Shown: piece after piece, positions 1 to 64,000 of the stretch
How the letters are laid out: every line of letters starts with the position of its first letter
How positions within the stretch are numbered: position 1 is the first letter of the stretch
Source: a virus
Taxonomy: Duplodnaviria; Heunggongvirae; Uroviricota; Caudoviricetes
Strand: one strand, 5' to 3'
IMG/VR virus record: IMGVR_UViG_2681813318_000003
DNA: 64,000 bases
Program-made: the position numbers and the translations under genes
Notes under the pieces: generated by a model
Seen by the model: only the letters and a program-made list of their open reading frames with translations
What the model was told of the DNA's origin: nothing
Databases searched by the model: none

Positions 1-734
1 CAATGCAGAGCTTCATCACGGGCAATAAAGCGCATAATTTTGGTGTTGCCCTCAAGCAACTTCCGTTCGCCAAAGGCAAACGTACATGCAAAACTTACAT
101 AGAAACGGATCGCCTCAAGCGCATTAATGGACACCAACGTGCGGAAAAGCTGACGGTGCAAAGGGTATGGCTCCCAGCCATATTCATTTACGTACAGACG
201 TTCAAACTCTTTCTCACCTAACGACTGGCGCTCGCAGGTCATCCCATAAAGCCTGTCATATTCAGCAGAGATACTGATCGCTCGGTTGATGATTTCTTCA
301 TCCGTAACAATACCGTTAAAAACAATGCTCGGATCGTCCACCATGCCACGAATAATGTGGGTGTAGCTGCGGCTATGGATAGTCTCAGAGAAAGACCATG
401 TTTCAACCCACGTTTCCAGTTCAGGAATAGAGATAAGCGGCAGCAGCGTTGCATTTGGGCTACGTCCCTGAACTGAATCGAGTAACGTTTGATAACGGAG
501 ATTGCTCAGAAAAATGTGACGTTCGTGGTCCCGCAGCTTCGTGTTGAAGTCGATACGATCGCTCGAAATATCAACTTCTTCCGGCCGCCAGAAGAAAGAC
601 AATTGACGTTCAATCAACTTTTCAAAATCACGGTATTTTTGCTGATCGTAACGTGCCACGTTGACAGATTGTCCGAGGAACATAGGCTCTTTGGTTGCAT
701 CATTAGCACCCAAACGGAACGTTGAATATGACAT
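1..734 (-). CDS. nrdB: ribonucleotide reductase class Ia beta subunit (NrdB), N-terminal portion; 3' end lies beyond window start
   Basis: Manual translation from ATG at 732-734 (minus) gives [34 protein letters not shown]...[11 protein letters not shown]...[18 protein letters not shown]..., colinear with E. coli NrdB as recalled from memory. Absent from ORF track because truncated by window edge. Conserved RBS-start motif upstream. Confidence 0.85.
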
Positions 735-838
735 GTGTTTTCCTTTTGCTTATTGATGTGTTTAAACAAGTTGTTATCTTATTTGTTTAAACAAGGTTTA
801 CAAATCAAAGAGAAGGTGGGGATATCCCCCACCATATG

Positions 839-3154
839 TCAGATTTTGCAGGCTCCGTCGCACTCATCTTCTGGCTCGACGGCTACAGCTTGCGTCAGTG
901 GATTCTGCGGTTCGTCGTCATCACGCTTTCCTGCCCCATCTCTGGTGTTGTGGTAGTAAAGCGTTTTAACTCCCATCTTGTAGGCGAGAAGCAAATCTGA
1001 CAGTAGCGTCATCATTGGGACTTTATCGCCTTCAAAGCGAGAAGGGTCATAGTTGGTATTGGCTGAAATAGCCTGGTCAAAGAACTTCTGGATGATCGCC
1101 ACCTTTGTCAGATAGCCGCGGTTGTCCGGCATATCCCACAGGTATTCATACTGTTCCTTCAGTTTTTCAAACTCAGGCACGACCATCTTAACGATGCCGT
1201 CCTTAGAAGATTTCACCGACACCGGGCCACGAGGCGGTTCGATGCCGTTGGTGGAATTAGTGATCTGGCTGGAAGTCTCGCATGGCATTTGTGCCGTCAG
1301 TGTGGAGTTGCGAAGGCCGTATTTTGCAATACGTTCACGCAGTTCTTCCCACGGCATCTTTAACTCAAAGTTGGTTTCGCCACTTTCGTCTAATGAAGAA
1401 CGGTAATGGTCGATCGGCAACTGACCAATTGCGTACTTGGTCTGCTCAAACCAGTCACACTCACCTTTTGCTTCAGCAAGTCGGCAGCTGGCATCAAGAA
1501 GGTAATACTGGATAGCTTCGAACGTTTCATGCACCAGTTTATTGCCAGCGGTATCAGAATAACGAACGCCATTCTTTGCCAGGTAATAAGCAAAGTTGGT
1601 TACACCAATTCCCAAGCTACGACGAGCTTTGGCAGGCACTGCGGCTGCCTCCATCGGATAGTCTTGATAATCCAGTAACGAATCCAGTGCAGCAACGGCA
1701 TAGAACGCCACCTCTTTAAGAGACTCCAGTGAACGGATGGCTCCGAGGTTAAAAGCGGATAAAGTGCATAGCGCGATCTCACCGTTCGGGTCGTCGGTAA
1801 ATGCCAGTGGACGAGTGGGTAGAGTGATCTCCATGCACAGGTTTGACTGGCGGACAGGTGCAAGAGCAGGAATGAAAGCGCCATGCTCATTAATATGATC
1901 GACGTTCGCAATATAAATTCGGCCCGTGGACGCTCGTTCCTGCATCAGAGATGAGAACAGCTCAATGGCAGACACTGACTTCTTGCGAATTGAATCATCG
2001 GCTTCGTATTTATGGTACAGCTTTTCAAACAGATCCTGGTCTGTGAAGAAGGCTTCGTACATATCAGGCACATCATGCGGGCTGAACAGAGTGATGTTCT
2101 CGCTTCTGACGAGTCGACGGTACATTAGACGGTTACTCATGACGCCGTAATCAAGATGGCGAACGCGGTTTTCATCAATACCACGGTTATTTTTCACCAC
2201 CAGCAGACTTTCAACTTCAAGATGCCAGATCGGGTAAAACGCTGTTGCTGCGCCACCACGAACACCACCTTGCGAACAAGATTTAACAGCCGTCTGGAAA
2301 TGCTTCAGGAATGGAATAACTCCGGTATGGGTGGCTTCACCATTGCGGATCTCGCTGCCCAGCGCACGGATACGGCCAAAACCAATACCAATTCCAGCAC
2401 GACGTGAAACGTAGTCGATAATTGCGGCTGAAGCTGCACTAATCCCTTTCAGACTATCGCCAGACTCAATCAGCACACAACTGGAGAACTGACGGGTTGG
2501 AGTACGGACGCCGGCCATGATTGGTGTGGGCAGAGACAGTTTGAACGTACTTGTAACGTCATAGAAACCTTTGACCATCTCCATACGTGTTTTACCAGCG
2601 CAGTCGTCTTCCCAATTCTGGAACAGACACATGCCTACCAGCATATAGATATGTTGCGGCCCCTCATGAATCTCACCAGTAACACGGTTTTGAACGAGGT
2701 ATTTGCTTTGCAACTGCACCGTAGCTGCATAGCCAAAAAGATCGTCACGTTTCGGCTTAATGTAATTGCCGAGTTCTTCGATCTCTTCAAACGAATAATG
2801 TGTCAGCAAATCCTTGTCATAAACGCCCTTGTTAACGTTCTTGACAATGTGTTGGTAGAAGTTCGGATAGTCGTAACGACCGAAGGCATCTTTGCGGATT
2901 TTAAAAATGTTCAGGCGGGCAGCCACCTGTGAGTAATTTGGTGCTTCTGGTGAGATCAAATCAGCGGCAGATTTAACCAAAGCCTCATGCAACTGGCTGG
3001 TGGTAATCCCATCAAAAATGCTGGCCGCAGCTCCCATTGCTACAGCGGATGCGCTTACACCACGAATGCCTTCTACGCCATACATTACGACGCGGTTGTA
3101 TTTTTCTTCGGATAACGGCTCTGTTTGGCCGTTACGTTTTACGATGCTTATCAT
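839..3154 (-). CDS. nrdA: ribonucleotide reductase class Ia alpha subunit (NrdA)
   Basis: 771 aa; N-terminal ATP-cone, catalytic motifs (SLPTPIMAGVRTPTRQFSSCVLIE, CSQGGVRGGAAT, NLCMEI, GLRNSTL) and C-terminal CxxxxC tail (CDGACKI), as in E. coli NrdA. Confidence 0.93.
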   Translation of the reverse strand: MISIVKRNGQTEPLSEEKYNRVVMYGVEGIRGVSASAVAMGAAASIFDGITTSQLHEALVKSAADLISPEAPNYSQVAARLNIFKIRKDAFGRYDYPNFYQHIVKNVNKGVYDKDLLTHYSFEEIEELGNYIKPKRDDLFGYAATVQLQSKYLVQNRVTGEIHEGPQHIYMLVGMCLFQNWEDDCAGKTRMEMVKGFYDVTSTFKLSLPTPIMAGVRTPTRQFSSCVLIESGDSLKGISAASAAIIDYVSRRAGIGIGFGRIRALGSEIRNGEATHTGVIPFLKHFQTAVKSCSQGGVRGGAATAFYPIWHLEVESLLVVKNNRGIDENRVRHLDYGVMSNRLMYRRLVRSENITLFSPHDVPDMYEAFFTDQDLFEKLYHKYEADDSIRKKSVSAIELFSSLMQERASTGRIYIANVDHINEHGAFIPALAPVRQSNLCMEITLPTRPLAFTDDPNGEIALCTLSAFNLGAIRSLESLKEVAFYAVAALDSLLDYQDYPMEAAAVPAKARRSLGIGVTNFAYYLAKNGVRYSDTAGNKLVHETFEAIQYYLLDASCRLAEAKGECDWFEQTKYAIGQLPIDHYRSSLDESGETNFELKMPWEELRERIAKYGLRNSTLTAQMPCETSSQITNSTNGIEPPRGPVSVKSSKDGIVKMVVPEFEKLKEQYEYLWDMPDNRGYLTKVAIIQKFFDQAISANTNYDPSRFEGDKVPMMTLLSDLLLAYKMGVKTLYYHNTRDGAGKRDDDEPQNPLTQAVAVEPEDECDGACKI

Positions 3155-3227
3155 GTATCACCAAATAAAGAGGGCCACTAAATATAGTGGCCCATGTTAA
3201 TAGATAAGCACTTACCTATCAACGAGA

Positions 3228-3797
3228 TCAAATGAGAGACTTGAGAACATCGCGCACCTGGCGAAACTGATCTGTTTGCATACCGGTATGGATGGCAGCC
3301 ACCGCATCAGCCAAATGTTCGTTTTTGTTCACGAGAACATCCTGTCCAGATTGCTTACGACGCAGCCACGGTGCTTTAGGGTGTTTTTTCGTAGCCCACT
3401 GGATAATCTCTTCTTTCGATGTAGTAAGTTTATTGCCGACAAAATGCTTGATTTCGTTTGGAGTAACCTGGATCAATGGCTTATCCACACACGCAAGTAC
3501 ACCGATACAAATACCGTAAGACGTCTGCGAACGAGAGTTTTGGCTCCCAACCGGTAGCTCACAAAAAACCATATTTGCCTTATCAATGATTGGCTTCGCA
3601 ACACGCCATATTTCACTGGCTCGGCGCAGATCGTCACTGTTCACACGAACGGTCTTTTTGTTACTCCCCGCTTTAGTCTCAACAAGAGTAAGGCCGTGAA
3701 TCTCAAGTTCGTCCGTCTCAAGGTCTAAAGTGCCCACAGCAAGCCCAAAGTTGCTCATTGAGGGATCAACACCAACTACGCTGATTTTTTTACTCAT
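3228..3797 (-). CDS. RuvC-like Holliday junction resolvase
   Basis: 189 aa; N-terminal VVGVDPS...FG motif and C-terminal EHLADAVAAI motif typical of the RuvC/RNase H-like fold. Confidence 0.65.
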   Translation of the reverse strand: MSKKISVVGVDPSMSNFGLAVGTLDLETDELEIHGLTLVETKAGSNKKTVRVNSDDLRRASEIWRVAKPIIDKANMVFCELPVGSQNSRSQTSYGICIGVLACVDKPLIQVTPNEIKHFVGNKLTTSKEEIIQWATKKHPKAPWLRRKQSGQDVLVNKNEHLADAVAAIHTGMQTDQFRQVRDVLKSLI

Positions 3798-3806
3798 ATA
3801 GTCTCC

Positions 3807-4550
3807 TTACCATGTTCCCCATATAGGGTTTTCCAATAATCTCGCCTCCAACGAATTGGCTACTATTGCCGTTTGCAACGTTGGTTGGGGATAGTTTGCA
3901 AAGTCTGAATACTCATTTTCCTGCGTGACACGTTTATCTGCGGCATGTTTAACACCACTTGCTATGAAATGACGCATGATGCCCAACAGCCTCCGACTGT
4001 CTGCACTATCGTTTGCTAAAACATGAGGGAGCTGAAGTTCGATTTCTACCATTTCTCCATACTTACCAACAAACTGTAGTTTGTCCGCACTGTACTTTTT
4101 ATCCCTCCTTTGGATAAGGAAACCAGTAAAAGCATCACCTGGCGATGCCAAACTATCCGCCCGCTTATTGGCAAGTCGAATAAGGTTCGTGAAAGCCATA
4201 CAGAGATGCGCATCCATTGCCCCAAAGAACCCTTCGCTATTAATGTTAAGATCTTCAGTTTCATGGGTTGCGATAAACCCAGGTCCGACGTTGGGAAGAT
4301 ATCCCCCCTCAACAAAAGGATTAATCAAGATCGGCGCAATACATCCAGACGGCAGTGATTCCAAACTTTGCATCAATGGTGTCTCGGATATTAGACCAAG
4401 CAACGGGGCGAATTGTGCTTTGTCAATATTATTGCTGCCCCACAGAATACGTGGAGCCGCACTATTGGAAGTATGCCCATTGATCAGTTTTATCGACTGC
4501 ATCACTGCAAACACCTGCAAAAACTGCGAGCGGCTTAATTTAAACGACAT
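3807..4550 (-). CDS. hypothetical protein
   Basis: 247 aa ORF; start overlaps the 3' end of the upstream SbcC-like gene (operon-like packing). No recognised motif. Confidence 0.6.
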   Translation of the reverse strand: MSFKLSRSQFLQVFAVMQSIKLINGHTSNSAAPRILWGSNNIDKAQFAPLLGLISETPLMQSLESLPSGCIAPILINPFVEGGYLPNVGPGFIATHETEDLNINSEGFFGAMDAHLCMAFTNLIRLANKRADSLASPGDAFTGFLIQRRDKKYSADKLQFVGKYGEMVEIELQLPHVLANDSADSRRLLGIMRHFIASGVKHAADKRVTQENEYSDFANYPQPTLQTAIVANSLEARLLENPIWGTW

Positions 4551-6456
4551 AGCTGCGCCCCTCTTTAACTTCCAGCGTAATAGTTTCGCGGAACCATGAC
4601 TTCATCTCTTTATGGGAGATAATCAGCACAGTGCCCCGTTCGCGAGCTTTGGACTCCAGAATACCCATGAGGCGTTCAAGACCGGCTGTATCGAGTGCAT
4701 CGTCAATTTCGTCGCCGATAAACAAATCGATGTTTTTACTCGCCCGGTTACTAACCAGATCCTGCAATGCCAAAGAACACGCAATGCGAACCTTCCGCTT
4801 CTCACCACCAGAGAGGGTCTGGAACGACTTACTTGAACCTTTCTTCTGCACACTAATGTTGAATTTGTCGCGATACTCACCTTTTTTAGTGACATCCATC
4901 GTCGACCACTCAGCAGTAATATTCCCGTCAGACAACGTATTGAGATACTCGGCTGTGCGTGTATTCAGGAAAGGCGTAACAGACGTCAAAATATGAGAAC
5001 GCACCCCGGCAGGAGAGTAGACCTGACGAGCTTTTTCCAATAGCAACGTTTGTTCCTGAATAGCCTTCAACTCATCTTTTAAGGACTTGAAGGTAGACTT
5101 ACTGGATACCAGGTTATCTTCGTGTCTGGCGATAAGAGCAATAAACGGATTAATCTCTTTTGATATACGATCGACCTCAGTACGAGCACGAGTAACAAGA
5201 GACTCAATAGCAACAACCTCCTTCTCACGATGACGCAAAGATGAGAGTTGTTTAGTAAGTTCTTCAATCCGGGCAATGATAGCCGTTACATCAGGTGTCG
5301 TTTTAACAAGGGCAGACTCAATGCTTAACGCCTTCTCAAGATTCGTTTTGTGTTTAGCCATTGCCTCTGCAAGTGTCTTCGCCTGACCAATTTCCTGACG
5401 TGCTTGTTCAATGAAATTCTCCTTCACCGTTGATAGATCTTTTTCGCAGTAGGCTTTGCCACAAGTAGGGCATGGTGATCCTACTTTAGTACCAACCTCT
5501 TCTGCTTTGGTCTTAAAATTGCGCGCGCGGCTCATTGCATCAGCCTGACTATTTTCTGTAGCTTTGATGCTTGCCCGAATATCAGTTATCGCTCCACGCA
5601 CTTTGAGCAACTTGGCGTCATGTTCTTCTTTTGAGGCTAACTTTTTGCGCTCACTTTCGATTGCCTTCTCGGTATCACAGATCTGTTCGGGAAGAGTGCG
5701 GATCTCAAGTTCAACTTCTGTTAACTCAACTTCGGCACTTGCCAGCCCAGCCAGGGCATCGTCATAACGTTTAGAACGCTCTTGTTCCCATGATTCAGAG
5801 GAGGCTTTCGCGGACTCAATTTCTGACTGTGTTGCCTCAATGGTCGAGATTGTCGACTCCAATTTGGTTTTAACCACGTCCATACGTGCGGCAGCTGCGT
5901 TAGCTCGTTCACGAGCAATAGCGTAGGCGCGTGTCAGTCTGTCAACGCCAGCGGCTTCTTCTACGATGGTTTTGAGGTTTTTGTCGGACATTCCAGGTAG
6001 ATCTGGCATAGCTTCTTGGCTTGCATAGATGGAAGCCATGAAAACCTCTTTAGATGCACCGATCAGACGTTCGACGAACTCTTGCGTCAGCGCATCTTTG
6101 CCTTTCGTCATATCGCCGTCTTCACCACGAACGATAAGCCGATTTTTGAACTCTTTGTGTTTACGGTGACGAATGATCGCATATCTCTTGCCTTCATCCT
6201 CGATGGTTACTGCAACACGACAGTTCTTTTCATGGTCGGTAGACAACACATCGTCCCCCTTCACACCATGAGCTGTTTCACCATAAAGACACCACATCAG
6301 GCTATTCATTAGAGTTGACTTTCCAGAGCCATTACTTGATGCGGAACTATCATCACTATTAACGCCCTGAATTAACACTAAACCACGCTGATCTAACTCG
6401 ACCTCCGCGCTGGCGATAGCCATAAAATTCTCAACCTGGAGTTTTAAAAACTTCAT
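4540..6456 (-). CDS. sbcC: SbcC/Rad50-like DNA repair ATPase
   Basis: 638 aa; Walker A GSGKST near N-terminus, long coiled-coil with central CPTCGK zinc-hook-like CxxC, C-terminal signature and Walker B (DEIDDALD). Confidence 0.85.
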   Translation of the reverse strand: MKFLKLQVENFMAIASAEVELDQRGLVLIQGVNSDDSSASSNGSGKSTLMNSLMWCLYGETAHGVKGDDVLSTDHEKNCRVAVTIEDEGKRYAIIRHRKHKEFKNRLIVRGEDGDMTKGKDALTQEFVERLIGASKEVFMASIYASQEAMPDLPGMSDKNLKTIVEEAAGVDRLTRAYAIARERANAAAARMDVVKTKLESTISTIEATQSEIESAKASSESWEQERSKRYDDALAGLASAEVELTEVELEIRTLPEQICDTEKAIESERKKLASKEEHDAKLLKVRGAITDIRASIKATENSQADAMSRARNFKTKAEEVGTKVGSPCPTCGKAYCEKDLSTVKENFIEQARQEIGQAKTLAEAMAKHKTNLEKALSIESALVKTTPDVTAIIARIEELTKQLSSLRHREKEVVAIESLVTRARTEVDRISKEINPFIALIARHEDNLVSSKSTFKSLKDELKAIQEQTLLLEKARQVYSPAGVRSHILTSVTPFLNTRTAEYLNTLSDGNITAEWSTMDVTKKGEYRDKFNISVQKKGSSKSFQTLSGGEKRKVRIACSLALQDLVSNRASKNIDLFIGDEIDDALDTAGLERLMGILESKARERGTVLIISHKEMKSWFRETITLEVKEGRSYVV

Positions 6457-6685
6457 ATAACACCTTTGATACCGTGTGTTAGCTTTTGACCTTCTTTCAA
6501 TCTGAACTCCGTATGCGCCGGGAAGGATCTGCGCCTCAATACGCCTTTTCTGGTTAACCTTCCAAGATAAAACGCTACGGGATTTCCTTGTGGCGGGTAG
6601 GGCTTGTGAAACATCACCGTCTGGCCTCGTTCAAGTCTTTTCATCGTGATGGCAAAGTCTCGAAAGCTCCCATAACGACTTTGCC

Positions 6686-7771
6686 TCACACAGCCTCCGA
6701 ACTCTCCGCTTCGGTGAGGATTTCCTGACACAAAATATCCAACTTGCTCAGATCAAATCCGCCGTCAGTATCGTGGACAATCTTGCAATAAGCAGATACC
6801 GACTCTCCCAGGCTATCGATTTTGCTGGTTTCCGTTGTGCTTGCTGTCCCTTCCATCATTGATGACTTACGGATGAAGTTGCACACAACACCTTTTGCAC
6901 CCATTGTTTTGAGGATGTTCTGGTACTTAATGCCTTCTTCGTCGTTCTCGATTACGGCGCGGAAACGCACGTAGTTGCCGCGAATTTGGTCATCAGCAAC
7001 ATAATCTTCCAGGTTAATGAATTTAGGCGCACTGGTTTCGTAGTGACTGAAACTGCCGTCCGGGTTTACGATCATGTAACCAGCCAGAGATCCAACATCT
7101 CCCCAATTTTGATGGGTCAGTGCACCGACACTGATAACTCCAGGAATGACCTCTTTGTGGTTGTGGTAATGCCCACTAAGCACGAGACGAAAGCCGATAT
7201 CCTTTAACTCCTGCGCATCGATACCGACGTCAGGCATTGTTGGAATGGCTTTGTTAATGGATGTATGGATAACAACATCATGATTATCACCTTCTACGCT
7301 CTTACGTAATGCTTTCAGATCGCTGATAAGCTCTGCATGATTGTTACGCCAGCTAATCAGGTGGACAGTCACATCACCAATTTTTATTGAGTGTGGGCGC
7401 TTGCCACATACGATTACCACGCCGATAGAACTCAGCGATGCTGCTGCGTTGGCGCTATATACTGAATCGTTGGTTTCAAGATCGTGATTACCGGCCAGCA
7501 TTACTACTGTCAGATCAAGCTCGTTGATAATCCACTTGTACGTTTCAGTTACGTAATGCAAAACAGAAGGGGACACAGTTCCTCGGACGTGAAATGTATC
7601 ACCGGCAACCAACATGTACTTACAACCGGCCTTCTTCATGGCGATGGCTGCTTCTTTCGTTGCTTCCAACTGTATTTCAAGTCTGGAGTTAAGCCCCTCA
7701 GCGTTCGTCGTGGAGAACGCATCCCATTTGTGGTAGTGGCAGTCAGAAATGACGCCGTATGGCAAAGTCAT
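6686..7771 (-). CDS. sbcD: SbcD/Mre11-like nuclease (calcineurin-like phosphoesterase)
   Basis: Phosphoesterase motifs (DCHYH, GDTFH, GNHD). Start placed at the internal ATG (7769-7771) preceded by the conserved AAAGGAAAAACAC RBS motif, rather than the track start at 7801. Confidence 0.85.
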   Translation of the reverse strand: MTLPYGVISDCHYHKWDAFSTTNAEGLNSRLEIQLEATKEAAIAMKKAGCKYMLVAGDTFHVRGTVSPSVLHYVTETYKWIINELDLTVVMLAGNHDLETNDSVYSANAAASLSSIGVVIVCGKRPHSIKIGDVTVHLISWRNNHAELISDLKALRKSVEGDNHDVVIHTSINKAIPTMPDVGIDAQELKDIGFRLVLSGHYHNHKEVIPGVISVGALTHQNWGDVGSLAGYMIVNPDGSFSHYETSAPKFINLEDYVADDQIRGNYVRFRAVIENDEEGIKYQNILKTMGAKGVVCNFIRKSSMMEGTASTTETSKIDSLGESVSAYCKIVHDTDGGFDLSKLDILCQEILTEAESSEAV

Positions 7772-8092
7772 GTGTTTTTCCTTTGTGGTTATTTGATACA
7801 AATCTTAAGCTTGCTCGAGAGGTGAGCAACCAAGACAGCACGGCACAGAAGAACATCAACAGGCATAGTATTACAAAATAAATAGGTAAGTGAATACCTA
7901 CCAAAATTGTTGAATGGATTGCTTACAAGGCGGCTAGAGTTTCATTGAAGTGCTTAGATGTATATGGTAGGCAAAAGTCTCATCGTTACATATGAATGAA
8001 CTATCTCATGGGTCATGTATCATTTGATATTTTTATTATCAACAATTACTGTATAAGAGGAATTTTCCAAATTGAAAAAGGATTGATTATCA

Positions 8093-8350
8093 ATGGCTAT
8101 TGATGAAAGAAATATTGTTGTTGGTGGATTGTACAAGACCCATACGAATCAAGAACGGGTCGTTCTAGAAATAAAAGATGATGAAGTGAAATACGCTCCT
8201 CGAGGTGGAAATGTAGAAAATAAATTTGACCATATGCAAAAAGCCAAATTGATCACATTTGCAGGAGCATGTTCAGAAAAAATTAAAGATTTACCCTCCG
8301 ATGAATTTAATAAAATTCGACAACTATTTGTGGATAGAAAACTTATTTAA
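8093..8350 (+). CDS. hypothetical small protein
   Basis: 85 aa; AAGGA RBS about 8 nt upstream; followed by hairpin and T-run terminator at 8442-8471; plus-strand island. Confidence 0.55.
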   Translation: MAIDERNIVVGGLYKTHTNQERVVLEIKDDEVKYAPRGGNVENKFDHMQKAKLITFAGACSEKIKDLPSDEFNKIRQLFVDRKLI

Positions 8351-8441
8351 ATAGTTGTATTAGTTTTGAGGGTTTGTCTCTTAAAGGATTACCATTACTT
8401 GGATGAGTAAATTTTAAACAGGAAAAGTTCTAAAAGCCAAT

Positions 8442-8471
8442 GAGCGCCTATGTAACGAGCGCTCTTTTTTT
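8442..8471 (+). terminator. rho-independent terminator (GAGCGC/GCGCTC stem plus T7 run)
   Basis: Stem 8442-8447 / 8459-8464 followed by TTTTTTT at 8465-8471, between convergent genes. Confidence 0.55.
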
Positions 8472-8497
8472 GTTTGTGGATGGGCCTACTAAACCAT

Positions 8498-9151
8498 TTA
8501 AATCGTGTCGGAGGGCTTTTTACGCGCGTTACGCGCTGCGTTTATGCTTATGACGCCAGCTTTTGGACGTGGGTCAACAAGGTTAAGCTCTTCTTCACTG
8601 TGGTATTCGAGGTCGAACTCACGTTTTACATGTCTGATGTAGATTGCGGTGAGCAGGCTATCTTTGGTTAGGAAGTGTCCGTAGGATTTGCGGATCACTT
8701 CTTCTACCTTCTCGATTTTCTCACCCCCCATACAGAGATGATTAAACCGGCTGTGTTTTCGCAACATTTCGTCTACTGGACCTGAGTAAACCTTGTCTAC
8801 TTTCCCAAAACGGATGATTTTCCCTGTGTCTGCGGATACAAGGCAAATCAGCTTGTCTGGTGATAAACGATCTCGCCACGTCACACCTGAACGGAGTGTG
8901 TTGAAGTAGGGGGCATCCAATCCGATGATCGGTTTACGAAATGCGAGCAATGGAACGTACCTGATGCAACTGTTTAAATGAAAATTCACACCAGCCTTAT
9001 CAAGTTTAATTCTGGTTTCGTAGATCGGGCACTTCGCCGCTATACCGCAGATGTCACAAAGCAACTTCTGCTTATTCAGGTTGGAATTTGATTCGATAGT
9101 GTAGGAGCCGTCTTCAAGACGACGAACCCAGCGCGTGCGTTTTAGATCCAT
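8498..9151 (-). CDS. hypothetical protein (Cys-containing)
   Basis: 217 aa ORF ending just before the origin region; CDICG...C cluster; no confident family assignment. Confidence 0.55.
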   Translation of the reverse strand: MDLKRTRWVRRLEDGSYTIESNSNLNKQKLLCDICGIAAKCPIYETRIKLDKAGVNFHLNSCIRYVPLLAFRKPIIGLDAPYFNTLRSGVTWRDRLSPDKLICLVSADTGKIIRFGKVDKVYSGPVDEMLRKHSRFNHLCMGGEKIEKVEEVIRKSYGHFLTKDSLLTAIYIRHVKREFDLEYHSEEELNLVDPRPKAGVISINAARNARKKPSDTI

Positions 9152-9227
9152 ATGTCATTTTTCTGTGATTGTTAGCCGAGGCAACGATAACCCACCAGGT
9201 GCGCCGAAGGTAGTAAATGCCTGTTTT

Positions 9228-9310
9228 AATTATTCACATATCCACAGGATAGATCCTAATAAAGAGATCCATAGATAGATCCTTGTATAGATCAAATAAG
9301 ATCCCCGATC
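9228..9310. promoter_or_regulatory. origin-like region: two tandem DnaA boxes plus six clustered GATC sites in heptamer repeats
   Basis: TTATTCACA (9230-9238) and ATATCCACA (9238-9246) match the DnaA box consensus TTATNCACA. GATC at 9252, 9266, 9278, 9290, 9300, 9307 within (T/A)AGATCC repeats spaced about 12 bp. Confidence 0.7.
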
Positions 9311-9350
9311 GCTGTAAGCCGCGCCACGACTGGTCTGAAGCCATGTTCAT

Positions 9351-9457
9351 GTATGCTACCAGCGGTAATTGATAGTCTGTCAACGGTTCGCCGTATGCTG
9401 CCAACTGTTTTTGGTATGCTGCCAGCGGCAAATCAAGTATGCTGTCAGCGGTTGAAT
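9351..9457 (+). repeat. upstream iteron set (4-5 direct repeats, consensus GTATGCTGYCAGCGGT)
   Basis: Copies at 9351-9368, 9392-9409 (degenerate), 9414-9432, 9438-9457, plus a partial copy at 9375-9388; immediately precede the rep start. Confidence 0.8.
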
Positions 9458-9472
9458 GACAAAGGTGTCCAC

Positions 9473-10567
9473 ATGTCCACAAAAAATAAAAAAGGTAAAA
9501 ATAACAAAGAAGTAGAAGATAATCTCGACAACTTTGAAGAAGGTTCCCTTGAATTGTACACAGGGGAACTTGTCCCTAATAGCAACAATACAGTCCAACC
9601 AATTGCGTTGATGCGGCTGGGGTTGTTCGTGCCCACGCTCAAGGGGACAAAATACAGCAAGCGTAACAAGCCAAATGAGATCGATGCTTCAAAGGAGCTT
9701 GTTCAGCTCGAAGTAGCCCGTTCTGAAGGTTATTCCGATATCAAGATAACCGGTCCTCGTCTCGACATGGATCATGATTTCAAAACGTGGGTGGGCGTTG
9801 TGCGTTCGCTGGCAGAATACGGCGAACCTAACGGTCGTGTCGAGTTAAGCATCACGAAATTTGCGAAGTTTTGTGGCTATCCATCGTCACAGATCCGCAA
9901 AACACTCCGCGACCGGCTTACAAACAGTCTTTTGAAGATCATGCGTACAACTCTGTCTTTTCAGAGAACGTATGAAGAAAAGAACGTCGACGGCTCTAAC
10001 AAGATCTCGCTTCTGATGGTGCACCTCATCAATAGCGTGGACTACAACGAGCAGAAAGATACGGTGGTGTTCTATGCAGAACCGAAGCTGGCCGAACTAT
10101 ATCGCTTTGACCATAAGGTTCTTTTGCAGTTAAAGGTTATCAATAAGCTACCACGCAAAGAAACAGCACAGGCTCTGTACACCTTCATCGAAAGTCTTCC
10201 AACCAAGCCTGCGCCGGTATCGCTTGCTCGATTACGTGCGCGACTCAATTTGAGTAGCAGGAATGTCAGCTCGCAGAATCAGACTATACGTAACGGCTTA
10301 AAAGCTCTCCAAGATTTGGGCTATCTCGAATACAGCGAGATTAAGCGAGGGCGGTCGATCTATATCCAGATTCACAGCCGCAATCCAAAACTCAAAGTCG
10401 CACCGCCAAAACCTGAAGACATCGAACCCAAAAAACCAGATGAGAAAGCTGGGGAAATTGATGCCAAACAGAACATTATCAACAAGATAACCGAACTTTC
10501 GCAGAATTTGACGCCTGAAAATATCAAGATGATTGAGATCCTTTCCAATAGTCTCAAACTGCTTTGA
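9473..10567 (+). CDS. repA: iteron-binding plasmid-type replication initiator (Rep)
   Basis: Flanked on both sides by iteron arrays (P1 RepA-like layout). Start set at ATG 9473 with AAAGG RBS; the track ORF start at 9353 would translate the iterons. Confidence 0.7.
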   Translation: MSTKNKKGKNNKEVEDNLDNFEEGSLELYTGELVPNSNNTVQPIALMRLGLFVPTLKGTKYSKRNKPNEIDASKELVQLEVARSEGYSDIKITGPRLDMDHDFKTWVGVVRSLAEYGEPNGRVELSITKFAKFCGYPSSQIRKTLRDRLTNSLLKIMRTTLSFQRTYEEKNVDGSNKISLLMVHLINSVDYNEQKDTVVFYAEPKLAELYRFDHKVLLQLKVINKLPRKETAQALYTFIESLPTKPAPVSLARLRARLNLSSRNVSSQNQTIRNGLKALQDLGYLEYSEIKRGRSIYIQIHSRNPKLKVAPPKPEDIEPKKPDEKAGEIDAKQNIINKITELSQNLTPENIKMIEILSNSLKLL

Positions 10568-11100
10568 TATGCTGTCAGCGGTGAAATGTATGCTATCAGC
10601 GGCTATTTTTCTGAAAAGTATGCTGTGAACGGTTAAAGATATGCTACCAGCGGTATAGTGAGATAAACGTATGCTGTGAGCGGTAAATCATCTATCACCA
10701 CTCAATGCTCTGGCATACCTCCCCAGTGGTTACTAACCTCGAAGAGTGCATTCCATATAGGTTTGCGCTCACTAACATTCTATTGCCGTTGCGCTGATTG
10801 CTTGTAGTGAAAGGCATTTATTGCCTGCTGCTCCCTGATAGAACGTATGCTGTCAGCGGTGTTTTATTGAGGAATTTTTGTTTGGATATGCTATCAGCGG
10901 TAATTAATGGTATATGTCAGACCTTCGTATGCTGCCAGCGGTAATTTTGTTCTGGTTATAACCATACCGGTACACATTATTCATGCAATGTCTTAAGTAT
11001 GCTGTCAGCGGTAAAAAATCGAGTAAAGTATGCTGTGAGCGGTGAGATAAACTCTCGATATGCTATCAGCGGTAATTGATTGTGTATGCTGTCAGCGGTG
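10568..11100 (+). repeat. downstream iteron array (about 12 direct repeats in two blocks), likely copy-control locus
   Basis: GTATGCT(G/A)(T/C)(C/G)AGCGGT copies at about 10568, 10588, 10618, 10640, 10669, then 10845, 10886, 10927, 10997, 11028, 11058, 11084; all same orientation; first copy abuts rep stop. Confidence 0.8.
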
Positions 11101-11146
11101 ACGACTATGAAATATGACTGCGGCACGTGCCGCAGTCAGTTTGCAT

Positions 11147-11359
11147 TTAGTGTATTTTCTTTAACAGACCCCAAAGTGTTCCGGCTTTTGTAGTCAGTTT
11201 TCCTGTTTCTGGATCGTACATACGCCATTCACGCCGCTGGTGGACGATATACCCATCTTCACGTTCCAGACGCTCAAGAATGCCAGGCTGCTTGAAACCC
11301 TTAGCACGCCAGTAGCCGCTTGTTTTCTCGATTTCCAGACCTGCCAGTGTTAATGCCAT
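11147..11359 (-). CDS. hypothetical protein
   Basis: 70 aa ORF abutting the next gene upstream. Confidence 0.45.
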   Translation of the reverse strand: MALTLAGLEIEKTSGYWRAKGFKQPGILERLEREDGYIVHQRREWRMYDPETGKLTTKAGTLWGLLKKIH

Positions 11360-11694
11360 TATCCAACCTCCTTGCAGTCATCGAAAAGGTAGCTTTGCTG
11401 AGAAGCGTGAACGCCATAGAAGCCCTTGTATTTGTTGTATACGAAGTGGTCTTCTCCGACGCCGGTTAATTTGCCATTACGGTTTGTGAGATATGGGGAT
11501 GACAATACTCGATCGTCACGCACTACATAGAACTGGTCGCCGCTGTCTACGACCATCGCGCCATATGGTGCTTTTATGACGTCGGTAAAAGCGCCATTCT
11601 TAATGTCGGCTACAGACATTTCACACTGATAAACAGTGGTGTCGGCCACAACGATCGAAGAAAGGAACAACAAAGCGAATGGGATGGCCTTCAT
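11359..11694 (-). CDS. hypothetical secreted protein
   Basis: 111 aa; N-terminal signal-peptide-like hydrophobic segment (MKAIPFALLFLSSIVVA). Confidence 0.55.
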   Translation of the reverse strand: MKAIPFALLFLSSIVVADTTVYQCEMSVADIKNGAFTDVIKAPYGAMVVDSGDQFYVVRDDRVLSSPYLTNRNGKLTGVGEDHFVYNKYKGFYGVHASQQSYLFDDCKEVG

Positions 11695-11870
11695 GCTGCC
11701 ACCTCTTTGATTACATCAAATGCTGAATTAAATACGAGCACGATAGCCAAAGCGTTTATGACTACTTCGTTCACCGGGGAAAATACTTTACGAATGACAC
11801 CAGTGAAAATGCAGTCGATGACAAAAGCTATTGACACGATGAGTAACAAGTATTCAATAAAAATCTTCAT
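11691..11870 (-). CDS. small hydrophobic membrane protein (59 aa)
   Basis: Manual translation MKIFIEYLLLIVSIAFVIDCIF...; stop overlaps the downstream start (ATGA coupling); below the track length cutoff. Confidence 0.4.
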   Translation of the reverse strand: MKIFIEYLLLIVSIAFVIDCIFTGVIRKVFSPVNEVVINALAIVLVFNSAFDVIKEVAA

Positions 11871-11909
11871 GATAGGTAGATACTAACTTATATAAATTTT
11901 ACTGTAAAC

Positions 11910-12185
11910 TCACTCAAAAGTGCTGATGCTTAAAATACGCTCAAGATGTGCGGCATCTTCATCACTGATTTGTTGAGTCTCTTCTACGTACCAACAGTTG
12001 CCGTTATGCCAACAAACACCATCATCATCAACCATCACTGAATCAGCGTCATGACCTGTATATTCAACGAGAATGTGCTGGATCAGCGCGTCAGTTTCTT
12101 CGTCGTTAAGGCCATCGGCTTTGACCATAAAAAGCGGAAACACGTCATAGACAGTGCTGGTAACGATTCGAACTAAAACTCTCAT
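11910..12185 (-). CDS. hypothetical acidic protein
   Basis: 91 aa, Asp/Glu-rich; conserved RBS-start motif at 12183-12205. Confidence 0.55.
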   Translation of the reverse strand: MRVLVRIVTSTVYDVFPLFMVKADGLNDEETDALIQHILVEYTGHDADSVMVDDDGVCWHNGNCWYVEETQQISDEDAAHLERILSISTFE

Positions 12186-12240
12186 GTGTTTTTCCTTTTG
12201 TGGTTAGTGTTTACTTATTTTGTTAGTTATGAATAGGCGA

Positions 12241-12666
12241 TCAATCTTCTTGTTTAGGGAAAAACTGTTCAATAACTCTGTCAACGGCTGTGTCTATATG
12301 GAGTAGATGCCACACAACCATATCTTTGCTTCCCATGCCTTGTGTGAATATCACGTCATACTTACGCCATGCGCAGTGGAACCAATATGCTGAGTCATCA
12401 ATTGGTAAATCCTCTCCCGCCTCTTTGAAGTATTTCAGCAGCATTGCCTGCTCTGCCGTTGGCGTTGGACCTATTTCCTGAGCGTACATACGGATGAATC
12501 GCTGCCAGTCTGTCTCGTCGGGGGTTGGATCTGGTGGGGTCATTTCTGCGATAGCGTTTCGTAGCTGATGCGCCCAATCAGGTTCAGGAAAGCCTTTTGC
12601 TACTTCATCATCAATAACATCCAGAGCCACGTTTGCGGCATCGTAGAGTTTCTTAATAGCTGTCAT
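12241..12666 (-). CDS. hypothetical acidic protein
   Basis: 141 aa; preceded by AAACAA-N-TTGTTT palindrome and AAGGA RBS. Confidence 0.55.
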   Translation of the reverse strand: MTAIKKLYDAANVALDVIDDEVAKGFPEPDWAHQLRNAIAEMTPPDPTPDETDWQRFIRMYAQEIGPTPTAEQAMLLKYFKEAGEDLPIDDSAYWFHCAWRKYDVIFTQGMGSKDMVVWHLLHIDTAVDRVIEQFFPKQED

Positions 12667-12715
12667 GTTTTCTTATCCTTTTAAACAAATTGTTTTCTTA
12701 ATAAGATAATTGCGA

Positions 12716-12741
12716 TAAAAAAGGCGTCCAACTGGACGCCT
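12716..12741 (-). terminator. rho-independent terminator (GGCGTCC/GGACGCC hairpin)
   Basis: Stem 12723-12729 / 12734-12740, loop AACT; T-run on the minus strand (A-run 12716-12722 on plus); follows stop of the SPFH gene. Confidence 0.7.
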
Positions 12742-12757
12742 GAACTTTTTAGGGGAG

Positions 12758-13588
12758 TTATTTCACTGTAATGAAAGGAGTGTTAGCCCCTTGAGTCATG
12801 TACTGCGGTAACTGGCCATTCCATTTATTGATGGCTTCCAGTTCCATAACGTTCGGGTTTTGACGCAGAGCTTCACCGCGCAGACGAATGGCGTCTGCTT
12901 CTGCTTGCGCACGAGCACGGATAGCATCAGCTTCACCATTAGCCTGTTCACGTAGCATATTCGCCTCAGCTTTACGTTGTTCAACTTCCTGCTGACGTTG
13001 CAGAGTACGCTGGTTAGCCGTTACTTTGGCGTTAATAGATTCAATGACAGTTTTTGGGTAATCAGGCTTTCCAACCCATGACAGGCTCAGTACCTCAATA
13101 CCAACCGGAGACATCTCTTTCTGAATATCTTTCAGTGCGTTGTCCAGCAATTGTGCCTTACCACCGTCGATAAATGAGTCAGTGGTCATACGGCTGGCCA
13201 AACGGTTTAGAGAGTCGGCAATTTTCTGACGCAGATCTGATTCGGTGATATCGTCTACGCCTTTGCGATAGGTCTGGAACACCGTCGTTACCTTGTCACG
13301 ATTAACCAGATACGCAACGCCAATTTTGTGACCAATAGCAGTACCGTCACTCATCTGGAATGTGAACGGCTCGTCGTAGGTCTTCATTTGTTTGAAGGTC
13401 GGGAATACGTAAAGTTCGGTGTTAAGACCTGTCCATTGGCGACCAACGCCAACCACTTCACCAATCCCTTTGTCTTCACCTAATTTGTTTACTTTGATGC
13501 CAACGTATCCAGGCTCCACGCGATCGCAGCCAGTAAGACCCATTGTGCAAATAGCCGCCAGAGCAACTGCAAGTAAACCTTTCTTCAT
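12758..13588 (-). CDS. SPFH/band-7 (prohibitin/HflC-like) domain lipoprotein
   Basis: 276 aa; lipobox LTGC after signal peptide; coiled-coil Ala/Glu/Arg-rich segment and C-terminal ...NVMELEAINKW... resembling HflK/HflC-type SPFH proteins (from memory). Confidence 0.55.
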   Translation of the reverse strand: MKKGLLAVALAAICTMGLTGCDRVEPGYVGIKVNKLGEDKGIGEVVGVGRQWTGLNTELYVFPTFKQMKTYDEPFTFQMSDGTAIGHKIGVAYLVNRDKVTTVFQTYRKGVDDITESDLRQKIADSLNRLASRMTTDSFIDGGKAQLLDNALKDIQKEMSPVGIEVLSLSWVGKPDYPKTVIESINAKVTANQRTLQRQQEVEQRKAEANMLREQANGEADAIRARAQAEADAIRLRGEALRQNPNVMELEAINKWNGQLPQYMTQGANTPFITVK

Positions 13589-13591
13589 TAC

Positions 13592-13792
13592 TTATTTCCC
13601 CTTTGCTTTGATTAATGAGTTGATAAACTTACGACCAGCAATAAGACCGATTACAGGAGCACCAAAACCAACGATAACTCCAAACATGACGGCTAAATCA
13701 CTCTTGGTAGAAATCAGCGACGGAACCAGTAAACCGTAGATGAGAGCCACTGAAAGGCCTGTGGCTACTGCCAATAGATAGATTTTGATCAT
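13592..13792 (-). CDS. small two-helix membrane protein
   Basis: 66 aa, two hydrophobic helices; immediately upstream of the SPFH gene (possible membrane partner); conserved RBS-start motif. Confidence 0.5.
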   Translation of the reverse strand: MIKIYLLAVATGLSVALIYGLLVPSLISTKSDLAVMFGVIVGFGAPVIGLIAGRKFINSLIKAKGK

Positions 13793-13855
13793 GTGTTTTC
13801 CTATGTGGTTGTTATGCGAAAATAATAAGTAAGTACTTATATATTTTCAAGAGAT

Positions 13856-13878
13856 AAAAAAGGCGTCCTGTGGACGCC
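13856..13878 (-). terminator. rho-independent terminator (GGCGTCC TGT GGACGCC)
   Basis: Perfect 7 bp stem 13862-13868 / 13872-13878 with T-run on the minus strand; directly after the RecA-like gene stop. Confidence 0.7.
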
Positions 13879-13884
13879 TTGTGT

Positions 13885-14958
13885 TTACTCTTCTACTGAC
13901 TCGGTGGGGTTGTCTTTTGCTCTTCGGTCGTCGATTGCCTGCAAAGCCGCAATGATTTCAGCCAGTGGCTTCTCCCGATACATCTCGACGATCTGCGATT
14001 TGGTGTATTTCTTGTCACCAATTTCAACTCGCCCGCTGGCGTTCTTTGGCAGGTATCCTTCTTCCAGCATGTACTCGACGAGCGATTCGATAACGTCGAG
14101 GCCACGAGTAGGATCGAAGTAGAATTTCCAGGTGCATTTGCCATACGGTGGTGCAACTTTGTTTTTGATGCATTCTGCGCCTACGTCCTGGCCGATCTTC
14201 TCTTTACCATCCTTCATTACCGATGCACCAAGACGGATACGTACAGAAGCGTAGAACTTCGGTGAATCTCCACCTGGCGACGTAGTAGGGTCGCCAAACA
14301 TTACACCGATTTTTGTGCGAACCTGATTCAAGAAGATGATGCAGGCGTTGTATTTGCGTGCCCACAAAGCCAGAGTAGGGAAGTTCGCACTTGTCGCACG
14401 AGCCAGTGCCGTATTGTCGTTCATGTTTAGCTGATCTTTGTCTTTGGCAGTGCCTTCAGCCATCTTTTCGAACTTCTCGGCTTTGGTGTTCGGAACCATA
14501 GACGCAAGTGAGTCAGCCACGATACAGATAGGTGCTGATTCAGGGATAAGCTCTTCATCACGTACCAATTTAAGTATTGTGCCGATCAACTCTACAGAGT
14601 CTTCGAAGGTGTCAGGCTGCTTGTATACCCACTGACCGTCATCCTCATCTGCGTTCAGGCCATTGGCTACAGCCAGGCCAACGTCAAAACTGTTTTCATG
14701 ATCGAGGAATACCGCCAGACCATCTTGTTTTTGAGCGGAGATCATCGCTGCTGTCGCAAGGAACGTTTTCCCTGCACTTGGAGGACCGAATACTTCGACG
14801 ATACGACCACATGGGAAGCCGCCATCGTAACGACCGGAAATAGCTTTGTTTAACGGTGGAAAGCCTGTATCAATCCAATGAGTTACTTTCTGAATTTCGT
14901 CGTTGCTACCGATTTTCTTTTTCAGAGCAAGTGCCAGTGCGGATTTTCCTTTTGCCAT
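13885..14958 (-). CDS. RecA/UvsX-family recombinase
   Basis: 357 aa; GRIVEVFGPPSAGKT Walker A and IIFLNQVRTKIGVMFGDPTTSPGGDSPKFYASVRIRLG, colinear with the E. coli RecA core. Confidence 0.88.
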   Translation of the reverse strand: MAKGKSALALALKKKIGSNDEIQKVTHWIDTGFPPLNKAISGRYDGGFPCGRIVEVFGPPSAGKTFLATAAMISAQKQDGLAVFLDHENSFDVGLAVANGLNADEDDGQWVYKQPDTFEDSVELIGTILKLVRDEELIPESAPICIVADSLASMVPNTKAEKFEKMAEGTAKDKDQLNMNDNTALARATSANFPTLALWARKYNACIIFLNQVRTKIGVMFGDPTTSPGGDSPKFYASVRIRLGASVMKDGKEKIGQDVGAECIKNKVAPPYGKCTWKFYFDPTRGLDVIESLVEYMLEEGYLPKNASGRVEIGDKKYTKSQIVEMYREKPLAEIIAALQAIDDRRAKDNPTESVEE

Positions 14959-14960
14959 GA

Positions 14961-15233
14961 TCAGGCTCCTTTTGTTTCGTTGATTCGTTTTAAAGCGGCG
15001 GATTCGTCGAATACAATCGCATCGTGATTAAGGAGTCTGGATACACGAGCGAGGATTTTTACGACCTGCTCGCTGACTAATCCAAACTCGCGATCTGTCG
15101 CTTTCATTCCGGCAGCGCCCAGAATTGACGGCAGTGCGATGACAGCGTACTCACCGTGATAAAAGACAATCTCTTTTGCCAGTTGGGTGGGGGTGGTTGT
15201 AGCGCCATTAATAATCGATTTAAGCATTAGCAA
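14961..15233 (-). CDS. hypothetical protein
   Basis: 90 aa ORF tightly packed between recombinase and flap endonuclease genes. Confidence 0.5.
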   Translation of the reverse strand: MLMLKSIINGATTTPTQLAKEIVFYHGEYAVIALPSILGAAGMKATDREFGLVSEQVVKILARVSRLLNHDAIVFDESAALKRINETKGA

Positions 15234-16171
15234 TACCTTTCGAATGGAAGAACAAACACTTCAAGGTCTTCAAGGAACGAACGGAAATTCAGCTCGTAGC
15301 ACAGTTGCTCGAATGCTTTCACGTCACGATTGCCTTTGATTGTTTCGATTTCGGTAGGCGGAAACTTCGTCTCAATCAGGTTCATTAGCGTGATGTTTCT
15401 CTTGAACGCTTCGAGCATTCGACAGCCTGTTTTCTCGTTGAAGGCATTCTTCGCTAGTTTGTTGAAGGCGGTCTTATGGCGTCCTTTGTCAACCACGATT
15501 GAGCCGTCGTTGATGCCGCGTACCATCGTTGCGACACTTCCCCATTCATGCAGCAGCTCTTTCGCACCGCCAGCACCAATGCCACCAACACCGCTAATGT
15601 TGTCCGATTTATCGCCTTGTAATGCTTTTGCTTCCAAAAATGCGCGAGGAGTAGCGAATCCTGTCAGCTCCGCAAATTGCTCAAAATTAACCTGCTTGTT
15701 TTTGGCGTCTTCGCGCAGGCTTACCCAGCTTACGTTTTCGCGAACTAACTGAAGCCAGTCGCTATCGCCTGTTAACAGATAGATGTGTTCAACGGTTGGC
15801 TGCGCTGCCATGCGGGATACCAGCAGCCCGGCCAGATCATCCGCTTCTGCATCTTTTGCAATGAGTTGGGTAACTCCAAGCGCGGTCATCATTTTGAGGA
15901 TGTATGGCTTCTGGATAGCAAAGCCTTCCTTCATCTTTTTCATATCAGGATCGTCGTCGCGATTTGCTTTGTAGTCCGGGTAAAAGTCGCGACGCTTGTC
16001 ACTAAATCCATCCCAAAGAATCATAGGTCGGGCATGGAGGATGGAGGCATAACGACGGACGTTCTTAACAAAGCCGAAAGCAGCCTGTACTTCCATTTCG
16101 CCGTTGTGCAATTTGTCAGATTGTTGGTGGTAATAACCCAGGCTATTGCCATCTACGAAGAGATAATTCAC
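15227..16171 (-). CDS. 5'-3' exonuclease / flap endonuclease (FEN, RNase H-like)
   Basis: H3TH-like motif QGDKSDNISGVGGIGAGGAKELL and acidic clusters. Start moved to GTG at 16169-16171 (VNYLFVDGNSLG..., GGAAGGAA RBS) because the track start at 16222 would place a terminator hairpin inside the ORF. Confidence 0.8.
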   Translation of the reverse strand: MNYLFVDGNSLGYYHQQSDKLHNGEMEVQAAFGFVKNVRRYASILHARPMILWDGFSDKRRDFYPDYKANRDDDPDMKKMKEGFAIQKPYILKMMTALGVTQLIAKDAEADDLAGLLVSRMAAQPTVEHIYLLTGDSDWLQLVRENVSWVSLREDAKNKQVNFEQFAELTGFATPRAFLEAKALQGDKSDNISGVGGIGAGGAKELLHEWGSVATMVRGINDGSIVVDKGRHKTAFNKLAKNAFNEKTGCRMLEAFKRNITLMNLIETKFPPTEIETIKGNRDVKAFEQLCYELNFRSFLEDLEVFVLPFERYC

Positions 16172-16186
16172 CGGTACATTCCTTCC

Positions 16187-16215
16187 AAAAAGTAAGGCGT
16201 CCGTAGACGCCTTAC
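16187..16215 (-). terminator. rho-independent terminator (10 bp stem GTAAGGCGTC/GACGCCTTAC)
   Basis: Stem 16192-16201 / 16206-16215, loop CGTA, T5 run on the minus strand; directly downstream of the SSB stop. Confidence 0.7.
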
Positions 16216-16231
16216 TGGTCACGTAATGGGA

Positions 16232-17260
16232 TTACAGAGAGTCCAGCTCTCTCAGTAGGTCATCCAGACCTTCATCTTCCGTCGCAGATGCGGTTGCTAC
16301 AGATGTCGCTGCGACTGCTTCAGACTCTTTGACTGATACGGCAACGGCAGCGGAACTTGCCTCTGGTTTAAATTCAGTTTCAACGGCACGGAGGATTTCT
16401 TCATCAACCAGACTGGTTGGTTCAGAAGCCGGTGTGTGCGCGGTTGCTACAGCCGTCGCTCCTTCTGTATGACCAGTGACAGAGCCAAATCCAGGTAGTG
16501 CCGCAGCCGATGTTTTCGCGGTTGAGGAAATTGCTGGTGCAGATGCTGCGGCAGTTGGTGCAGCGATGCCAATCAGACGACCCATAGTGCGAACTGTCGA
16601 CAGAAGACGAGTTTCATCAGCCTGATTTGCGTATGCGATCAGATCATGCTGAGTGTTCCAGAATTTATCTTCGATATCGCCTTTGTAGACTTTACGCTTA
16701 GGCGAGACGTCATATTTGGTATCGCGACCAGAGCCAGTACGTTTAATCAGGAATGCGTAGCCTTCCTCTTTGCTCAGTGGATTGCCGATATCATCAGCGA
16801 TGTCTTCGGTGATTGCTTTGCAGATATCATCGAATACAGTAGACGGCAGCTCGATTAACTGGCATTTCTCAGCATCTGCGAAATCCTCACGAGCAGAAAG
16901 AATGCCGTTGACCAGGTAGCGAGGAGTGGCACGCATTTGACCGATGCGTTCTTCCATTGCTTTGTTACCCTTGTGACGAGCGCGACCTTCCATCACCATT
17001 TCGCATAGCTGACAAGCGCGACCGTGAGTATGTTGCTCACAAATATAAGCGTTGGTTGCTTCTTTACCTTCCTCGTTCTGATACTTAACGTAGTGCATAC
17101 CGAAAGTCTGGAAGAACTTACCGTTTGGGTCGTCTTTATTCGGGAAGATGCGGATATAGTTGACGCCGTCTTTTAAGCGAGTCAGATCAACGTTGTTACC
17201 ACGTTTGGCGGCAATGTCTTCACGAGTTTTGTTAAGCAAATCAAGTAATGTCTTAGACAT
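16232..17260 (-). CDS. single-stranded DNA-binding protein (T4 gp32-like)
   Basis: 342 aa; N-terminal GVNYIRIFPNKDDPNG and CEQHTHGRACQLC zinc-site region resemble gp32 (from memory); Ala/Ser-rich linker and acidic C-terminal tail DEGLDDLLRELDSL. Confidence 0.65.
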   Translation of the reverse strand: MSKTLLDLLNKTREDIAAKRGNNVDLTRLKDGVNYIRIFPNKDDPNGKFFQTFGMHYVKYQNEEGKEATNAYICEQHTHGRACQLCEMVMEGRARHKGNKAMEERIGQMRATPRYLVNGILSAREDFADAEKCQLIELPSTVFDDICKAITEDIADDIGNPLSKEEGYAFLIKRTGSGRDTKYDVSPKRKVYKGDIEDKFWNTQHDLIAYANQADETRLLSTVRTMGRLIGIAAPTAAASAPAISSTAKTSAAALPGFGSVTGHTEGATAVATAHTPASEPTSLVDEEILRAVETEFKPEASSAAVAVSVKESEAVAATSVATASATEDEGLDDLLRELDSL

Positions 17261-17377
17261 GTGTTTCTCCTTGTTGTGATTTGGCCGATGGCGCTATGCG
17301 CGTTGGGCTTTCGTTCATTCGTGGCTCTTTCGAGCTGTTAAATGATAGATCAGTACTTACTTATTATCTATCAAAAA

Positions 17378-17833
17378 TCAACGGGGAGTAATAAAGCGTT
17401 CAGAGCCTAATCGCTCTAATTCAACGATGGCCATCTTTGACGCCTGAACGATCATGTCTCGGCGATGCGAAAAGGCGGCGACAGCATGTTTGTATATGTC
17501 TGCGATGTGCCGTGCTTCATCCAACTTCTGCCGTTTAGACAGATACTGTGGGTTTGTTTTAACCTTAGCGTCCAGTACAGATTCGTTGAACTTAATGCCG
17601 TTCATACTCAAGTTCTTACGCTCTGTGTCGTATAGCTTTGCTTCAACAGCTTCAAGGTTAAGTTTTGCTTCTGCGACACTTCTTTCTGCATGGGCGAGTT
17701 TTGAGCCATATTCCATCAACAGGCGGGGTTGTCTACGCCAGACTTCTTCCAGATTGTCTCGGTCAAACTCGAGATCAGACATTATTTTCTCGTAAATATC
17801 GGCGATCATGCACATTTCCTTATCACTTATCAT
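17378..17833 (-). CDS. hypothetical protein (possible UvsY-like recombination mediator)
   Basis: 151 aa helical protein next to SSB and recombinase; assignment is positional only. Confidence 0.45.
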   Translation of the reverse strand: MISDKEMCMIADIYEKIMSDLEFDRDNLEEVWRRQPRLLMEYGSKLAHAERSVAEAKLNLEAVEAKLYDTERKNLSMNGIKFNESVLDAKVKTNPQYLSKRQKLDEARHIADIYKHAVAAFSHRRDMIVQASKMAIVELERLGSERFITPR

Positions 17834-17936
17834 TTTGTATTGATTATATCATTGTAATGATGAGGCAATGAGCTTGAAGATAGGGGGGGGTGAGGGGATA
17901 AGGGAAAACATGGCCTTTATGGCCATGTTTATTGGA

Positions 17937-20900
17937 TCACGTCTTAATAGTTTCTGCTACGTCGGCTAATATCGCTTCTAGTCGTTCTCCCTCTTCAGGT
18001 CTGAAGTAAAGAATGTTGGGGTTAAACCCGTAAAAGACAGTAACGTCAAGGTCTGGAAGATACTCCTTCCTGCCGACCAAATCGGATGGCTTGTTTTTGT
18101 TGTTAAACAATGCCGTTGCCCGGCTGCCACACGTCAGCACATAGGTCGGACGCACCAGATTGATCTCTTCACGTATAAAGTCGGTGAACTGGCCGATCTC
18201 GTCTTTGGTGTAGTCTTTTTCTTTGTCTTTAACCTTCTTGCAAACGCCTGTGACATAGAGATCGCCCATTCGTAAATCTCCAGCCGTCAATAGCTTGGCC
18301 TTAAAGTCGTCGTATCCGTTCTCCATAAAGTAACCGGTTCGAGCATCATTGCCGTTCGCATTGTCCAGAATGATCATGATTTTCGGCTTAATACCAATGC
18401 TGGGGCGGATTAGTTCATCACCTAAGCCCATTTCAGCCGCCATCCGCGTCATGAGTACGTTAATTTCAGCCGAACGTTTGGGGTTCATCTCAAACGGACG
18501 TGAGGCTTTAACTGCGTCTATGACAAGATTTCCCATCAATTCAGCCTGGTCGCGTAGGCGCTCTGGAGCAGTTGCTGGCAGACTACCTGGCTCGATGGAT
18601 GCAAACGCCCCTACTTTTTGCAGCGATTCGCGCACTCGACTATTACAGGCACGTTTCTCGACAGCTTCTTCGAATTGCGCCAGTGACTCGAATTTGCCGC
18701 CAACTTTTTCTCGCGCTCTCATGATGGCTTGGCAGCCATTCTCAGAACACCCCTTCACAGCAGAGAATGGCGCATACAGCACCTGGCTGCCATCTTCAAG
18801 CGTGCGGATCTCGATTCGGTTAGATGACACGTTAACGTCTGGTGGCAATACGCGAATGCCATAGGTCAGCGCATCTTTAACCAGCCCCTGGTGTTTATCT
18901 TCGCCAAGAATAGTGAGAGCAGCAGCGAAAAACTCTGCGGGATAATGAGTTTTCAACCACATAGATTGATAACTGATTAAGGAGTAAGCAACAGAGTGTG
19001 ATTTGTTGAACTGGTAGGCACCATTTTTTTCGAATGCGGTCCAGATCTCCTTCGCTTTCATCTCTGATAGCCCTGGATGTGACGCTGTAACGCGTACTGC
19101 GTTTATAGGTAGTTTTGCGCCGTGCTCAAGTGCCTCTTCGACAGTTTTCAGAGTTCCGTCTTCGCATTTAAAATGTTCCGCACGGTGAATGCGCTGTGTA
19201 GTGCCATCTTCCAGCTCAACGTCTATCCAGCCAGCTTGAGCCTGAACGATGAACTTCTCGCCCATGCTCTTCATTTTTTCCATGTTCTTCTTACCGATTG
19301 CGGAACGCACAGCGTCAGCTTCAGCCATTGTGAAGCCGGCAAGCAATCGAGTCGCGTTCATCGTCTGTTCCTGATAGAGAATCACGCCATTTGTTTCCGC
19401 GGTAAGTTCATCAAGAACGGGGTGTAATGATTCCGGCGTCATAAAGCCTTTGGCGACAGAAACATAGTCATCCAACATGCCTGATTGAATTGGCCCTGGC
19501 CGGAAGAGCGCAGTCGTAGCGACGACCGTTTTAAAGCTCATTGGCTCAATTCCACCACCTAAATCTTTAAGCAGCTTGCGCATTGGGCCTGATTCAAGCT
19601 GGAAAACACCTTGAGTATACCCAGCAGCAAAACCATCCAGCACCTTGCGATCTTCAAGAGAAATGGCATCAAGATTGATATCTTCACCTGTGTTCTCTTT
19701 TATGTAGCGTTTTGCACTATCGAGCAAATCGAGAGTTGCCAGGCCAAGCACGTCCAGCTTAATTAGGCCCATAGCCTCGCAGTAACGCTTGTCAAATGCG
19801 ATACAACGCGCGTCACCACGGCGCTCAACCGGTGTACGTTCTGTCAGAGGAACACCTGCTACGATCATCCCTGCCGCATGTCTACCAAAGCCACGCATAA
19901 GGCTTTGTAACTTGCAGGCTGCATTGAATGCATCAGGATATTTTGTTGCGTATTTGTCGAGACTTGCCAGTTGTTCGCGCAGCTCTTCCAATGGAAGGCT
20001 ATCATCCTCGACGTTCTTCAGTTCTTTTGATACCGCCATATCTGCGGACTCCACACCATAAATACGAGCGGTATCACGTAGTGCAGAGGCTGCGCCCAGG
20101 TAGGTGAAGTTCGGAATGCCTGCAACGTAATCTTCGCCGTAGCGTTCATTCAGATACTCGATCACTTCATGGCGACGTGCCTGGCTGAAGTCCAAATCCG
20201 CATCCGGCAAGTCGAGACGCTCAGGGTTGATGAAACGTTCAAACAGAAGACCGTGACGGATTGGGTCGACGTTGGTTATGCCTATGCACCATGCCACCAG
20301 AGATCCAGCGGAGGAACCACGACCAGGCCCGACAGGAATGCCAGTTTCACGGCTGTGATTCATCAGATCGCGTACCATCAGGAAGTAACCACAAAATCCC
20401 AGGCGAGTCAGCGTGTCCATTTCGTACTTTAGCCGCTCAACATAAACCCTGTTCTCAGAAGCAGGTGGTGTGTAGCCAAACTCTTTTGTGGTAAGACGTT
20501 TACGCAGCCCTGCAACAGCCAGTTTCATAAGCGTTGCAGGCTCGTCGTCTGCCATCTTTGGCAGTGCTGGCGGCAATTCATGCCAGCGCCATGTGCAGGC
20601 ATCGATAATGGTATCCTGCGTTGTTGAGGCCATTGCAGCTGTTACCGGCACATCCATGCGAACGGAGAAGGCTTTAAGCGCCTCAAGGAGATGGCGGCGA
20701 CCATTGACGGCGTTATCTCGCTGGTGGGGGATACGCAGACGATGCGGCTGGTCGATTTTGATGTTGTTCGTAACCATGTGCGCAATGTCTTTAATGTCTG
20801 CATCGTCGATCGATTCGTAATAAGCGGGATAGAACGCCACTGGCTCTATTTTCAATGCGCTGGCGACTTTCATCGCCCGGACGTTAATCTGGTCGTAGAA

Positions 20901-21455
20901 TGGGGTAGGGTGCGGATAAACCACACTATAGAAGTTGTCTTTTCCACCCGCTGTAATCAGTGTGCTTATGATTTTTGCAAAATCGTTGCGTTGGAACACG
21001 CTACCGATGTCGGAAGTAAGCAGGATGATGTTGCCTTTGGCATATGTAGAAACCAACTGTTCGAGCGAGAGACGCGGTACAAAGTAGAACTGTTCTCGTG
21101 TGTTGGCCGCCGTCATTAGTTCGCAGATGTCGCGATATCCTTTCTCATTTTTAATTAGAGCGGTAAACGAGTAGTTACGTCCTCGCTCTAATGATTCCAT
21201 ACATCCCTTAGATTCTTTAGCAAGTTTAGCCCGGTGCTCGTATGTGGGATCATCAACGATATTTAGTTTCACACCACAAATAACCGCCATGTCGTCACCA
21301 GCGGCACGTTGTAGTGGAATAACACTCGCAATATTCATGCTATCTGCTGAAATTACAGCGGTGTAGCCAGCTTCTCTGGCAATCTTCACCGCGTTTTCTG
21401 CTTTTAAAGCCGACTCCCCAAGTGAGAAGTCAGTTCGAACCATCAGTGCCTTCAT
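17937..21455 (-). CDS. dnaE: DNA polymerase III alpha subunit (DnaE family)
   Basis: 1172 aa; polymerase core motifs [48 protein letters not shown]; N-terminal PHP-like region apparently degenerate. Confidence 0.9.
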   Translation of the reverse strand: [1172 protein letters not shown]

Positions 21456-21640
21456 GTGTTTTTACCTTTCTGGTTTTTTTTGATTTTGTCATTTGGGAAG
21501 CCTACGAACTTCCCATGCATCGAAATCGCAACTTCTTTTGCTGATTGGTGACAATCAGGCTTGTCTGGACACACCAGACAAGCCTTACCAGTTTCAGAAG
21601 CAGCGATAAGAGAGCCGAAACATCCTTTACGCACGATCAA
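21452..21640 (-). CDS. small Cys-rich hypothetical protein
   Basis: 62 aa with CxxC...C...C; overlaps neighbours at both ends; may be spurious because it spans the 5' leader of the polymerase gene. Confidence 0.25.
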   Translation of the reverse strand: MIVRKGCFGSLIAASETGKACLVCPDKPDCHQSAKEVAISMHGKFVGFPNDKIKKNQKGKNT

Positions 21641-22872
21641 CCAAATATTTTTTGAACAACTTCACGAGCCGCTTGTGCAGAAGCTGAAGGGAGTTTGTTA
21701 ATGAAAGAACGCTCAATACCTGTCACAAAGTCGCCTCGCATCATTCCAATCTTGGCCGACAACAAAAGTTCACGAGGGCCAATTGGCTGACTGATAAGGT
21801 GTTCTTCGTATCCATCGCGAACGATACCGGCAAACTTAACCATCTTTTCTGCGTATTCATCCACGATACCGGCATTTATCAACATGTTGATCTCTGCCTC
21901 TTTGCTCATGTATTTCACATTCGAAACGATGCCAAAACGCGAAAAGTTCGCGGCGTTCTGGATGTTTGTACCCTGGTACAAGCCGGTTTCATCACCAGAT
22001 CCGTTCGTGTTGCCAGTGCCAATGAAAGCAAACCGTTCATGCGGAGTAATGCGACGCCATTCTGGAGTTGCCTCTTTGATGACCAACGCTTCACCTTCCA
22101 GCACTGGCTGATACACGCCAAGAATTTGTGGAAACGCAAAGTCGTATTCATCCGCGAGGTAAACCCAGCCATGCTTCATTGCGAGCGCAAGCAAGCCAGG
22201 TTCGAAATACGTAGAGCCATCACGCGCCAGAATTTGCCCCGTAACATGTGCCTCTTCCATTGATGCTGTATGTTGGGCACGGATCAACGGACGATTGAGC
22301 AAAGCACATAGCTGTGTAGGCAATGACGATTTGCCTGTTCCTGCATGACCCCACAAATAGCCAGGTATGCCAAGTTCAAGCATCATGAAAATATCTTTGA
22401 TCAGTTCGAAGTCGCCATATACGTAGCCTTTCTTCACTTCGGGAACGAACTCTGGATACGGCGTATTGACGTTGACGCTAACCATGAGCGGCGTCCCACG
22501 TTTTGTTCCGAGTTCTTCCACCGTTACGTTTAGCAGTTCGTGAGCTGCGACCAGATCTGTCTTGTACTCAACTGTGCCTGTGTAGCCAGGGCTACTGGTC
22601 AAGCCAGAAGATTTGGCCATTTCGCTTTTTTGCTCGGCACGTTTAGCTTGAATTGCATCAAGTGCCTTTTTCGATAGCGTTGGTTCATCTGGAAACTGCG
22701 TTGTGTACATTTTCAGTACGGTGTCAGGATCGGCATCTTTTACTGACTCAGGAATGCCCTCGCAATTACCATTGGCTACATGGGACTTAAAATAGTGAAA
22801 TGATTTGCCGCACCACTTGCAAACAAGGTAATCAGAAGGATTTTTTTCATTTTGCAGTGCAGTAGTCGTCAT
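21637..22872 (-). CDS. CobS/MoxR-like AAA+ ATPase
   Basis: 411 aa; Walker A GHAGTGKSS, Walker B VYLADEYDF; N-terminal CxxC...C zinc-ribbon-like; paired with a downstream vWA protein. Confidence 0.65.
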   Translation of the reverse strand: MTTTALQNEKNPSDYLVCKWCGKSFHYFKSHVANGNCEGIPESVKDADPDTVLKMYTTQFPDEPTLSKKALDAIQAKRAEQKSEMAKSSGLTSSPGYTGTVEYKTDLVAAHELLNVTVEELGTKRGTPLMVSVNVNTPYPEFVPEVKKGYVYGDFELIKDIFMMLELGIPGYLWGHAGTGKSSLPTQLCALLNRPLIRAQHTASMEEAHVTGQILARDGSTYFEPGLLALAMKHGWVYLADEYDFAFPQILGVYQPVLEGEALVIKEATPEWRRITPHERFAFIGTGNTNGSGDETGLYQGTNIQNAANFSRFGIVSNVKYMSKEAEINMLINAGIVDEYAEKMVKFAGIVRDGYEEHLISQPIGPRELLLSAKIGMMRGDFVTGIERSFINKLPSASAQAAREVVQKIFG

Positions 22873-22967
22873 GCGTTTTTCCTTTGTTCTCTAATGAGCG
22901 TTCAACTTCTTATATAAATATATCATCATCTATCGTAAGTGGTTACTTATCGTTAAGGCTGTTTTGT

Positions 22968-25076
22968 TCACTTTAAAATGATACGAGATAGTTCAGTAAC
23001 TACAGATGAACCAAGACTATCAACGCTCGTTACCAGGGCATGATTTGAGTAAAATCTCTCCGGTGCGTCAGTCATGATGCCAATTGCCATCAAATCAATA
23101 TCAGTCTGCGTTTCAATTTGCTTCGCAACTGAACGCAAATGAGCGTCAAAACCTCTCCCAACAGCCCACGGCGCGCCATCACTCAGAACAAGCATGATCT
23201 TCCTGTCCTCCAAGCGACCGGAAAATAACGATGCAAGGCTGGCTATGCTTTCACCATCCACGTTATTAAGAAGTGGGAATGTGTAGCCTACGCACCCCAT
23301 ACGTGAGCGAACTTCGCGAGAATTTACCTTTTCATTCCAATTTTTGATGATAGGTAGCATTAAAGATTCAAAGCGAGAGAACTCATACTTGACAGCCTTA
23401 AGTTCTCCTGCCGCCATATGACTACCAAATGTAGTGAAGCCGGTGATAATGTTGGGAACATTTATTCGATCAAGGGCATCTGCGATGGTATATGCACTTG
23501 CAAGAGCCAATTGTATCGTTATACCACTCATTGAACCTGATAAATCAATCACTTGTTGAACACAGGCGTTAACGGCTTTAGATTCTTCTTTTTTACGAAA
23601 CACGCGATCATCATTCATTGCTAATCTGTAGATACTAGAACCATGAATGCGCCCCCGACGCTGGCCCGGTATAAACTGAACTCTGTTTCTGCTTGCTATT
23701 GCTCGCTCCAGGTCTTTTGCCAGCGTCGACGAAACACCTGACGAAAGATGCTTTTCAATATATTTGTCGAAGAGCTGGTTGCCTTCAGGAACGATGCGAT
23801 AGCGGCTGATTGGATATCCTCCTAAATCAATATCGGAGAATGTTTTAATAAGCCGTTTGATATGGGCTTCTGCCTGATCAATCGAGCCGATGAAGTCGTA
23901 TGAGCGATTGTATGGCCTGTATTCGCTTTTCGAGCTTTCTGTTAACTCGCTTTTAATCGTTTCGGATAGAGCATCTTCTGTCATGCCTCCGACTTCATCT
24001 TCTATGCTATCCAGCTCCTCTAAAGCCTCTTCCAGACTCATTTTTGACGGAGTTGGAATATCTGAAGAGCCGTCTTCTGTCGTTTTTCTTTTTTCGTGGT
24101 CAGCGATAAATGATTCTGACACCGCGTTATCAGAAGCATCAGAATCTGATACCTCTTTATCATTTTCTGTATCATCGAATATTGTTTCTGATGATTCAGA
24201 ATTATCTGAATCATCACTGTCGTTATTATCATGTTTGTGCTTACTGTGTGATTCTGATTTGATAGATTTGTGATTATCTAACGCTGAGGGTGTCTCATGA
24301 TCTTCGTTGTCTTCATTGTTTTCTCCAGAGGCATCCGTCTGGTCAGCGTCTGAAGGATCGGAAGTTTTTCCCGGAGCTGACTCCTTACCTTTGCTTTCAC
24401 TTTCAGTGTCTTTGAGGATCTTAGCTATGGTCGCAGCCACCTTTACACAATCCTCGGTGCAAGACATGTTACGCACGGCCACATCGATACCATGTTCTTT
24501 TAATAATGAAATTGGTTTCTCAATGACAGGCCAATATTCATCCATGAAATCTACGAACGGTGCTTGGCCATCCCAGGCTCTTACAACCGGACAGAGAAAG
24601 AAGTTTAGAAAAAGCGCGCGCTGATCTTTGCCACAATAAGCAATAGCCTCTGAAGCCTTTGGTTTAAAGACTTTTTCGATTATAAGGCGCTGAGTTGCCA
24701 TCAGATTACGTCTTGTTCCGTTAAAGACCTGACCCATTTTTCGCTCGATGAACACGTCTTCTAAGGCATTCCATAGCGACCAGGAAGGAACGCGTCCTTT
24801 TTCTCTCATTTTGTTGGACACACGAATATCGGTAAACAAAATGTGAGCAACCTCATGATCGAGAAATCCGCGCACAGCATTCATCAATGCCGGTGTTGCG
24901 TTATCCGGGATTGATGGGATGTTTACGAGAATTGGCTCTCCATCATCGTTATAGCGTACATAAGCGTCGTCCCCTCGTTCTGCAACAGGGATGTTTTTAC
25001 CTGAAAGGAGAGCGACTACTCGTTTTACACTGTCACGGAAGTCCTGAACCTCTTTGATAGAACGTTTTTTAGACAT
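22968..25076 (-). CDS. CobT-like von Willebrand factor A domain protein with long acidic Ser/Asp-rich linker
   Basis: 702 aa; C-terminal vWA MIDAS motif DLSGSMSG; central low-complexity acidic region (about aa 220-330). Confidence 0.65.
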   Translation of the reverse strand: MSKKRSIKEVQDFRDSVKRVVALLSGKNIPVAERGDDAYVRYNDDGEPILVNIPSIPDNATPALMNAVRGFLDHEVAHILFTDIRVSNKMREKGRVPSWSLWNALEDVFIERKMGQVFNGTRRNLMATQRLIIEKVFKPKASEAIAYCGKDQRALFLNFFLCPVVRAWDGQAPFVDFMDEYWPVIEKPISLLKEHGIDVAVRNMSCTEDCVKVAATIAKILKDTESESKGKESAPGKTSDPSDADQTDASGENNEDNEDHETPSALDNHKSIKSESHSKHKHDNNDSDDSDNSESSETIFDDTENDKEVSDSDASDNAVSESFIADHEKRKTTEDGSSDIPTPSKMSLEEALEELDSIEDEVGGMTEDALSETIKSELTESSKSEYRPYNRSYDFIGSIDQAEAHIKRLIKTFSDIDLGGYPISRYRIVPEGNQLFDKYIEKHLSSGVSSTLAKDLERAIASRNRVQFIPGQRRGRIHGSSIYRLAMNDDRVFRKKEESKAVNACVQQVIDLSGSMSGITIQLALASAYTIADALDRINVPNIITGFTTFGSHMAAGELKAVKYEFSRFESLMLPIIKNWNEKVNSREVRSRMGCVGYTFPLLNNVDGESIASLASLFSGRLEDRKIMLVLSDGAPWAVGRGFDAHLRSVAKQIETQTDIDLMAIGIMTDAPERFYSNHALVTSVDSLGSSVVTELSRIILK

Positions 25077-25174
25077 GGCTAATCCTTTGTTATGAAAACA
25101 AATTATTTACTAGTGTGTTTAATGTAGCACTGCGCGAACAGGGAACTAAGCCATTCGCGCAGGGAGAAGAGGGG

Positions 25175-25387
25175 TTAACAGATTCTGACGGCTAAAGACC
25201 CGGAGCCGGTATTGAGAAGCGTGAAGCGTTTGTTGTTAAGTTCGAATATAAAGCCAGTTGTGTCATTCACACCAACCTGAATCTGCTCATTCGGTAGATC
25301 GGTGAGGATGTCAGCTACACACTCATCAGCTAATTTCTGTACGTGTCCGATCTCAAGAGCGATTAGGCTGGAAATAGTGGTGTTCAT
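25175..25387 (-). CDS. hypothetical protein
   Basis: 70 aa ORF divergent from the XRE regulator gene. Confidence 0.4.
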   Translation of the reverse strand: MNTTISSLIALEIGHVQKLADECVADILTDLPNEQIQVGVNDTTGFIFELNNKRFTLLNTGSGSLAVRIC

Positions 25388-25638
25388 TCAATCAATCCAT
25401 TCTAACTTATACTATGGTAAGGAATACTACTAAAATTTGTATCAATACTGAATACATTCATATCATATGCAAGTTAATTTTCTTACCTATTTTGGGCTAG
25501 TTTTTCTCCGTGCAATGGCCTTTAACCGGTCTTTTAAGTGCCTATCGAAAAAAATGATAATAGCTTTACAACCCTAACCTTTGATGTAATATCGGTAAGC
25601 ACTTACCAGAGAGAATTGAACGCGCAAAGGTTGTAACC

Positions 25639-26025
25639 ATGTCTGATAACAAGATTGAATTTATAGAAAGTCGCTACGCTGCTTTTATCGCAGGGTTGAT
25701 TGAATCCTCACCTATGAGCCAGGCCCAGATAGCCAAAACAATTGGGTATAAAAACGCCAACAACCTTTCTTTAATTAAAAGCGGCAAAATTCCTTTGCCT
25801 ATCGATAAGGTTCGTCCGCTGGCGCTGGCACTGGGTATTGAGCCAAGTCGTCTTATGATGATGGTGCTGGAAGAACGCCAACCCGAACTCGCAGCATTTT
25901 TATACAAAGAAGGCACTGCTCCTCTTAACGAGGACGAAAAACAGGTTCTTGCTGCATATAACGAGCGATTCGGTAAAGAGAAAGGCGCATCACAAAAGGT
26001 TGTTGAGGCCATAAAGTCTCTATGA
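25639..26025 (+). CDS. XRE-family helix-turn-helix transcriptional regulator (candidate repressor)
   Basis: 128 aa; HTH segment MSQAQIAKTIGYKNANNLSLIKSGK; AAAGG RBS; divergent 250 bp control region upstream containing a GGTAAGCACTTACC palindrome. Confidence 0.65.
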   Translation: MSDNKIEFIESRYAAFIAGLIESSPMSQAQIAKTIGYKNANNLSLIKSGKIPLPIDKVRPLALALGIEPSRLMMMVLEERQPELAAFLYKEGTAPLNEDEKQVLAAYNERFGKEKGASQKVVEAIKSL

Positions 26026-27123
26026 AAAATTTACACGAATAAGCTCTGTTGATAGACGATCTCCCTTAAATTTGTGGTCAATTTCGTCTAAATCCGGTTG
26101 CTCTACGATTGATGCGATGTACGTCGAGAAACTTTCTAAGGCGTCTCGCATCTCGTCCATATAATCGTGCCGGTCGTAGACCCGATCTATCCCCTCAAGA
26201 CTGTGGTTCATGATTTTACGTGATACCTCCTGGCTTATGCCTAATGCTGGGAAGTAACTACGCGCAGTACGGCGCAAATCTCGGGGTGTAAATGGCTCAA
26301 GCTCCATCAGTTCTGGTCGTTCCAGAATACGACGTAATGCCTGGGCTATTGCCACTTTAGACATAGGAAGGTCTTTCCCGATTTTTTTATTCGAAGGCAC
26401 GAGCCACTGGCTGTCTTTACCGTATTCGAACAACTCTTCAATGCATGTGCGCATTAATGTGCTTAAAGGCAGCGAATGCTCACGTGCTGACTTGTTTCTC
26501 TTGCCTTGATTCCAAACCCCACGCTTAAGATTGAACTCACTTTTTTTAGCCCGCAGTACTTCGTCAGGTCGTCTTGCTGATACAAGACACAGTCTGGCCG
26601 CCCATTTTGTACCAGCGCACACATTGAAGTAGTCCCATATATTCCAGAACACCCATACCTCTGCGTCAGTCAGCTTCCGCTCGCGGGGCGTGGGCTTTGC
26701 GCCACCGGCAACTTTGTTAAGTGACATATCGTTTAACGGTGACACGTCTATCATCCCCTGGAAGGCGCACCAGCTAAGGAACTGCTTCATCAGAGAGAAA
26801 ACGCGGCGGCCCATAACAATTTTGCCATCCAGTATTAGTGGGTTGACCAGTTGGTTCACCATGAACCTATTAATGTCACTTACTTTTACATCGGCAATGT
26901 GCGGCAAAACATGTATCAAAATACAATGAACAGCGATCTCTGGCCGACGTCTGGTTATCAGCAGAGATAAGCGAGTGAATAACAGGAATGCGTCCGAGAA
27001 TCTCATGTCATTGCTGACCTGGGAGATCATAACGGCCTGCATTTGAGATGCTCTTTCGAGATACTCTATCGCCTCTTTTGAGGTGTTCTCCGCAGCGCGT
27101 GCTCTGTCAAAGCTATTTTTCAT
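26020..27123 (-). CDS. tyrosine site-specific recombinase (integrase/resolvase family)
   Basis: 367 aa; C-terminal catalytic region PRDLRRTARSYF...KIMNHSLEGIDRVYDRHDY (R..H..R..Y arrangement). Confidence 0.8.
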   Translation of the reverse strand: MKNSFDRARAAENTSKEAIEYLERASQMQAVMISQVSNDMRFSDAFLLFTRLSLLITRRRPEIAVHCILIHVLPHIADVKVSDINRFMVNQLVNPLILDGKIVMGRRVFSLMKQFLSWCAFQGMIDVSPLNDMSLNKVAGGAKPTPRERKLTDAEVWVFWNIWDYFNVCAGTKWAARLCLVSARRPDEVLRAKKSEFNLKRGVWNQGKRNKSAREHSLPLSTLMRTCIEELFEYGKDSQWLVPSNKKIGKDLPMSKVAIAQALRRILERPELMELEPFTPRDLRRTARSYFPALGISQEVSRKIMNHSLEGIDRVYDRHDYMDEMRDALESFSTYIASIVEQPDLDEIDHKFKGDRLSTELIRVNFS

Positions 27124-27221
27124 ATGACAATCACCGAGTTACGCCGATGCACTGTATAAGTAAACAGTATATTAGGCATAGATTCTTATAGGATCAAGAG
27201 TAAAAGTAACTCATTTTCAGC

Positions 27222-27254
27222 AATGATTCCATACATAGTAGGTATGGAATCATT
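27222..27254. other. candidate recombination core site: 13 bp perfect inverted repeat with 7 bp spacer
   Basis: AATGATTCCATAC-ATAGTAG-GTATGGAATCATT, about 100 bp upstream of the recombinase start; lox/dif-like geometry; extra half-site at 27259-27267. Confidence 0.5.
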
Positions 27255-27445
27255 TAAGGTATGGAATTTAAATTCTGTAATATTAGAGGGGCATTACTTC
27301 GGAAATCGTGAACCTTTACATGTGAGGATTATTGTTCTATTTTTGCTGGGACACGTCGTAGCGCCGCCGGGATTATTAGGCTCGATATTGAGATTTTGAG
27401 CAGAGAGTAGGTTAAGAAGAGGCAATGACCGCTATTGCTTTCAGA

Positions 27446-27862
27446 TCAGGAGGCGTGAAAGTTTTCTGCAACGTTTGAAAAATATTTTAGTAGCCTAGTA
27501 TCTCTTGCAGACATGCGAACATGAGCTGGAGTGACTAACCCCATCAGCAAATAACGACCGTTCTCCCACATATGCTCGGTATAGATCAGATAGTGATCTG
27601 AAGTTCGGTTGTAGTTTTCTTGCCTTACACTCCAGGTTAACTGGAAATGTAAATTTACGTGAATATGTTGGACGTTAGCGTCAACGGCAAACGGAGGAAA
27701 ATCGAATGGCGCATCTCTACCAAGAAGATTGGACGGGTTGCCAGTTGATTTGTAGGTAATGAACTCAGTTTTGAGCTGATTTTCTAGATCAGGATAAACG
27801 GCAAAAGTAGGTTGAAAAAACTCTACCCATGTCTCTTGACTGTATTCAGCCGTTAATGCCAT
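27446..27862 (-). CDS. YafO-like type II toxin (ribosome-dependent mRNA interferase family)
   Basis: 138 aa; motif series FITYKSTGNP..GRDAPFD, VQHIHV, NYNRTSDHYLIY, LLMGLVTPAH, ARDTRL, AENF matches E. coli YafO as recalled from memory (needs HMM confirmation). Confidence 0.5.
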   Translation of the reverse strand: MALTAEYSQETWVEFFQPTFAVYPDLENQLKTEFITYKSTGNPSNLLGRDAPFDFPPFAVDANVQHIHVNLHFQLTWSVRQENYNRTSDHYLIYTEHMWENGRYLLMGLVTPAHVRMSARDTRLLKYFSNVAENFHAS

Positions 27863-28401
27863 TTGACTGCAGCCTTGTTGCCTGTCGCCAATAGATGATT
27901 CATGGCAACGAGGTTTACGCCAGAGTCACGTACTACAGAGGTGCGTGTAATCTGGTCGATCAGATTTAGATAATTTTTGGCCGCAATACTGACCATTTTA
28001 ATAGCTTTAAAGAAGGCAAACTCTACAGCGTTTTTGTCGTAAGACAAAATGACATCTTTTTCAGGTAACATCAAAACGAAAGATTCTGCGATTGCGGCTA
28101 CATGAATCGTTTGATTTTTAATTTCTTCCGCTACATTGACAGCAGCAAAAAAATCAGTGTCAGCATAACGAGCAAGTTCAGCGCGGCTTGAGCGCAGTTC
28201 TGTCGCTAGCTCATTAAGAGCTGCTGTAAGATCGCTGATGTCGGTTTTGTTGACTCTAGCGCCCATCTCATAAACCCGCTCTACAATAGTGGGCTGGCAC
28301 GCAACCGCTTTTGGTTGCGGCTGGATGCTGGCAAGAACCAGTGCCACTGCTGCCTGTAAATGCTGGATTTTAAATTTCACGATAGACTCCATAATCGTCA
28401 T
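27853..28401 (-). CDS. hypothetical protein, candidate cognate antitoxin
   Basis: 182 aa ORF overlapping the toxin start by 10 nt (operon); does not resemble YafN/Phd-type antitoxins; start codon uncertain. Confidence 0.45.
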   Translation of the reverse strand: MTIMESIVKFKIQHLQAAVALVLASIQPQPKAVACQPTIVERVYEMGARVNKTDISDLTAALNELATELRSSRAELARYADTDFFAAVNVAEEIKNQTIHVAAIAESFVLMLPEKDVILSYDKNAVEFAFFKAIKMVSIAAKNYLNLIDQITRTSVVRDSGVNLVAMNHLLATGNKAAVKWH

Positions 28402-28528
28402 TTCTCGACGAGGCGTAGTATTCTACTACTGAATTTAACTATAAGCTAAAAAAACTTGGTTGCATAGACGACTGAGACTGCAAAACACGAAATGAAAAAT
28501 TAAAGGCCGCTTTCACGGCCCTTTAAAG

Positions 28529-28774
28529 TCAAAGTGTGCTGACATATGCGGCCAGCTCTGTGTATCCGCCAATAGGTTGGCCATCGATCAGCACTTGGGG
28601 GATAGTCTCTACCGGTTTACCAACAATTTCGCTAAGTTTTTCCTTGTCGATACCGGCAGTTGTGATGTCGATGTACTCATAATCACCGTAGCCATGTCCC
28701 TTTAGTTGCTTCGCCAGCTCGACCGCACGTTTGCAGTATGAGCAGTTATCTCGTCCGTAGATAACGACTTTCAT
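28529..28774 (-). CDS. glutaredoxin (RNR electron donor type)
   Basis: CSYC active site near N-terminus and PQVLIDGQPIGGY C-terminal motif; start set at ATG 28774 (track uses upstream GTG). Confidence 0.85.
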   Translation of the reverse strand: MKVVIYGRDNCSYCKRAVELAKQLKGHGYGDYEYIDITTAGIDKEKLSEIVGKPVETIPQVLIDGQPIGGYTELAAYVSTL

Positions 28775-28890
28775 CACTTCACCTCGTGCAACTGCTGTTC
28801 ATTAACGATGATTGTGTCAATTTCGTAGCCGTGGATGCGTTTCACTGCCTGACGAGCTGCGCGACGCGCCTGTTTACGTTTGTTTCCCAT
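28771..28890 (-). CDS. small basic protein (39 aa)
   Basis: Manual translation MGNKRKQARRAARQAVKRIHGYEIDTIIVNEQQLHEVK; AAAGGA RBS; stop overlaps the glutaredoxin start (TGATG); below track cutoff. Confidence 0.3.
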
Positions 28891-28991
28891 ATTGAGTCCT
28901 TTCAAGTGAGTAAGTGTCGTGACTATAGCTAAAATGAATAAGTGAGTCATTACCTATTTAATGTGTTGGGTTACTAAGCAGAAATGGCTTT

Positions 28992-30329
28992 GTGAGGTTG
29001 ACGCACCAGAACCGGCAAGACAGCTTTAAACTAGCTGAAATGGTATGGTCGATTAGGTATCATTCAGTTTCAAAATTAACCAAAGACACTGATAAAATGC
29101 CTGTTTTGTTAATCCTCATACTTGGGACAGTGATGATTATTTTCTGGGATACCGTCAAGGAAAACGTAGAGGTCATAGGTACACTTGCCACTTCACTTGC
29201 ATTTTTCGCCACAGCATGGGCCGCTTACGAGGCAAGGCATAGTGCAAAGGCAGCAATGAGGGCTACTAGGCTGACGGCAGCTTCACTCCTTGAAATGAAA
29301 AAAGCCTCTTTTAAGGAATGGTACGGCATATTACTTGAACAGCATAATAGATTACTTGAGGATGTTAACAAGACCTTGCAGGATGATAGGGAACTTAATG
29401 CAAAACTGGGAATGAATCTCATCAAGGCTATTTATTACCATGTAACCAAAAACTCCGTTTACATTAAATATATTAACCACATAGTTTTAATTCTTGATTA
29501 TTTAGATAAAGACTTCTATTCGCCGTCATCAGCCGATTATGAAAAGAGAGCTTACATAGAACAGCTGCGCAACAGCATTAGTCCTAATGTAAGCCTGCTG
29601 ATAGCTACATTCGGCCTTAATATTGACACTAATAAAACCTATGACGCAAAGAGACTTTACAGTCTGCTAAGCAAGTATAACTTCTTCGAAGGCCAACTTT
29701 TTTTTGAAGAAGCAATATCGAAAGTTCATTATTTGGACTCTTATGCTGCTGTGATATTTGATAACGAATACCGAAAAGATGTAGAGTTTTATGTTGAAGA
29801 AATGGTTCGAGGTCGTGAGACCCCTAAAATCGATACAAGATACCGTCATTTAAGGGCTACGTTCGCAATTCTGTGGTCTTACAACAACCCCTGCCGACAA
29901 CATTTGCTTCAAAGATTTAATGACCTACCTATGCATATGCGAAACAGCATTGAGCTGAGGATGGAAAATGCAGCCGATAAAGTAGCTGAGTTCAACTCTT
30001 TGTTACCTGGTTTTATAGGCTGGGAGCTTAGAATCGCAGGTAATAAAGTGAGGGTGATCAAGGATGAAAAACATTTAAAGAGGCTAATAAAACTCAACGA
30101 TAAGTATCCTATTTCCCCCCGAGAGAGAAGTATTCTGTTAACCAATGGTATCACCAATAGATTCGCTGATGAGATTAAAAATAGTCTGTCTATGTATAAG
30201 TTAGAAAATGCCTATTTAGCACTCAACTCTAATCAACACAAAGAAAAGGTGATTGATGAAATTGTTGTTGAAGTTGAGAAAATTGTCGATAAATTTAAAG
30301 CAGAACTTGATTCTTTAGATTTCAACTAA
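28992..30329 (+). CDS. hypothetical two-transmembrane-helix protein in an AT-rich plus-strand island
   Basis: 445 aa ORF; two N-terminal hydrophobic helices then about 350 aa soluble domain; markedly AT-rich relative to flanks; true start may be internal (for example ATG 29097 MPVLLILILG). Confidence 0.6.
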   Translation: MRLTHQNRQDSFKLAEMVWSIRYHSVSKLTKDTDKMPVLLILILGTVMIIFWDTVKENVEVIGTLATSLAFFATAWAAYEARHSAKAAMRATRLTAASLLEMKKASFKEWYGILLEQHNRLLEDVNKTLQDDRELNAKLGMNLIKAIYYHVTKNSVYIKYINHIVLILDYLDKDFYSPSSADYEKRAYIEQLRNSISPNVSLLIATFGLNIDTNKTYDAKRLYSLLSKYNFFEGQLFFEEAISKVHYLDSYAAVIFDNEYRKDVEFYVEEMVRGRETPKIDTRYRHLRATFAILWSYNNPCRQHLLQRFNDLPMHMRNSIELRMENAADKVAEFNSLLPGFIGWELRIAGNKVRVIKDEKHLKRLIKLNDKYPISPRERSILLTNGITNRFADEIKNSLSMYKLENAYLALNSNQHKEKVIDEIVVEVEKIVDKFKAELDSLDFN

Positions 30330-30331
30330 GC

Positions 30332-30356
30332 AAAAAGGGGCCGAAGCCCCTTTAAT
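30332..30356 (+). terminator. rho-independent terminator (GGGGC CGAA GCCCC plus T-rich tail)
   Basis: Stem 30337-30341 / 30346-30350 followed by TTTAATTATTT; A-run upstream makes it potentially bidirectional. Confidence 0.7.
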
Positions 30357-30508
30357 TATTTGCGCTGAAAAAAGTGTTGCTACGATGCTAAGAAGCAATG
30401 GTTAAGAACGTCTGCCGTAATTGTCTATCACAGCGTTGAGCGGTCTGGTTTATGTTAGCGGAGTCTTAATCTGGGTGATTAAAAGGCCAAACCGCTCAAC
30501 GCTGTGTC

Positions 30509-30595
30509 TGGCGGAGAGTAATGGAATCGAACCATCATCGCTTGCGCAATGGGACGGTTTTCAAGACCGCTTGAGCACCATGCTCCCTACTCTCC
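30509..30595 (-). tRNA. tRNA-Ser (anticodon UGA), type II with long variable arm
   Basis: Manual cloverleaf: acceptor GGAGAGT/ACTCTCC, anticodon stem-loop GCGGT-CUUGAAA-ACCGT (as in E. coli serT), T-arm GATGG-TTCGATT-CCATT, encoded CCA. Confidence 0.7.
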
Positions 30596-30915
30596 GGCCG
30601 TTGTGGTGGCCGGTACTGAACTCCGACACAGGGTTGTAGCAAACCCCGCAAAGCGCGCACTACTGTAGTTGCGGCACATCAGCCTGTGCATTCATCACAA
30701 CGGTAAGATCACTACCTTTCGACCAGTCATTGTGCACATGAACGACGATTAACCGTAATGATATTATCGTTGTGTTGTGAAGCCAGATGCTTATCTTCTG
30801 GTTGCTTCAAAGAGCTGCACTTCCTCACAACGGTAAGAGCACTGGTCTGACTCTATCGATTTACGGCCTTGTGGGTCAGTATCGCCGATTCGCCCAATGC
30901 TCTTACCTGTTGTGT

Positions 30916-30991
30916 TGGTGCCGGTTAACGGACTTGAACCGCTGGCCATTCGCTTACAAAGCGACTGCTCTACCAACTGAGCTAAACCGGC
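30916..30991 (-). tRNA. tRNA-Thr (anticodon UGU)
   Basis: 76 nt: GCCGGTT acceptor, D-arm GCTC-AGTTGGTA-GAGC, anticodon loop TTTGTAA, T-arm AGCGG-TTCAAGT-CCGTT, encoded CCA. Confidence 0.8.
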
Positions 30992-30995
30992 AATT

Positions 30996-31082
30996 TGGTG
31001 GGGAGTGATGGAGTCGAACCACCCGAGTCGCCATGACAGTAGATTTACAGTCTACACCGCTACCTCTACGGACTAACTCCCC
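30996..31082 (-). tRNA. tRNA-Tyr (anticodon GUA), type II
   Basis: 87 nt: acceptor GGGGAGT/ACTCCCC, anticodon stem-loop GTAGA-CTGTAAA-TCTAC, long variable arm, T-arm GGTGG-TTCGACT-CCATC, encoded CCA. Confidence 0.8.
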
Positions 31083-31087
31083 TAAAT

Positions 31088-31162
31088 TGGCGATGGTGGG
31101 TGGATTCGAACCACCGACCAGTTGGTTAACAGCCAACTGCTCTACCGCTGAGCTACACCATC
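31088..31162 (-). tRNA. tRNA-Asn (anticodon GUU)
   Basis: 75 nt: acceptor GATGGTG/CACCATC, D-arm GCTC-AGCGGTA-GAGC, anticodon stem-loop GTTGG-CTGTTAA-CCAAC, T-arm GGTGG-TTCGAAT-CCACC, encoded CCA. Confidence 0.85.
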
Positions 31163-31940
31163 AATTCAGCACTGCCAGTATTTATTACTCAACAGTGCCA
31201 ATCGCGACGGTTTAGTTTCTGCCAGGAAACGCACCGCTACTTGCACTTTTCGTTAGTGCCAGACGCTTTCGACTTCGCTCAATAGTAGAAGGCAAAATCT
31301 TTAAGTAGATGATGTTTCTGAGGACAGCACCTACTTTGTAATTTATACAATGTGATGTATGGAATCATTTGTTGTGAAAACAGGCACCAATGGCAACAGT
31401 GGTTAAACCTACACAACAATCCCGTCTTCACAACGTTGAGGCCACTACTCCGATTGAATGTTTGCCCAACATGTTACATATCAACGCTCGCCGGTATCTC
31501 TGTGAATAGAACCTTAGAATTGATAAAAATGTAATGGCCTCAACGTTGTGTGCTGGCTAACCATACCAGCCGGGCTACGTCGCCGCTTTTTAACCCAGTA
31601 TAAACGACATAATTGAACAAAATGACGTAACAGGATGGGCGGTCAGTGGCTAAGAATCCGGGAGTCATATGGAGTTGAAAATATACCGACCGCCCATTCT
31701 GTTACTTCATCGGAGGGAACACTCATGTTCCCTCCTGCGTTCTGCAATCACACTCGCTCAGTGTGTCCCATTTCGGTAACGAGGCTGGAAACTGACCTCG
31801 CTGGTGTTTGGCTTATTAGGCTACTGCCAGATAGACTTCTTCGTTTGCACTTGTATTTAAGTTCAAACAGTCGCGTCTCAACGAAAACAAAGTCATCTTA
31901 TACATAAAAGATAAGTAAGTAAATACTTATCACTATGTTT

Positions 31941-32231
31941 TTATTCGGTTGTAACTTTTTTGATCAAGGCCACTCTACGATCAGGTGTTCTTGTGATGGT
32001 GGCAGTGAATCGTTTCGCTTGGATAGTAATGGTTTCGTTCTCCTTAAGTTGCCCGTAGCGAGTTTCCACCAGGGTACCAAGACGCCACAGACCATCATCG
32101 ATACGTTTATGACTAGCAAATTTAATAAGCAACAGTTTTACGACTAACTGACCTACGTAAAAGGCGAATGCGACTCCGGCCGCTAAGAAATAGGTGGCCA
32201 ACCACCAGTCCCAAGAAGTTAAATTGCTCAT
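31941..32231 (-). CDS. hypothetical membrane protein
   Basis: 96 aa with N-terminal hydrophobic helix (WDWWLATYFLAAGVAFAFYVGQLVV). Confidence 0.45.
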   Translation of the reverse strand: MSNLTSWDWWLATYFLAAGVAFAFYVGQLVVKLLLIKFASHKRIDDGLWRLGTLVETRYGQLKENETITIQAKRFTATITRTPDRRVALIKKVTTE

Positions 32232-32376
32232 TTTCTAACCTTTGTTTCATGAACTACCCGATACACACGCTTTCCGATGCACAGTGTTTTGGTTTTAAGT
32301 TCCTGCTTAATTAAATCACGACAGATGCCGAAGCCGATAAGGAAGCCACCCATAAAAGCCAATGAGATGTATGGAA

Positions 32377-32592
32377 TCATTTTAACACTCCTGATTCTAC
32401 TAATTGCTGTAGCAATACTTTCCCTTTATCAGTTAACTGGTAGTTGGCCGAGCACCACGTTTCAGAAACGTTTGCAACCAATCCTAAACGCTCTAACTTA
32501 GCTCGCGTTTTAGGCTTCCAGTACTCAGGGAACTCCGGCCACTTACTTATTTCATGAAGCGTTTCTTTCTCCCGTTTACTTAATACGATCAT
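32377..32592 (-). CDS. hypothetical protein
   Basis: 71 aa; start overlaps the ligase stop (coupled); 3' end overlaps a copy of the GTATGGAATCATTT repeat. Confidence 0.45.
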   Translation of the reverse strand: MIVLSKREKETLHEISKWPEFPEYWKPKTRAKLERLGLVANVSETWCSANYQLTDKGKVLLQQLVESGVLK

Positions 32593-33911
32593 TCTTTATC
32601 TCCGATTCGATCTTCGGTATCGCGTAAGCAACGCGGCCATTTCAGTCGTGGGTGGCGTAAGCTGCCATCCGGCGTTTTCTCGTGACAATGAACCTCGACA
32701 ATACGACCACGGTACTTCTCTTTGTTGTTCCAGATCTCGTCCAGATATTTATGCTTAATGCCGCTCGCACGAACAATCACACCGTTTTCAAGGCGAATAA
32801 CAATTTTTCCAAGCGTGTTGGCAAAACCAGAGTCCGGGTCGCCCGGCTCAAAATCGATAATTTCACCATCTTCTGAATCTTCGTCTTTTAACTTCCACCA
32901 GCTGCGGGTACGTTTAAACTCGTAAACAGAGTTCGGATCTTTGCCCATCTCCCCTTCTTCGTTATCGTCCAGGCGTTTCATGAAGCGTTCGATGAAGTCT
33001 TCGTGGCTATGGATGATGTAGAACGGATGCAGGTGAATGTCTTGTGCGTAGCCTTCACTGCGATCGTTTTTGAACAACGCCACGAGCATAGCCAGGCGCT
33101 CTTTCAGCTTCATACATGTCTTTGCATACTCTTTGGATTTAGCCTGTGCTCGCCATTCCGGTAGGAAGAAGTCGAAAACATGATAAATAGCGCCAATTGC
33201 CTGCACGTTCTTTTTGCGCAATGCAGATACGGACTGGTTAAATGAGCCGGCTGTTCCTTCACCATCGAAGAAGATGTGTTTGTGGCCTGAAAGTTTGCCT
33301 AATTCGAGCATTGCTGGCTTTAGGTGATCGAGAGACGTGATTGGATTACCAGTACGAGAAAGGAAGTTAACCTCTTCCTCGTCAACAATAACCTCGCAAA
33401 TTACTCGCAAACCATCGAGCTTAAGACTGCCAATCATCGGCCATTTTGCTTTAGGGTTTGGCTTGAAGGGGTATTTGTCGCCTTTTTCTTTATACGGTGA
33501 CGCCAGCTGCACCTCGAATTTCGGAATGGGATTTTCAAAAACCTTGTTGCATAGGCTAATCCCAACACCCGCTTTCGGGTCTTTTAAGAGGAAACGACGG
33601 AACACGTCCTGCCCATCGGCGCACATTGATGCCACGATAGACTCAACAGCAGCTATTGCTGCGTTCCCCGTCAGCTCGCGAGAGGCCAGCTTATTCAGTA
33701 CATCAATGGCTTTTTCGTCACTTGGGACGGACTCACTAAGCGGCTCTGCCACTTTGTATTTCTTTACCCCAAAACGGATGAAAGGGTTGAGCATCAATGA
33801 AACCATGCTTTGTTCAAAGTCATCCATGTTGGCCAATGCCTCTTTTTTTGCATTGGTTCCCATAGCTTTCATTTCGTCCAGCTTATGCTTAAGTGCGATC
33901 AACTTTTTCAT
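32589..33911 (-). CDS. ATP-dependent DNA ligase
   Basis: 440 aa; adenylation motif I GSLKLDGLR (KxDG), motif V-like WWKLK, OB-fold C-terminal region. Confidence 0.85.
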   Translation of the reverse strand: MKKLIALKHKLDEMKAMGTNAKKEALANMDDFEQSMVSLMLNPFIRFGVKKYKVAEPLSESVPSDEKAIDVLNKLASRELTGNAAIAAVESIVASMCADGQDVFRRFLLKDPKAGVGISLCNKVFENPIPKFEVQLASPYKEKGDKYPFKPNPKAKWPMIGSLKLDGLRVICEVIVDEEEVNFLSRTGNPITSLDHLKPAMLELGKLSGHKHIFFDGEGTAGSFNQSVSALRKKNVQAIGAIYHVFDFFLPEWRAQAKSKEYAKTCMKLKERLAMLVALFKNDRSEGYAQDIHLHPFYIIHSHEDFIERFMKRLDDNEEGEMGKDPNSVYEFKRTRSWWKLKDEDSEDGEIIDFEPGDPDSGFANTLGKIVIRLENGVIVRASGIKHKYLDEIWNNKEKYRGRIVEVHCHEKTPDGSLRHPRLKWPRCLRDTEDRIGDKE

Positions 33912-34390
33912 TGTTGTTTTGCCTCCATATGTTGATCGATTTGCTCATGTGTTTCTTTTGTTGTTTCTTCAAGCAACGCCGCATACACGTCAGTGATCGC
34001 TGTTTGTGATGTGGCGCTCTTCTTAACCATGCTATTAATCGTTACACTGTCACGTTTTCGTTTTATAGTTCTGGCTTGTTTATTCCGTTCTTCAACCTCC
34101 TTAATGAGTGCGGTCATATCTTCGAAATACAGAGATTCTCCTTTACGAATCTCTTCAACCATCATTTTTAACGCCTTGCATTTGCCTGCTTTGATAGCGG
34201 TTGCGCACGACTGGAATGAAGTTCGAGGAAGACGGTTTTCTTTGAAGGCAAGAATGGTGTGCTGGCAAACGGAGTAGCTGCAATATGCCGACTCACCGTT
34301 TATCTTTACTTCCTCACAACGAAGTGAATAACCATTATTTCCTGAAATAGAGGGGATTTTTGACAAATCAGCTTTCACAACCACCGCCAC
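33908..34390 (-). CDS. hypothetical Cys-rich protein
   Basis: 160 aa; C..C..C..H..C cluster near N-terminus; overlaps ligase start. Confidence 0.5.
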   Translation of the reverse strand: MAVVVKADLSKIPSISGNNGYSLRCEEVKINGESAYCSYSVCQHTILAFKENRLPRTSFQSCATAIKAGKCKALKMMVEEIRKGESLYFEDMTALIKEVEERNKQARTIKRKRDSVTINSMVKKSATSQTAITDVYAALLEETTKETHEQIDQHMEAKQQ

Positions 34391-34445
34391 AAATAATCTT
34401 GTACCTACCTATCATTCTTTGCGTAAAAAACGACACACTGAGAGA

Positions 34446-35228
34446 TTACCAACTTCCCCAGCTAATCATCTTGCGCTGATTGCTTTCTAAGCGATAGGGG
34501 GCAAGAAGCTCTGTGACATGATTGGTGGCGTATGATTTGGCCTCTTGCTCTATCATCGGTAATTCGTTAGCAATCCTGACCATCTTCCCAGCAAATTCCG
34601 CCATTACGCCATCACACGCCTTACCCGCATCAACAATGATATGCACAAGATCCAACTGGCTTTTGCACATGTCCCAAAGAGTCGAATATTCGCTCTCCCT
34701 GATTAGGTTTACAGCATCATTAGCCCCTTTATTAATCAAAACCTCCAACAGATTTGTCGGGGTGACGAAATCGGCTTTCAGAGACAATGTTGGTTCAGCT
34801 TTTACCGACAGCAAGTAATCTTCAAAGTTTTGCTTGTCTTCCAGCAAAGCTAAACTACGCATAGCTCGAATTGATTCTCGAATAACGGCTTCAATATGTT
34901 CGTCACCTGGAGGACAGATAATGGTATCTGTATAGATGACTCTGCCATCAAACCACGCCCCAACCTGCACTTTTAGAGTTCGTAAGTTTTCTTTGCGTAC
35001 AAAAACAACTAATGCAGAACGTCGTGCATGTGCAGGTTCGCCCCATACGCACAACTTAACCTTCAGATAAGGTAGCCCCGGTAGAGGGATCTCGACCAAA
35101 CGAGTGGCGATATGATCCATTGCCGTATTGACGGCTTTTTCAATGATGTCTAGCCGATTGCTCTCGCTGATTTCTAAACCAGTTTTATCAATGATGTTGC
35201 AGGCTAATCTCTTAATTTCTTCTTTCAT
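34446..35228 (-). CDS. hypothetical protein
   Basis: 260 aa ORF; TAAGTA..TACTTA palindrome 40-60 nt upstream. Confidence 0.55.
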   Translation of the reverse strand: MKEEIKRLACNIIDKTGLEISESNRLDIIEKAVNTAMDHIATRLVEIPLPGLPYLKVKLCVWGEPAHARRSALVVFVRKENLRTLKVQVGAWFDGRVIYTDTIICPPGDEHIEAVIRESIRAMRSLALLEDKQNFEDYLLSVKAEPTLSLKADFVTPTNLLEVLINKGANDAVNLIRESEYSTLWDMCKSQLDLVHIIVDAGKACDGVMAEFAGKMVRIANELPMIEQEAKSYATNHVTELLAPYRLESNQRKMISWGSW

Positions 35229-35353
35229 ACCAACTCCTAGCTAACGGATGAAAGTATTCTTACAAAAACTTAAGTATGTATCTACTTATAATTTTAGGTG
35301 CAATAGTTCCCTATACGAGGATGCCGGGCTTATAGTCTGCCCGGCATTCACCA

Positions 35354-35767
35354 TTAATGAGCTACAGCCTCACTGTTGCACATCTTTCTGTAGACCTGCT
35401 TATAACGCTGTAAGTCATGAGGATCATTAGGTGCCAACGACTTCGATAGGATTTTGTATACCACCCCTTTCGAAAACATGCCCTTTGGCTTCATTTCGAG
35501 TTCAACAACATATGAGTGATAGCCCACGTATGCACCAAAGCCATTTTTGGCGTTCAATTCTCCGCACACAAAGCCTGTCACACTTCCATCGTCATGATCA
35601 GTCCTGACAAACTTATCTTTCCTAAACATCACCGACGTGGGATCTTTCATATCATCCGCAATTGCTTGTTGGCCCAGAGCAATAGCCTTCTCGTCTGTAG
35701 GCTTACACCCCACTAAAGCAAACAAAGACAATAAAGCTCCTGTTAAAATCAGCTTATTTTTGCTCAT
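35354..35767 (-). CDS. hypothetical lipoprotein
   Basis: 137 aa; signal peptide with lipobox LVGC; possibly periplasmic/outer-membrane accessory (for example exclusion) function, speculative. Confidence 0.55.
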   Translation of the reverse strand: MSKNKLILTGALLSLFALVGCKPTDEKAIALGQQAIADDMKDPTSVMFRKDKFVRTDHDDGSVTGFVCGELNAKNGFGAYVGYHSYVVELEMKPKGMFSKGVVYKILSKSLAPNDPHDLQRYKQVYRKMCNSEAVAH

Positions 35768-35999
35768 GTTGGCTTCCCTTTATTTATATTTATTGCAGGT
35801 ATTAGTTAATCAAAACACGAGCAGTGCCACAATAATTAAATGGCGTACTATTTCTTATGGTTATTAGTTTCCCGGTAACTTTACCGACCATAAACTAAAT
35901 CAACAAAGCTGACATATTAACTAAATTTAAGTACCCTTTTCGCACACTTGACGCTTGCCGCGTCTAAACTGTTCATCCTATATCAACAGAACAAAAAAT

Positions 36000-37145
36000 A
36001 TGAAATACATAAAATCTTCATCGTTGCTGGCATTAACTTTGCTTTTTAGCTCTGGATTCGTTAACGCAGACAATAAACAAACGCTGATAGAAGCCGCTAA
36101 CGCAGGGAATACCGCAGCACAAAGTGAGTTAGGGACAAATTATTTTGATGGTATCAATGGTTTTGATAAGGATGTAGTTGAGGCCAAGAAGTGGATTGAT
36201 CTAGCTGCAGAAAAGGGAGATAAAGTAGCATATTATGCACTTGGAGTTATGTACACATTTGGCGAGGGTGTAGATAAAGACCTAAATAAAGCTGTTGAGT
36301 ACTACAAACTTGCGGGGGACGCTCGTGAAGGTAGAGCCTACAACAATCTTGGTGCTATTTATCAAAAGGGGATGCTTGGTAAAGTAGATCATGCACTCGC
36401 CATTAAATACTTCAAACTAGCCTCTGATGCCGGGTATGTTAAAGCAACTTCAGTTCTTGGGGCGTATTACCAATATGGTGAAGGCGTTCAAAAGAATTAT
36501 AAAAAGGCTTTTGCTTATTACAAAAAAGCGGCGGATCAAGGTAGTTCAGATGGTATGTTCGCATTAGGCACCTTATACGATGATGGTTTAGGTGTTAAAC
36601 GAAACGATGCCGAAGCAATTAAGTGGTATAAAAAAGCTGCTGAACTCGGAAACGTCGATGCCATGACAAATCTTGGCATTATGTATGAGAATGGCGAGGG
36701 TGTTAAAAAGGATTATAAAAAAGCAGCCGATTTTTATCAGGCCGCTTGCGATAAAGGAGATAAAAGCGGCTGTAAATACATTGCAGAACTGAAAGAAAGC
36801 GGCAAATATCGAGCGCCGGCTTCCAAAGCCAAAACAAAATCCGCCACCCAGCGACTTATTGCTAAATCCATTGATAAGGGCGTTAACGCTACATTTACCT
36901 GGCAGGGTGATGATGCTACCTTCACCGCTAATGATGGCAAAGTTGACTGCACCTTCCTGAAGGATTTTTCAGAGAAAGGAGGCAATCTGGCTACCTCGTT
37001 TGTTTGCACCGATAACGTTCAAATCATCCTGAAGCAATTCAGAGATACCAAAAATGCCTACCTCGCGGTAATGACTGACAACTTCAATACTGAAGTTAAA
37101 TCATTTTCGGTCAATGTGTATGTGACTAATACTGGTTCAAACTAA
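36000..37145 (+). CDS. Sel1-like repeat (SLR/TPR-like) secreted protein
   Basis: Signal peptide MKYIKSSSLLALTLLFSSGFVNA; about six Sel1-type repeats (A..WY.KAA..G...A...LG.MY..GEGV.KD). Start set at ATG 36000 rather than track start 35955. Confidence 0.65.
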   Translation: MKYIKSSSLLALTLLFSSGFVNADNKQTLIEAANAGNTAAQSELGTNYFDGINGFDKDVVEAKKWIDLAAEKGDKVAYYALGVMYTFGEGVDKDLNKAVEYYKLAGDAREGRAYNNLGAIYQKGMLGKVDHALAIKYFKLASDAGYVKATSVLGAYYQYGEGVQKNYKKAFAYYKKAADQGSSDGMFALGTLYDDGLGVKRNDAEAIKWYKKAAELGNVDAMTNLGIMYENGEGVKKDYKKAADFYQAACDKGDKSGCKYIAELKESGKYRAPASKAKTKSATQRLIAKSIDKGVNATFTWQGDDATFTANDGKVDCTFLKDFSEKGGNLATSFVCTDNVQIILKQFRDTKNAYLAVMTDNFNTEVKSFSVNVYVTNTGSN

Positions 37146-38318
37146 TGCAGCTATGCCTTTTACCTTGCTTAAAAGTTCAAGCTGTCGTGAGTAAGGTTTT
37201 GCGCAATAGTAGGCTTTGATAATCTGCCCCGGGGTCGCATCGCCGGGGTCTAGTCCTTCCTCGCCCAAACATGCAATTTTCACATTAAGACCGATACTGG
37301 TCAGTCGCCTGGCTGCGGCCATAGTGTTTCGTATAGCTTGCTTTTCACTATCCCACATCATGATCACATTACGTAATCCACGCGTCTTGAGCGTCAGGAA
37401 CGCGCCTAACTGATCTTCTGCATCCTGAGTGGTGTTGCCAGATAGATGCATCCCGAACGTTCCTATTGGTTCCACATAATCACGTAATGTTTCTTCGTCA
37501 AAAATAGCTCGTTTGACCCCCATAACATCGAACGCCCCCTCACAGACAACTACAGTCTGTTTGCCGACTGCATTATGGCCGTTGTAGAGAAACTTACCTG
37601 AAGCTGGAAGCTGCATAGGAAAGAGGTAGCGGCGTTCTGCTGTACCGGTAATGTCTCGTCCCTGAAATGTCTTCATTACCCCATCCAGATCGTAAACCGG
37701 TATCAGTATTCGCATATCGAATATCTGTCCTTTAACCTGATCTGTATACGGATCTACATAGGCGTGCTTGCCTTCGACGCAGTATCGTAGGTCAAAATAC
37801 TTTGCCATTTCAGGCGATATGTTTCGTTCAACCAGATAGTCTGGAAGACGGCCATCTATAGGAAGTTCGTAATGACGAGGGAGTGCAAGTGGTCCCTCTA
37901 ACTCGACTGTGCTTGCAAGCACTATCTCTTCTTTCTTTGGTGCCCACCCCTGGGAAAGAAGAGCGTTCTGCACATATTCCTCGAACTGTCGTCGTGATTT
38001 ACCGCTGTAGTGCTTGAGGAAGACCAGCTTATTGAACTGAATCTCTTCGGGATGATCACCAGCGAAGCATTTGCCGACGCCACTGGTCAGATTGAAATAT
38101 ACCTTCCAGTTGGAGCTGCCGCATACCGGACATTCCTTGATATTCACTTCACGACCGCGAGCACTCACGCCTCCACGTCGATAAACGATACCTTCAGTGT
38201 CCAACCATTGTTCAAAATCTAATTCGGTAATTAGCTCTTTCAGCTCGCTCACGATAATTCCACTTTTAACAGGCAATATTGTGACCAACCTAAATGTTGA
38301 TATAACATAAAGGCTCAT
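37137..38318 (-). CDS. DNA primase (DnaG-like zinc finger plus TOPRIM)
   Basis: Zinc-binding CPVCGSS...C...H near N-terminus and TOPRIM VVVCEGAFDVMG. Start set at ATG 38316-38318 preceded by the conserved AAAGAAAAACAC RBS motif (track start 38390). Confidence 0.8.
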   Translation of the reverse strand: MSLYVISTFRLVTILPVKSGIIVSELKELITELDFEQWLDTEGIVYRRGGVSARGREVNIKECPVCGSSNWKVYFNLTSGVGKCFAGDHPEEIQFNKLVFLKHYSGKSRRQFEEYVQNALLSQGWAPKKEEIVLASTVELEGPLALPRHYELPIDGRLPDYLVERNISPEMAKYFDLRYCVEGKHAYVDPYTDQVKGQIFDMRILIPVYDLDGVMKTFQGRDITGTAERRYLFPMQLPASGKFLYNGHNAVGKQTVVVCEGAFDVMGVKRAIFDEETLRDYVEPIGTFGMHLSGNTTQDAEDQLGAFLTLKTRGLRNVIMMWDSEKQAIRNTMAAARRLTSIGLNVKIACLGEEGLDPGDATPGQIIKAYYCAKPYSRQLELLSKVKGIAALV

Positions 38319-38399
38319 GTGTTTTTCTTTTGTGGTTTGGCAAAAGAAAAGTTGTTTCACCAATGAATCAAGCGTGGAGGTGTTCTCCACGCTTATTTT

Positions 38400-39740
38400 T
38401 TAGGTAACGTCTAAGATCCGCTCAATGAAGCGCATTTGTTCGAGGTTTTGTTTAACACGAATGCTGATCCCTCCCTGCTGGTTACGTGAACCAGCAAAGT
38501 AGAGACGAGCCTCTCCTTTCGCTTCTTCTTCTTCGGTTTTGTTGATCGTTATTACCAGGTCAGCAATACGTACTTTTTCGATGTTGTCGGCGGCGTGCAT
38601 CATTGTGGCAACTTCTGACGCGCCACCTTCACGGTTTGTCTGCGATGCCGTGATTCCAGCAACGTTATGTTTGTCATAAAGAGCACGTAAATCGGTGTAG
38701 ATACTACGAATGTTGGCGCGATCATCACGAAGGTCATAACTGGCACGCATCAAATCTGCGTAGTCGACAACAAGCATGTCAGGCACCATGCCATTGGCTT
38801 TCATACTGTTAAGCATACGGTCCAGATCTGCCGGTGACATACTTCCTGACGGACGCTCAACCACCCACAAACTACCAATCCCCTTCGTGGCTCCCAACTC
38901 TGCCAACTTACGATGAACCTCATCGCGCCGTTCCACCAGCTTGGACATTTCTGTCTCCGACAATCTTGCATCAAAACGGTCGGATAAAATGGTGGTGTGA
39001 ACCTCCAGCGAAAGATACAGAACATTGTAGCCAGCAAGCGTTGCATTTATGGAAAATTCACCCATTGCGGTCGATTTACCGGATTTAGCGAACCCCATGA
39101 AGAGCACCATTTCACGCTTCGCCCAGCCTTTTTGGTACAGCAACCTATCGAGCAGAGGGAGTCCAGTTGTAATGCTGTTTGGCACATACTCCTCTGAAGC
39201 CTCATATTCACGCGCTTTCAATCGCTCACTTGCGGAGGTGTAGTAGTCATAGATTCCGGTCGCTTCGTTCGATCCAATCTGCTGAACCTTGGCCATGATT
39301 GCCATCGCCCCCTGAAAGTCGCCTTTCTCTTTCAGTTCAGCAGCCTTAATCAGAGCATCATCAAACGCTACACTTTTTGCGAAGGTTGATACCTGGTCAA
39401 CCATGTACGAGGTATCGGACAATTTTTCTGCAAGAATGCGCTTAAACGCAGCAACAACATCGGCGAATAGTTCCTCACGGATAGTCTTATCGCGTTTCGC
39501 ACGCTTAAGCATATCCAGAATTGCAGATGAAGAGGGCGCGCTCTTGTACATACGGTAATAGCCCGAAACCATATTAACCAATATGGCATTGGCCGCATTG
39601 GCAAATTGGCTAGGCACAACCAGATCTCCCGCACGAGTAAGAAACTCGTGATCACGACAAAAATATGCCGTCAGTCTGTTCTGGAAATCTTCATCAAACT
39701 CTTCGGACAGCCCGCGTCCTGTATGGCAAAGTTCTGTCAT
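38400..39740 (-). CDS. DnaB-like replicative DNA helicase
   Basis: 446 aa; Walker A GFAKSGKST, Walker B LVVDYADL, SQTNR arginine-finger region typical of the DnaB/RecA-fold helicase family. Confidence 0.8.
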   Translation of the reverse strand: MTELCHTGRGLSEEFDEDFQNRLTAYFCRDHEFLTRAGDLVVPSQFANAANAILVNMVSGYYRMYKSAPSSSAILDMLKRAKRDKTIREELFADVVAAFKRILAEKLSDTSYMVDQVSTFAKSVAFDDALIKAAELKEKGDFQGAMAIMAKVQQIGSNEATGIYDYYTSASERLKAREYEASEEYVPNSITTGLPLLDRLLYQKGWAKREMVLFMGFAKSGKSTAMGEFSINATLAGYNVLYLSLEVHTTILSDRFDARLSETEMSKLVERRDEVHRKLAELGATKGIGSLWVVERPSGSMSPADLDRMLNSMKANGMVPDMLVVDYADLMRASYDLRDDRANIRSIYTDLRALYDKHNVAGITASQTNREGGASEVATMMHAADNIEKVRIADLVITINKTEEEEAKGEARLYFAGSRNQQGGISIRVKQNLEQMRFIERILDVT

Positions 39741-39783
39741 GTGCTTTCCTTTGTTTTTTAAACAAATTGTTTTCTAGTATTAG

Positions 39784-40533
39784 TTAATTAGATAGGGGAT
39801 CAATAAACCGCCGTGCTTCTTCCAGTTCTTCTGGAAAGTGGGCGGAAATAAGGCGCTCTGGAACGATTTCCATTAGCCAGATAGCGGAGAAAATTGCGCG
39901 TATGCGCTTGCTGCGAGGGATGGTGCGCAAACGCTCCAGAATCCACTCAAAATAGCTTTCCTGAATCGGGTTGAACTGCATGTCTCCCATATGCTTAAAG
40001 CTAACAAGAGAGTCATCCAGACGGGTTGTTGCGCGTCTGGCTAATTTCTCTTCGAATATCTCAACCAGCTCTGGCTGCCACAAATGCTGTGGGCGCGGCA
40101 GCTTGTCCCACAGCCGTCGTGCAGCTGCGGAAAGAACGGTGGAGATAAAGTAGTCGTATGAGCAGCAATAGCGGTCAGCAAACTGGCGTGCTTTCCATAG
40201 AGACGTTTTATTGGCAGTCGACAACTCCTGATAAGGCAGGCGTTTTAACCCGGTGGTGAACGGAGCTGTTTCAAAGTGTTCGCGACCGTGCGTCAGCATG
40301 ATATTTGAGTACTGACGTTTGTATGCCTCCGTAAACAGACAGGTGGCCATAAGAGGATGCATGTCTCGGTAATCAAACCACTTCGTCTCGAAGAGTTCAG
40401 CCTCGTCTTTACAGCGCGACAAACCAATGTTTTCAGCGACCCACTTGTCCATAACAGCGGTATTCCACTCTGTCATGAAGTCGTACTGGTCGTTGTCGAT
40501 GGTATCGAAAAAGATTTGGCTCATGTGGCTCAC
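39784..40533 (-). CDS. hypothetical protein
   Basis: 249 aa ORF upstream of the helicase (possibly a helicase loader by position only). Confidence 0.55.
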   Translation of the reverse strand: MSHMSQIFFDTIDNDQYDFMTEWNTAVMDKWVAENIGLSRCKDEAELFETKWFDYRDMHPLMATCLFTEAYKRQYSNIMLTHGREHFETAPFTTGLKRLPYQELSTANKTSLWKARQFADRYCCSYDYFISTVLSAAARRLWDKLPRPQHLWQPELVEIFEEKLARRATTRLDDSLVSFKHMGDMQFNPIQESYFEWILERLRTIPRSKRIRAIFSAIWLMEIVPERLISAHFPEELEEARRFIDPLSN

Positions 40534-40798
40534 CTGGTAGGTAGTTACTTACTTATCACAATGGACGGATGATAGCGACTGGTGTCAGTTTTTGGAAGTG
40601 AAAACGGAAGGGAGTTGTTCTGGTGGTGTCTTTTAAAAGACCTGCTTCCGTATATATTTAATAAGTTACTTATTATTTATATACAGAAACAGGCTCCTAA
40701 TGGATACCAAGAACAACATAATTTGACTCCAACTCCAGATGCTATGTCATTGACAGATTTATCAAGGGAGATCATGTTAGAATTAGTGTTTTAGCCTC

Positions 40799-41872
40799 GT
40801 GGATATTGTCACCATGCGCATGAATAGACTTCCAGGATATGGCCTTCCCGAACTGGCTTTTTGGCCTCAGCCTAAATATGAACGGAATAAATGGTCGATG
40901 TTCTGTCTGAAACTCCGTAATGATGGAACCCTTGCTTGGTATCGGCGATATGTTGATCGTGGTATGCCAAACCACGCTGTTGATGACGACTACGATAACT
41001 ATCCTGAAGCAAGAAAAGCGGCATTAGAGCTGAATAAAAACGTGAGCTTTGACATTGAAAAACTTCCTCTATCTATGTTTCAAAAGAAGTCATTGCGTTT
41101 GAAAGTTGACAAAGCACTCAAAGCCAAATCACGTCTCATGGATGAAGAGTATATAATGCTCAACGAAGCAATTAAGGCACACGCCAACGATCCGCGAGTG
41201 ACATTAAATGAGTTAATAATTAACCCAGATTACGAAACTTTGCGTCAACCCCTTTTTGACGTGCTAAGCGAGATGCCTTACTTACATTTTGTTTTTCTTC
41301 CCAAATTCCAAGTTTCACTTCAACTCGTTGCTCCTAACACTTGGGAATGTTCATATAACAACAAAGCTAAGACAGCGAAGATCTGCTACCAAGAACGCAT
41401 AGCCAGAGGTTTTGGTTTATCAGGTGCTGCACATTGGGGAAAAACAAAAGCGACTATTCGCTCAATGCTGCTGCCGCGTGCTAACCGGTTACTGCAACTC
41501 GCCAGCGTAAAAAGAATGCTGGATGAAGCTCTCAGGAATGGGCAAAAGGTACTGGTTGTTGGCAACTTTGTTTTCTGGTTTGAGGACAAAAATCAGGTAG
41601 GTTGGAGTGTTAAAGTTGCTAGCGAAAGCGAAACCACCTCAAGAGGCAATACGCTCTGGAAAGAAGGAACTATCATTTCAAAAAATCACGGTCGAATTGT
41701 CGTGCTGCCGTATACAAAAGAAAACGGTAAACATGTAAAAGGTTATACCAAGAATGCCCCTAACGACGGCAATGCAATTCCGAGACATAAGGATGAGTAT
41801 GTTGAGTTGCCCTTTGAAATTTTGGATGGTGACTTGATGTTCAGTCTGTTCGGTGAGCTTAACTACGAATAG
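40799..41872 (+). CDS. hypothetical protein (plus-strand orphan)
   Basis: 357 aa ORF convergent with the partition operon; start uncertain (GTG 40799 or ATG 40814/40820; no clear RBS). Confidence 0.5.
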   Translation: MDIVTMRMNRLPGYGLPELAFWPQPKYERNKWSMFCLKLRNDGTLAWYRRYVDRGMPNHAVDDDYDNYPEARKAALELNKNVSFDIEKLPLSMFQKKSLRLKVDKALKAKSRLMDEEYIMLNEAIKAHANDPRVTLNELIINPDYETLRQPLFDVLSEMPYLHFVFLPKFQVSLQLVAPNTWECSYNNKAKTAKICYQERIARGFGLSGAAHWGKTKATIRSMLLPRANRLLQLASVKRMLDEALRNGQKVLVVGNFVFWFEDKNQVGWSVKVASESETTSRGNTLWKEGTIISKNHGRIVVLPYTKENGKHVKGYTKNAPNDGNAIPRHKDEYVELPFEILDGDLMFSLFGELNYE

Positions 41873-41932
41873 CTTTCATAGAACGAAATATTTCTAAGGC
41901 TGTCCAATGCAGACCAGCCTTAGAGATTTATA

Positions 41933-42292
41933 TCAACCTTTCTTCATTAACTCGCGTTTAATTTCATCGGTACGCATCGTGACATCGGCAGCAGTGATCG
42001 CCTCGTTAAGCTTCACGATGTCCTCGATTTCCTGCGGTGACTTCTCTGCCAGATGGAAAATGGCTGCTCGAATCACGTCAGAACGAGTGAACTTCTCGAA
42101 GCGAGGGATGAACTTCATCATCTCCAGCAGTTCGAAGTATTCGTCTTCCAGTGACATTGTGCGGCTTTTAATTTTCTCTTTGCCACGAGTCGGGCGTCCC
42201 TGTGGTCTGACTGGTTGGCGCAAAGGAGTTGTGTTCTTAGCCGGTGCATCAGGCTCTTTGCGCTTTGCTAGGTCACCCATTTTCATGGACAT
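41933..42292 (-). CDS. small partition protein, candidate centromere-binding protein (ParG/ParB-like)
   Basis: 119 aa; basic flexible N-terminus (KRKEPDAPAKNTTPLRQPVRPQGRPTRGKEK) and helical C-terminal domain; immediately downstream of and coupled to parA. Confidence 0.5.
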   Translation of the reverse strand: MSMKMGDLAKRKEPDAPAKNTTPLRQPVRPQGRPTRGKEKIKSRTMSLEDEYFELLEMMKFIPRFEKFTRSDVIRAAIFHLAEKSPQEIEDIVKLNEAITAADVTMRTDEIKRELMKKG

Positions 42293-42960
42293 TATTCTTC
42301 TTCCTCCAGACTCAACAGATAATCTACAAATTCTTCAAACTCGGCTTCCGCCTTTTTGTCGCGCTCGCTACCGGTCATTTCAAAGATAGAACGACCAGAC
42401 TCTTCCGCATCATCATAGACGTTGCGGTTATATAGATTGACTGGCGCAGACTCGATGCCAAACGTCTCAACAATCTCTTTAGCCGCCAGAATGCGAGACA
42501 CTTGTGATGGCAAAGCCGGGCACTGGTTCATGACCGCGCGGACCTTCACTTTATCGTTTACATTACGAACATTGTCGATAATAGGATCAATGTCACGCAG
42601 AGATTTCAAATCACGACGCTTAGGACGAAGCGGGATAATGATAACGTCGGCCATCAGCATCGCTTGTCGCTGAATTTCGGAGTCAAAGCCACCAGCATCT
42701 ACCACTACAAACTCAGCTCTACCCTGAAGCGATTTTAGGTGCTTAATGATGTCATCCTGAACGTATGCAAAAGGAATCAGCTCAAGGTCTTCGTTCTGTC
42801 GACGGTCTTCACACCAGCTTGTTGTCGTGCGCTGAATATCTATATCAGTGATATAAACCTTCTTCTTCTTTTTGACTTTCAGGCAAACGGCAATTTGCTG
42901 GGCAACGGTGGATTTGCCAGGCCCGCCCTTTGTGCCGCCAACCACAAAGATCTTGGTCAT
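42292..42960 (-). CDS. parA: ParA/ParF-family partition ATPase
   Basis: 222 aa; deviant Walker A GGTKGGPGKST at N-terminus and ParA-like core. Confidence 0.8.
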   Translation of the reverse strand: MTKIFVVGGTKGGPGKSTVAQQIAVCLKVKKKKKVYITDIDIQRTTTSWCEDRRQNEDLELIPFAYVQDDIIKHLKSLQGRAEFVVVDAGGFDSEIQRQAMLMADVIIIPLRPKRRDLKSLRDIDPIIDNVRNVNDKVKVRAVMNQCPALPSQVSRILAAKEIVETFGIESAPVNLYNRNVYDDAEESGRSIFEMTGSERDKKAEAEFEEFVDYLLSLEEEE

Positions 42961-43086
42961 TGGAGAGTTCCCTTTGCGTATATAATTATCGTCTGAAACA
43001 ACTTGTTTTCTTATATGTGATATAGCCTAAATGCCTACGGCTGCGGTGTAAAGGTTTAATGATAGGTACATAGGTGGGCTTAATAA

Positions 43087-43112
43087 CAAAAAACCCGCCG
43101 TAGCGGGTTTAT
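43087..43112 (-). terminator. rho-independent terminator (CCCGC CGTA GCGGG flanked by A6/T-run)
   Basis: Stem 43094-43098 / 43103-43107; reads as hairpin plus T6 on the minus strand immediately after the stop at 43109; also T-rich on the plus side. Confidence 0.7.
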
Positions 43113-43882
43113 TGATTCATAGATCGTTTACTCAGAATGTTCACTATATGAGTACAAGCACCTGGGGTGAGATTGATTTTATTAGTCCCCCACTCTTCAC
43201 GTCTTCGCATCTGGCCTCCGTCAGACTTACCGATATCCCACGGAATAAAACCACTTACGCCACAGGCATCCTCACCCAATTCCTCTATAAAATTTTCGTT
43301 CTTCGTATCGTAAATTTCGACCAGTCCATGTTTGCGCATACTCACAGCCCAAAGAGTTGCGCCTTTTATCGTCTGTAACGTATCGCAAACCAAGTATTGA
43401 TACTTATCTACGAGATAAAGGTAAGCAAAACTTGCGATGCCTAATCCCATATAATCAGCATGAGTAAAAACCCCTCTAATCTGCTTGGCGCTGACTTTTA
43501 CTCCAGATTTATCCTTGATTGGAAACTCGCAGTAGGCCACGCGGAAGACTGTTTGGACTGGCTGCCCCACATGCAACTTGTAGGATTCAATTTCTGCTCC
43601 TATCTCAAGAGGTGTGTAACCAGCACGTTTGAGTCGCTTAACTTCCTGCTCTTGGTAATCAGGATCACATGACTCAAGACACTCGCCAACAATACAGCGT
43701 TCATAGGCCGAATCAACAAGCTCGTATTCGGTAAATCGAATTAGATCGAAACCTCGGGAGATAAAATAGAACTCACCGAGAGCGATAATTCTCGTCGCTC
43801 TCGGCATTTCAGACAAGACCTTGCTGTAGTCTTCTATTTCAGGGATTAATCTGTTCGCCTGACCAATTAGAGATGGTGCCAT
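43109..43882 (-). CDS. hypothetical protein
   Basis: 257 aa ORF between lysis and partition modules. Confidence 0.55.
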   Translation of the reverse strand: MAPSLIGQANRLIPEIEDYSKVLSEMPRATRIIALGEFYFISRGFDLIRFTEYELVDSAYERCIVGECLESCDPDYQEQEVKRLKRAGYTPLEIGAEIESYKLHVGQPVQTVFRVAYCEFPIKDKSGVKVSAKQIRGVFTHADYMGLGIASFAYLYLVDKYQYLVCDTLQTIKGATLWAVSMRKHGLVEIYDTKNENFIEELGEDACGVSGFIPWDIGKSDGGQMRRREEWGTNKINLTPGACTHIVNILSKRSMNQ

Positions 43883-44286
43883 GAAGTATTCTGTGCCGTT
43901 GATGGTTCCATATCATCGATTTTACAGAATTTCTTCATAAAAGACTCTACAACTTGTTTGATTCGTGAAGAAATATCACGATCTAAACACTTCAAGTCAG
44001 GATATTGTTCAGCAACATCTAAAACAAAAGAGGTTCGTTTACCGTTAGCGACAACCTCGGCCAACGGTTTAACCAGTGACGTAGAATTAGAGACCTTTTC
44101 GGCACGCGCCACATCGCTCTTAAAAGTGACGATGAAGTGCTGGCGGTTAGCTGATTCACGGCACAACATACGTCGCACTTCTACTGCGTCTTCACTGTTG
44201 TGAATACGCATAGGAAAGCTGTCGATAACCGCAGTATTGGTGCGGATCGTCTGCATAGAACGCGTATTGTCATGATAATTTAGCAT
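43867..44286 (-). CDS. hypothetical protein
   Basis: 139 aa ORF overlapping the downstream gene start. Confidence 0.5.
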   Translation of the reverse strand: MLNYHDNTRSMQTIRTNTAVIDSFPMRIHNSEDAVEVRRMLCRESANRQHFIVTFKSDVARAEKVSNSTSLVKPLAEVVANGKRTSFVLDVAEQYPDLKCLDRDISSRIKQVVESFMKKFCKIDDMEPSTAQNTSWHHL

Positions 44287-44495
44287 ATATCCACCTTAGC
44301 CGTTAACACAAGTGTCATTGCGGCACCCCTCTCGGGGTTGAAGGCTACGAGAATGCGTAGCCTGTATGTGCCCACTTACGTGGATGCCTAATAAATCTAC
44401 ATCAAATTACTAAATGATTCAACATGAGCTTGAGTGAACAGGCGTGTATATGAGTGAAGATGCCATCTTTAGGATAAAAGGTAAACTGAGATCAA

Positions 44496-44741
44496 TCATC
44501 GACTCAGTTCAGGTGCCCCCCACTCACACAGCCTTTCACCTATCGTATTGTGGATAAGCAACTGTCGCTCCGTTTCCTCAGTCATAAAATCCTCTCTACT
44601 CACATAGATAGGATTTGCAGCATCGCAGAATAGCACGCCTGGAGCCTGCGTCTTAATCACGCACCCATTTATCAAACAGCTCGCGATGAACACCAGAGGC
44701 ATCTTTTTGCCGCACTTCATTAACCGTTTCATTTTTGACAT
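44496..44741 (-). CDS. outer-membrane spanin (o-spanin lipoprotein), overlapped with i-spanin
   Basis: Out-of-frame ORF starting inside the i-spanin gene; lipoprotein signal with lipobox (MKRLMKCGKKMPLVFIASC / LINGC). Exact start ambiguous (44702-44741). Confidence 0.5.
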   Translation of the reverse strand: MSKMKRLMKCGKKMPLVFIASCLINGCVIKTQAPGVLFCDAANPIYVSREDFMTEETERQLLIHNTIGERLCEWGAPELSR

Positions 44742-44904
44742 CCACTGTGCTTTGAAGTCGTTTTCTGTCTTCCTGTTTTGCCTTCTCTTCCATTGCTCGT
44801 CGCGCCGCATTCCCGCCCATCGTGTAAGCGCCGACCAGAACGAAAAGAACGGCAGCCAGCGTAATCAAAGCAACTTTTAGCTTTGTCATCAGGCTGCCTA
44901 GCAT
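44653..44904 (-). CDS. inner-membrane spanin (i-spanin)
   Basis: 83 aa; N-terminal TM helix then charged periplasmic helical domain; o-spanin frame begins within it. Confidence 0.55.
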   Translation of the reverse strand: MLGSLMTKLKVALITLAAVLFVLVGAYTMGGNAARRAMEEKAKQEDRKRLQSTVDVKNETVNEVRQKDASGVHRELFDKWVRD

Positions 44905-44905
44905 A

Positions 44906-45625
44906 TTAGACCATCCCTTTCTGGTGTTTTCTTACCTGCGACCAGGCAATGAATCCTGCCACAACAATAGTGGCAATACCGAAGATGATGCGTACTGTAT
45001 CCCCGCTAGAGATATGACCTTGTGCTTTATCCATAGCAGCGGAAACCTGTGGCATAACATCGGCCAGCTGTGCCAGACCAATACCTGCTGTAACAGTTGC
45101 GCCTGCGGTTTCTTTAGTTACAGGAACAGCCTTCACGGTTTTCACCGGCTTAACGACGCCAGCTCGACGCAGACCTTCCTCAATAACTTCTGCCGCATAC
45201 CAGGTGTTCAGCGTTTTTAGCGGACCTCGCCCATTCTCATGGCGAATGATTGCCTCAACCAAAGGTCGAAGGATGTCGTAATCATGCAGATCGATGATCA
45301 TGTCTGCGGTTACACCAACGGCTTTAGACACCTCATTAATGTAGGCGTCAGTGTTGTTTTCATTCGGCGGTGCCCAACGTTCAATAACTTCACGAATGGT
45401 ATCGATACTTGAGCCGTCTTTTGCGCGACGTTTGTCGTGGTAGGTAATTAGAGTCACCGCCAGCGCACGAATCCCCCAAACAGGGTCTTTAAACGTGCAA
45501 AAGCGCGGTTCGTCTGGATTCGCAACCAGACCTTGCCACGGTGATCCTTTATCAAGATTACCGGGGTTATTATTACGAATGCCTCTCGGAGTCTTCATCC
45601 TTGATCTCCTGTTATTGCAGTCCAT
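44906..45625 (-). CDS. lysis-cassette protein with C-terminal TM helix (possible endolysin-type peptidoglycan hydrolase)
   Basis: 239 aa; GIRNNNPGNL motif near N-terminus and C-terminal hydrophobic helix; functional call by position between holin-like and spanin genes. Confidence 0.35.
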   Translation of the reverse strand: MDCNNRRSRMKTPRGIRNNNPGNLDKGSPWQGLVANPDEPRFCTFKDPVWGIRALAVTLITYHDKRRAKDGSSIDTIREVIERWAPPNENNTDAYINEVSKAVGVTADMIIDLHDYDILRPLVEAIIRHENGRGPLKTLNTWYAAEVIEEGLRRAGVVKPVKTVKAVPVTKETAGATVTAGIGLAQLADVMPQVSAAMDKAQGHISSGDTVRIIFGIATIVVAGFIAWSQVRKHQKGMV

Positions 45626-45947
45626 TTTTTACGCCATACGCGGCTAACCCCAAAAGCAGTGCAGTAATAATGAACGACGTTATTTTAGAAACAATGCCGC
45701 CAAAGAACCCACTGGAGATGGAATCTAACCGGTTAAGGAGTTTGTCCAGATTGGAGTGTTGAATACTATGTTGCGCCGGGGTCATATCACCAAAGTAGGT
45801 TTTCAGCTGATCATTGACCTCCTGGCCAATTTCTTCACGTAGCTCTTTGCCTAATTTGCCAACAACCTCCCGAGCAACGATCGCGGCAATACGCTCAACT
45901 TGCTCTGTTGTAACGCCCGCCATCTCGTTCGACATATTTTCCTCCAT
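45612..45947 (-). CDS. holin-like small membrane protein
   Basis: 111 aa with C-terminal TM helix, immediately upstream of the putative lysin; call positional. Confidence 0.3.
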   Translation of the reverse strand: MEENMSNEMAGVTTEQVERIAAIVAREVVGKLGKELREEIGQEVNDQLKTYFGDMTPAQHSIQHSNLDKLLNRLDSISSGFFGGIVSKITSFIITALLLGLAAYGVKNGLQ

Positions 45948-46016
45948 GAAAAGTCAAATCGGGATGGCGGATTTATATCACATTTCACCCTTTTGTTGTA
46001 GGTGTGTGCTTACCTA

Positions 46017-46247
46017 TCATTCAGCATTGCAACGGACTGATGAGAAAGCACCTACTCCAACCCATCGCCAGTTATAGATGCTACCCGCTTTGTATAAGGT
46101 ATAGTCGTTCACTTTTTTAACAGCATATATGGGTATGACTGTCTCCTGTCCACCAATGCTAGCCTCACCATAACATATAGGTGTCGGCAATTTCTGGCAG
46201 CCAGTAAGAGAGAGAACAACAGCTATTGTTAGAAATAATCTTTTCAT
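46017..46247 (-). CDS. small lipoprotein
   Basis: 76 aa; signal peptide with lipobox LTGC. Confidence 0.5.
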   Translation of the reverse strand: MKRLFLTIAVVLSLTGCQKLPTPICYGEASIGGQETVIPIYAVKKVNDYTLYKAGSIYNWRWVGVGAFSSVRCNAE

Positions 46248-46257
46248 CGTTTACTCA

Positions 46258-46866
46258 TCAGTTATACAGATTTCTATTTATTACCGGTACTCTGCCATTT
46301 ACACTAAAACTATGGCCGCCATTAAGTTGGTTTACGAATATAGAGCTAACAGTATTTCCATATGCCGCATATCCATAAACCATTGTCATGGCCCCGCCCG
46401 GTACTGGAACCGCGAACACATTTGCATATGTTGGGATTATCGCTGGCGGGTAATCAAAAACATGCCCTCCAGAACTGTTCCACTCCGTATTATTAAGAAA
46501 GGTAAATGAAAGTGGGATATTTGCCGTATTATAGATTTCCTCCCCTTGTGCATTGAAAAAACTCATGCCCCAAGTTTCTTTTTTGGCTATACCTTTCGAA
46601 AATACGTATATCGTGGCACTAGAGTCGCTACCCTGACCTCCGAAACTGTAAATCACCTGGTTGTTACGCACTATTCTGTTGGCTATTAATGAAACAGCTT
46701 TCGAATAGGCAACAAAAATCATCGGTGAACGATCTGGAGATATTTGGGTGTTAAACTCTGTCCCGCCAGACAAAGAAACAACCTGCTTTCTCTGAAAAAC
46801 GATAGGAGACAAAGAAGGAGACATCCAGACCTTCCCGTCAGATCGATATATCTTGCTTCCGTACAT
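46258..46866 (-). CDS. hypothetical tail-fibre-associated protein
   Basis: 202 aa Gly/Ser/Asn-rich ORF directly downstream of the tail fibre gene. Confidence 0.5.
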   Translation of the reverse strand: MYGSKIYRSDGKVWMSPSLSPIVFQRKQVVSLSGGTEFNTQISPDRSPMIFVAYSKAVSLIANRIVRNNQVIYSFGGQGSDSSATIYVFSKGIAKKETWGMSFFNAQGEEIYNTANIPLSFTFLNNTEWNSSGGHVFDYPPAIIPTYANVFAVPVPGGAMTMVYGYAAYGNTVSSIFVNQLNGGHSFSVNGRVPVINRNLYN

Positions 46867-47120
46867 TATTTTTGAAAAACCAATATGTTTAAATTGCCAC
46901 TAGCTCCAGACCATGAAATGGTATTTCCAGAAACCGTAAGACTTGTGTATTTCCCATTGGTTACGTCCATTATGTAATAGTCGATTCCCAATCCCGCCTC
47001 AACCTCATATGTTCTACTTCCAGAACCAGAGGGAGTAAAATAATCGAGGTAATAAACAGGGGCCAACGCATCGACCATCTCCTGTCTTGATGGCGACCAT
47101 ACCTGTGCACCATAGCTCAT
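46866..47120 (-). CDS. hypothetical protein
   Basis: 84 aa ORF; stop/start abuts the next gene. Confidence 0.45.
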   Translation of the reverse strand: MSYGAQVWSPSRQEMVDALAPVYYLDYFTPSGSGSRTYEVEAGLGIDYYIMDVTNGKYTSLTVSGNTISWSGASGNLNILVFQK

Positions 47121-47180
47121 AAATATATCCTTATACTTTTAAGCAGGGGCTGGTTTAGTTCCAGCCCCGATTGAAGTTGT

Positions 47181-50100
47181 TTATTCTTTAGGTGAATTTA
47201 ACTTCGTTTCAAGCTCCTCAACCCTTTTGGTCAATTGCTGAATATGATGAATGAGTGGTACAACCAAACGCTCATACATCACCCCTTCAGCGACCATACC
47301 ATTTGAGGAAATATCTTCTGGAGAATCATTATTTGTTGGTTCACGCCAATGGACATATTGCGGGGCAATCTCACCTACCTCTTCAGCAATAAGGCCGTAA
47401 TACCCCCAATCCTTTCGGTCACCTCGACAAATTGAACGATACCAAACAGGTCTTAATGACAAAAGTTCATCAGCATATCGATCTTGTAATGTTTCAATAT
47501 CCTTTTTATAGCGCCTTGAAGATGTTGAACGCCAAACTGTATTGATACCTGGGTTTGGATCAATGTACATATTGGCACCGCTAGTAGTTGTGCCAATATC
47601 CCATATAGCAAACCCTCCACTACCGCCTGATTTGACAACCAGTGTTTCAGCAATAATATCCAGGTTGCCACTATAGCCTGTCAGTGATGATCTGCTTGCA
47701 TAGGAACTTAGAAGGTTTGTTACCTCTGTTTTCGTGTAAGCATTAAGGTTAGCCGCAGTCAAAGTAATATCGGCAGAGCCATCAAACGCCACACCAGCAA
47801 TTTTCCTTGCTGTCTGCAATTTTGTGGCTGTTGCGGCATTACCAGTAGTATTCTGATTACCGGTTGTATTCACACCAGGGATTGAATCCTTAGCAGTATA
47901 TACCTGCGCCCACGCTGACCATGCCGCATCTGTGGTATCTCTTCGTGAGCGAATGAAAACTGGCGCATGTGCACCGCTCGTACCACTCCAGCCAATAAGC
48001 AACTCGCCCTCACCAGCAGCACTCGCACCTTTCATGTGCAATACGTTGCCATACGTGGTCGGATAGCTATTGTTGTACGCCTCGTACATTTGAATGCCAG
48101 CAGTGCCTTGAGTAGAGCCGCTTAATGCCGTAACTCGGCCACGAGATACCAGTGTATTAATGTTGATATCGCCTGAGCCATCAAACTTAACACCATTGAT
48201 GTTTCTCGCTGTTTGCAACTTCGTAGCTGTTGAAGCATTACCGTTCAAACTACCATTTACGCCACCAGTCACATTTAGTCCATTACCAATTGATACCGCA
48301 CCGCTGGTATTATTAATTGTAATAGGTCGCAAACCGTTCCATGAACCTAATGTGTCTCCTGATGCTGTTAGCATGAAATATGTGTTCGATCCATCATTAC
48401 GGATAAAGAACCCAAAGCTACCGTAAGCAATGCGGAAACCATTTGCATATTTTGAAATGATCTCACCAGAAGACGTTAATCCGCCAGTTAACGCTCCTCC
48501 AGATAGTGGTAAAGCTCCGACATCAGCCGCAGTAGGCTTGTTTTTAGTGTTATACGCTCTGCGCCATCCTGGTGAATAGCTCGTCCCGTTAAATACATAG
48601 ATAAACTCCGCATTAGTGAGAGCACCAGAGACACTCGTCGTTGTGGCCGTTGTTATACGGATCGTATAATTGTTTGAGCTACTACCGTTATTAAATACCT
48701 CTATAACAGCTCCTGCTAATGGAATAACGCCACAACCAGTTTCACTATTTGGTATGGTTGCACTATTGGCATAGGCCCACGCACATCGAGCAATCCATGA
48801 CTTTGTGTTAAATGCTCCATTATTTTGCAATAACGTCACTAACTGTGCTGTTGTTATTGCTCCGCCATTACTTCCTGTAGTTAACCAACCAGTAGGAGAT
48901 GCCGGGCAACCTATATTTGCTGGCGACAAGGAAATATTTGCCGAGCCGTCAAACGACACCCCATTGATAGTACGCGCAGTCTGCAACTTCGTAGCAGTAG
49001 CCGCGTTGCCCGTTGTATTCTGATTACCAGTCGTATTAACACCTGGCAAATTAATATTCGCAGTACCATCAAAGCTCACGCCGCCGATAGTTCTTGCCGT
49101 CTGAAGTTTTGTAGCAGTTGCAGCATTACCAGTGGTGTTCTGATTACCCGTAGTATTTACACCTGGAAGGTTGATATTTGCAGAACCGTCGAAACCAACT
49201 CCACCGATAGATCTTGCCGTCTGCAATTTCGTTGCTGTACTTGCATTACCATTTAATGTTCCGGTGATCCCACCAGTAACAGACAACGGACCTGAAACTG
49301 TTCCTCCGGTTGTTGGCAGTGCTCCAATATCTAACGGCGTCGGTTTCTGATGTGTGCTATACATCGTATAAACAACACCATCGGTAACGCTGGAAGGCTT
49401 ACTAGCTGAATATGTTGGCGATGTATAAATAGAAACTGTCGCATTTGCAGTACAATCCCAATGGATATTTACACGAGTCGCATAATTGCCAATCTCAACG
49501 TAAATATCATATGTATCGCCGGATGTGTTGATCCAGGCGAAATTCGTTAATCCGACAGCTGTACGCTTCCACAAAGCACCTGTAATCCCTTTGGGGTTTC
49601 CATTGCCTGCTCGTAGAACCAGTTCTGAAATGCCTGCCTGATGTGGGGAGCCGACGTTGTAACCAGCGCCACCAATCAATGCGATGTAAACGATGGAACT
49701 CGCTTGTGGCATTGTAACAGTAGCCAGTTTGAACCACCCGGCCCCGCCAGAGAAAGACATCGTTATTGAATTTAAAGTACCAATATCTTTCGGCGTTAAT
49801 GTGATATCCGCAGTCAGTGCTTTCCCGTTAATTTTTCGGTTAGATGGCACCCTGCTGTTCGCATTGTCATTGACTACTTTAACTGCTTTTGGCGTTGCGG
49901 CCAGCGATTCACTGGTGCTGTCGACAGCACTGCTAAGTTTCACAACACCTTTAGTTGTAAGGCTTGCGTCTTCCATCGCAACTGCACCGGCAATCTCTTC
50001 AGCACGATCAGCAGCAGCTTCCGCACGGGTCGCAGCGGATTCAGCAGCAGTTTTGCTCTGAGATGCTGCCGTCGCACTGCCTGCCGCCTCTGTTGCTTTC

Positions 50101-51338
50101 GTGGATGCCGTCGTGGCGCTGCCCTTCGCTGCTGACGCCTGTCTGGTCGCCTCATCTTTTGAAGCAGACGCAGATGATGCCGATGACGCTGCCGAACTGG
50201 CGGATGATGCGGCTGCCGTTTTTGAGGATTCTGCACGGGTTTCCGACGCTTTCGCGTTCGTTTCGGATGTCTTCGCTGCGGAAGCAGACCTCGCTGCTGC
50301 GCTGGCCTGTTCAGTGGCTTCGCCAGCCTTCGTTGTGGCTGTTGAAGCAGACGATGCGGCACTTTCTGCCGATTTTCCGGCGGCGGTGGCACTGGCTGAG
50401 GCCTGCCCGGCACTTGTTGACGCGGCACTGGCAGACGACGCAGCCGCTGTTTTTGAGCCTGCCGCAGCCGAGGCGCTCTGTCCCGCTGCCGTTTCAGAAG
50501 ACCTGGCGTTCGTCTCGGACGTTTTTGCCGCCTTCGCGGAATTTCCTGCCGCCGTTGCCGAGGAAGCGGCATTACTGGCGCTCGAGGCTGCGCTCGTTTC
50601 TGATGATTTCGCTGCCTCTTTTGAGGCCGCCGCATCCCGGGCTGAGGTGGCAGCTTCTGACGCCTTCGTGGTCGCGGTGGATGCAGAAGTGGCTGCAGAT
50701 TTTTGTGACGCTGCAGCATTCGTTTCAGACGTTTTCGCGGCACCGGCACTGGTGGCCGCCGCGCTTTTTGAGGACTCTGCAGCGGATGCACTTTGAGACG
50801 CTTGAGAGGCTTTTTCTCCAGCGGTATTGGCGCTTTCTGCTGCTGCGGCAGCACTGGCCGCCGCCTCACGAGCTTTGTCGCCAGCAGCATCAATCGCGTC
50901 AGTGTTATTTTTATACCACTCAACGTTTTCGTTGTGCTCGTTGACGATCTGCATTAGCGGCTTAACGGTCACTTCTGTACCGTCTTCACGCTCGATTGTC
51001 ACCTCATCCAGAGCAGTCAACCAACTGCGCATGGACTTGGAATCAGCCGACATACGCGACATTAGTGCTGTAAAGCGCGCGCTAAACTGTGTTAAGTCGC
51101 CTTCATAGGTCGTAATGATTCGGCACGGAACTTCAGACTGAGTTTCGCCGGTATAGGGTTCTGAGAGAACAATGTTCGTATCACTGGTTACGCGCTTGAT
51201 CTCATACAGCTTATTGTCGGGGCCAATGACGATCATCCCCGGCAACACACCATTAGCTGTTACGTTCCAGGCTGTCCCTGCCCCAACCAGAGTATTGCTG
51301 CCCTGTGTAAATGTGATAGTACCTTCCCTGTACCACAT
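47181..51338 (-). CDS. long tail fibre protein with Ala/Ser-rich low-complexity region, tandem repeats and C-terminal peptidase S74 intramolecular chaperone domain
   Basis: 1385 aa; about 330 aa Ala/Ser-rich region; repeated NINLPGVNTTGNQNTTGNAATATKLQTAR units; C-terminal STSSRRYKKDI...YGLIAEEV motif typical of self-cleaving S74 chaperone domains (T5 pb1 / endosialidase type). Confidence 0.8.
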   Translation of the reverse strand: MWYREGTITFTQGSNTLVGAGTAWNVTANGVLPGMIVIGPDNKLYEIKRVTSDTNIVLSEPYTGETQSEVPCRIITTYEGDLTQFSARFTALMSRMSADSKSMRSWLTALDEVTIEREDGTEVTVKPLMQIVNEHNENVEWYKNNTDAIDAAGDKAREAAASAAAAAESANTAGEKASQASQSASAAESSKSAAATSAGAAKTSETNAAASQKSAATSASTATTKASEAATSARDAAASKEAAKSSETSAASSASNAASSATAAGNSAKAAKTSETNARSSETAAGQSASAAAGSKTAAASSASAASTSAGQASASATAAGKSAESAASSASTATTKAGEATEQASAAARSASAAKTSETNAKASETRAESSKTAAASSASSAASSASSASASKDEATRQASAAKGSATTASTKATEAAGSATAASQSKTAAESAATRAEAAADRAEEIAGAVAMEDASLTTKGVVKLSSAVDSTSESLAATPKAVKVVNDNANSRVPSNRKINGKALTADITLTPKDIGTLNSITMSFSGGAGWFKLATVTMPQASSIVYIALIGGAGYNVGSPHQAGISELVLRAGNGNPKGITGALWKRTAVGLTNFAWINTSGDTYDIYVEIGNYATRVNIHWDCTANATVSIYTSPTYSASKPSSVTDGVVYTMYSTHQKPTPLDIGALPTTGGTVSGPLSVTGGITGTLNGNASTATKLQTARSIGGVGFDGSANINLPGVNTTGNQNTTGNAATATKLQTARTIGGVSFDGTANINLPGVNTTGNQNTTGNAATATKLQTARTINGVSFDGSANISLSPANIGCPASPTGWLTTGSNGGAITTAQLVTLLQNNGAFNTKSWIARCAWAYANSATIPNSETGCGVIPLAGAVIEVFNNGSSSNNYTIRITTATTTSVSGALTNAEFIYVFNGTSYSPGWRRAYNTKNKPTAADVGALPLSGGALTGGLTSSGEIISKYANGFRIAYGSFGFFIRNDGSNTYFMLTASGDTLGSWNGLRPITINNTSGAVSIGNGLNVTGGVNGSLNGNASTATKLQTARNINGVKFDGSGDININTLVSRGRVTALSGSTQGTAGIQMYEAYNNSYPTTYGNVLHMKGASAAGEGELLIGWSGTSGAHAPVFIRSRRDTTDAAWSAWAQVYTAKDSIPGVNTTGNQNTTGNAATATKLQTARKIAGVAFDGSADITLTAANLNAYTKTEVTNLLSSYASRSSLTGYSGNLDIIAETLVVKSGGSGGFAIWDIGTTTSGANMYIDPNPGINTVWRSTSSRRYKKDIETLQDRYADELLSLRPVWYRSICRGDRKDWGYYGLIAEEVGEIAPQYVHWREPTNNDSPEDISSNGMVAEGVMYERLVVPLIHHIQQLTKRVEELETKLNSPKE

Positions 51339-51430
51339 GTTGAATATGCTCCTTGATTTGGTGGGCTATCCTTGCCCACCATTAAGTATGTACATACTTA
51401 TTTTTACCGATATAAATATTTTTTTCTACA

Positions 51431-54400
51431 TTACAGAAGGCCAATTCTTACTCGTAGGACGTTGTTATCGTCATAAACGTCAATCCGCTGACCATTTATG
51501 ACCAGTCGCCCATTACCCCCGCTATTACCGTTGATCTCAAGCGTTCCATTTTTGCCGAACCGCCATCCAGATCTACCGCTAACAAAATTGGTAGATTGCA
51601 GATCGCCTACTTTTGCATTGGTGATTGTGCCATCCTTGATATACGCACCATTCATATAGGCGATACTGTTTTCGATAACAAATGGCGTGGTGATCTTCCC
51701 GTTAACAGAGTTGACCAAACCAAACCTGTCAGCCTGCACCAAAAACTGAGAAAGGCCAGTGGTGTCGATACCAAGCGCAATACCAGCAACATACTTCTGC
51801 CCTCCGCTCGTTGAAGTTTCCATTTTCAACGTCCACGCGGTTGACACTTTTTTGTTGGTATCAGCAATAGCTGTTGCCTGCTGTTGAATTGTCGCGGTAT
51901 TTCCATCCACCTCTGCTTTCAGAGTATCGATTCGCCCACTCAGAGCATTATCTGCCTGCGTTCTCGCTGTCGTTTCAGTTGTTACCGCCGCGGAAATGTT
52001 GGCTGCCGTTTGAGACTCTAAGTTTGTGATTTGAGTCGCCAATGCAGCATCTTGCTCTGTACGCGTTTTCGTTTCGGTTGCTACAGCCGCTTTAATATCC
52101 TCTTTGTATTGAGAGGTCAGCTTGGTGATCTGAGACGACAACGCCGAGTCAGCATCAGTTCGAGCCTGCGTTTCAACTGCAACGGCCGCACTAATATCTT
52201 TCGCTGTCTGTGCTTTTAAACTTGAAACCTCTTTTGTTAAAGCGGTATCACCATCAGCACGAGCCGTTGTTTCTCTGGCAAGAGATGCCTCGAGATCATT
52301 AGCTTTTGCTGTAAGAGACGAAATCTGAGTGGACAATGCACTATCGGCATCAGTCCTTGCCTTTGTCTCTACAGCAACCGCTGCGGCAATATCAGTTCCG
52401 GTTTGTGCTCGCAGGCTGTTAATTTCTCGTGAGAGCGCCTGGTCAGCACTTGCTCTGGCCTCCTGCTCCTGAGTGATGGCAGCGGATATATCACCGTCAA
52501 CCTTTGACTGAAGCTGGTTTATTTGTTTGGCTAACGCAGAGTCCCCGCTTGCTCGGGCCTCCTGCTCACTACGTATTGCAGCAGAAATATCATCATCAAC
52601 CTTTGCCTGAAGTTGGGTGATCTGGCTTGCCAGAGCCGAATCTTCCGTTGCTCGGGCTTCTTGCTCTTCCTTAATAGCTGCGACGATATCGTTGCTTACT
52701 TTCGACTCAAGCTGAGTGATCTGTGTCGTCAGAGCTTCATCGGCAGATGTGCGAGCCTCCTGCTCTGTACTAATCGCCGCGCTGATATCTCCTTCAAACT
52801 TAGATTGCAGCTGAGTGACACGCTTTGCCAACGCTTCATCGCCATCGGCACGAGCGGTGGACTCTTCCAGAATACTGGCCTTAATGTCTTCGCCAATTTC
52901 TACGCGAATTTCCTCAACCTTCGTGGCCATTGCAGACATATCATCAGCAAAGGTTTTCTGTGTTGTTGCGATCTTCGCGTTATTGACCATCTGCTTGTGC
53001 TGGTCTTCATCTTGACGAAGAGCCAGGTCAATATTTGTTTTGGCTAACGCCTCAATGTTCGTAGTCAGTTCTGCACTGGCACGATCGACCTCTGCAACCG
53101 TCTTTTTCATTTCTTCAACGGCAGCGGAGCTTTCCTCTACCGTTGACTGCAACACTTCCAGTTGTTTAGCGTTTGCAGCATCGCCTTCAACACGAGCCTC
53201 GCTTTCCTTAGCAATAAGAGCCGCAGCTTCATCTCTTGCAGCCTTTATTGCCTCGACTGTATTAGCGAGAGCTTTATCGTGTTCAGATACGGTGTTTTCG
53301 ATTTCAACAATTGCAGCATCAGTGGCATCAATTTTTTCAAACGCTTCATTGACCTTGTCGATCGTTGCCGAAACCTCACCTTTAAGCTCGGTTTGTGCGT
53401 TCTCCAAAGCATCGCTACGCTCGTTGAATTTTATTTCAAAACCCGCGAGGTTATCGCTGAACTGCTTATCTAATTCAGCTATATCTTCCTTAACGTCGTT
53501 TACCGACCCCTCCAAAGATTCGACGCTCTGGTTGATATGCTCATTTAACTCGTCAACTGCTTCTTGAGAGGCTTTGCTGTTGATGTCCTCAAGCAGAGCC
53601 TGACCAAGCTCGGAAGATGTAATTTTGCCAGCCAGGAACGACAGTACATCGCGAGTTGTCGCCTCTGTACCCAAGTTTGAGTTCGGAGGGCTTAACATAC
53701 CTCGCTTGTTCGATGCTCGAACCCAGTAATACCACGTTTCGCTATCCCCAAGACCAGCATGTGTAAAGGTGGTGCTTGCAGACTCTGCGATCAGTTTCGC
53801 CGTATCCAGATTGTTGGTCTGGGATGCGTAAACATTAATGTGATCAAGGTCTACCGAATCTGGATTAACCCAATTCAGTATCACATTACGATAGTCTCCA
53901 ACGGCCGTTAATGACGTTGGGGCATCCGGCGGTGTCATTGTGCCCAACACCTGATAAACGGTACTGATAATCTCTGTTTTTTTACCGTTGAATGAAACCG
54001 CATACAGTTGGAAGTCGTAGCGTCCATTCTCCGCGACATTAACGATTTCGTATTGCTCTTCGGTTACACGCGCCGATTGCCAGTTCGATACATTGTTTTC
54101 ATCAGAACGTCGCCAACTGATCCAATACTCTGGAGATTTTCCTTCCCATGTTGCAGTCAGTTTTACTGACAGGTTGCCCGGGCTTGAGAGATAAGTCCCT
54201 TCAGTGATTTGCAGATTAGATGGCTTGGAGTAAGTTGGGTCCAATACCGTCGTATTCTGCGGGATCAGCGTTGCACCATTGTCGATTGCCTCATATTTAG
54301 ACGGATTGTTCTCAACAGCGGTGATGTCAAAGCTACCCGGCGTTTCCCCCTGCGCGATGTTAACGATGCGAACGCGCATAGGTTCGAGATCTGGTTCTGT

Positions 54401-56161
54401 AATTGTCCAGACACCGTTCAAAACAGGCGTTTCCGCTGACGACAGGGCTTTTGAAAACGTAACCTTTGTTATGTTTTCGCCAGTTTCAAGAACATCGCGT
54501 TCAACGATTTTGCCTTCCTGATTCAATATCCGAATAAAGCTGCCGCTTTTAGCTAACGACACAGGCGCATCGAGAGTGATGCTGTTTTTGGTAAACTCCA
54601 CAATTCGACCGGAGTTACGTTTACCTGCACGATATTTGTTCTGAATCAGAACGGTTTCACCAGGCATCAGAAATGAGGCGTCTAAGCCGGCAGTAAATGT
54701 AATTACATCCGACTCCATTCTGGCGGTATACAAAAGCCACAAACCAACTCGGTGAGCCTGGCCTCGGCTTGTACATCCAAATGCTACGACTTCTGTTTTA
54801 CGCTCACCATAACGGCGCATTGCGTCCTGATCTTCAACGTATTCGATGTTTTGCTTATAACCGTCCTCCTTGTTGTTGTAGGTTACGAGCGCAACGGATG
54901 GGCGATCTTTACGCGCAGAACCTTTATAGGTAAACAGTCCATCTTTGACGTTGGAGTTGGTAAACATCATTACCGGATCTGATGGGCTATCCTGCATGAT
55001 GTTAACCATGCCACCAGCCCAAAACACCATGCCGCGGAATGCACCGGCAATATCCTGAATTAATCGGTATGCGTCTTGTCGACTGGTGATCTGCGTATTG
55101 ATTGCAAAGCGTTTCTCTTTACCCCCAAAGCCATCATCGACCTCTTCGTCACAATATCGACCAATCTGGTAGAGCTGGCCGAGGTCAATCATGGATTCCG
55201 ACACAAATTGCCCAAGACCATACCGAGTATTGGTAAGCAAATCGTAGAGAATCCACGCAGGGTTTGAAGAAGACAACAGCTTAAAAGTACCGTCCCATAC
55301 GCCGACATAAGTATTGGTGTATTCGTTGTAGTTTGACGGTACTCGGATTTTGATACCGCGCACCAAATACGAACGGGAAGGCATTGTGCTACCAAACTGC
55401 TCTGAATTGACCTTCAAGCCAACAAGAGCAGAGTTAGGGTAGTTCATTGGCGTGTCGACAATCTCACCTATGGAATCAACCCATGTGTCGTTGTAGAGGT
55501 ACTGGCTACTGTTATCATCTGTAAGACGAATCACCCTAACCTTGTATGCACGACCAGGCTTAGGTAGTTTCAGCTCATAGCTACGGTAATACACGCCTGT
55601 TTTCTTTGCCGTTAGCGTGATATCAACGCTTTTCTCACCTTCTGCCACTACATCAGAAAATGTTGCGTCTCCGTTGGCGATCTGGAATTTGTACTTCACC
55701 GTAGTGCCATTTGTATCGCCAGAGCTTTTATCAACGCTACGTAAAGAGGGGAATTTCATGATGACACGAACGCGATCAGCTTCATCGTTATCGATTGAAA
55801 CCGTAACGTCGTGTGTTTTTTTAAGCTGAATATTTACGGACTTAGGCGTTTCGACAAAATCAAAACCAGCCATTGGCGTCTGATCTTGTGAGCCGTCACG
55901 AAAATCCCATGTAATACCGCTGAAGTTGGAAGAGCCATCTTCATTCAAGATCGGTAAATCGTCGATGAAGATCGACTTTGCGCCATTTACCAGGCCACCG
56001 ATAACCCCCTCGCCAAGAAGGTCGAGGATGGCTGCCATAGCACGAGAATTGACAGTATCATCAGCTTCAACCGGGGTACGGCTGGAGCTTTTACTTTTCT
56101 TGCCACCAGCACCGGCAATAAGAAGCGGTAATTTTTTCTTCTTGAACTGTTCCATGTCCAA
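51431..56161 (-). CDS. tail tip host-specificity protein (lambda gpJ-like)
   Basis: 1576 aa; N-terminal and central regions colinear with lambda J (NSALVGLKVNSEQFG, YLVRGIKIRVPSNY, WDGTF, NPAWILYDLL, AFGCTSRGQAHRVGLWLL); about 11 tandem 28-aa helical repeats inserted; C-terminal region J-like. Confidence 0.88.
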   Translation of the reverse strand: MDMEQFKKKKLPLLIAGAGGKKSKSSSRTPVEADDTVNSRAMAAILDLLGEGVIGGLVNGAKSIFIDDLPILNEDGSSNFSGITWDFRDGSQDQTPMAGFDFVETPKSVNIQLKKTHDVTVSIDNDEADRVRVIMKFPSLRSVDKSSGDTNGTTVKYKFQIANGDATFSDVVAEGEKSVDITLTAKKTGVYYRSYELKLPKPGRAYKVRVIRLTDDNSSQYLYNDTWVDSIGEIVDTPMNYPNSALVGLKVNSEQFGSTMPSRSYLVRGIKIRVPSNYNEYTNTYVGVWDGTFKLLSSSNPAWILYDLLTNTRYGLGQFVSESMIDLGQLYQIGRYCDEEVDDGFGGKEKRFAINTQITSRQDAYRLIQDIAGAFRGMVFWAGGMVNIMQDSPSDPVMMFTNSNVKDGLFTYKGSARKDRPSVALVTYNNKEDGYKQNIEYVEDQDAMRRYGERKTEVVAFGCTSRGQAHRVGLWLLYTARMESDVITFTAGLDASFLMPGETVLIQNKYRAGKRNSGRIVEFTKNSITLDAPVSLAKSGSFIRILNQEGKIVERDVLETGENITKVTFSKALSSAETPVLNGVWTITEPDLEPMRVRIVNIAQGETPGSFDITAVENNPSKYEAIDNGATLIPQNTTVLDPTYSKPSNLQITEGTYLSSPGNLSVKLTATWEGKSPEYWISWRRSDENNVSNWQSARVTEEQYEIVNVAENGRYDFQLYAVSFNGKKTEIISTVYQVLGTMTPPDAPTSLTAVGDYRNVILNWVNPDSVDLDHINVYASQTNNLDTAKLIAESASTTFTHAGLGDSETWYYWVRASNKRGMLSPPNSNLGTEATTRDVLSFLAGKITSSELGQALLEDINSKASQEAVDELNEHINQSVESLEGSVNDVKEDIAELDKQFSDNLAGFEIKFNERSDALENAQTELKGEVSATIDKVNEAFEKIDATDAAIVEIENTVSEHDKALANTVEAIKAARDEAAALIAKESEARVEGDAANAKQLEVLQSTVEESSAAVEEMKKTVAEVDRASAELTTNIEALAKTNIDLALRQDEDQHKQMVNNAKIATTQKTFADDMSAMATKVEEIRVEIGEDIKASILEESTARADGDEALAKRVTQLQSKFEGDISAAISTEQEARTSADEALTTQITQLESKVSNDIVAAIKEEQEARATEDSALASQITQLQAKVDDDISAAIRSEQEARASGDSALAKQINQLQSKVDGDISAAITQEQEARASADQALSREINSLRAQTGTDIAAAVAVETKARTDADSALSTQISSLTAKANDLEASLARETTARADGDTALTKEVSSLKAQTAKDISAAVAVETQARTDADSALSSQITKLTSQYKEDIKAAVATETKTRTEQDAALATQITNLESQTAANISAAVTTETTARTQADNALSGRIDTLKAEVDGNTATIQQQATAIADTNKKVSTAWTLKMETSTSGGQKYVAGIALGIDTTGLSQFLVQADRFGLVNSVNGKITTPFVIENSIAYMNGAYIKDGTITNAKVGDLQSTNFVSGRSGWRFGKNGTLEINGNSGGNGRLVINGQRIDVYDDNNVLRVRIGLL

Positions 56162-56172
56162 AAAATCCTTGA

Positions 56173-56763
56173 TTACATAAGCTGGTCGATGGTGATAGAA
56201 GAACTCACGACCTGTGAGCCAACTAAAATTTCCTCGCCATAGATAAGCTGTACAGGGTTCCCCTGGTTTGTTGTGTTTTGAGGTCCATCAAAGTAATAAG
56301 AGTTCGAGTTATCCGCCTGCCTCACACTTTCGTTAGTGGCTTGCGGAGATATGATTTGCGCTATACCGCTCATCATCAGTGACAAACCGAGAGGCGCAAG
56401 AGCGGGCACCCATATCGAGGCAACCATTAATACTGCTCCAACAACCGTCTGAAACCATCCAAAAGCAGATCCACTACTTCCTCGCGGAACAGGGGTAATG
56501 CGGATTTTTGCAATATTGTCAGACTGCCCCATCATCTGATATTCACTCTCGTCCACAGACCACTTGTGGCCCTGTTTATTGGTGATCTGGATGTGGTATC
56601 TGTCATAGGTTTTGATATTGCGCTTCATCCATGCTTTAAACCCAGGCTTGTTGGCCTCAATTAAATCCAGAGCCTGTTTTGTATTACGCACCTTTAGATG
56701 CCAGTGGCGGCCAAAATGTTTGGCCATAGGGCCGCCAAGCTGCACATGAACTAACTCAGACAC
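56173..56763 (-). CDS. tail assembly protein (lambda gpI-like)
   Basis: 196 aa with central hydrophobic segment; position between K-like and J-like genes. Confidence 0.6.
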   Translation of the reverse strand: MSELVHVQLGGPMAKHFGRHWHLKVRNTKQALDLIEANKPGFKAWMKRNIKTYDRYHIQITNKQGHKWSVDESEYQMMGQSDNIAKIRITPVPRGSSGSAFGWFQTVVGAVLMVASIWVPALAPLGLSLMMSGIAQIISPQATNESVRQADNSNSYYFDGPQNTTNQGNPVQLIYGEEILVGSQVVSSSITIDQLM

Positions 56764-57575
56764 GTCTCATCTCCCTTGAGCAAGTCTCTGTGACGCAAGT
56801 GATGCGTCGTATGTTTCTGATACATCCCGCCGTAATAAGCACGACAACTAAGGCGGTCGATCTGGTGATGAAGAATCATTCCATCGCCGATATAAACCGC
56901 ACAGTGGTCAGGCATTTTTCCGTATTGGATAAAGAAGACGTCCCCACGTTGAGGTTCTGTTCCGGGCGCAAGCCGTACCAATCCTTCGTTTCGGTAGTTC
57001 TGATCGAGAATGTCGTTATCGCCGGTGTACCACGATGGAATATGCAGGTGTGCGTTCGGGTTTAGTTCGACGTTAAACTCACGCTTCAAATAGTCCCGAC
57101 ACAACATCCAGCAATCAAATACGCCAAATACATACGGTCTGCCCAGGTATGGCATTTCGAAACCATCAGGAGTGATCACATTCATCTCGCTAAAATGGAA
57201 AGGGGCATCTCCCTCAACATTCTTGCGAATAGCCAGAATCATCCACGGAACTTCCGTCGCTTCGCAGCCTGCACGATCGGCATCAGATGCTTCTGCTGAT
57301 TCATCAGTATGTGAATGCCAGATTGCGATAACATCACCCGCATCCTCTGCCGCCATAATGTCGTCAACGTGCATTACAAAAGTGTTCTGCGGGTTCTCCG
57401 AAACATTCCGCGCTTCCATAAAGCGATATTTGTCGCCATTAGTTCTAACCAGAAAGCCACACGCTTCATTAGGGTAGCGATTTATGGCGCAGAGATAGAT
57501 TTGCTGCATAACGTCAGAGCCAAGCTCAGGGATTGCTTTATTACCCATACCGCGTAGCTCCAATAAATCCGCCAA
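56751..57575 (-). CDS. tail tip assembly protein (lambda gpK-like; JAB/MPN plus NlpC/P60 domains)
   Basis: JAMM-like EACGFL...HSHT...S..D motif and NlpC/P60-type Cys (FDCWMLCRDY) / His (DHCAVYIGDGMILHH). Confidence 0.75.
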   Translation of the reverse strand: MADLLELRGMGNKAIPELGSDVMQQIYLCAINRYPNEACGFLVRTNGDKYRFMEARNVSENPQNTFVMHVDDIMAAEDAGDVIAIWHSHTDESAEASDADRAGCEATEVPWMILAIRKNVEGDAPFHFSEMNVITPDGFEMPYLGRPYVFGVFDCWMLCRDYLKREFNVELNPNAHLHIPSWYTGDNDILDQNYRNEGLVRLAPGTEPQRGDVFFIQYGKMPDHCAVYIGDGMILHHQIDRLSCRAYYGGMYQKHTTHHLRHRDLLKGDETCLS

Positions 57576-58239
57576 AATGGATCACACCGTCGGCAAAATA
57601 ATTCCGACGCGCATTACAGGCGTCATAACGTTTTGTGCAGTAATCAGCACCAGACATAGACGTCTGCTGGTTATTTTTGTCGAAATATGGACCGGTATAG
57701 CCGCATTCTGGCCCTCGGTATTTCCACGGGCAGGTGTTTTTAATGATCTGACGATACGGCAGTTGCACCCCCATCAAATCGAACACACTGGACAATTCAA
57801 ACTCGACAACCTGATGAGTTTCGAGAGTTTTCTGTTCGATAAACCACATTTCATCCGGGAAATGTTGGTTTGGATCTGCTGTTGGGTTGCCGTCTTTAAA
57901 ATTAACGGCATCGAGGAAGCGAGCCAGCGTCATCTTGCGAATAATGCGGCAGCCAACAAGATCGTCGTTCGCCTGAACTTCCGCAGAGACGGTTCCGGCA
58001 AAGTTCGATACCTGAATTTTTGGACGTGGCAACGTTCCCTGGCCAGTTTTGTCAAAGCCTGATGCTTTGATTGGCCACGGCTCGTATGTCACTCCTTGCC
58101 AGACGACCGGTTGCATCAGTTCGTTTGTTCCGGCGTGGAAGAATAGCTTCCCCCCTGAAGTTGTGTTCGACATATCCAATACGAACAACTCAATGAGTGC
58201 AGAGGGAGATAAGCTCTGAATATCAGCTTTAATTCCCAT
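57541..58239 (-). CDS. minor tail protein (lambda gpL-like)
   Basis: C-terminal Cys cluster CPWKYRGPECGYTG...C...C typical of gpL. Start set at ATG 58237-58239 (AAGGA RBS; MGIKADIQ...) instead of track start 58272. Confidence 0.7.
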   Translation of the reverse strand: MGIKADIQSLSPSALIELFVLDMSNTTSGGKLFFHAGTNELMQPVVWQGVTYEPWPIKASGFDKTGQGTLPRPKIQVSNFAGTVSAEVQANDDLVGCRIIRKMTLARFLDAVNFKDGNPTADPNQHFPDEMWFIEQKTLETHQVVEFELSSVFDLMGVQLPYRQIIKNTCPWKYRGPECGYTGPYFDKNNQQTSMSGADYCTKRYDACNARRNYFADGVIHFGGFIGATRYG

Positions 58240-58321
58240 TGTTTCATCCTTAAAATAAGTAGGCGCTAACATCCTGTCAGCGCCACAATGATAGTAAATT
58301 AGTACTTACTTATCCAGATAC

Positions 58322-58657
58322 TTAAGCCTCAAATACTTGTCTGAATGTAGCAGTTAAGACACAGTACCCCTGATATCGCTTGACCGTATGACTGTCACAT
58401 ACAACTACAATCTGCTTGCCTCTTGGATTAACCCAATAGAACGATTCAACGCCTGATCGCTCAGTCAGGAAGTCATCGATTGCATTAATTTCGTTGTATG
58501 ATCTGGTAAAGGTTAACGACCATTCTTCTTTAATACGATTAAGACCTTGAGCCTGTCGCTGCTCGTAGTCATCACCCAAATTAAGTACAGTTACATTCGG
58601 TTTTACGCTTTTTTCAGATTCGTAATCTGGATACCAATTAAACGTTTGTCTTTCCAT
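58322..58657 (-). CDS. minor tail protein (lambda gpM-like)
   Basis: 111 aa (lambda M is 109 aa), positioned between tape measure and L-like genes; AAGGA RBS. Confidence 0.65.
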   Translation of the reverse strand: MERQTFNWYPDYESEKSVKPNVTVLNLGDDYEQRQAQGLNRIKEEWSLTFTRSYNEINAIDDFLTERSGVESFYWVNPRGKQIVVVCDSHTVKRYQGYCVLTATFRQVFEA

Positions 58658-58699
58658 CTCACATCCTTGTGAGACTGCCCCGGTCGGGGCAGTCGATAG

Positions 58700-61600
58700 T
58701 TAGTTACGTTGAGTGTTTGGGTTGAGTGATCCGCCAGGGCGTTTCTCTTGAGCGATAGTCTCAAGCGCGATTGCTTTCATCCGTTGAGCGGCATTGTTCC
58801 ATATGCTTTCTGTATCGCCGGATTCAGTTGTGCTACCGTCACTATGGACGTTGATCTCAATTGATACAGGAGAAAGAACATTTCCGCCTCCACTCATACC
58901 ATCGGTACTGAGCGTTACAGGGATTGTTCGGCCATCAGGCAATGGAACATACGCCTCATTCATAGAACCTTCCCCAAACAACGCTAATTGAGGCGAGTTA
59001 GCAATACCGCCTTTCTGGTATGCCCGGAGCGGGATCACGCCGTCTTTTCCGAATATTCCTCCATTTGCAAACTTCGGGATTGCAGGAATGCCTTTAGTTC
59101 CGTCAGCCACACTGCTGGTTGCGGTTTTAGCAGAGCTTGATGTCAAGCTGTCGAAACCACCGCCAGCCCAAGCTGAAACAAGACCAGATGCAACCGTTGC
59201 TCCAAAACTCAACCACTTATTACCAGAGCCGGAAGCATTAGCTCCAAGCATTGCAAACGCGGCAGACAGCGCGCCGGTAACAGAGCTGAGGTTCTGCATC
59301 GAGAAGATGGAGTCCTTCACGGCTTTTGTCTCGGCATCTTTGGCTTCGGTGCTATCAAATAGCCCCGATACCCAGCTACCAATCGCATTTGTTGCTGTGC
59401 CAATTGCGCTGGTGGTCTGCTGTGTTGTTTGCCCCAATCCAGTTACCGAACTGGACGTCTCCTTCGTGGCTTCTCCTACCGACTTGTCGCCATTAACAGT
59501 GTTGCCCATTCGTACACCTTGATTGGCAACGGCAGAAGCAACTCCAGTGAGCAAATTGCCACTCTGTGAACTACCAGCTGCGGTGGTTCCCATCCCCAAC
59601 ATGTTCATTAGAGGCAGCGTGATTTGCGACTTCACGACCATATTGGTGATATCTTTCAAAATGGACTGAGATAGGCTGGAGAAGCTCATCTTCCCGTTAA
59701 TAACGAAATCAGTCAGGACATCAGTTAAGCCACTAAACAAATCAGTCCAGGTGCTTTCGATCTGCTCTGCCAAGTTTTCGTATTCCAGTGCCAACTTCTG
59801 CGTCGCAGTCCCCGTCTCTTTAATAAGCGCGGTATTGCCAGCAGCAATCAGTTGATTGATTTTCTTTGTATAAAGCGCCACAACTTTAGGATCAGACGCC
59901 TTATCACGAAGTTCTATCAACGCTTTGAGATTGCGGTTGTAGGTGTCTTCGAAATCAGCAACTTTATCTTCGCGAGACGGCGTATAGCCAGCACTAATAA
60001 TGGAATCCGCCTCCGGTGCCCAAGTGGAGATCATCTGCTCAACATTGCGGCGATTAAACATCTCGCGATATTCAGGTGTCGCATTTTTGAGGTCTTCAAG
60101 ACGTTTTTTCGCCTTGTCGATCATCTCTTGAGTGATGAACTCGTTAGGAACCGCATTAGCCAAATCTGTCAGCGATTTCGTTGTATCGCGAAGAGACTGA
60201 TCAAACGATACCGTAGCCTTAGAGCTTTCACCCATTTGCCCCATAAGCTGATCGGCTTTGTCCAGAGCCTTCTGGTATCCGGCTGCCAGTTTCTGTTGCG
60301 CTGCCTGTTCCTTCTTGGCCGCACGCTGCGAGGCGTTAGCTGATCGTTGGGCTGCTTTCTCGGCAGCTGCTGCATCCTGTTCACGAGCTTTAGTCAGTGC
60401 AGCAATGGCTGCGGCACGCTCTTCATCGCTCATTTTCTCCAGAGAGCTGGCGCTGGATGCTTTCTGCAAATTAAGCTGCGTCTTGAGTTGTTTAGGCCCA
60501 ATAATCGGCTTACCTTCGAAGTCCATCATCGGAGTGCCGTCAGGCAAAGTACGTTGATAAGTCGCAGAATCCATCTGGTTTCGCATATATTGCGCCAGCG
60601 CCTTCTGAGCAGCTTTATCAGTTGTACCTAACCCAAGAACAGTCCCCTGGTTTGACATTACGCCCTTACCAGTTTTGGCCGCGTTATCTCTCTCGAACTC
60701 TGCCTGAGTCAGCTCCTGAGCAACGGCTTCCAAATGCTCCTGATAACCACGAATACTGCCTTGCAGTTTCTGGATCTGCTCGGTATTTCCATCCTTTTTG
60801 GCTTTTTCAAGCTGATCATTAAGAGTCGCGATTTGCTTCTCGGTCGCATTCTTACGAGAAGAAAGTGAATCAACCAGTTTTTGCGCAGGCTCCAGATAGC
60901 TTTTGTTTACCGTTTCACGTAACGGTGCCAATAGCTTGTTCTTTTCGTCATCTGAAAGTGAACCGTCATCATTGATTTTCTGGATCTTATCCAGAGCCTC
61001 CTGCCGGGCTTTCACGAATGTTGCCGCGAAAATCTGGTTTTCCGCTCGAATTTTCTCAATCTGAGATTCGGCAGCCTCTTTAGCCAAACGCTTTGCTACA
61101 GCGCCGTCACCAAGAGCTATCGTGCCGGTTATCTTTTGATACTCTTCCTGATTTTTTTTCAGGCGTGCTTCGATGTCAGCCTTCGACTCTTTGTGAGTAA
61201 TAACACCGGCAGAGTTAGATACGTAATTAACGCCCTCACCATTTTTTAATGCTCGTTGATCAGCGAGAATCTGCTTTTCGAGCTTTTCTGCGCGATCGGC
61301 CATCTGTGCTCGTTTGGCCGCTGTCATCGCCTCTGGTATTTTCCTAATCTCGTCAACGACCTTTGAAGTTTCGCTGCGGAGCATGGTCATGTACGTGATT
61401 AGGCCAGCAACAGCTACAGTGGCAACTGTAAATGCTGCCCCTATAGGGTTTGCTGCAATGAACGCCGTTAATCCAGCAAAAGCGCCTTTAAGCCCCGTAA
61501 TCGCCCCACGGATGGCGAAAATAAGAGAGGGGATCGGAGCCAGCCCCATACGTGCCGCACGATTGAATCGGGTTACTGCTGTAGCGCCGAGGTTAAATGG

Positions 61601-63274
61601 AGTCTGTATGGCTGTCGCCATCGTGGCAAAGGTGCTAACCATCTGGCTGCCTGCGCCAACTACCCCCATGATCCCTGCTCGCATCAGTTTGAACGCAACC
61701 ATCGCGGCCACGACCTTACCGAGATTAATTACCAGCTCTTGGTTCTTTGCTAACCATTGAGCAAGCTGACGCAACCCATCGATTGCCGTTGTTAACCCCG
61801 AACCTAAAGAATTGGCAAACGAAATCCCTTCGGCGCTATTCATGATTGAAGCCAGTTCTTTCATCCCCTTCGATAGAGAATCCAGATATCCGGCCTGACC
61901 AACCCGATCAGCAAATAACGTGAATGACGTCTGAAGTTGCGCCAGCGCACCTGTGTAGGTTTGCATCATGTCTTTCGCTGCGTTCTCATTCTCCGCACGC
62001 AGACCAACAAACATCAGAGACAACGCCTGTTTTGCCTCAACCGTACCGCTGGCAACGGCTTTAGTCAGTTCCCCCATAGTGATGCCTGCGGCGTCTGCCA
62101 TTGCCTGCATCGCGTTAGGAACGGCTTCACCTAATTGCTGACGTAGCTCTTCCATTGACACAACGCCCTTACCGGACATCTGCTGAACGGCCACAGCCGC
62201 ACGTTTCAACAGCTCACTATCACCACCAAAACGAGCAACGGAGTCCACCAGCGCCTTCAGAGAACCATCGGTTGGATCTAAGCCAGCAGAACGAAACTTC
62301 ACGAAGGAGTCTGTTAACGCCTGCATCGCGAACGGCGCATTTTGAGCCATGTCTACGATGTACTTCATATCATCAGCGGCAGCCTGGCCCGGGTTGGACT
62401 TCTCCTTATTCAACCCTCGAAGCATCACCCGCATACGTTCCATTTCGGCCGCAGCTTCAACAATAGGCTTCTGCCACCCAAACATGATGTCAGTAACCGT
62501 TCTGGCTGCATCTCCGATCTCGCCAAGCAGGAAAATGTTGCCACGAAGGCCAGAGAACATACCTCCTTCGTTACTTTTACCGCTATGGCCAGAAGCGCCG
62601 CTACGCCGCCCGCTACCACCATCGCCACTTCCAGATGTACGAACGCGTACCGGCTTGCTAATCAGTTGCTGACGTCCGATAACTTCGTCCATCTGCTCAC
62701 GAACCTTTTTCAGTCCCTCGGCAGCCTGACTCGTTGTGACACCCCAATTACTGAGTCGCTTCGTCGTGGTATTAAGGCGCGTATTCATGCCACTCACGGA
62801 CACAGAGGCTTCTTTGACCTCCGTACCAAAGCGGCTTGCGCTTTTGCTTGCATAGGTCGCCCAATCAGAGAAATCATTTAGCTCTGATTGCACTTTACGC
62901 AATGACGCGGTGAGTTTATCTACTGAAGAAGTTGTCGTATCGACGCGCTCAATCAGGGCTTTAAGACCAGAATTGAGGCTGGTGATGTTGCCACGCATTT
63001 TACGCGTAGCATCTGAAGCAAGCTCAAAACCGGCAGCTACATCCTGTAGTTTATCTGCCGTAGAATCGAGCTTGCTTTCCAGAACGCCAATGATACGGGC
63101 GACCGAACCCAAAGAGCGTTCAAAGGTTTGGATTTTTTGAGCAGGCTTTGTTACCTGCTCACCAAATCGAGTAAGCAGTTTCCCCGCACGATCGATTGAC
63201 GCTGTAAACTGTTTGTCTTCCAGCGACAGGATAAACTCTACGTTTTGTGACATTCCCTTGTCATCCTCTGCCAA
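58700..63274 (-). CDS. tail tape measure protein
   Basis: 1524 aa, highly alpha-helical/coiled-coil with internal hydrophobic segments, located between the G/T chaperone and M/L genes. Confidence 0.9.
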   Translation of the reverse strand: MAEDDKGMSQNVEFILSLEDKQFTASIDRAGKLLTRFGEQVTKPAQKIQTFERSLGSVARIIGVLESKLDSTADKLQDVAAGFELASDATRKMRGNITSLNSGLKALIERVDTTTSSVDKLTASLRKVQSELNDFSDWATYASKSASRFGTEVKEASVSVSGMNTRLNTTTKRLSNWGVTTSQAAEGLKKVREQMDEVIGRQQLISKPVRVRTSGSGDGGSGRRSGASGHSGKSNEGGMFSGLRGNIFLLGEIGDAARTVTDIMFGWQKPIVEAAAEMERMRVMLRGLNKEKSNPGQAAADDMKYIVDMAQNAPFAMQALTDSFVKFRSAGLDPTDGSLKALVDSVARFGGDSELLKRAAVAVQQMSGKGVVSMEELRQQLGEAVPNAMQAMADAAGITMGELTKAVASGTVEAKQALSLMFVGLRAENENAAKDMMQTYTGALAQLQTSFTLFADRVGQAGYLDSLSKGMKELASIMNSAEGISFANSLGSGLTTAIDGLRQLAQWLAKNQELVINLGKVVAAMVAFKLMRAGIMGVVGAGSQMVSTFATMATAIQTPFNLGATAVTRFNRAARMGLAPIPSLIFAIRGAITGLKGAFAGLTAFIAANPIGAAFTVATVAVAGLITYMTMLRSETSKVVDEIRKIPEAMTAAKRAQMADRAEKLEKQILADQRALKNGEGVNYVSNSAGVITHKESKADIEARLKKNQEEYQKITGTIALGDGAVAKRLAKEAAESQIEKIRAENQIFAATFVKARQEALDKIQKINDDGSLSDDEKNKLLAPLRETVNKSYLEPAQKLVDSLSSRKNATEKQIATLNDQLEKAKKDGNTEQIQKLQGSIRGYQEHLEAVAQELTQAEFERDNAAKTGKGVMSNQGTVLGLGTTDKAAQKALAQYMRNQMDSATYQRTLPDGTPMMDFEGKPIIGPKQLKTQLNLQKASSASSLEKMSDEERAAAIAALTKAREQDAAAAEKAAQRSANASQRAAKKEQAAQQKLAAGYQKALDKADQLMGQMGESSKATVSFDQSLRDTTKSLTDLANAVPNEFITQEMIDKAKKRLEDLKNATPEYREMFNRRNVEQMISTWAPEADSIISAGYTPSREDKVADFEDTYNRNLKALIELRDKASDPKVVALYTKKINQLIAAGNTALIKETGTATQKLALEYENLAEQIESTWTDLFSGLTDVLTDFVINGKMSFSSLSQSILKDITNMVVKSQITLPLMNMLGMGTTAAGSSQSGNLLTGVASAVANQGVRMGNTVNGDKSVGEATKETSSSVTGLGQTTQQTTSAIGTATNAIGSWVSGLFDSTEAKDAETKAVKDSIFSMQNLSSVTGALSAAFAMLGANASGSGNKWLSFGATVASGLVSAWAGGGFDSLTSSSAKTATSSVADGTKGIPAIPKFANGGIFGKDGVIPLRAYQKGGIANSPQLALFGEGSMNEAYVPLPDGRTIPVTLSTDGMSGGGNVLSPVSIEINVHSDGSTTESGDTESIWNNAAQRMKAIALETIAQEKRPGGSLNPNTQRN

Positions 63275-63647
63275 ATATTTGCATCAGTTGCTCTTTGGCG
63301 TCAGGGTCTGCCTTATCCTGGCTTGGATCGTAGACTTTATCTGTTACGACTGGTCTTCCAATCCTGAGTTGCAAACCCTCCATGAACGCCTTCACAGCCT
63401 CGCCATCCGCCTGGGACGCACGAGCGACTTGTAAGTTGCGGACATCCTCTTCCGCACGCAGACGGTCTATATTGCGACTGAGCATCCAGAACATCGTGAG
63501 AGGAACGTTCAGTAGCTCTAATGGCGACACGGCGTAGTGAGCAACTACACGACTGAAATAGAATCCGAGATCTATTGAGACGGTCCTTGTCCCGGATTCA
63601 TCGCGGGAAATTACTTTGCCCCTTCGCCAGCCGCTTTTTCGTTTTCT
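63261..63647 (-). CDS. tail assembly chaperone T-like frame (expressed as G-T fusion by -1 frameshift)
   Basis: Frame open from 63647 without ATG (track start 63530 is GTG); overlaps the G stop by about 37 nt; slippery GAAAAAG at 63634-63640. Confidence 0.55.
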   Translation of the reverse strand, partial: RKRKSGWRRGKVISRDESGTRTVSIDLGFYFSRVVAHYAVSPLELLNVPLTMFWMLSRNIDRLRAEEDVRNLQVARASQADGEAVKAFMEGLQLRIGRPVVTDKVYDPSQDKADPDAKEQLMQIFGRG

Positions 63648-63943
63648 TCATCAATCACTTCCATAGCGAAGGTGAAGATCTGCTGGAGTTGCGGAACAGT
63701 CAGTTTTTCAAGAACTTCGTCAGGTACTGAAGGGATAACCTTACGAACCAGATCTGCATAAGCTGTCACTTGCTCAACAGGAGACATGTTCATGAGATCT
63801 TTACCTTCCATCTGCTTGATGGAAACGAACAGACCTACCGTCATTTCAACGATGGGATATTCCTGACCGCCAAATTTGATGCTTTTCTTCGGAGGCAGAA
63901 TGGAATCGAGAGTAAGCGTAAACTGACCGCCGTATGTAGCCAT
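63611..63943 (-). CDS. tail assembly chaperone (lambda gpG-like)
   Basis: 110 aa acidic protein immediately upstream of the T frame and tape measure gene. Confidence 0.6.
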   Translation of the reverse strand: MATYGGQFTLTLDSILPPKKSIKFGGQEYPIVEMTVGLFVSIKQMEGKDLMNMSPVEQVTAYADLVRKVIPSVPDEVLEKLTVPQLQQIFTFAMEVIDEENEKAAGEGAK

Positions 63944-64000
63944 CAGACGAGAATTGGTAACTTAGACGCCCATCTGATATAGACGGACATCTAAGTATGG

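Follow-up and report, generated by a model that had tools for sequence, protein, structure and literature searches.

The window, that is, the whole 64-kb stretch of phage DNA analyzed here, carries on its + strand an intact ORF that ends at 30329 and is surrounded by genes on the − strand: integrase, a YafO pair, glutaredoxin, four tRNAs, and ligase. The gene is indeed strand-flipped with respect to its neighbors, as an earlier note on this DNA had reported. The same note had seen an AT-rich island here, and a sliding GC calculation bears this out, with 38.0% GC for 29097–30329 vs. a window mean of 46.2% (SD 3.1) for segments of equal length. This is the lowest-GC stretch of such length in the 64 kb, and the segments that are equally low in GC (0.16%) all overlap it. 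The GTG at 28992, where the ORF had been taken to begin, is probably the wrong start, because an ATG at 29097 with its "MP..." N terminus is found in 11 out of 11 loci compared, and the frame upstream of it is shut by stops within 3 to 17 codons in four loci (L007, L009, L012, and L014); in a P2-like locus, an upstream ATG leads into a stop. Starting at the GTG would append 35 nonconserved residues. The true start is thus most likely the ATG at 29097, which gives a predicted protein of 410 aa. The reading frame is unbroken in every locus, and dN/dS for the whole gene is 0.13–0.34, that is, under purifying selection. The features of the locus are as follows.

28950–28959, no strand: left junction, end of the backbone at TTACCTATTT (multilocus comparison, BLAST breakpoints)
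28960–30331, + strand: exchangeable cargo cassette of 1372 bp, promoter-like element plus AbiC-like gene (swapped or absent between identical flanks)
29028–29096, + strand: conserved upstream element travelling with the gene (promoter scan, seven-locus alignment)
29097–30329, + strand: CDS, predicted AbiC/AbiP-group (PF16872-related) protein of 410 aa (ORF scan, start by homologue comparison)
29100–29147, + strand: predicted TM1, residues 2–17, PVLLILILGTVMIIFW, strongly hydrophobic (Kyte–Doolittle)
29172–29228, + strand: predicted TM2, residues 26–44, VIGTLATSLAFFATAWAAY, rich in small residues (Kyte–Doolittle, family conservation)
29454–29636, + strand: putative equivalent of the PF16872 (putAbiC) core, about residues 120–180, KYINHIVLILDYLDKDFY...YIEQLRNSISPNVSLLIATFGLN (mapped from relatives)
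29727–30326, + strand: fast-evolving C-terminal half, residues 211–410 (identity, dN/dS, AF2)
30332–30353, no strand: right junction, bidirectional intrinsic-terminator hairpin of the backbone, AAAAAGGGGCCGAAGCCCCTTT (multilocus comparison, folding)
30509–31162, − strand: tRNA cluster Ser-UGA, Thr-UGU, Tyr-GUA, Asn-GUU, transcribed toward the cassette (ARAGORN, Rfam)

The Gene Occupies a Swap-Slot of an SSU5-Like Phage-Plasmid

Comparison with related elements reveals that the locus is a swap-slot with sharp boundaries in an SSU5-like phage-plasmid. Its left junction lies inside 28805–28959, where deletion has left of phoH only a remnant of its 5′ end and upstream region. The window and four other loci (L003, L005, L006, and L008) are similar up to TTACCTATTT and unrelated beyond it, and the conserved backbone restarts at the hairpin in L001 and L005–L009, including the cargo-less phage Cyrano. 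The arrangement TTACCTATTT, cargo, AAAAAGGGGCCGAAGCCCCTTT has identical junctions throughout, and the flanks are >93% identical. Between them, the cassette is missing or replaced in Cyrano (L001), in L005, where an AbiGi gene is found (Pfam, 1.6e-25; PADLOC, 5.7e-43), in L006, where it is AbiH (Pfam, 1.2e-61), and in L007, L008, and L009. The slot also holds a PDC-M68A/Cap4-like nuclease candidate (5.7e-25), divergent alleles of the same family (31–35% identity; hhalign, 100%), or another unknown gene, or it is empty. Near-identical backbones bear alleles at 99%, about 78%, 35%, and 31% identity, and the gene is present in about one-sixth of the related plasmids (139 records vs. about 743 with a ligase of at least 60% identity). 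The locus is therefore variable among otherwise near-identical phage-plasmids, and the acquired accessory hotspot that had been proposed is well supported by this variability, by the recognized Abi genes in sister elements, and by the foreign GC content of the gene in every locus (see below). The ORF scan of the cassette revealed no partner antitoxin ORF and Rfam no RNA family. Neither the slot, from the phoH/grx side to the terminator of the tRNA cluster, nor its AbiC-like cargo was found described in the literature. The SSU5-like plasmid p2 of Klebsiella pneumoniae Kp1604, which has been reported to cut phage plating 10- to 100-fold (PMC8969562), was considered as phenotype evidence and set aside, its slot holding an unrelated 304-aa protein.

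The hairpin at the right junction has a fold energy of −15 kcal/mol on the + strand and −13.9 kcal/mol on the −. On the − strand its UUCG loop is followed by UUUUU, and the hairpin would therefore also terminate the convergent tRNA cluster. The gene had been credited with its own strong terminator; a stable GC-rich hairpin does exist, but it belongs to the backbone and is kept whatever the cargo.

The Gene and Its Upstream Element Move between Temperate Phages

The gene is mobile between three types of temperate phage. Besides occupying the SSU5-like slot, it sits strand-flipped within a P2-like prophage, where genes for the baseplate spike and for tail completion flank it, and within a lambdoid prophage, where replication genes lie on one side and RusA/Q genes on the other. 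There are 26 loci in IMG/VR viral contigs, and a tblastn search of the GenBank phage collection returned no match. In 35 out of 35 loci, the GC content of the gene is 31–39%, which is 6.5–25 points under that of its flanks. The P2-like and lambdoid sites have no tRNA nearby. The tRNA adjacency that had been read as a hotspot signature is thus incidental, exchange taking place at the hairpin; the tRNAs were likewise rejected as an integration target, since the junction is the terminator and no tRNA is present in the other contexts.

An upstream element of ~75 nt moves together with the gene. It contains a σ70-like promoter found by promoter scan (CTGAAA at 29035–29040, 17 nt, and TATCAT at 29058–29063), followed by an A-rich leader that precedes the ATG at 29097 and has no Shine–Dalgarno sequence. 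In an alignment of seven loci that represent SSU5-like, P2-like, lambdoid, and chromosomal contexts, two upstream blocks, GGTATCAT (29056–29063) and AATTAAC (29074–29080), proved invariant, despite saturation of the synonymous sites in the coding region. We infer that this element acts as the promoter of the gene, with a predicted transcription start near 29070.

Profile Comparisons Point to Clear, if Remote, Homology with the AbiC/AbiP Group

Direct searches with the window protein alone returned nothing in Pfam, PADLOC, NCBIfam, or PDB sequences; PF16872 remained unmatched even at E ≤ 1, with the Pfam gathering threshold (22 bits) not reached, and the PADLOC models for AbiC and AbiP matched neither this protein nor 24 close relatives. 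The observation of the earlier note that the protein has no recognized motif therefore holds for single-sequence searches, but not for profile methods, which give PF16872 and AbiC/AbiP. PF16872 matches at E ≤ 0.1 in 8 of 25 close family members, and the L009 allele of the same slot barely attains the threshold (22.1 bits). The family profile retrieves 137 representative clusters by hmmsearch. Among the 107 full-length relatives detected with it, 78 match PF16872 at E ≤ 1e-3, and the only recurrent PADLOC families are AbiC (13) and AbiP (14). An alignment of the core family, from which PF16872-positive members had been excluded, was compared by hhalign with six verified PF16872 proteins, yielding a match of 99.7% (E 3e-25, 305 columns) that spans the TM region plus the PF16872 core; five of these six reference proteins had been retrieved with this family's own profile. 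The sixth is the AbiC of Lactococcus plasmid p275A, traced via the literature (PADLOC AbiC model, E 4e-133). Comparison of the family profile with this single AbiC sequence gives a weak match in the correct region (E 0.025, probability 1.9%), and when the 107-sequence alignment was used in a word-indexed homology search, Lactococcus AbiC was not among the hits. Since direct searches with the window protein are empty and the direct comparison with AbiC is weak, membership in the AbiC/AbiP group is transitive.

When relatives are scanned singly (including P0064, P0072, P0090, and the L009 allele), the 80-position PF16872 match falls in residues ~120–180, a region whose counterpart in Lactococcus AbiC is likewise the part matched by PF16872. 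Judged by these profile comparisons, the gene product appears to be a distant yet clear homologue of the AbiC/AbiP group (PF16872). It had been put forward as an "undescribed" single-protein membrane effector, a label that is not supported for a remote homologue of the described AbiC and AbiP; moreover, the window protein already falls into phrog_18168, a PHROG of unknown function (E 3e-175). The name "putAbiC" was not found in the literature. A HEPN reading, suggested by the name clash with Abi_C (PF14355) and by "RxLYH" in the putAbiC consensus, was rejected, the motif spacing being wrong and the residues not retained in this clade; the polar residues conserved in the family (H83, Y125, and R158 in 410-aa numbering) do not build an Rx4-6H RNase motif, and no HEPN match was found in Pfam.

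A Conserved Membrane Module Precedes a Fast-Evolving Helical Domain

In the predicted architecture, one or two TM helices at the N terminus lead into a helical domain outside the membrane, for which no fold is recognizable. Of the two TM helices that the earlier note had described, TM1 is strong, with a Kyte–Doolittle 19-residue mean of about 2.1–2.25, and homologues at 31–39% identity keep a hydrophobic N terminus. TM2 is only weakly hydrophobic (about 1.4), yet no other segment is as well conserved in the family. A basic juxtamembrane helix (EARHSAKAAMRATRL...) comes directly after it, and residues 31–60 display a mean identity of 80% in 30 homologues. The loop between the TM segments is net acidic (1+/3−) and the C-terminal flank net basic (7+/3−), and therefore the positive-inside rule would place the large domain in the cytoplasm; a C-in orientation is likewise predicted for family variants with one TM helix. 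AF2 confidence is <50 across the membrane region.

The C-terminal half is predicted to be mostly helical, with two small β-hairpins (AF2 pLDDT of about 85–97), and searches for the fold returned no informative structural match, the helical domain having no solved relative. Its mean identity is 22–38%, vs. 53–80% in the N-terminal 90 residues, and its dN/dS is about 0.2–0.5, vs. 0.03–0.08 in the N-terminal part. This half is a candidate specificity or trigger-recognition region. The pI is 8.3, and the charge profile, with no marked basic patch in the sequence, speaks neither for nor against nucleic-acid binding by the soluble domain.

Discussion

Our preferred reading, to which we give a probability of roughly 0.62, is that the gene product belongs, as a divergent enterobacterial member, to the AbiC/AbiP group (PF16872, "putAbiC") of single-protein, membrane-anchored Abi-type antiphage systems, its gene being carried as a self-contained moron in a precise SSU5-like slot. 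As far as sequence comparison can tell, it is probably a phage-defense gene of a known kind. In this reading, the protein would be made in the lysogen, anchored by an N-in/C-in helical hairpin that leaves a helical domain of about 365 aa in the cytoplasm, and would be inert until an infecting phage brings the trigger. The variable C-terminal half may read a late or structural phage protein as this trigger, by analogy with AbiP, whose toxicity is set off by a major tail protein (PMC13064643). Late phage development would then be blocked, either by nucleic-acid binding that upsets the early-to-late expression switch, as reported for AbiP, or by a harmful effect of the conserved small-residue TM2 module on the membrane. 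For the former option, the precedents are AbiC, which reduces major capsid protein production, and AbiP, a membrane-anchored protein that requires its TM segment and binds RNA better than ssDNA (PMC13064643). The outcome would be that the host population of the phage-plasmid is shielded from competing phages. AbiC and AbiP themselves apparently differ in mechanism, so that these steps are drawn purely by analogy. Moreover, homology alone does not guarantee activity: an AbiC-like protein from lactococci, with 38% identity to AbiC, failed to protect against the phages tried (PMC11381338). In the literature, we found no phenotype, expression, or topology experiment on members of this clade.

Three other readings have to be weighed. 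The gene might specify a membrane protein with no role in defense, be it a conversion or fitness factor, toxin-like addiction, or a modulator of the element's lysis or induction. The PF16872 proteins of Proteobacteria have no demonstrated function, the adjacent slot has a YafO toxin–antitoxin-like pair, so that the area gathers addiction-type cargo too, and the fold has no informative structural match. We nevertheless consider this rather unlikely, for the gene is found in only about one-sixth of related plasmids, AbiGi, AbiH, and nuclease cargo interchange at the exact same junctions, no partner antitoxin accompanies it, and a fast C-terminal half together with deep allelic divergence on near-identical backbones is typical of genes in host–parasite conflict. 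Far less credible is that the gene is a relic, silenced or in decay, of AT-rich xenogeneic origin and retained here with no functional relevance. H-NS commonly silences AT-rich DNA in Enterobacteria, with which the composition would fit, and the neighboring phoH remnant testifies to local decay; but no locus has a broken frame, dN/dS lies at 0.13–0.34, with an ω of about 0.03–0.08 in the N-terminal module, and conservation of the upstream element extends over phage backbones that are unrelated to one another.

The third alternative is superinfection exclusion. A prophage-encoded inner-membrane protein would block DNA entry or an early envelope step, the host being neither killed nor arrested, so that incoming phages would be stopped at the membrane and not by abortive infection. 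Lactococcal Sie2009 and HK97 gp15 are small membrane-anchored exclusion proteins. The N-terminal membrane anchor would suit such a role, as would the fact that the gene stands alone, brings its own promoter-like element and, like many Sie genes, is a moron, here in three kinds of temperate phage. What makes exclusion quite unlikely in our eyes is that the charge pattern predicts a cytoplasmic rather than periplasmic location for the large domain, with the one-TM variants also C-in, and that the homologues AbiC and AbiP affect capsid protein production and the transcription switch, which come into play once the phage DNA is inside the cell (PMC13064643).

Within the AbiC/AbiP reading, a bolder proposal can be made, tentatively and with the odds somewhat against it. 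The clade may be a modular sensor–effector immune protein in which TM2 and the juxtamembrane helix form the effector and the C-terminal half recognizes structural proteins of incoming phages, the unit hopping with its own promoter between SSU5-like, P2-like, and lambdoid phages, and its alleles being swapped at a terminator-bounded slot. If this were true, a natural allelic series in E. coli would reveal how the AbiC/AbiP group works. In any case, the locus makes a clade of the AbiC superfamily available in genetically tractable Enterobacteria, and it is a ready-made experiment, with an allelic series, other Abi genes, or an empty slot on near-identical backbones. The slot itself, bounded by a terminator, illustrates neatly how defense cargo can be exchanged in cassette fashion. 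The phage-plasmids that serve as carriers occur commonly in clinical E. coli, Klebsiella, Salmonella, and Enterobacter. The clade falls below Pfam thresholds and escapes PADLOC, and a DefenseFinder-based SSU5 survey lists AbiH, PrrC, and others, with AbiC not among them; defense inventories may thus undercount it.

Comparison with Known Systems

AbiC was described in 1992. Like AbiC (Prf) of Lactococcus lactis pTN20, the window gene is a single gene whose product has two predicted N-terminal TM helices, followed by an all-helical domain with no solved relatives. This architecture of one or two TM segments plus a helical domain fits the description of AbiC and AbiP in PMC13064643, where they are treated as one AbiC/P group; the PF16872 core region, low GC content, and carriage on mobile DNA are also held in common. 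In contrast to AbiC, the window protein is 410 aa long rather than about 340 aa, with an additional fast-evolving C-terminal region, its identity to the lactococcal protein is below direct detection, and it does not retain the Arg and His of the putAbiC consensus "SPYMRxLYH" (KYINHIVLIL in the window protein). Its clade is found in temperate phages and phage-plasmids of Enterobacteriaceae, not on dairy plasmids. The Abi_C domain (PF14355), the HEPN C terminus of AbiJ/SadR, resembles it in name only, being an unrelated RNase domain with an RxxxxH motif (PMC13590631).

Also related to the window protein are other PF16872 proteins of Enterobacterales, annotated as "putative phage abortive infection protein" (e.g., P0072 of Citrobacter braakii and P0212 of Salmonella), which belong to the same superfamily and length class and have the same N-terminal membrane module (ATAWAAYEAR...SAKAA), at 20–32% identity. 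These proteins pass the Pfam threshold, whereas the window clade (PHROG 18168) does not, and it is this clade, unlike the P0072/P0212 type, that occupies the SSU5-like slot and recurs in prophages of the P2-like and lambdoid kinds. As in the known hotspots of P2/P4, P1, and SSU5 (PMC13586616; bioRxiv 10.1101/2025.09.12.675607), a fixed backbone position receives interchangeable defense cargo at sharp junctions, and the cargo is AT-rich and often strand-flipped. On the strength of the profile comparisons, we regard the gene as adding an enterobacterial clade to the AbiC/P group, a type of system that is itself not new.

Genomic Context and Start Codon of the AbiC-Like Gene

The window belongs to an SSU5-like phage-plasmid. 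On either side of the AbiC-like gene, the DNA shares 95-97% identity with Escherichia phages CMS-2020a and Cyrano and with numerous non-mobilizable enterobacterial plasmids of ~110 kb; the local order of features is the following.

Local gene order around the AbiC-like gene
Repressor-like gene, plus strand
Integrase, minus strand
YafO-toxin pair (ORFs 27446-27862 and 27853-28401), minus strand
Glutaredoxin, minus strand
phoH remnant, short (28774-28959)
AbiC-like gene (29097-30329), plus strand
Hairpin (30332-30353)
Four tRNAs, minus strand
Small genes, minus strand
DNA ligase, minus strand

The ORF is intact and real and, as the earlier note had claimed, flipped relative to its minus-strand neighbors. 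It is also far more AT-rich, with a GC content of 38.0% vs. 46.2% for the window (a deviation of ~2.7 sd), which no other stretch of that length within the 64 kb equals. The start originally assigned, GTG 28992, needs revising. An "MP + hydrophobic" start is present in 11/11 loci compared, the frame is closed by stop codons just upstream of it in four loci (L007 and L009, which have divergent alleles, L012 and L014), and in the P2-like locus an upstream ATG leads into a stop. The 35 residues upstream of Met36 are common to close SSU5-type relatives only, and none of the candidate starts checked has a good Shine-Dalgarno sequence. From the shared "MP" start, the upstream stops and the poorly shared 35 residues, ATG 29097 is most likely the start, which would yield a 410-aa product.

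The hairpin, previously viewed as the gene's own strong terminator, does exist and is stable whichever strand is folded, but it is owned by the backbone: conserved backbone sequence resumes with its first base in all relatives, no matter which cargo they carry, and also in Cyrano, where the slot is empty. On the minus strand it displays a UUCG loop plus a U5 tract, so that it serves as terminator of the convergent tRNA cluster too. Apart from start codon and terminator ownership, the initial observation was sound overall.

The neighborhood is variable at several other points. A second slot lies between integrase and glutaredoxin (27257-28519), occupied by two overlapping genes: one for a toxin of the YafO family (Pfam PF13957, E 1.7e-20) and, upstream of it, one for a 182-aa protein without a known family, a possible antitoxin. 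This segment is found in Klebsiella and Enterobacter phage-plasmids, and the closest of the E. coli relatives examined (L001, i.e., Cyrano, L002, L007-L009, and L017) lack it; Cyrano and L017 have an unrelated 184-aa plus-strand gene at its position. The phoH remnant, a 58-aa minus-strand ORF plus sequence to 28959, corresponds to the phoH 5' end and its upstream region; phoH is intact, together with a Gp49-family gene, in Klebsiella and Enterobacter relatives, and both are deleted from the window element. In the tRNA cluster, several relatives lack the tRNA-Ser/tRNA-Thr spacer and the tRNA-Tyr gene (30626-30894 and 31023-31086); Cyrano has just three tRNAs (Ser, Thr and Asn), and some Klebsiella-type loci two (Ser and Asn) or one (Asn). 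Because one sister phage-plasmid (L007, NZ_CP104844.1, 6119-7672) has an ISEcp1-blaCTX-M unit inserted close by, on the downstream side of the tRNA region, this neighborhood also gathers resistance cargo; blaTEM transposons have been described near tRNA loci of SSU5 elements (preprint 10.1101/2025.09.12.675607). Farther away, another AT-rich islet (8001-8500, 32% GC) contains an 85-aa plus-strand ORF (8093-8350) between minus-strand genes, which had no match in a PADLOC search and may be another small moron. A GC-rich segment (50001-51000, 58-62%) with strong AT skew, in a minus-strand ORF of 1385 aa (47181-51338), codes for long Ala/Ser/Thr-rich low-complexity repeats that belong to the N-terminal portion of a large protein resembling tail fibres.

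The Gene Occupies an Exchangeable Cassette Slot and Is Mobile

BLAST against sister elements reveals two sharp junctions around the gene, with similarity ending after TTACCTATTT (28959) and restarting at AAAAAGGGGCCGAAGCCCCTTT (30332). The contents of this slot differ between elements.

Cargo found in the slot
None: phage Cyrano; left junction differs, a 116-aa minus-strand ORF adjoining grx
AbiGi-family gene: Pfam 1.6e-25, PADLOC 5.7e-43
AbiH-family gene: Pfam 1.2e-61
Two genes: larger product resembles PDC-M68A/Cap4-type nucleases, PADLOC 5.7e-25
Unrelated 304-aa protein
AbiC-like alleles at only 31% and 35% identity: E. coli backbones, flanks 93-100% identical

The 304-aa protein, which has no family match, is a further cargo type of the same hotspot, found in the equivalent slot (5789-6703) of the SSU5-like plasmid p2 of Klebsiella pneumoniae Kp1604 (L045, NZ_CP085480.1). 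Phage plating was reportedly lowered 10-100-fold by this plasmid (PMC8969562).

In PLSDB, ~139 plasmids have a family member vs. ~743 with a ligase at least 60% identical to that of the window, that is, about one in six, and a DNA-level match occurs in 17/5,426 complete E. coli genomes, always on ~110-kb plasmids. The proposal of an acquired defence hotspot is well supported by comparative evidence: the locus is a variable cassette slot in a context of defence genes, with Abi genes in sister elements.

Family members also occur as a strand-flipped insert between the baseplate-spike and tail-completion genes of a P2-like prophage, between replication genes and RusA/Q in a lambdoid prophage of Cedecea, and on a Pectobacterium chromosome. 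In a Pectobacterium brasiliense contig (L010, 1-1521), an AAA_15/AAA_21 ATPase gene, of a type common in defence systems and cut by the locus start, lies ~6.5 kb upstream of the chromosomal family member, which may be in a defence-island context. The gene has 31-39% GC in 35/35 loci examined, 6.5-25 points lower than the flanks. Moreover, a stretch of ~75 nt preceding the ATG is conserved between SSU5-like, P2-like, lambdoid and chromosomal contexts, in contrast to the saturated synonymous sites of the coding region. This element contains an invariant GGTATCAT, which includes a -10-like TATCAT, with CTGAAA 17 nt upstream of TATCAT, and a second invariant block, AATTAAC. It is best read as a putative promoter and leader travelling with the gene, which is a mobile, self-contained unit.

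Profiles Place the Protein in the AbiC/AbiP Superfamily

No recognizable motif had been noted in the protein, and single-sequence searches indeed find no known domain: the sole match is phrog_18168 (E 3e-175), a PHROG without an assigned function, with no match in Pfam, PADLOC, NCBIfam or PDB sequences. Profiles, however, place it in the AbiC/AbiP group. A homology search returned 72 relatives, almost all "hypothetical," two distant ones bearing PF16872 ("putative phage abortive infection protein"), which is also weakly matched by 8/25 aligned family members. A profile search covering 1.84 billion representatives yielded 137 clusters; 78/107 full-length relatives match PF16872 at E<=1e-3, and AbiC (13) and AbiP (14) are the only recurrent PADLOC families among these 107.

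As reference, we aligned the Lactococcus AbiC from plasmid p275A (via PMC6458302), which has an end-to-end match to the PADLOC AbiC model (E 4e-133) and also matches PF16872, with five other proteins above the Pfam threshold. The core-family alignment, from which every PF16872-positive sequence was left out, matched this set in hhalign with 99.7% probability (E 3e-25, 305 columns) extending over both membrane module and PF16872 core. With lactococcal AbiC as the only target, the alignment is weak (E 0.025) and coincides exactly with the PF16872 region. We conclude from this transitive profile evidence that the window protein, which falls short of curated Pfam and PADLOC thresholds, is a remote but genuine superfamily member.

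A Conserved Membrane Module Precedes a Variable Half

The 410-aa protein is predicted to be membrane-anchored by N-terminal helices. Of the two transmembrane helices originally proposed, TM1 (residues 2-17, numbered from ATG 29097) has strong hydrophobicity; TM2 (residues 26-44), whose hydrophobicity is just moderate, is nonetheless where the family is best conserved. The predicted structure model has low confidence over this region. Identity reaches 80% at residues 31-60 and falls to 22-38% past residue 210, a profile paralleled by omega, which is ~0.03-0.08 in the N-terminal 90 residues and ~0.2-0.5 in the C-terminal 200. The protein is thus split into a conserved and a variable part.

Proposed Function

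Most likely, by analogy with AbiP and AbiC and from the predicted cytoplasmic domain, the protein would be a lysogen-expressed sentinel against incoming phage. Expressed in the lysogen, it would detect a late or structural product of the incoming phage via its variable C-terminal half and arrest late phage development, acting either by binding nucleic acid or on the membrane, via the conserved TM2 module with its small residues. The charge distribution would put the large domain in the cytoplasm. Less likely, the predicted anchor would serve superinfection exclusion at the envelope, or a membrane function outside defence. The gene might also be a silenced relic, which we likewise consider less likely; dN/dS values of 0.16-0.34 for five homologues with unsaturated dS, and of 0.13-0.16 for two more distant ones, indicate purifying selection.

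The sentinel reading draws on lactococcal systems. AbiP is membrane-anchored and requires its TM segment, binds RNA better than ssDNA, blocks the early-to-late transcription switch and becomes toxic once a phage major tail protein is present (PMC13064643). With AbiC, less major capsid protein is made and DNA replication is unaffected (PMC13064643); an AbiC-like protein, also lactococcal, showed no activity against the phages with which it was challenged (PMC11381338). The candidate effector, first presented as undescribed, is of an already described kind: judged by its profiles, it is a new member of the AbiC/AbiP group (PF16872), enterobacterial and phage-borne, that escapes the annotation models tried here, those of Pfam and PADLOC, and its main value is as a tractable entry point to the AbiC/AbiP mechanism.

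Follow-up and report, generated by a model that had tools for sequence, protein, structure and literature searches.

A modular family of candidate RNase III processing stems among the tRNA genes of an SSU5-type phage-plasmid

The late transcript of phage lambda reportedly contains RNase III processing sites, a finding attributed to Daniels, Subbarao, Blattner and Lozeron in 1988, and DicF, from the dicB operon of the Qin prophage, is said to have been described by Faubladier et al. in 1990. The R1.1 site of phage T7 contains an internal loop. The stable RNAs of the T4 tRNA cluster are matured by the tRNA-processing pathway. RNase P cuts the precursors of 4.5S RNA and of the C4 RNA of P1 and P7. 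The DNA analysed here (the window, a stretch of 64 kb) is an SSU5/pECOH89-type phage-plasmid; SSU5-type phage-plasmids carry resistance genes in E. coli, Klebsiella and Salmonella. Four hairpins, E1–E4, are co-transcribed with its tRNA genes, and we consider it probable, at roughly 55%, that the family to which they belong consists of RNase III processing stems punctuating an untranslated, tRNA-bearing transcript.

The tRNAs and the RNA-level structure of the elements are both on the minus strand. tRNA-Asn(GUU) (31088-31162), tRNA-Tyr(GUA) (30996-31082) and tRNA-Thr(UGU) (30916-30991, CCA read) form a block at 30916-31162, and tRNA-Ser(UGA), with its CCA encoded, lies at 30509-30595, also on the minus strand. 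The minus-strand transcript would lead from a DNA-ligase operon, by way of tRNA-Asn, -Tyr, -Thr and -Ser, to a terminator at 30334-30353. This GC-rich hairpin (AAAGGGGCCGAAGCCCCUUU; listed without a strand) has the appearance of a bidirectional terminator: the minus-strand array ends at it, and so, from the other side, does the convergent plus-strand ORF at 28992-30329. E1–E4, together with a fifth hairpin at 31622-31712, would then form RNA stem-loops in the untranslated 3' part of the transcript, over roughly 1.6 kb.

A preliminary description of the locus had placed four elements here, with a shared start, CACARCGKTRAG. All four are present where it put them, each closed by a helix of ~20 bp on the strand of the four tRNAs, and the shared start occurs six times in the 1.1-kb region; across the whole 64-kb window, with at most one mismatch, there are seven matches against 2.1 expected, a number reached in none of 100 shuffles. 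E1 (30429-30506) is a 78-nt hairpin with a continuous 20-bp basal helix, CACAGCGUUGAGCGGUUUGG / CCAGACCGCUCAACGCUGUG, of 19 Watson–Crick pairs and one G.U; its arms (30429-30448 and 30487-30506, 20 nt, 95% complementary) contain the 16-bp perfect inverted repeat that had been claimed. E3 (30826-30914), an 89-nt hairpin, has the canonical helix CACAAC-A-GGUAAGAGCAUUGG / CCAGUGCUCUUACC-GUUGUG, in which 6 bp, a 1-nt bulge and 14 bp are formed by arms at 30826-30845 and 30894-30914. As the description had noted, both elements abut tRNA 3' ends: E1 starts 2 nt past the encoded CCA of tRNA-Ser and E3 1 nt past the CCA of tRNA-Thr. E1 is also the final element ahead of the terminator, and homologues of it with variant interiors were found. 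E4 (31429-31550), upstream of tRNA-Asn, is a 122-nt hairpin with a continuous 20-bp helix, CACAACGUUGAGGCCAUUAC / GUAGUGGCCUCAACGUUGUG; its inverted repeat is perfect as reported, the perfect run being 16 rather than 15 bp (arms 31429-31448 and 31531-31550, 20 nt, 95%), and its homologues are 112-122 nt long.

E2 is the least regular of the four, again as described. It is a 79-nt hairpin (30696-30774) with a 20-position helix that carries two mismatches in the window copy (arms 30696-30715 and 30755-30774); taken as 30693-30777 it has 23-nt arms that are 83% complementary. The end at 30779 given previously has to be revised to 30774, as it includes an extra TTGTG that is part of the next module. 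Folding of the minus strand, one of the checks proposed for these elements, gave z = -10.4 for E1, -2.1 for E2, -5.5 for E3 and -6.5 for E4, with helix stabilities of -40 to -47 kcal/mol for E1, E3 and E4. Given its two mismatches and weak fold, the window copy of E2 may be decaying.

The fifth long hairpin (31622-31712, minus strand), absent from the preliminary list, has about 25 bp with two 1-nt interruptions (GAUGA-A-GUAACAG-A-AUGGGCGGUCGGU ...). Its termini differ in that they lack CACAAC; folded together with a neighbouring GC hairpin it gives z -7.1. A strict window-wide scan for long ungapped hairpins returned E1, E4, the fifth hairpin, one match within an ORF and no others, where shuffled controls gave 0-3 hairpins. 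The match inside the ORF, at 14369-14487, was set aside as being at chance expectation by the shuffle control.

The segments between the elements are conserved modules in their own right, all on the minus strand. S1 (30774-30831), between E3 and E2, reads GUUGUGAGGAAG ... CAACCAGAAGAUAAGCAUCUGG ... CUUCACAAC and is conserved in P1, in 9NA-like phages and in the PL leader of a P22-like phage. S2 (30596-30695), between E2 and tRNA-Ser, reads AUGAAU-GCACAGGCUGAUGUGC ... GGAGUUCAGUACCGGCCACCACAAC and contains a small hairpin with loop GGCUGA, the stems of which covary in other phages. A bracket module at 31371-31434 (GUUGUGAAGACGGG ... CCUGUUUUCACAAC; -24.5 kcal/mol, z -2.7) takes as its 5' strand the reused GUUGUG of the E4 3' arm, so that this second helix and the base of E4 are mutually exclusive; the same arrangement is found in lambda.

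The helix structure is maintained as RNA on the transcribed strand. Among the non-Watson–Crick helix cells of 88 distinct elements there are 111 G.U and 7 A.C, an imbalance which indicates selection on a single RNA strand. The E2-type set was found through the enclosed sequence, or cargo, and its arms are therefore free of ascertainment bias. In this set 20 helix positions are present in eight of eight variants despite differing helix sequence, and 96.9% of helix cells are paired as compared with 83.7% in shuffles, with 0 of 500 shuffles reaching 96.9%. The covariation score reaches 0.454, whereas slid registers give 0.06-0.10. Covariation across relatives had been put forward as a check on the elements, and compensatory changes are indeed present in the E2-type helix, where double changes affect 8 of 13 pairs.

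The E2 cargo is itself a conserved structured RNA, GAUYRAUCGUCGU ... followed by a 3-4 bp stem with the 7-nt loop GUGCACA ... and CUGSUCGAARG. It has homologues in four unrelated phage groups and occurs inside four different helix sequences; its internal-loop sequences are invariant, its apical stem covaries and its loop hexamer stays palindromic (GUGCAC, GCGCGC, GGGCCC). This conservation suggests that some cargos may function as small RNAs once excised. For cargos of the E4 and E1 types, RNAalifold gave no consensus interior structure.

The preliminary description had proposed a search for further copies in other genomes, and this revealed a large, widespread family; the description had missed both the location of the elements on the tRNA strand and a family membership that reaches lambda and P1. 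The E3-type helix is present in more than 120 viral contigs, where no fewer than 43 unrelated cargos, 29-129 nt long, are found inside it, a count based on an identical 17-mer helix and a search pattern that fixed the 5' arm. The phage lambda member, to which the E3 helix is homologous, lies at 44,787-44,862 in the late leader, directly after the 6S/tR' terminator, and is the longest duplex of that leader. In P1, members lie in the ban operon and are annotated as the opposite-strand ORFs upl and plp; one P1 copy adjoins trnT and carries a T-arm-like hairpin. Other members occur in the tRNA clusters of ~150-kb myoviruses, in 9NA-like siphoviruses and in Phapecoctavirus and SSU5-like phages, and a diverged K-12 member is found in the Qin dicB operon, at about 1,649,174-1,649,256 of MG1655. 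It is located some 125 nt upstream of dicF, in the interval from ydfC to that gene, and dicF is itself followed by a 19-bp inverted repeat (about 1,649,444-1,649,591). The K-12 prophage DLP12 has no copy.

All elements are non-coding, and their orientation agrees with that of nearby tRNAs in 147 of 147 cases. tRNA-Thr lies immediately upstream of an element in 34 other occurrences outside the window, one element (L036) abuts the 5' end of tRNA-Arg, and some follow tR'-like terminators in late leaders. The family is absent from the genome annotations examined. Rfam 15 assigned no family at the gathering threshold to hairpins or spacers in the window or in 16 lambdoid loci, and a search of the lambda, P1 and Sasha loci at E-values up to 1 likewise gave nothing over hairpins or spacers at that threshold. 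A sub-threshold match to STnc100 beside a P1 hairpin (33.4 bits against 47) was discarded, none reaching the gathering threshold in the 16 lambdoid loci. A literal literature search for the helix sequence found no paper, and no description of the hairpins is given in the 2026 Pas-sRNA preprint.

In the RNase III reading, the basal duplex of each hairpin, about two helical turns (~20 bp) long, would be the substrate of the host enzyme. One source gives about 22 bp as the duplex size for RNase III (PMC6212723). The duplexes found are of 20 bp in E1, E3 (with its 1-nt bulge) and E4, and of 20 positions with two mismatches in E2, the 20 positions recurring in all eight E2-type variants. Cuts inside these helices would divide the long transcript into pieces, parting the tRNAs from the mRNA and freeing tRNA 3' ends that otherwise lie 1-2 nt from a very stable helix, and each interior would be released as a stem-closed small RNA. 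The GUUGUG of a 3' arm could instead pair with a CACAAC further downstream, such that the downstream product would refold with a 5'-terminal stem. The positions of the elements, beside tRNA ends and after tR'-like terminators, fit a processing role, and the occurrence of the family in phages as unrelated as lambda, P1, SSU5-like, Phapecoctavirus and 9NA-like phages points to a host rather than a phage-specific factor. RNase III as the enzyme, its cut positions and the accumulation of cargo are what we infer. Stable small RNAs co-processed with the tRNAs, processing signals and miniature mobile elements had all been offered as interpretations before; processing signals are the best supported of these, and stable RNAs are compatible with them as putative products, because cutting through the basal helix would set the interior free as a hairpin RNA, whereas mobile elements are disfavoured.

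Counterpoints to the RNase III reading can be listed. A 600-nt minimum free energy fold of the lambda leader favours an alternative GUUGUGCUG/CAGCACAAC pairing and does not recover the hairpin, which a local fold does recover; we deem the global fold unreliable at 600 nt, although it did reveal the alternative GUUGUG/CACAAC pairing. The E2 fold is weak, and the E4 and E1 types have no consensus interior. Furthermore, the conservation of the helix sequence seems to exceed what base pairing by itself demands, the identical 17-mer being found around 43 unrelated cargos. This conservation, to be read with the 5' arm fixed by the search pattern, could reflect a sequence-specific partner other than RNase III.

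It is quite possible, though short of probable, that the cargo carries the function, the helix being a scaffold or expression cassette for diverse trans-acting small RNAs, some of them tRNA-like, which would accumulate after excision; this overlaps with processing by RNase III and does not exclude it. The presence of one helix around at least 43 unrelated cargos argues for such a role, as do the conservation of the E2-type cargo across four unrelated phage groups and four helix sequences, its invariant internal loops, covarying apical stem and palindromic loop hexamer, and the T-arm-like hairpins of five of the 43 cargo clusters, among them the P1 copy beside trnT. The E4- and E1-type cargos, however, lack a consensus fold, and unconstrained loops drifting on a held stem would also yield unrelated cargos. 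The hairpins might instead be REP-like barriers to 3'-5' exonucleases, or general stabilizers of RNA, that act without RNase III cleavage; in favour of this are their very high stability (-40 to -47 kcal/mol in E1, E3 and E4) and the position of E1 as the last structure ahead of the terminator. We regard this as unlikely: neither the constant length of ~20 bp nor the conserved bulge and mismatch is required of a barrier, and, judging from tRNA 3' maturation in E. coli, an uncut helix 1-2 nt past an encoded CCA would probably block tRNA 3' trimming. Recognition of the helix by RNase P as an acceptor-stem-like minihelix, with a cut at its 5' edge (A|CACAAC), appears more doubtful again. The elements sit against tRNAs in the way that tRNAs sit against one another, an unpaired A precedes CACAAC almost always, and in some cargos a T-arm is stacked on the helix, but no T-arm is present in 38 of the 43 cargo clusters and no RCCA follows the 3' arm, the flanks being AUAG, AGGA, AUGA and AAGA in the window and mostly GUGAAU elsewhere.

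Three further possibilities were considered and rejected. The 3' arm UGCUCUU(U/A) is boxA-like, and the commonest 3' arm starts UGCUCUUU; the boxA sequences of rrn and lambda are UGCUCUUUAACAA and CGCUCUUA. With about 1.6 kb of untranslated RNA in the array, and one spacer module recurring ahead of gene N in the PL leader of a P22-like phage, the elements might be Nus-factor (boxA) antitermination sites that shield the transcript from Rho. We find this very hard to sustain: the motif is base-paired rather than a single-stranded GCUCUU(U)A core, it is wholly missing from E1 and E4, and it is freely replaced with compensation in the 5' arm (UACCCUUACC in P1, UGCGCUUCCG in Qin, GGCCUCAACG in E4), so that selection acts on pairing and not on the boxA sequence. 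Slimmer still is the chance that the elements are MITEs with terminal inverted repeats or some other DNA-level element such as recombination sites, even though they have conserved termini around variable interiors, exist in many copies in unrelated phages and differ in presence among close relatives. Phage Cyrano, which lacks E2, E3 and tRNA-Tyr, is such a case, yet the indel is flanked by direct CACAAC repeats, recombination between which would explain it. Miniature mobile elements in the transposon sense are contradicted by the G.U to A.C ratio of 111 to 7, which reflects selection on single-stranded RNA, by an orientation that follows transcription in 147 of 147 cases, and by the absence of target-site duplications or direct repeats in the flanks listed and of an associated transposase; modules are nonetheless gained and lost, as the Cyrano indel attests. 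Hardly any weight can be given to degenerate tRNA pseudogenes or bacterial Y RNAs (YrlA-like partners of Ro60), which were suggested by the T-arm-like hairpins in a minority of cargos, including that of P1, and by GUCGAAAG in E2, which fits the motif GNCGAA(N)G given for Y RNAs in one account (PMC4201824). ARAGORN calls only the four known tRNAs, and RF00005 finds nothing over the hairpins at E-values up to 10, in agreement with the preliminary statement that the elements fold as no tRNA. The YrlA model RF02553 matches no hairpin and is negative in the window at E-values up to 10, and its sole match in P1 is to tandem tRNAs (25.6 bits against a threshold of 69). The E2 motif falls within the 3' half, and homologues have CUCGAA in its place; no TROVE, Ro60 or RtcB domain was found in nine flanking ORFs lying up to about 4 kb from the array.

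If the RNase III reading is right, the lambda late-leader structure would be the founding member of a large modular RNA family spanning lambda, P1, SSU5-type phage-plasmids, ~150-kb myoviruses and 9NA-like siphoviruses. Processing at its members would account for the release of tRNAs embedded in long phage transcripts, the cargos would be a defined set of candidate phage small RNAs, and probable mis-annotations (upl and plp in P1, spurious ORFs over hairpins elsewhere) would be corrected. A bolder proposal, which we hold as speculation and think rather improbable, would make the conserved ~20-bp helix a portable cassette for excision, comparable in bacterial viruses to the pri-miRNA stem. With it, enterobacterial phages would excise dozens of different small RNAs from strongly transcribed leaders and from tRNA operons and exchange them through recombination in the arms; the cargos would include tRNA-like T-loop RNAs and, in the E2 type, a conserved kissing-loop RNA. 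Were this true, phages would possess a hidden stock of quickly evolving small RNAs, which might serve for instance as regulators or as decoys against defences that target tRNAs, and upl and plp of P1 would be 'genes' in name only, artefacts over such RNAs.

Among described systems, Y RNAs (YrlA, RF02553) resemble the elements in having a long end-to-end helix around a module, and a T-arm is seen in a few cargos. They differ in that the family model finds no match, no Ro60 gene was found in the nine flanking ORFs, the motif is misplaced and most cargos are not tRNA-like. The likeness to DicF concerns the surroundings and the architecture of the helix and does not extend to the small RNA itself: Qin has its diverged family member in the ydfC–dicF interval, with a 19-bp inverted repeat after dicF, and in P1 a dicF-like region is annotated in the same operon as the hairpins, while the Rfam DicF model finds nothing in this region of the window even at E-values of up to 10. 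T4 species 1 and 2 (rnaC/rnaD) are likewise structured non-tRNA RNAs among phage tRNA genes, presumably co-transcribed and co-processed; they are likened here by description and not by homology, and the anatomy of the window elements points instead to a double-strand-specific nuclease. The early RNase III sites of T7 (R1.1 and others) and the leader–trailer stems of rRNA share with the elements a duplex of about two helical turns between polycistronic units. The central irregularity of the E3 type, a bulge and a mismatch, resembles the internal loop of R1.1, and the 16S and 23S rRNA stems, formed by flanks, enclose a product. Neither has sequence similarity to the window elements, which form a family with one helix sequence and dozens of enclosed RNAs, and in which adjacent modules share CACAAC/GUUGUG in mutually exclusive helices. 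A close analogue may be offered by the RNase III sites reported for the lambda late transcript. The window elements lie beside tRNAs where an operon ends, at its 3' side, whereas that of lambda belongs to a Q-dependent leader, and the helix sequence is another one in E1 and E4; right after tR', lambda carries a sequence homologue of the E3 helix itself (CACAACAGGUAAGAGCAUUG ... CAGUGCUCUUUCCGUUGUG, 44,787-44,862).

The window is of the SSU5/pECOH89 phage-plasmid type: the region is ~97% identical to Escherichia phages CMS-2020a and Cyrano, and 122 E. coli-group plasmids of ~110 kb each match it over at least 80% of its length. ARAGORN calls tRNA-Ser (30509-30595), tRNA-Thr (30916-30991), tRNA-Tyr (30996-31082) and tRNA-Asn (31088-31162), 4/4 on the minus strand, and tRNA-Ser and tRNA-Thr both have their 3'-terminal CCA encoded. 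The inverted repeats E1 (30429-30506), E2 (30696-30774), E3 (30826-30914) and E4 (31429-31550) were found where the preliminary description placed them, with small corrections only: E4 has 16 perfect pairs, not 15, and E2 ends at 30774. Their common start, CACARCGKTRAG, is present in six copies inside the four elements and, with up to one mismatch, gives 7 matches in the whole 64-kb window against 2.1 expected. The reported adjacency to tRNAs also holds, the first nucleotide of E1 lying 2 nt past the tRNA-Ser CCA and that of E3 1 nt past the tRNA-Thr CCA. Folded as minus-strand RNA, E1 (z = -10.4), E3 (z = -5.5) and E4 (z = -6.5) are far more stable than shuffled sequence; E2 is marginal (z = -2.1). 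In agreement with the lack of a cloverleaf, no element gave a tRNA call or matched an Rfam family at E-values up to 10. Positions, shared start, folds, CCA gaps and scanner negatives therefore confirm the original observation. tRNA-Ser(UGA) itself (30512-30596), a normal tRNA-Ser to ARAGORN, is absent from the general Rfam tRNA matches at gathering threshold and scores 46.6 bits (threshold 47) against the tRNA-Sec model, presumably because of its long variable arm.

On the minus strand the basal helix is a continuous 20 bp, 19 Watson–Crick plus one G·U, from which E3 departs by a 1-nt bulge and E2 by two mismatches; read on the plus strand, the G·U becomes a helix-breaking A·C. In counts that take in related sequences, and whose events are not independent, the helix cells of 88 distinct E3-type elements comprise 1485 Watson–Crick, 111 G·U, 7 A·C and 69 other combinations (53 of these a recurrent U·U at pair 9); mismatches on one strand of E1/E4-type helix variants are G·U on the tRNA strand, such that at locus L164 three mismatches and no G·U become no mismatches and three G·U; and 147/147 element–tRNA pairs up to 600 nt apart in other loci are co-oriented. 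These data consistently indicate that selection has kept the hairpins as RNA structures of the transcribed strand and not as inverted repeats in DNA.

The E3-type basal helix, CACAAC-A-GG-U-AAGAGCAUUG ... CAGUGCUCUU-U-CC-GUUGUG, encloses at least 43 clusters of interior sequence ('cargo') of 29-129 nt without detectable mutual similarity, T-arm-like hairpins occurring in 5 of them. An IMG/VR scan with the E3-type 5' arm returned at least 120 contigs, and searches for E1/E4-type helices 56 and 58 loci. Conservation of the E3-type 5' arm is partly ascertainment, because the search pattern held that arm fixed; allowing for this, unrelated cargos within identical arms are still a real contrast. 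One chimeric element (L044, IMG/VR contig 2921842437_000007) combines a CACAACAGGUAAGGGCA-type 5' arm with a ...CUCAUUCGUGGG-type 3' arm, as in PJ16, around a P1-type T-arm cargo, and is probably a recombinant with an unpaired base.

The E2-type set was retrieved through a cargo motif, so its arms are free of search bias. Four distinct helix sequences enclose this cargo, and its settings are SSU5-like, Phapecoctavirus, 9NA-like and lambdoid. Its long helix shows double compensatory changes at 8 of 13 pairs, and the apical 3-bp stem covaries too. Paired cells reach 96.9%, against 83.7% in shuffles (0/500 attain the observed value), and the covariation score of 0.454 exceeds that of both shuffles (0.171) and slid registers (0.06-0.10). 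The E2-type cargo, whose internal-loop sequences are invariant, is very probably functional. Within the 7-nt apical loop (window 30730-30736; columns 40-46 of A1, the cargo alignment), the hexamer changes yet remains self-complementary (GUGCAC, GCGCGC, GGGCCC), one variant, GUGCCC, breaking the pattern; this suggests, from few sequences, loop–loop dimerisation, and recalls kissing-loop dimerisation sites. In the E4 and E1 types structural conservation is limited to the basal helix: some motifs are retained in sequence, but no consensus interior fold was found in these cargos by RNAalifold. At L036 7031-7109 and at L139, an E2-type cargo in an E3-type helix runs directly into tRNA-Arg(UCU); ARAGORN places the first tRNA nucleotide among the final three of GUUGUG, and the 3' end of these hairpins would accordingly be set by RNase P cleavage.

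The segments between hairpins are conserved modules too. Opening with GUGAAU, the S2-type spacer (window 30596-30695) continues into a small hairpin of loop GGCUGA, with stems that covary from locus to locus, and has ...GGAGUUCAGUACCGGCCACCACAAC at its end. The S1-type spacer (30774-30831) carries CAACCAGAAGAUAAGCAUCUGG, which recurs upstream of gene N in a P22-like PL leader. In the PL leader of Salmonella phage SPN9CC (L147 3480-3620), it lies inside GAUGCGAUG...CAUCGCAUC just upstream of the N start codon, at about the expected position of a nutL-type site. Because spacers are each bracketed by GUUGUG...CACAAC, a 3'-arm GUUGUG has two possible partners, its own 5' arm and a downstream CACAAC; such alternative pairing is seen at window 31371-31434 and in lambda between 44,857-65 and 44,933-41. 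In Cyrano, tRNA-Ser and tRNA-Thr are only 8 bp apart, so E2, E3 and tRNA-Tyr are missing, and the indel is flanked by direct CACAAC repeats (sense strand). Modules come and go by recombination at the boundary hexamer. Cyrano (L001 3265-3274) has just CACAAUU (sense) between tRNA-Thr and tRNA-Ser, where the window (30596-30915) has E3, S1, E2 and S2.

A strict scan of the whole window confined long hairpins to the array region, bar one probable chance match in an ORF, and added a fifth, previously unlisted, at 31622-31712 (minus strand, ~25 bp with two 1-nt interruptions), its termini unlike CACAAC. A perfect 10-bp GC-rich hairpin, GGAGGGAACA...UGUUCCCUCC (31713-31737), adjoins it, and the two fold jointly at -58 kcal/mol (z -7). 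The match in the ORF, a 19-bp hairpin at 14369-14487 in a 357-aa minus-strand frame, needs G·U to pair on the plus strand and fits the count of hairpins of its kind that chance would produce.

Further members of the family lie in other phages and in prophages. The window Ser–Thr spacer matches the P1 ban operon from trnT to tciA, a region with four such hairpins, one of which adjoins trnT just as E3 adjoins tRNA-Thr. Three of them, plus spacers, are overlain by the opposite-strand hypothetical ORFs upl ('unknown') and plp ('putative lipoprotein') (NC_005856 69,472-70,041; L002 1376-1945). In the homologous part of the window the RNA structures are retained, with a patchy match to P1 (58% of the query), and upl and plp may be annotation artefacts. 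On its minus strand, P1 (L002 1218-1337) further scores 33.4 bits (threshold 47; E = 2.5e-4) against the Rfam model of the prophage sRNA STnc100, a sub-threshold match whose start, on the GUGAAUGCG spacer motif, falls exactly where a hairpin 3' arm ends; scanning 16 lambdoid loci at gathering threshold did not reproduce it. Parts of the Ser–Thr spacer also match unrelated phages: in the Phapecoctavirus phiWec188 the matching segment is a gap without annotation inside the tRNA cluster, in tRNA orientation, and in 9NA-like siphoviruses it is an intergenic gap among structural genes. In lambdoid prophages many copies come straight after a terminator resembling tR', 3' of a Q-like gene. The 76-nt lambda member (44,787-44,862; L148 988-1063), immediately 3' of the 6S RNA/tR' terminator, carries no annotation in NC_001416 or J02459; the end of hypothetical orf-64 covers the first 29 nt of this member, which folds locally at -34.3 kcal/mol (z = -3.9). 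The Qin dicB operon of E. coli K-12 has a diverged member, with compensatory changes, upstream of dicF (L216 ~18175-18257, between ydfC and dicF) that retains the family layout of 6 bp, bulge, 2 bp, mismatch and ~10 bp; a 19-bp inverted repeat just 3' of dicF (L216, about 18445-18592) opens with the GUGGUGAAUGCG spacer motif. An annotated 'dicF-like region' shares the P1 operon with the P1 hairpins.

We infer, with a probability of about 0.55, that the basal helices act as substrates of RNase III, because the duplex holds to ~20 bp across differing sequences, RNA is what selection acts on, and the elements occupy points at which a long untranslated transcript would need cutting; the span over unrelated phages implicates a host enzyme. 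Given established E. coli tRNA maturation, an uncut helix 1-2 nt past the CCA of a tRNA would block 3' trimming. It is possible, and compatible with RNase III cleavage, that the excised small RNAs are themselves the point. The more exciting extension, in which the family would serve phages as a portable cassette for excising small RNAs of a hidden repertoire, is more speculative still.

Other readings are less probable. That the hairpins are purely a barrier to exonucleases is unlikely, and that they are minihelix substrates of RNase P rather more so. The 3'-arm UGCUCUUU looks like boxA, but a Nus site is very improbable, since this motif is base-paired, swapped with compensation, and missing in E1 and E4. 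The miniature mobile elements (MITEs) entertained in the preliminary description fare slightly worse, as the strand asymmetry (G·U 111 against A·C 7) and the uniform orientation place selection on RNA rather than DNA. We give least credence to a tRNA pseudogene or Y RNA: for the latter there is no Rfam YrlA match and no Ro60 gene nearby, and the Ro motif is misplaced.

We found no family-level description of these hairpins: a literal sequence search across the papers available gave no match, Rfam 15 has no family at the hairpin sites, and the hairpins go unmentioned in recent studies of prophage sRNAs that occupy this genomic slot. Phage RNase III processing stems are a classical kind of element, and mapping of the lambda copy probably dates from 1988. 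The apparent novelty lies in how several features combine: a single helix around dozens of cargos, arrays whose modules share boundary hexamers, hairpins set directly against tRNAs, and a spread over very different phages.

Follow-up and report, generated by a model that had tools for sequence, protein, structure and literature searches.

The stretch of DNA analysed here (the window, 64,000 nucleotides) is an SSU5-like phage-plasmid of E. coli, and on its plus strand, at 36000..37145, it carries a gene for a 381-aa protein, predicted to be exported, that combines Sel1-like repeats with a C-terminal barrel domain. The longest open reading frame at this position runs from a TTG start at 35955 to 37145; the ATG at 36000 gives 381 aa, which is the length annotated in RefSeq for the Sel1 protein of related plasmids, and phrog_8741 matches the protein across its full length (E=1e-207). 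At 36001-37000 the GC skew is +0.16, turning negative in the 1-kb bins on either side, in keeping with the plus-strand island described in the first-pass annotation. The neighbours of the Sel1 gene in the window are the primase, a conserved phage-plasmid gene, and the lipoprotein gene. The DNA primase gene (37137..38252, minus strand; 371 aa in the annotation of related plasmids) is convergent to the Sel1 gene, and the 3′ ends of the two overlap by 9 bp (37137..37145); the terminator scan called no terminator after the Sel1 gene. Some 60 nt 5′ of the start codon lies a plus-strand promoter-like block, CTGACA-17 nt-TACCCT (35909..35937), which is the best conserved block in the intergenic region. 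The pRM13322 allele keeps it as CTGACA-17-TAACCT, the rest of its upstream region being different and lacking the lipoprotein gene. A generic sigma-70 scan called no promoter in the intergenic region, the block scoring below threshold, and the block may be regarded as a candidate for the Sel1 gene's own promoter.

The lipoprotein gene (35354..35767, minus strand), recognised as such in the first-pass annotation, encodes 137 aa and is divergent to the Sel1 gene, with which it shares a region of 232 bp. Its leader (MSKNKLILTGALLSLFALVG, directly followed by C) has a net charge of +2 and a hydrophobic core, and ends in the lipobox L-V-G-C (residues 18-21), which conforms to the bacterial lipoprotein pattern, a signal peptide ending in [LVI][ASTVI][GAS]C, and is kept in P0125-P0127. 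The residue at position +2 governs lipoprotein sorting, with Lys directing the product to the outer membrane; here Lys is found at +2, and outer-membrane sorting is therefore predicted. Sequence searches of the PDB and Pfam found nothing for the lipoprotein, and it has no match in PADLOC-DB 2.0. A GC-rich hairpin read from the sequence (GCCGGGC, 9-nt loop, GCCCGGC; 35323..35345) is located 8 bp beyond the stop codon of the lipoprotein gene. Since it has no T-run it is an uncertain candidate for a terminator, and it was not called by the terminator scan.

The two genes and the divergent region between them make up an accessory segment of 1,863 bp (35290..37152). Phage Cyrano has 30 bp where the window has the segment, with blastn homology stopping at 35289 and restarting at 37153, and the GC content of the segment, at 41-42%, is below the 43-47% of the flanking 1-kb bins. 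The borders at 35290 and 37152 show no terminal repeats, whether direct or inverted, and the segment holds no transposase or integrase gene; an origin as a transposon or cassette was rejected on these grounds. Some 4% of complete E. coli genomes contain an SSU5-like phage-plasmid. The segment is present in 55 out of 215 such genomes, the set being defined by the helicase of this phage-plasmid type. In some plasmids it is broken by insertion sequences or shrunk to a scar, and in SSU5 and pYLPI6a other cargo genes occupy the slot of the Sel1 gene. The carrier plasmids originate from human and animal isolates. The Sel1 gene is convergent with the primase in 20 of 21 IMG/VR viral contigs, and the contigs with this layout include diverged phage-plasmids in which the primase is 89% and the barrel 74% identical. 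Present in some elements, absent from close relatives and lying precisely between conserved genes, the Sel1 gene has the placement of a phage moron.

At its N-terminus the Sel1 protein carries a predicted signal peptide (aa 1-23, 36000..36068, plus strand; MKYIKSSSLLALTLLFSSGFVNA, followed by DNK). The assignment is rule-based, drawing on n-region charge, the h-region and small residues at -3/-1: the N-terminus has a net charge of +2, the h-core LALTLLFSSGFV is a hydrophobic stretch of 12 residues with a mean Kyte-Doolittle value of 2.0, and a V-x-A site marks the likely point of SPase I cleavage, after VNA and before DNK at residue 23. The same leader layout is present in all nine other full-length homologues, despite divergence of the leader sequence itself. 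The protein thus has the predicted features of Sec-type (SPase I) export, and the signal peptide proposed in the first-pass annotation is borne out.

The leader is followed by the Sel1 solenoid (aa 26-270, 36075..36809, plus strand), in which six repeats (about aa 39-254) are flanked by an N-terminal capping helix and a C-terminal cap, the repeat boundaries being set by eye. Sel1-like repeat (SLR) proteins (PF08238) are built from tandem repeats of about 36 residues. The profile search confirms the earlier reading of the open reading frame as a Sel1-like repeat protein: the protein scores 179.5 bits (E=4e-54) with Pfam Sel1 PF08238, whose cut-off is 30.7, over six matched stretches, a match far above chance. 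In PDB sequence searches the best match to the Sel1 part is 6ok3 (E=3e-79); other matches include EsiB 4bwr over residues 26-254 (E=1e-68), 6deh (E=6e-54), HcpC (1ouv, E=3e-41) and HcpB (1klx, E=3e-13). The last repeat contains a C-x7-C pair, Cys250 (36747-36749) and Cys258 (36771-36773). Between the solenoid and the barrel is a variable basic linker (aa 271-284, RAPASKAKTKSATQ; 36810..36851, plus strand) with four Lys/Arg and zero acidic residues, which is the least conserved segment of the protein, at 33-58% identity between alleles.

The C-terminal domain (aa 285-381, 36852..37142, plus strand; 97 aa) is an eight-stranded beta barrel in the predicted structure, a model of moderate confidence. 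The first-pass annotation had pointed to cysteines in the C-terminal region. Besides the pair in the last repeat there are Cys317 (36948-36950) and Cys336 (37005-37007) in the barrel, and these two are invariant across homologues. The barrel has no Pfam match, and in the PDB sequence search residues 285-381 matched no solved chain, EsiB included. Its relatives form about 7 clusters among 1.84 billion (1.84e9) representative proteins, and we regard the domain as a member of an undescribed domain family. The folds of the barrel and the lipoprotein were compared with the PDB and BFVD. The fold class of the barrel is common to periplasmic lysozyme inhibitors and a type VI secretion system (T6SS) immunity protein, but many unrelated eight-stranded barrels, including avidins, outer-membrane proteins and designed barrels, score equally against the model. 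Eight-stranded outer-membrane barrels such as OmpX, NspA and PagL run to about 150 residues, span the membrane with their strands and end in an aromatic residue, the beta-signal. A membrane-embedded OmpX-like barrel was rejected because domain size and strand length do not fit, the chain does not end in an aromatic residue and a cysteine pair is present.

As the first-pass annotation had supposed, such a protein is unusual for a phage: among deposited phage genomes, 14 of 50,697 records have a Sel1 match, none of them full-length. Beyond the phage-plasmids, full-length homologues occur at the end of a lambdoid prophage, after its tail-fibre genes, in a P2-like element, flanked by the genes for the tail tube and the tail chaperone, in both cases without the lipoprotein, and near tail genes in Enterobacter kobei. 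Homologues are also found in Pantoea, including P. cypripedii, and in Pseudenterobacter, where the gene is part of an island with orphan CdiA fragments and does not directly follow a toxin module. Since the Sel1 family is cargo in several kinds of temperate phage, it probably provides a trait to the host cell. Comparison of alleles points to a mosaic, with old Sel1 arrays of 5, 6 or 7 repeats placed on a near-identical barrel. Between alleles of different repeat number the array has saturated dS and 51-70% identity, whereas the barrel has a dS of 0.05-0.27 and an amino-acid identity of 97-99%. This contrast is attributed to recombination between old alleles rather than to fast adaptive change; positive selection on the array was rejected, its dN/dS being 0.14-0.18.

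Several known systems resemble parts of this arrangement. EsiB (c5321 of extraintestinal pathogenic E. coli, PDB 4bwr), the best functionally characterised match for residues 26-254, is likewise made by E. coli and has a signal peptide and Sel1-like repeats, but its repeats continue throughout and it has no barrel, whereas the protein in the window has six repeats and a barrel and is phage-borne. EsiB reportedly has 11 repeats and is said to be encoded on a chromosomal island. The Sel1 protein was not taken as its orthologue, the match being limited to residues 26-254. The Helicobacter Hcp family has a disulfide-forming C-x7-C pair in each Sel1 repeat; the Sel1 protein, with a single pair (250-258, last repeat), does not belong to it. 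Legionella EnhC and LpnE are exported (periplasmic or secreted) Sel1 proteins, but they have no barrel domain and are not phage-encoded. EnhC is said to be much larger, with about 20 repeats, and 6deh is presumably the structure of LpnE. In the periplasm EnhC binds and inhibits a lytic transglycosylase, SltL (review PMC5608400). Klebsiella Sel1E protects against the T6SS toxin VgrG4 (PMC7108748), and Sel1E and Pseudomonas PA5087 share with the present protein a Sel1 solenoid, there neutralising a foreign protein, and the existence of multiple divergent paralogues or alleles (PMC7108748). Their genes, however, adjoin effector genes, whereas no effector or toxin gene adjoins the Sel1 gene, be it in the window or in the lambdoid and P2-like elements, and where Sel1E has a disordered tail the window protein has the barrel. 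MliC/PliC and other small eight-stranded periplasmic barrels (DUF4251, DUF1842) are unrelated to the present barrel by sequence and by Pfam; it differs from them also in being joined to a Sel1 array and in belonging to a tiny family.

Phage morons and superinfection-exclusion lipoproteins include lambda bor/lom, T5 Llp and phi80/N15 Cor. These are optional genes between conserved phage genes, often beside tail-fibre genes, with envelope-directed products, and both the Sel1 gene and the lipoprotein gene fit this pattern in their placement, although none of them is a Sel1 protein. Assignment to a known defence system was rejected, as PADLOC-DB 2.0 gave only a 24-bit match of one Sel1 repeat to the N-terminus of PtuA. 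A role as a contact-dependent inhibition (CDI) immunity protein was ruled out by the position of the Pseudenterobacter homologue and by the fact that an exported Sel1 protein would be atypical as CdiI. Literature searches found no paper linking SSU5-type elements to Sel1 proteins, or Sel1 to prophages and superinfection exclusion.

The reading we favour, plausible but tentative, is that the Sel1 gene is lysogenic-conversion (moron-type) cargo whose product acts as an exported periplasmic binder or blocker protecting the envelope of the lysogen. The protein would be exported by the Sec pathway with its leader cut after Ala23 and would fold in the periplasm, probably with one disulfide linking C250 to C258 in the last Sel1 repeat and another linking C317 to C336 in the barrel. 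Once mature, it would consist of two modules joined by the flexible basic linker: a six-repeat alpha-solenoid offering a protein- or peptide-binding surface that is very different between alleles, and a small, soluble beta barrel with hardly any variation. The conserved barrel may attach to, or inhibit, a conserved component of the envelope, and the variable array may capture an incoming foreign protein, be it one brought by a superinfecting phage or a toxin or hydrolase that acts in the periplasm; the neighbouring lipoprotein would be a separate optional cargo gene. Support for a protective role comes from the precedents of Sel1E and EnhC, Sel1 proteins that neutralise other proteins, and from the fold class that the barrel has in common with lysozyme inhibitors and a T6SS immunity protein. 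A broader proposal, which we consider unlikely, is a modular, phage-spread family of periplasmic protection proteins, with the Sel1 protein as its first member, in which the barrel anchors to a conserved envelope component and swappable arrays of 5-7 repeats determine the phage protein or periplasm-acting toxin that is captured on entry; our searches found no precedent for a Sel1-based superinfection-exclusion or immunity system of this modular type.

One alternative is an orphan immunity protein, spread by the phage-plasmid, that neutralises a toxin which competitors deliver and which acts in the periplasm, for example a phospholipase of a T6SS or an effector of the VgrG type. This would be a specific sub-case of the protective reading. 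We consider it unlikely, given that no toxin gene is found near the Sel1 gene in the window or any phage context, that the match to PA5087 (5jkp, E=2e-14) is far weaker than those to generic SLR proteins (E=3e-79), and that the Pseudenterobacter homologue does not directly follow a toxin module in its island. If the fold class of the barrel is instead followed towards lysozyme inhibitors, the barrel, with or without the array, might block lysozyme of animal origin, a lytic transglycosylase of the host or the virion lysin of an incoming phage, which would mean a sturdier envelope or blocked DNA entry. A peptidoglycan hydrolase inhibitor of this kind is quite improbable: the Pfam scan gave no MliC/PliC match even at E<=10, which rules out membership of that family, by eye the barrel seems to lack the conserved loop motifs of MliC/PliC, and the equal scores of unrelated barrels and the moderate model confidence weaken the structural likeness.

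EsiB binds secretory IgA (SIgA) and dampens neutrophil activation (PMC3735183), and its rank as best characterised match, together with the human and animal sources of the carrier plasmids, would suit an animal-host factor like EsiB or Helicobacter Hcp that is released, binds a host molecule such as secretory IgA and modulates immunity. Such a role is hard to reconcile with the lack of an evident route across the outer membrane, with homologues in Pantoea and with a barrel that is the best conserved part of the protein yet absent from EsiB. Pantoea is a plant-associated genus. The C-x7-C spacing in the last repeat corresponds to the Hcp disulfide spacing, which counts for a role in the animal host, but the cysteine pair is present in one repeat only, and we judge this reading to have a small chance of being correct. 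The first-pass annotation had suggested an envelope-directed accessory pair, and this holds in that the segment is accessory (absent from Cyrano, replaced in SSU5 and pYLPI6a) and both products appear envelope-directed. An obligate two-component module, with the lipoprotein anchoring the Sel1 protein at the outer membrane, could explain why the divergent genes occur together on their shared 232-bp region in 14 of 20 IMG/VR phage-plasmid contigs and in 55 plasmids, and a decayed chromosomal copy (L012) keeps fragments of both genes back to back, so the two have moved together at least once. It is nonetheless very unlikely, and functional pairing is not supported, each family occurring without the other. 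In at least 5 of the 20 contigs the lipoprotein is missing and the Sel1 gene occupies its usual slot, as it does in pRM13322; an intact Sel1 gene with no lipoprotein is present in pRM13322, L026, L028, L029, L037 and L038 and in all lambdoid and P2-like contexts. The lipoprotein family stands alone in other phages, SEN4/SEN5 and Fraca, and the lipoprotein is nearly identical across alleles whose Sel1 arrays are swapped.

SSU5-like phage-plasmids are studied as carriers of resistance and other host traits, and the Sel1 gene is among their common optional cargo, found also on lambdoid and P2-like prophages of the Enterobacterales. Should the protein provide none of the protections considered here, it would be one more uncharacterised Sel1 protein. 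If it does protect the lysogen against phages, toxins or lysozyme, it would represent a new type of protein among phage-borne host-protection genes, and a role would be assigned to an undescribed barrel domain.

The Sel1 gene (36000..37145, plus strand) lies in a longest plus-strand open reading frame of 35955..37145; from the ATG at 36000 given in the ORF list it encodes 381 amino acids, also the length annotated by RefSeq in related plasmids. All of its neighbours are on the minus strand: a DNA ligase gene (32589..33911), two conserved genes with no assigned function (33908..34390 and 34446..35228), a lipoprotein gene (a 137-aa ORF, 35354..35767), a DNA primase gene that ends at 37137 and a DnaB-like helicase gene (38400..39740). 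Among the 1-kb bins here a positive GC skew (+0.16) is confined to 36001-37000, and GC content at the Sel1 region drops to 41-42% versus 43-47% in the adjoining bins, so the plus-strand island recognized in the first-pass annotation is real. At its 3′ end the gene shares 9 bp, including its stop codon, with the final codons of the convergent primase gene, and a terminator scan detected no terminator 3′ of the Sel1 gene. The lipoprotein gene is placed divergently, as had been described, across a 232-bp region in which a generic promoter scan found nothing, its counts being not above chance. The most conserved part of this region, CTGACA, 17 nt, TACCCT at 35909-35937, is a candidate promoter; the pRM13322 allele keeps CTGACA-17-TAACCT although the rest of its upstream sequence differs. 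In RefSeq the Sel1 gene already goes under “tetratricopeptide repeat protein” or “sel1 repeat family protein”; in PHROG it forms family phrog_8741. The gene sequence is therefore not new.

The protein had been described as secreted, with about six Sel1-type repeats and a cysteine-containing C-terminal region, and all three elements are upheld. Its N-terminus, MKYIKSSSLLALTLLFSSGFVNA followed by DNK, has a net charge of +2, a hydrophobic core of 12 residues and a V-x-A site, and by this rule-based check is read as a Sec signal peptide with predicted cleavage after residue 23. The same leader layout is kept, despite differing sequence, in nine other full-length homologues and is absent from truncated fragments. 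The Pfam Sel1 profile PF08238 matches in six stretches (E=4e-54, 179.5 bits, cut-off 30.7), and a PDB sequence search aligns solved Sel1 structures with aa 26-270, the top match being 6ok3 (E=3e-79), with others to E. coli EsiB (c5321, 4bwr; E=1e-68), 6deh (E=6e-54) and HcpC (1ouv; E=3e-41). The protein belongs to the Sel1-like repeat family; it is neither an EsiB orthologue nor an Hcp protein. With repeat boundaries drawn by eye from sequence and alignment, the array consists of an N-terminal capping helix, six repeats (about aa 39-254) and a second capping helix; Cys250 and Cys258 in the last repeat form a C-x7-C motif kept in every homologue.

A basic, poorly conserved linker (aa 271-284) leads into a 97-residue domain (aa 285-381) in which conservation across the family is highest, with 36 invariant alignment columns that include Cys317 and Cys336. 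This domain has no match in Pfam even at E<=10, nor in the PDB by sequence. An AlphaFold2 model from 13 sequences, of moderate confidence (pLDDT 69, pTM 0.61), predicts eight beta strands; since Cys317 and Cys336 fall on adjacent antiparallel strands in roughly matching register, a disulfide between them is plausible. Structural matches of the model include avidins, and the best matches among predicted viral structures are proteins of about 106-120 aa. One, from Escherichia phage Mt1B1_P17, is uncharacterised (E=5.5e-6); another, from Serratia phage Moabite, is named a “putative lysozyme inhibitor” (E=8e-4). Such matches to a predicted model indicate fold class, not function. A membrane barrel is unlikely: the domain falls short of the length required, six of the eight strands span just 6-7 residues, and it lacks a C-terminal aromatic residue; it is not classed as an outer-membrane barrel. 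Searched against 1.84 billion representative proteins, the barrel profile gave nine hits, of which two align a short motif with Ig-like repeats. The first hairpin (window 36864-36905, aa 289-302, GVNATFTWQGDDATF) resembles VNGTFTWSGDT, which recurs in repeated bacterial Ig-like (Big_5) domains and is the source of these two weak, probably spurious hits (P0131, P0132). The other seven are Sel1 proteins with a C-terminal barrel or fragments of such proteins, including a distant protein of 430 aa in which signal peptide, Sel1 repeats, C-x7-C and barrel follow in the same order. With only these genuine relatives, all linked to Sel1 repeats, the barrel is a rare, undescribed domain tied to the Sel1 architecture.

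Over the primase and helicase region the window shares 97.5% identity with Escherichia phage Cyrano and about 80% with Salmonella phage SSU5, which identifies it as an SSU5-like phage-plasmid. The 2.1 kb surrounding the Sel1 gene match plasmid pECOH89 (NC_023916.1), along with many other E. coli plasmids about 110 kb in size, at 98% identity. Cyrano has its primase gene right beside the homologue of 34446..35228, and homology ends at 35289 and restarts at 37153, so that 1,863 bp in the window face 30 bp in Cyrano; no terminal repeats were found at the borders of this segment. The position just past the primase stop codon (37137-37152) is a cargo hotspot of SSU5-like elements. SSU5 carries an unrelated protein of 345 aa there (phrog_22938, without a match in Pfam or PADLOC), pYLPI6a a sulfatase gene, its anaerobic sulfatase maturase gene and an IS5 element, and pE16EC1016-4 a deletion scar of about 250 bp. 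The helicase is found in 215 of 5,426 complete E. coli genomes and the full segment in 55. The barrel is encoded on 21 IMG/VR viral contigs, convergent with primase in 20; two of these are diverged phage-plasmids (primase 89%, helicase 92-93%, barrel 74% and Sel1 array 48% identical), and the gene has therefore long resided in this slot. Cyrano may have lost it, in which case lacking the gene would not be ancestral.

Further features stand out elsewhere in the window. Four tRNA genes (Ser-tga, Thr-tgt, Tyr-gta, Asn-gtt) lie at 30509-31162 on the minus strand; in the matching cluster Cyrano is annotated with Ser, Thr and Asn only, and the tRNA-Tyr appears to be an addition. The adjacent 445-aa ORF (28992-30329, plus strand; phrog_18168, a family with no assigned function; no match in Pfam or PADLOC) is possibly a further optional gene. 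A second plus-strand island (40799-42389), flanked by a conserved backbone gene and the ParA gene, carries a 357-aa ORF (phrog_22329, likewise with no assigned function) and a 160-aa ORF for which PHROG, Pfam and PADLOC gave no match; at the matching place Cyrano is annotated with different genes, including a RelE/ParE-type toxin gene. The interval 50001-51000 (GC 0.60, well above the window average; AT skew -0.35; only a weak 21-nt tandem repeat found) lies within a 1,385-aa ORF (47181..51338, minus strand) that is probably a tail or tail-fibre gene. A 404-aa ORF (9353-10567, plus strand) with a Rep3-type replication initiator domain (PF01051, E=5e-9) is presumably the element's plasmid replication gene.

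Outside the phage-plasmid slot, full-length homologues with the barrel (46-55% identity) occur at a lambdoid prophage end directly after the tail-fibre genes, in a P2-like element between the tail tube and tail assembly chaperone genes, in an Enterobacter kobei prophage near its tail genes, on a further contig next to genes for P2-type tail-fibre assembly, in a Pseudenterobacter island that also contains insertion sequences and orphan CdiA fragments, on the 1.5-Mb Pantoea cypripedii replicon CP024770, on a 387-kb Pantoea plasmid, and in Escherichia whittamii adjoining a primase remnant. The family is thus carried at optional positions by at least three unrelated temperate phage types and, as far as seen, is limited to Enterobacterales. 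The same lambdoid prophage encodes another Sel1 protein, of 311 aa, two genes downstream (L007 and L008, 8047-8982); it has neither signal peptide nor barrel, and the best local alignment gives 36% identity across 197 residues. The E. kobei copy (L010, 4775-5922) is split by an insertion sequence with an rve-type transposase gene, and IS1414 (E. coli plasmid) or IS1B (E. fergusonii plasmid) breaks the gene in NZ_JBUBIR010000005.1 (H75) and NZ_CP056962.1 (H126); such interruptions indicate that the Sel1 gene is dispensable for its carriers.

Four phage-plasmid alleles, of 381 (two), 417 and 345 aa with 6, 7 and 5 repeats, were compared codon by codon. Their barrels are 97-99% identical (dS 0.05-0.27, dN/dS 0.03-0.28) and their lipoproteins differ by at most two residues, whereas Sel1 arrays (aa 24-223) of different repeat number are 51-70% identical, with dS >1.4 or saturated and a dN/dS of 0.14 where dS could be estimated. 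The pattern is a mosaic in which recombination has joined old, purified arrays to a barrel and flanks of recent common origin, and it is no evidence for positive selection. Distinct Sel1 arrays are maintained side by side.

The lipoprotein leader ends in the lipobox L-V-G-C followed by Lys. By the +2 rule of lipoprotein sorting, the protein should be destined for the outer membrane. It matches phrog_2320, a family with no assigned function, and has no sequence match in Pfam, NCBIfam, PADLOC or the PDB; a low-confidence model (pLDDT 65) of a helix, a four-stranded sheet and a helix gives cystatin/NTF2/VirB8-like fold matches (Z <=7.7). Relatives in other phages are found where cargo is typically carried: P2-like SEN4/SEN5 have one between ogr and the integrase gene, and lambdoid Fraca has one flanked by tail genes. 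That the two proteins form an obligate, envelope-directed pair, as first proposed, would fit their adjacency in 14 of 20 phage-plasmid contigs and in most plasmids. In a decayed copy on a chromosome (L012, 5804-6369, Logan ERR4250679 contig), flanked by ompW/yciC-type genes and a 4HBT thioesterase gene, a lipoprotein fragment (aa 48-77, 87% identity, minus strand) adjoins the last Sel1 repeat and barrel (aa 228-381, 76% identity); both genes thus moved together at least once before their 5′ parts were deleted. However, the Sel1 gene is intact with no lipoprotein gene in pRM13322, in five IMG/VR phage-plasmid contigs (a sixth is cut by the contig end) and in every non-plasmid phage context, and the lipoprotein family is also found alone in other phages. 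A functional pair is thus not borne out and an obligate one is very unlikely; the evidence favours separate cargo genes that often travel together.

The Sel1 gene encodes an exported two-module protein carried as optional cargo by temperate phages. Its best explanation, a tentative one, is a periplasmic binder or blocker guarding the lysogen's envelope, which fits the gene's position next to tail genes in several phages, the predicted outer-membrane lipoprotein that often accompanies it, and the precedents of Sel1E, an immunity protein to VgrG4 (PMC7108748), and EnhC, an inhibitor of SltL (PMC5608400). Counting against it, a defence-model search gave no meaningful match, a literature search found nothing linking Sel1 proteins with SSU5-type elements, or with prophages and superinfection exclusion, and homologues occur outside recognisable prophages. 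An orphan toxin immunity protein is an unlikely alternative, and judged by gene context the gene is not one of the T6SS immunity genes. Inhibition of a peptidoglycan hydrolase or lysozyme is improbable, the barrel not being a member of MliC/PliC, and EsiB-like binding of a host factor (PMC3735183) is to be doubted to a similar degree.

The barrel domain and its fixed fusion to Sel1 arrays appear to be undescribed, as do the family's dissemination as cargo among several kinds of temperate phage and its mosaic allele pattern. The protein is inferred to reside in the periplasm with two disulfides and, like Sel1 solenoids in general, to act by binding another protein. A conserved barrel combined with an exchangeable array suggests one constant and one variable contact, respectively. 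On the protective reading, the protein would intercept something that enters the envelope.
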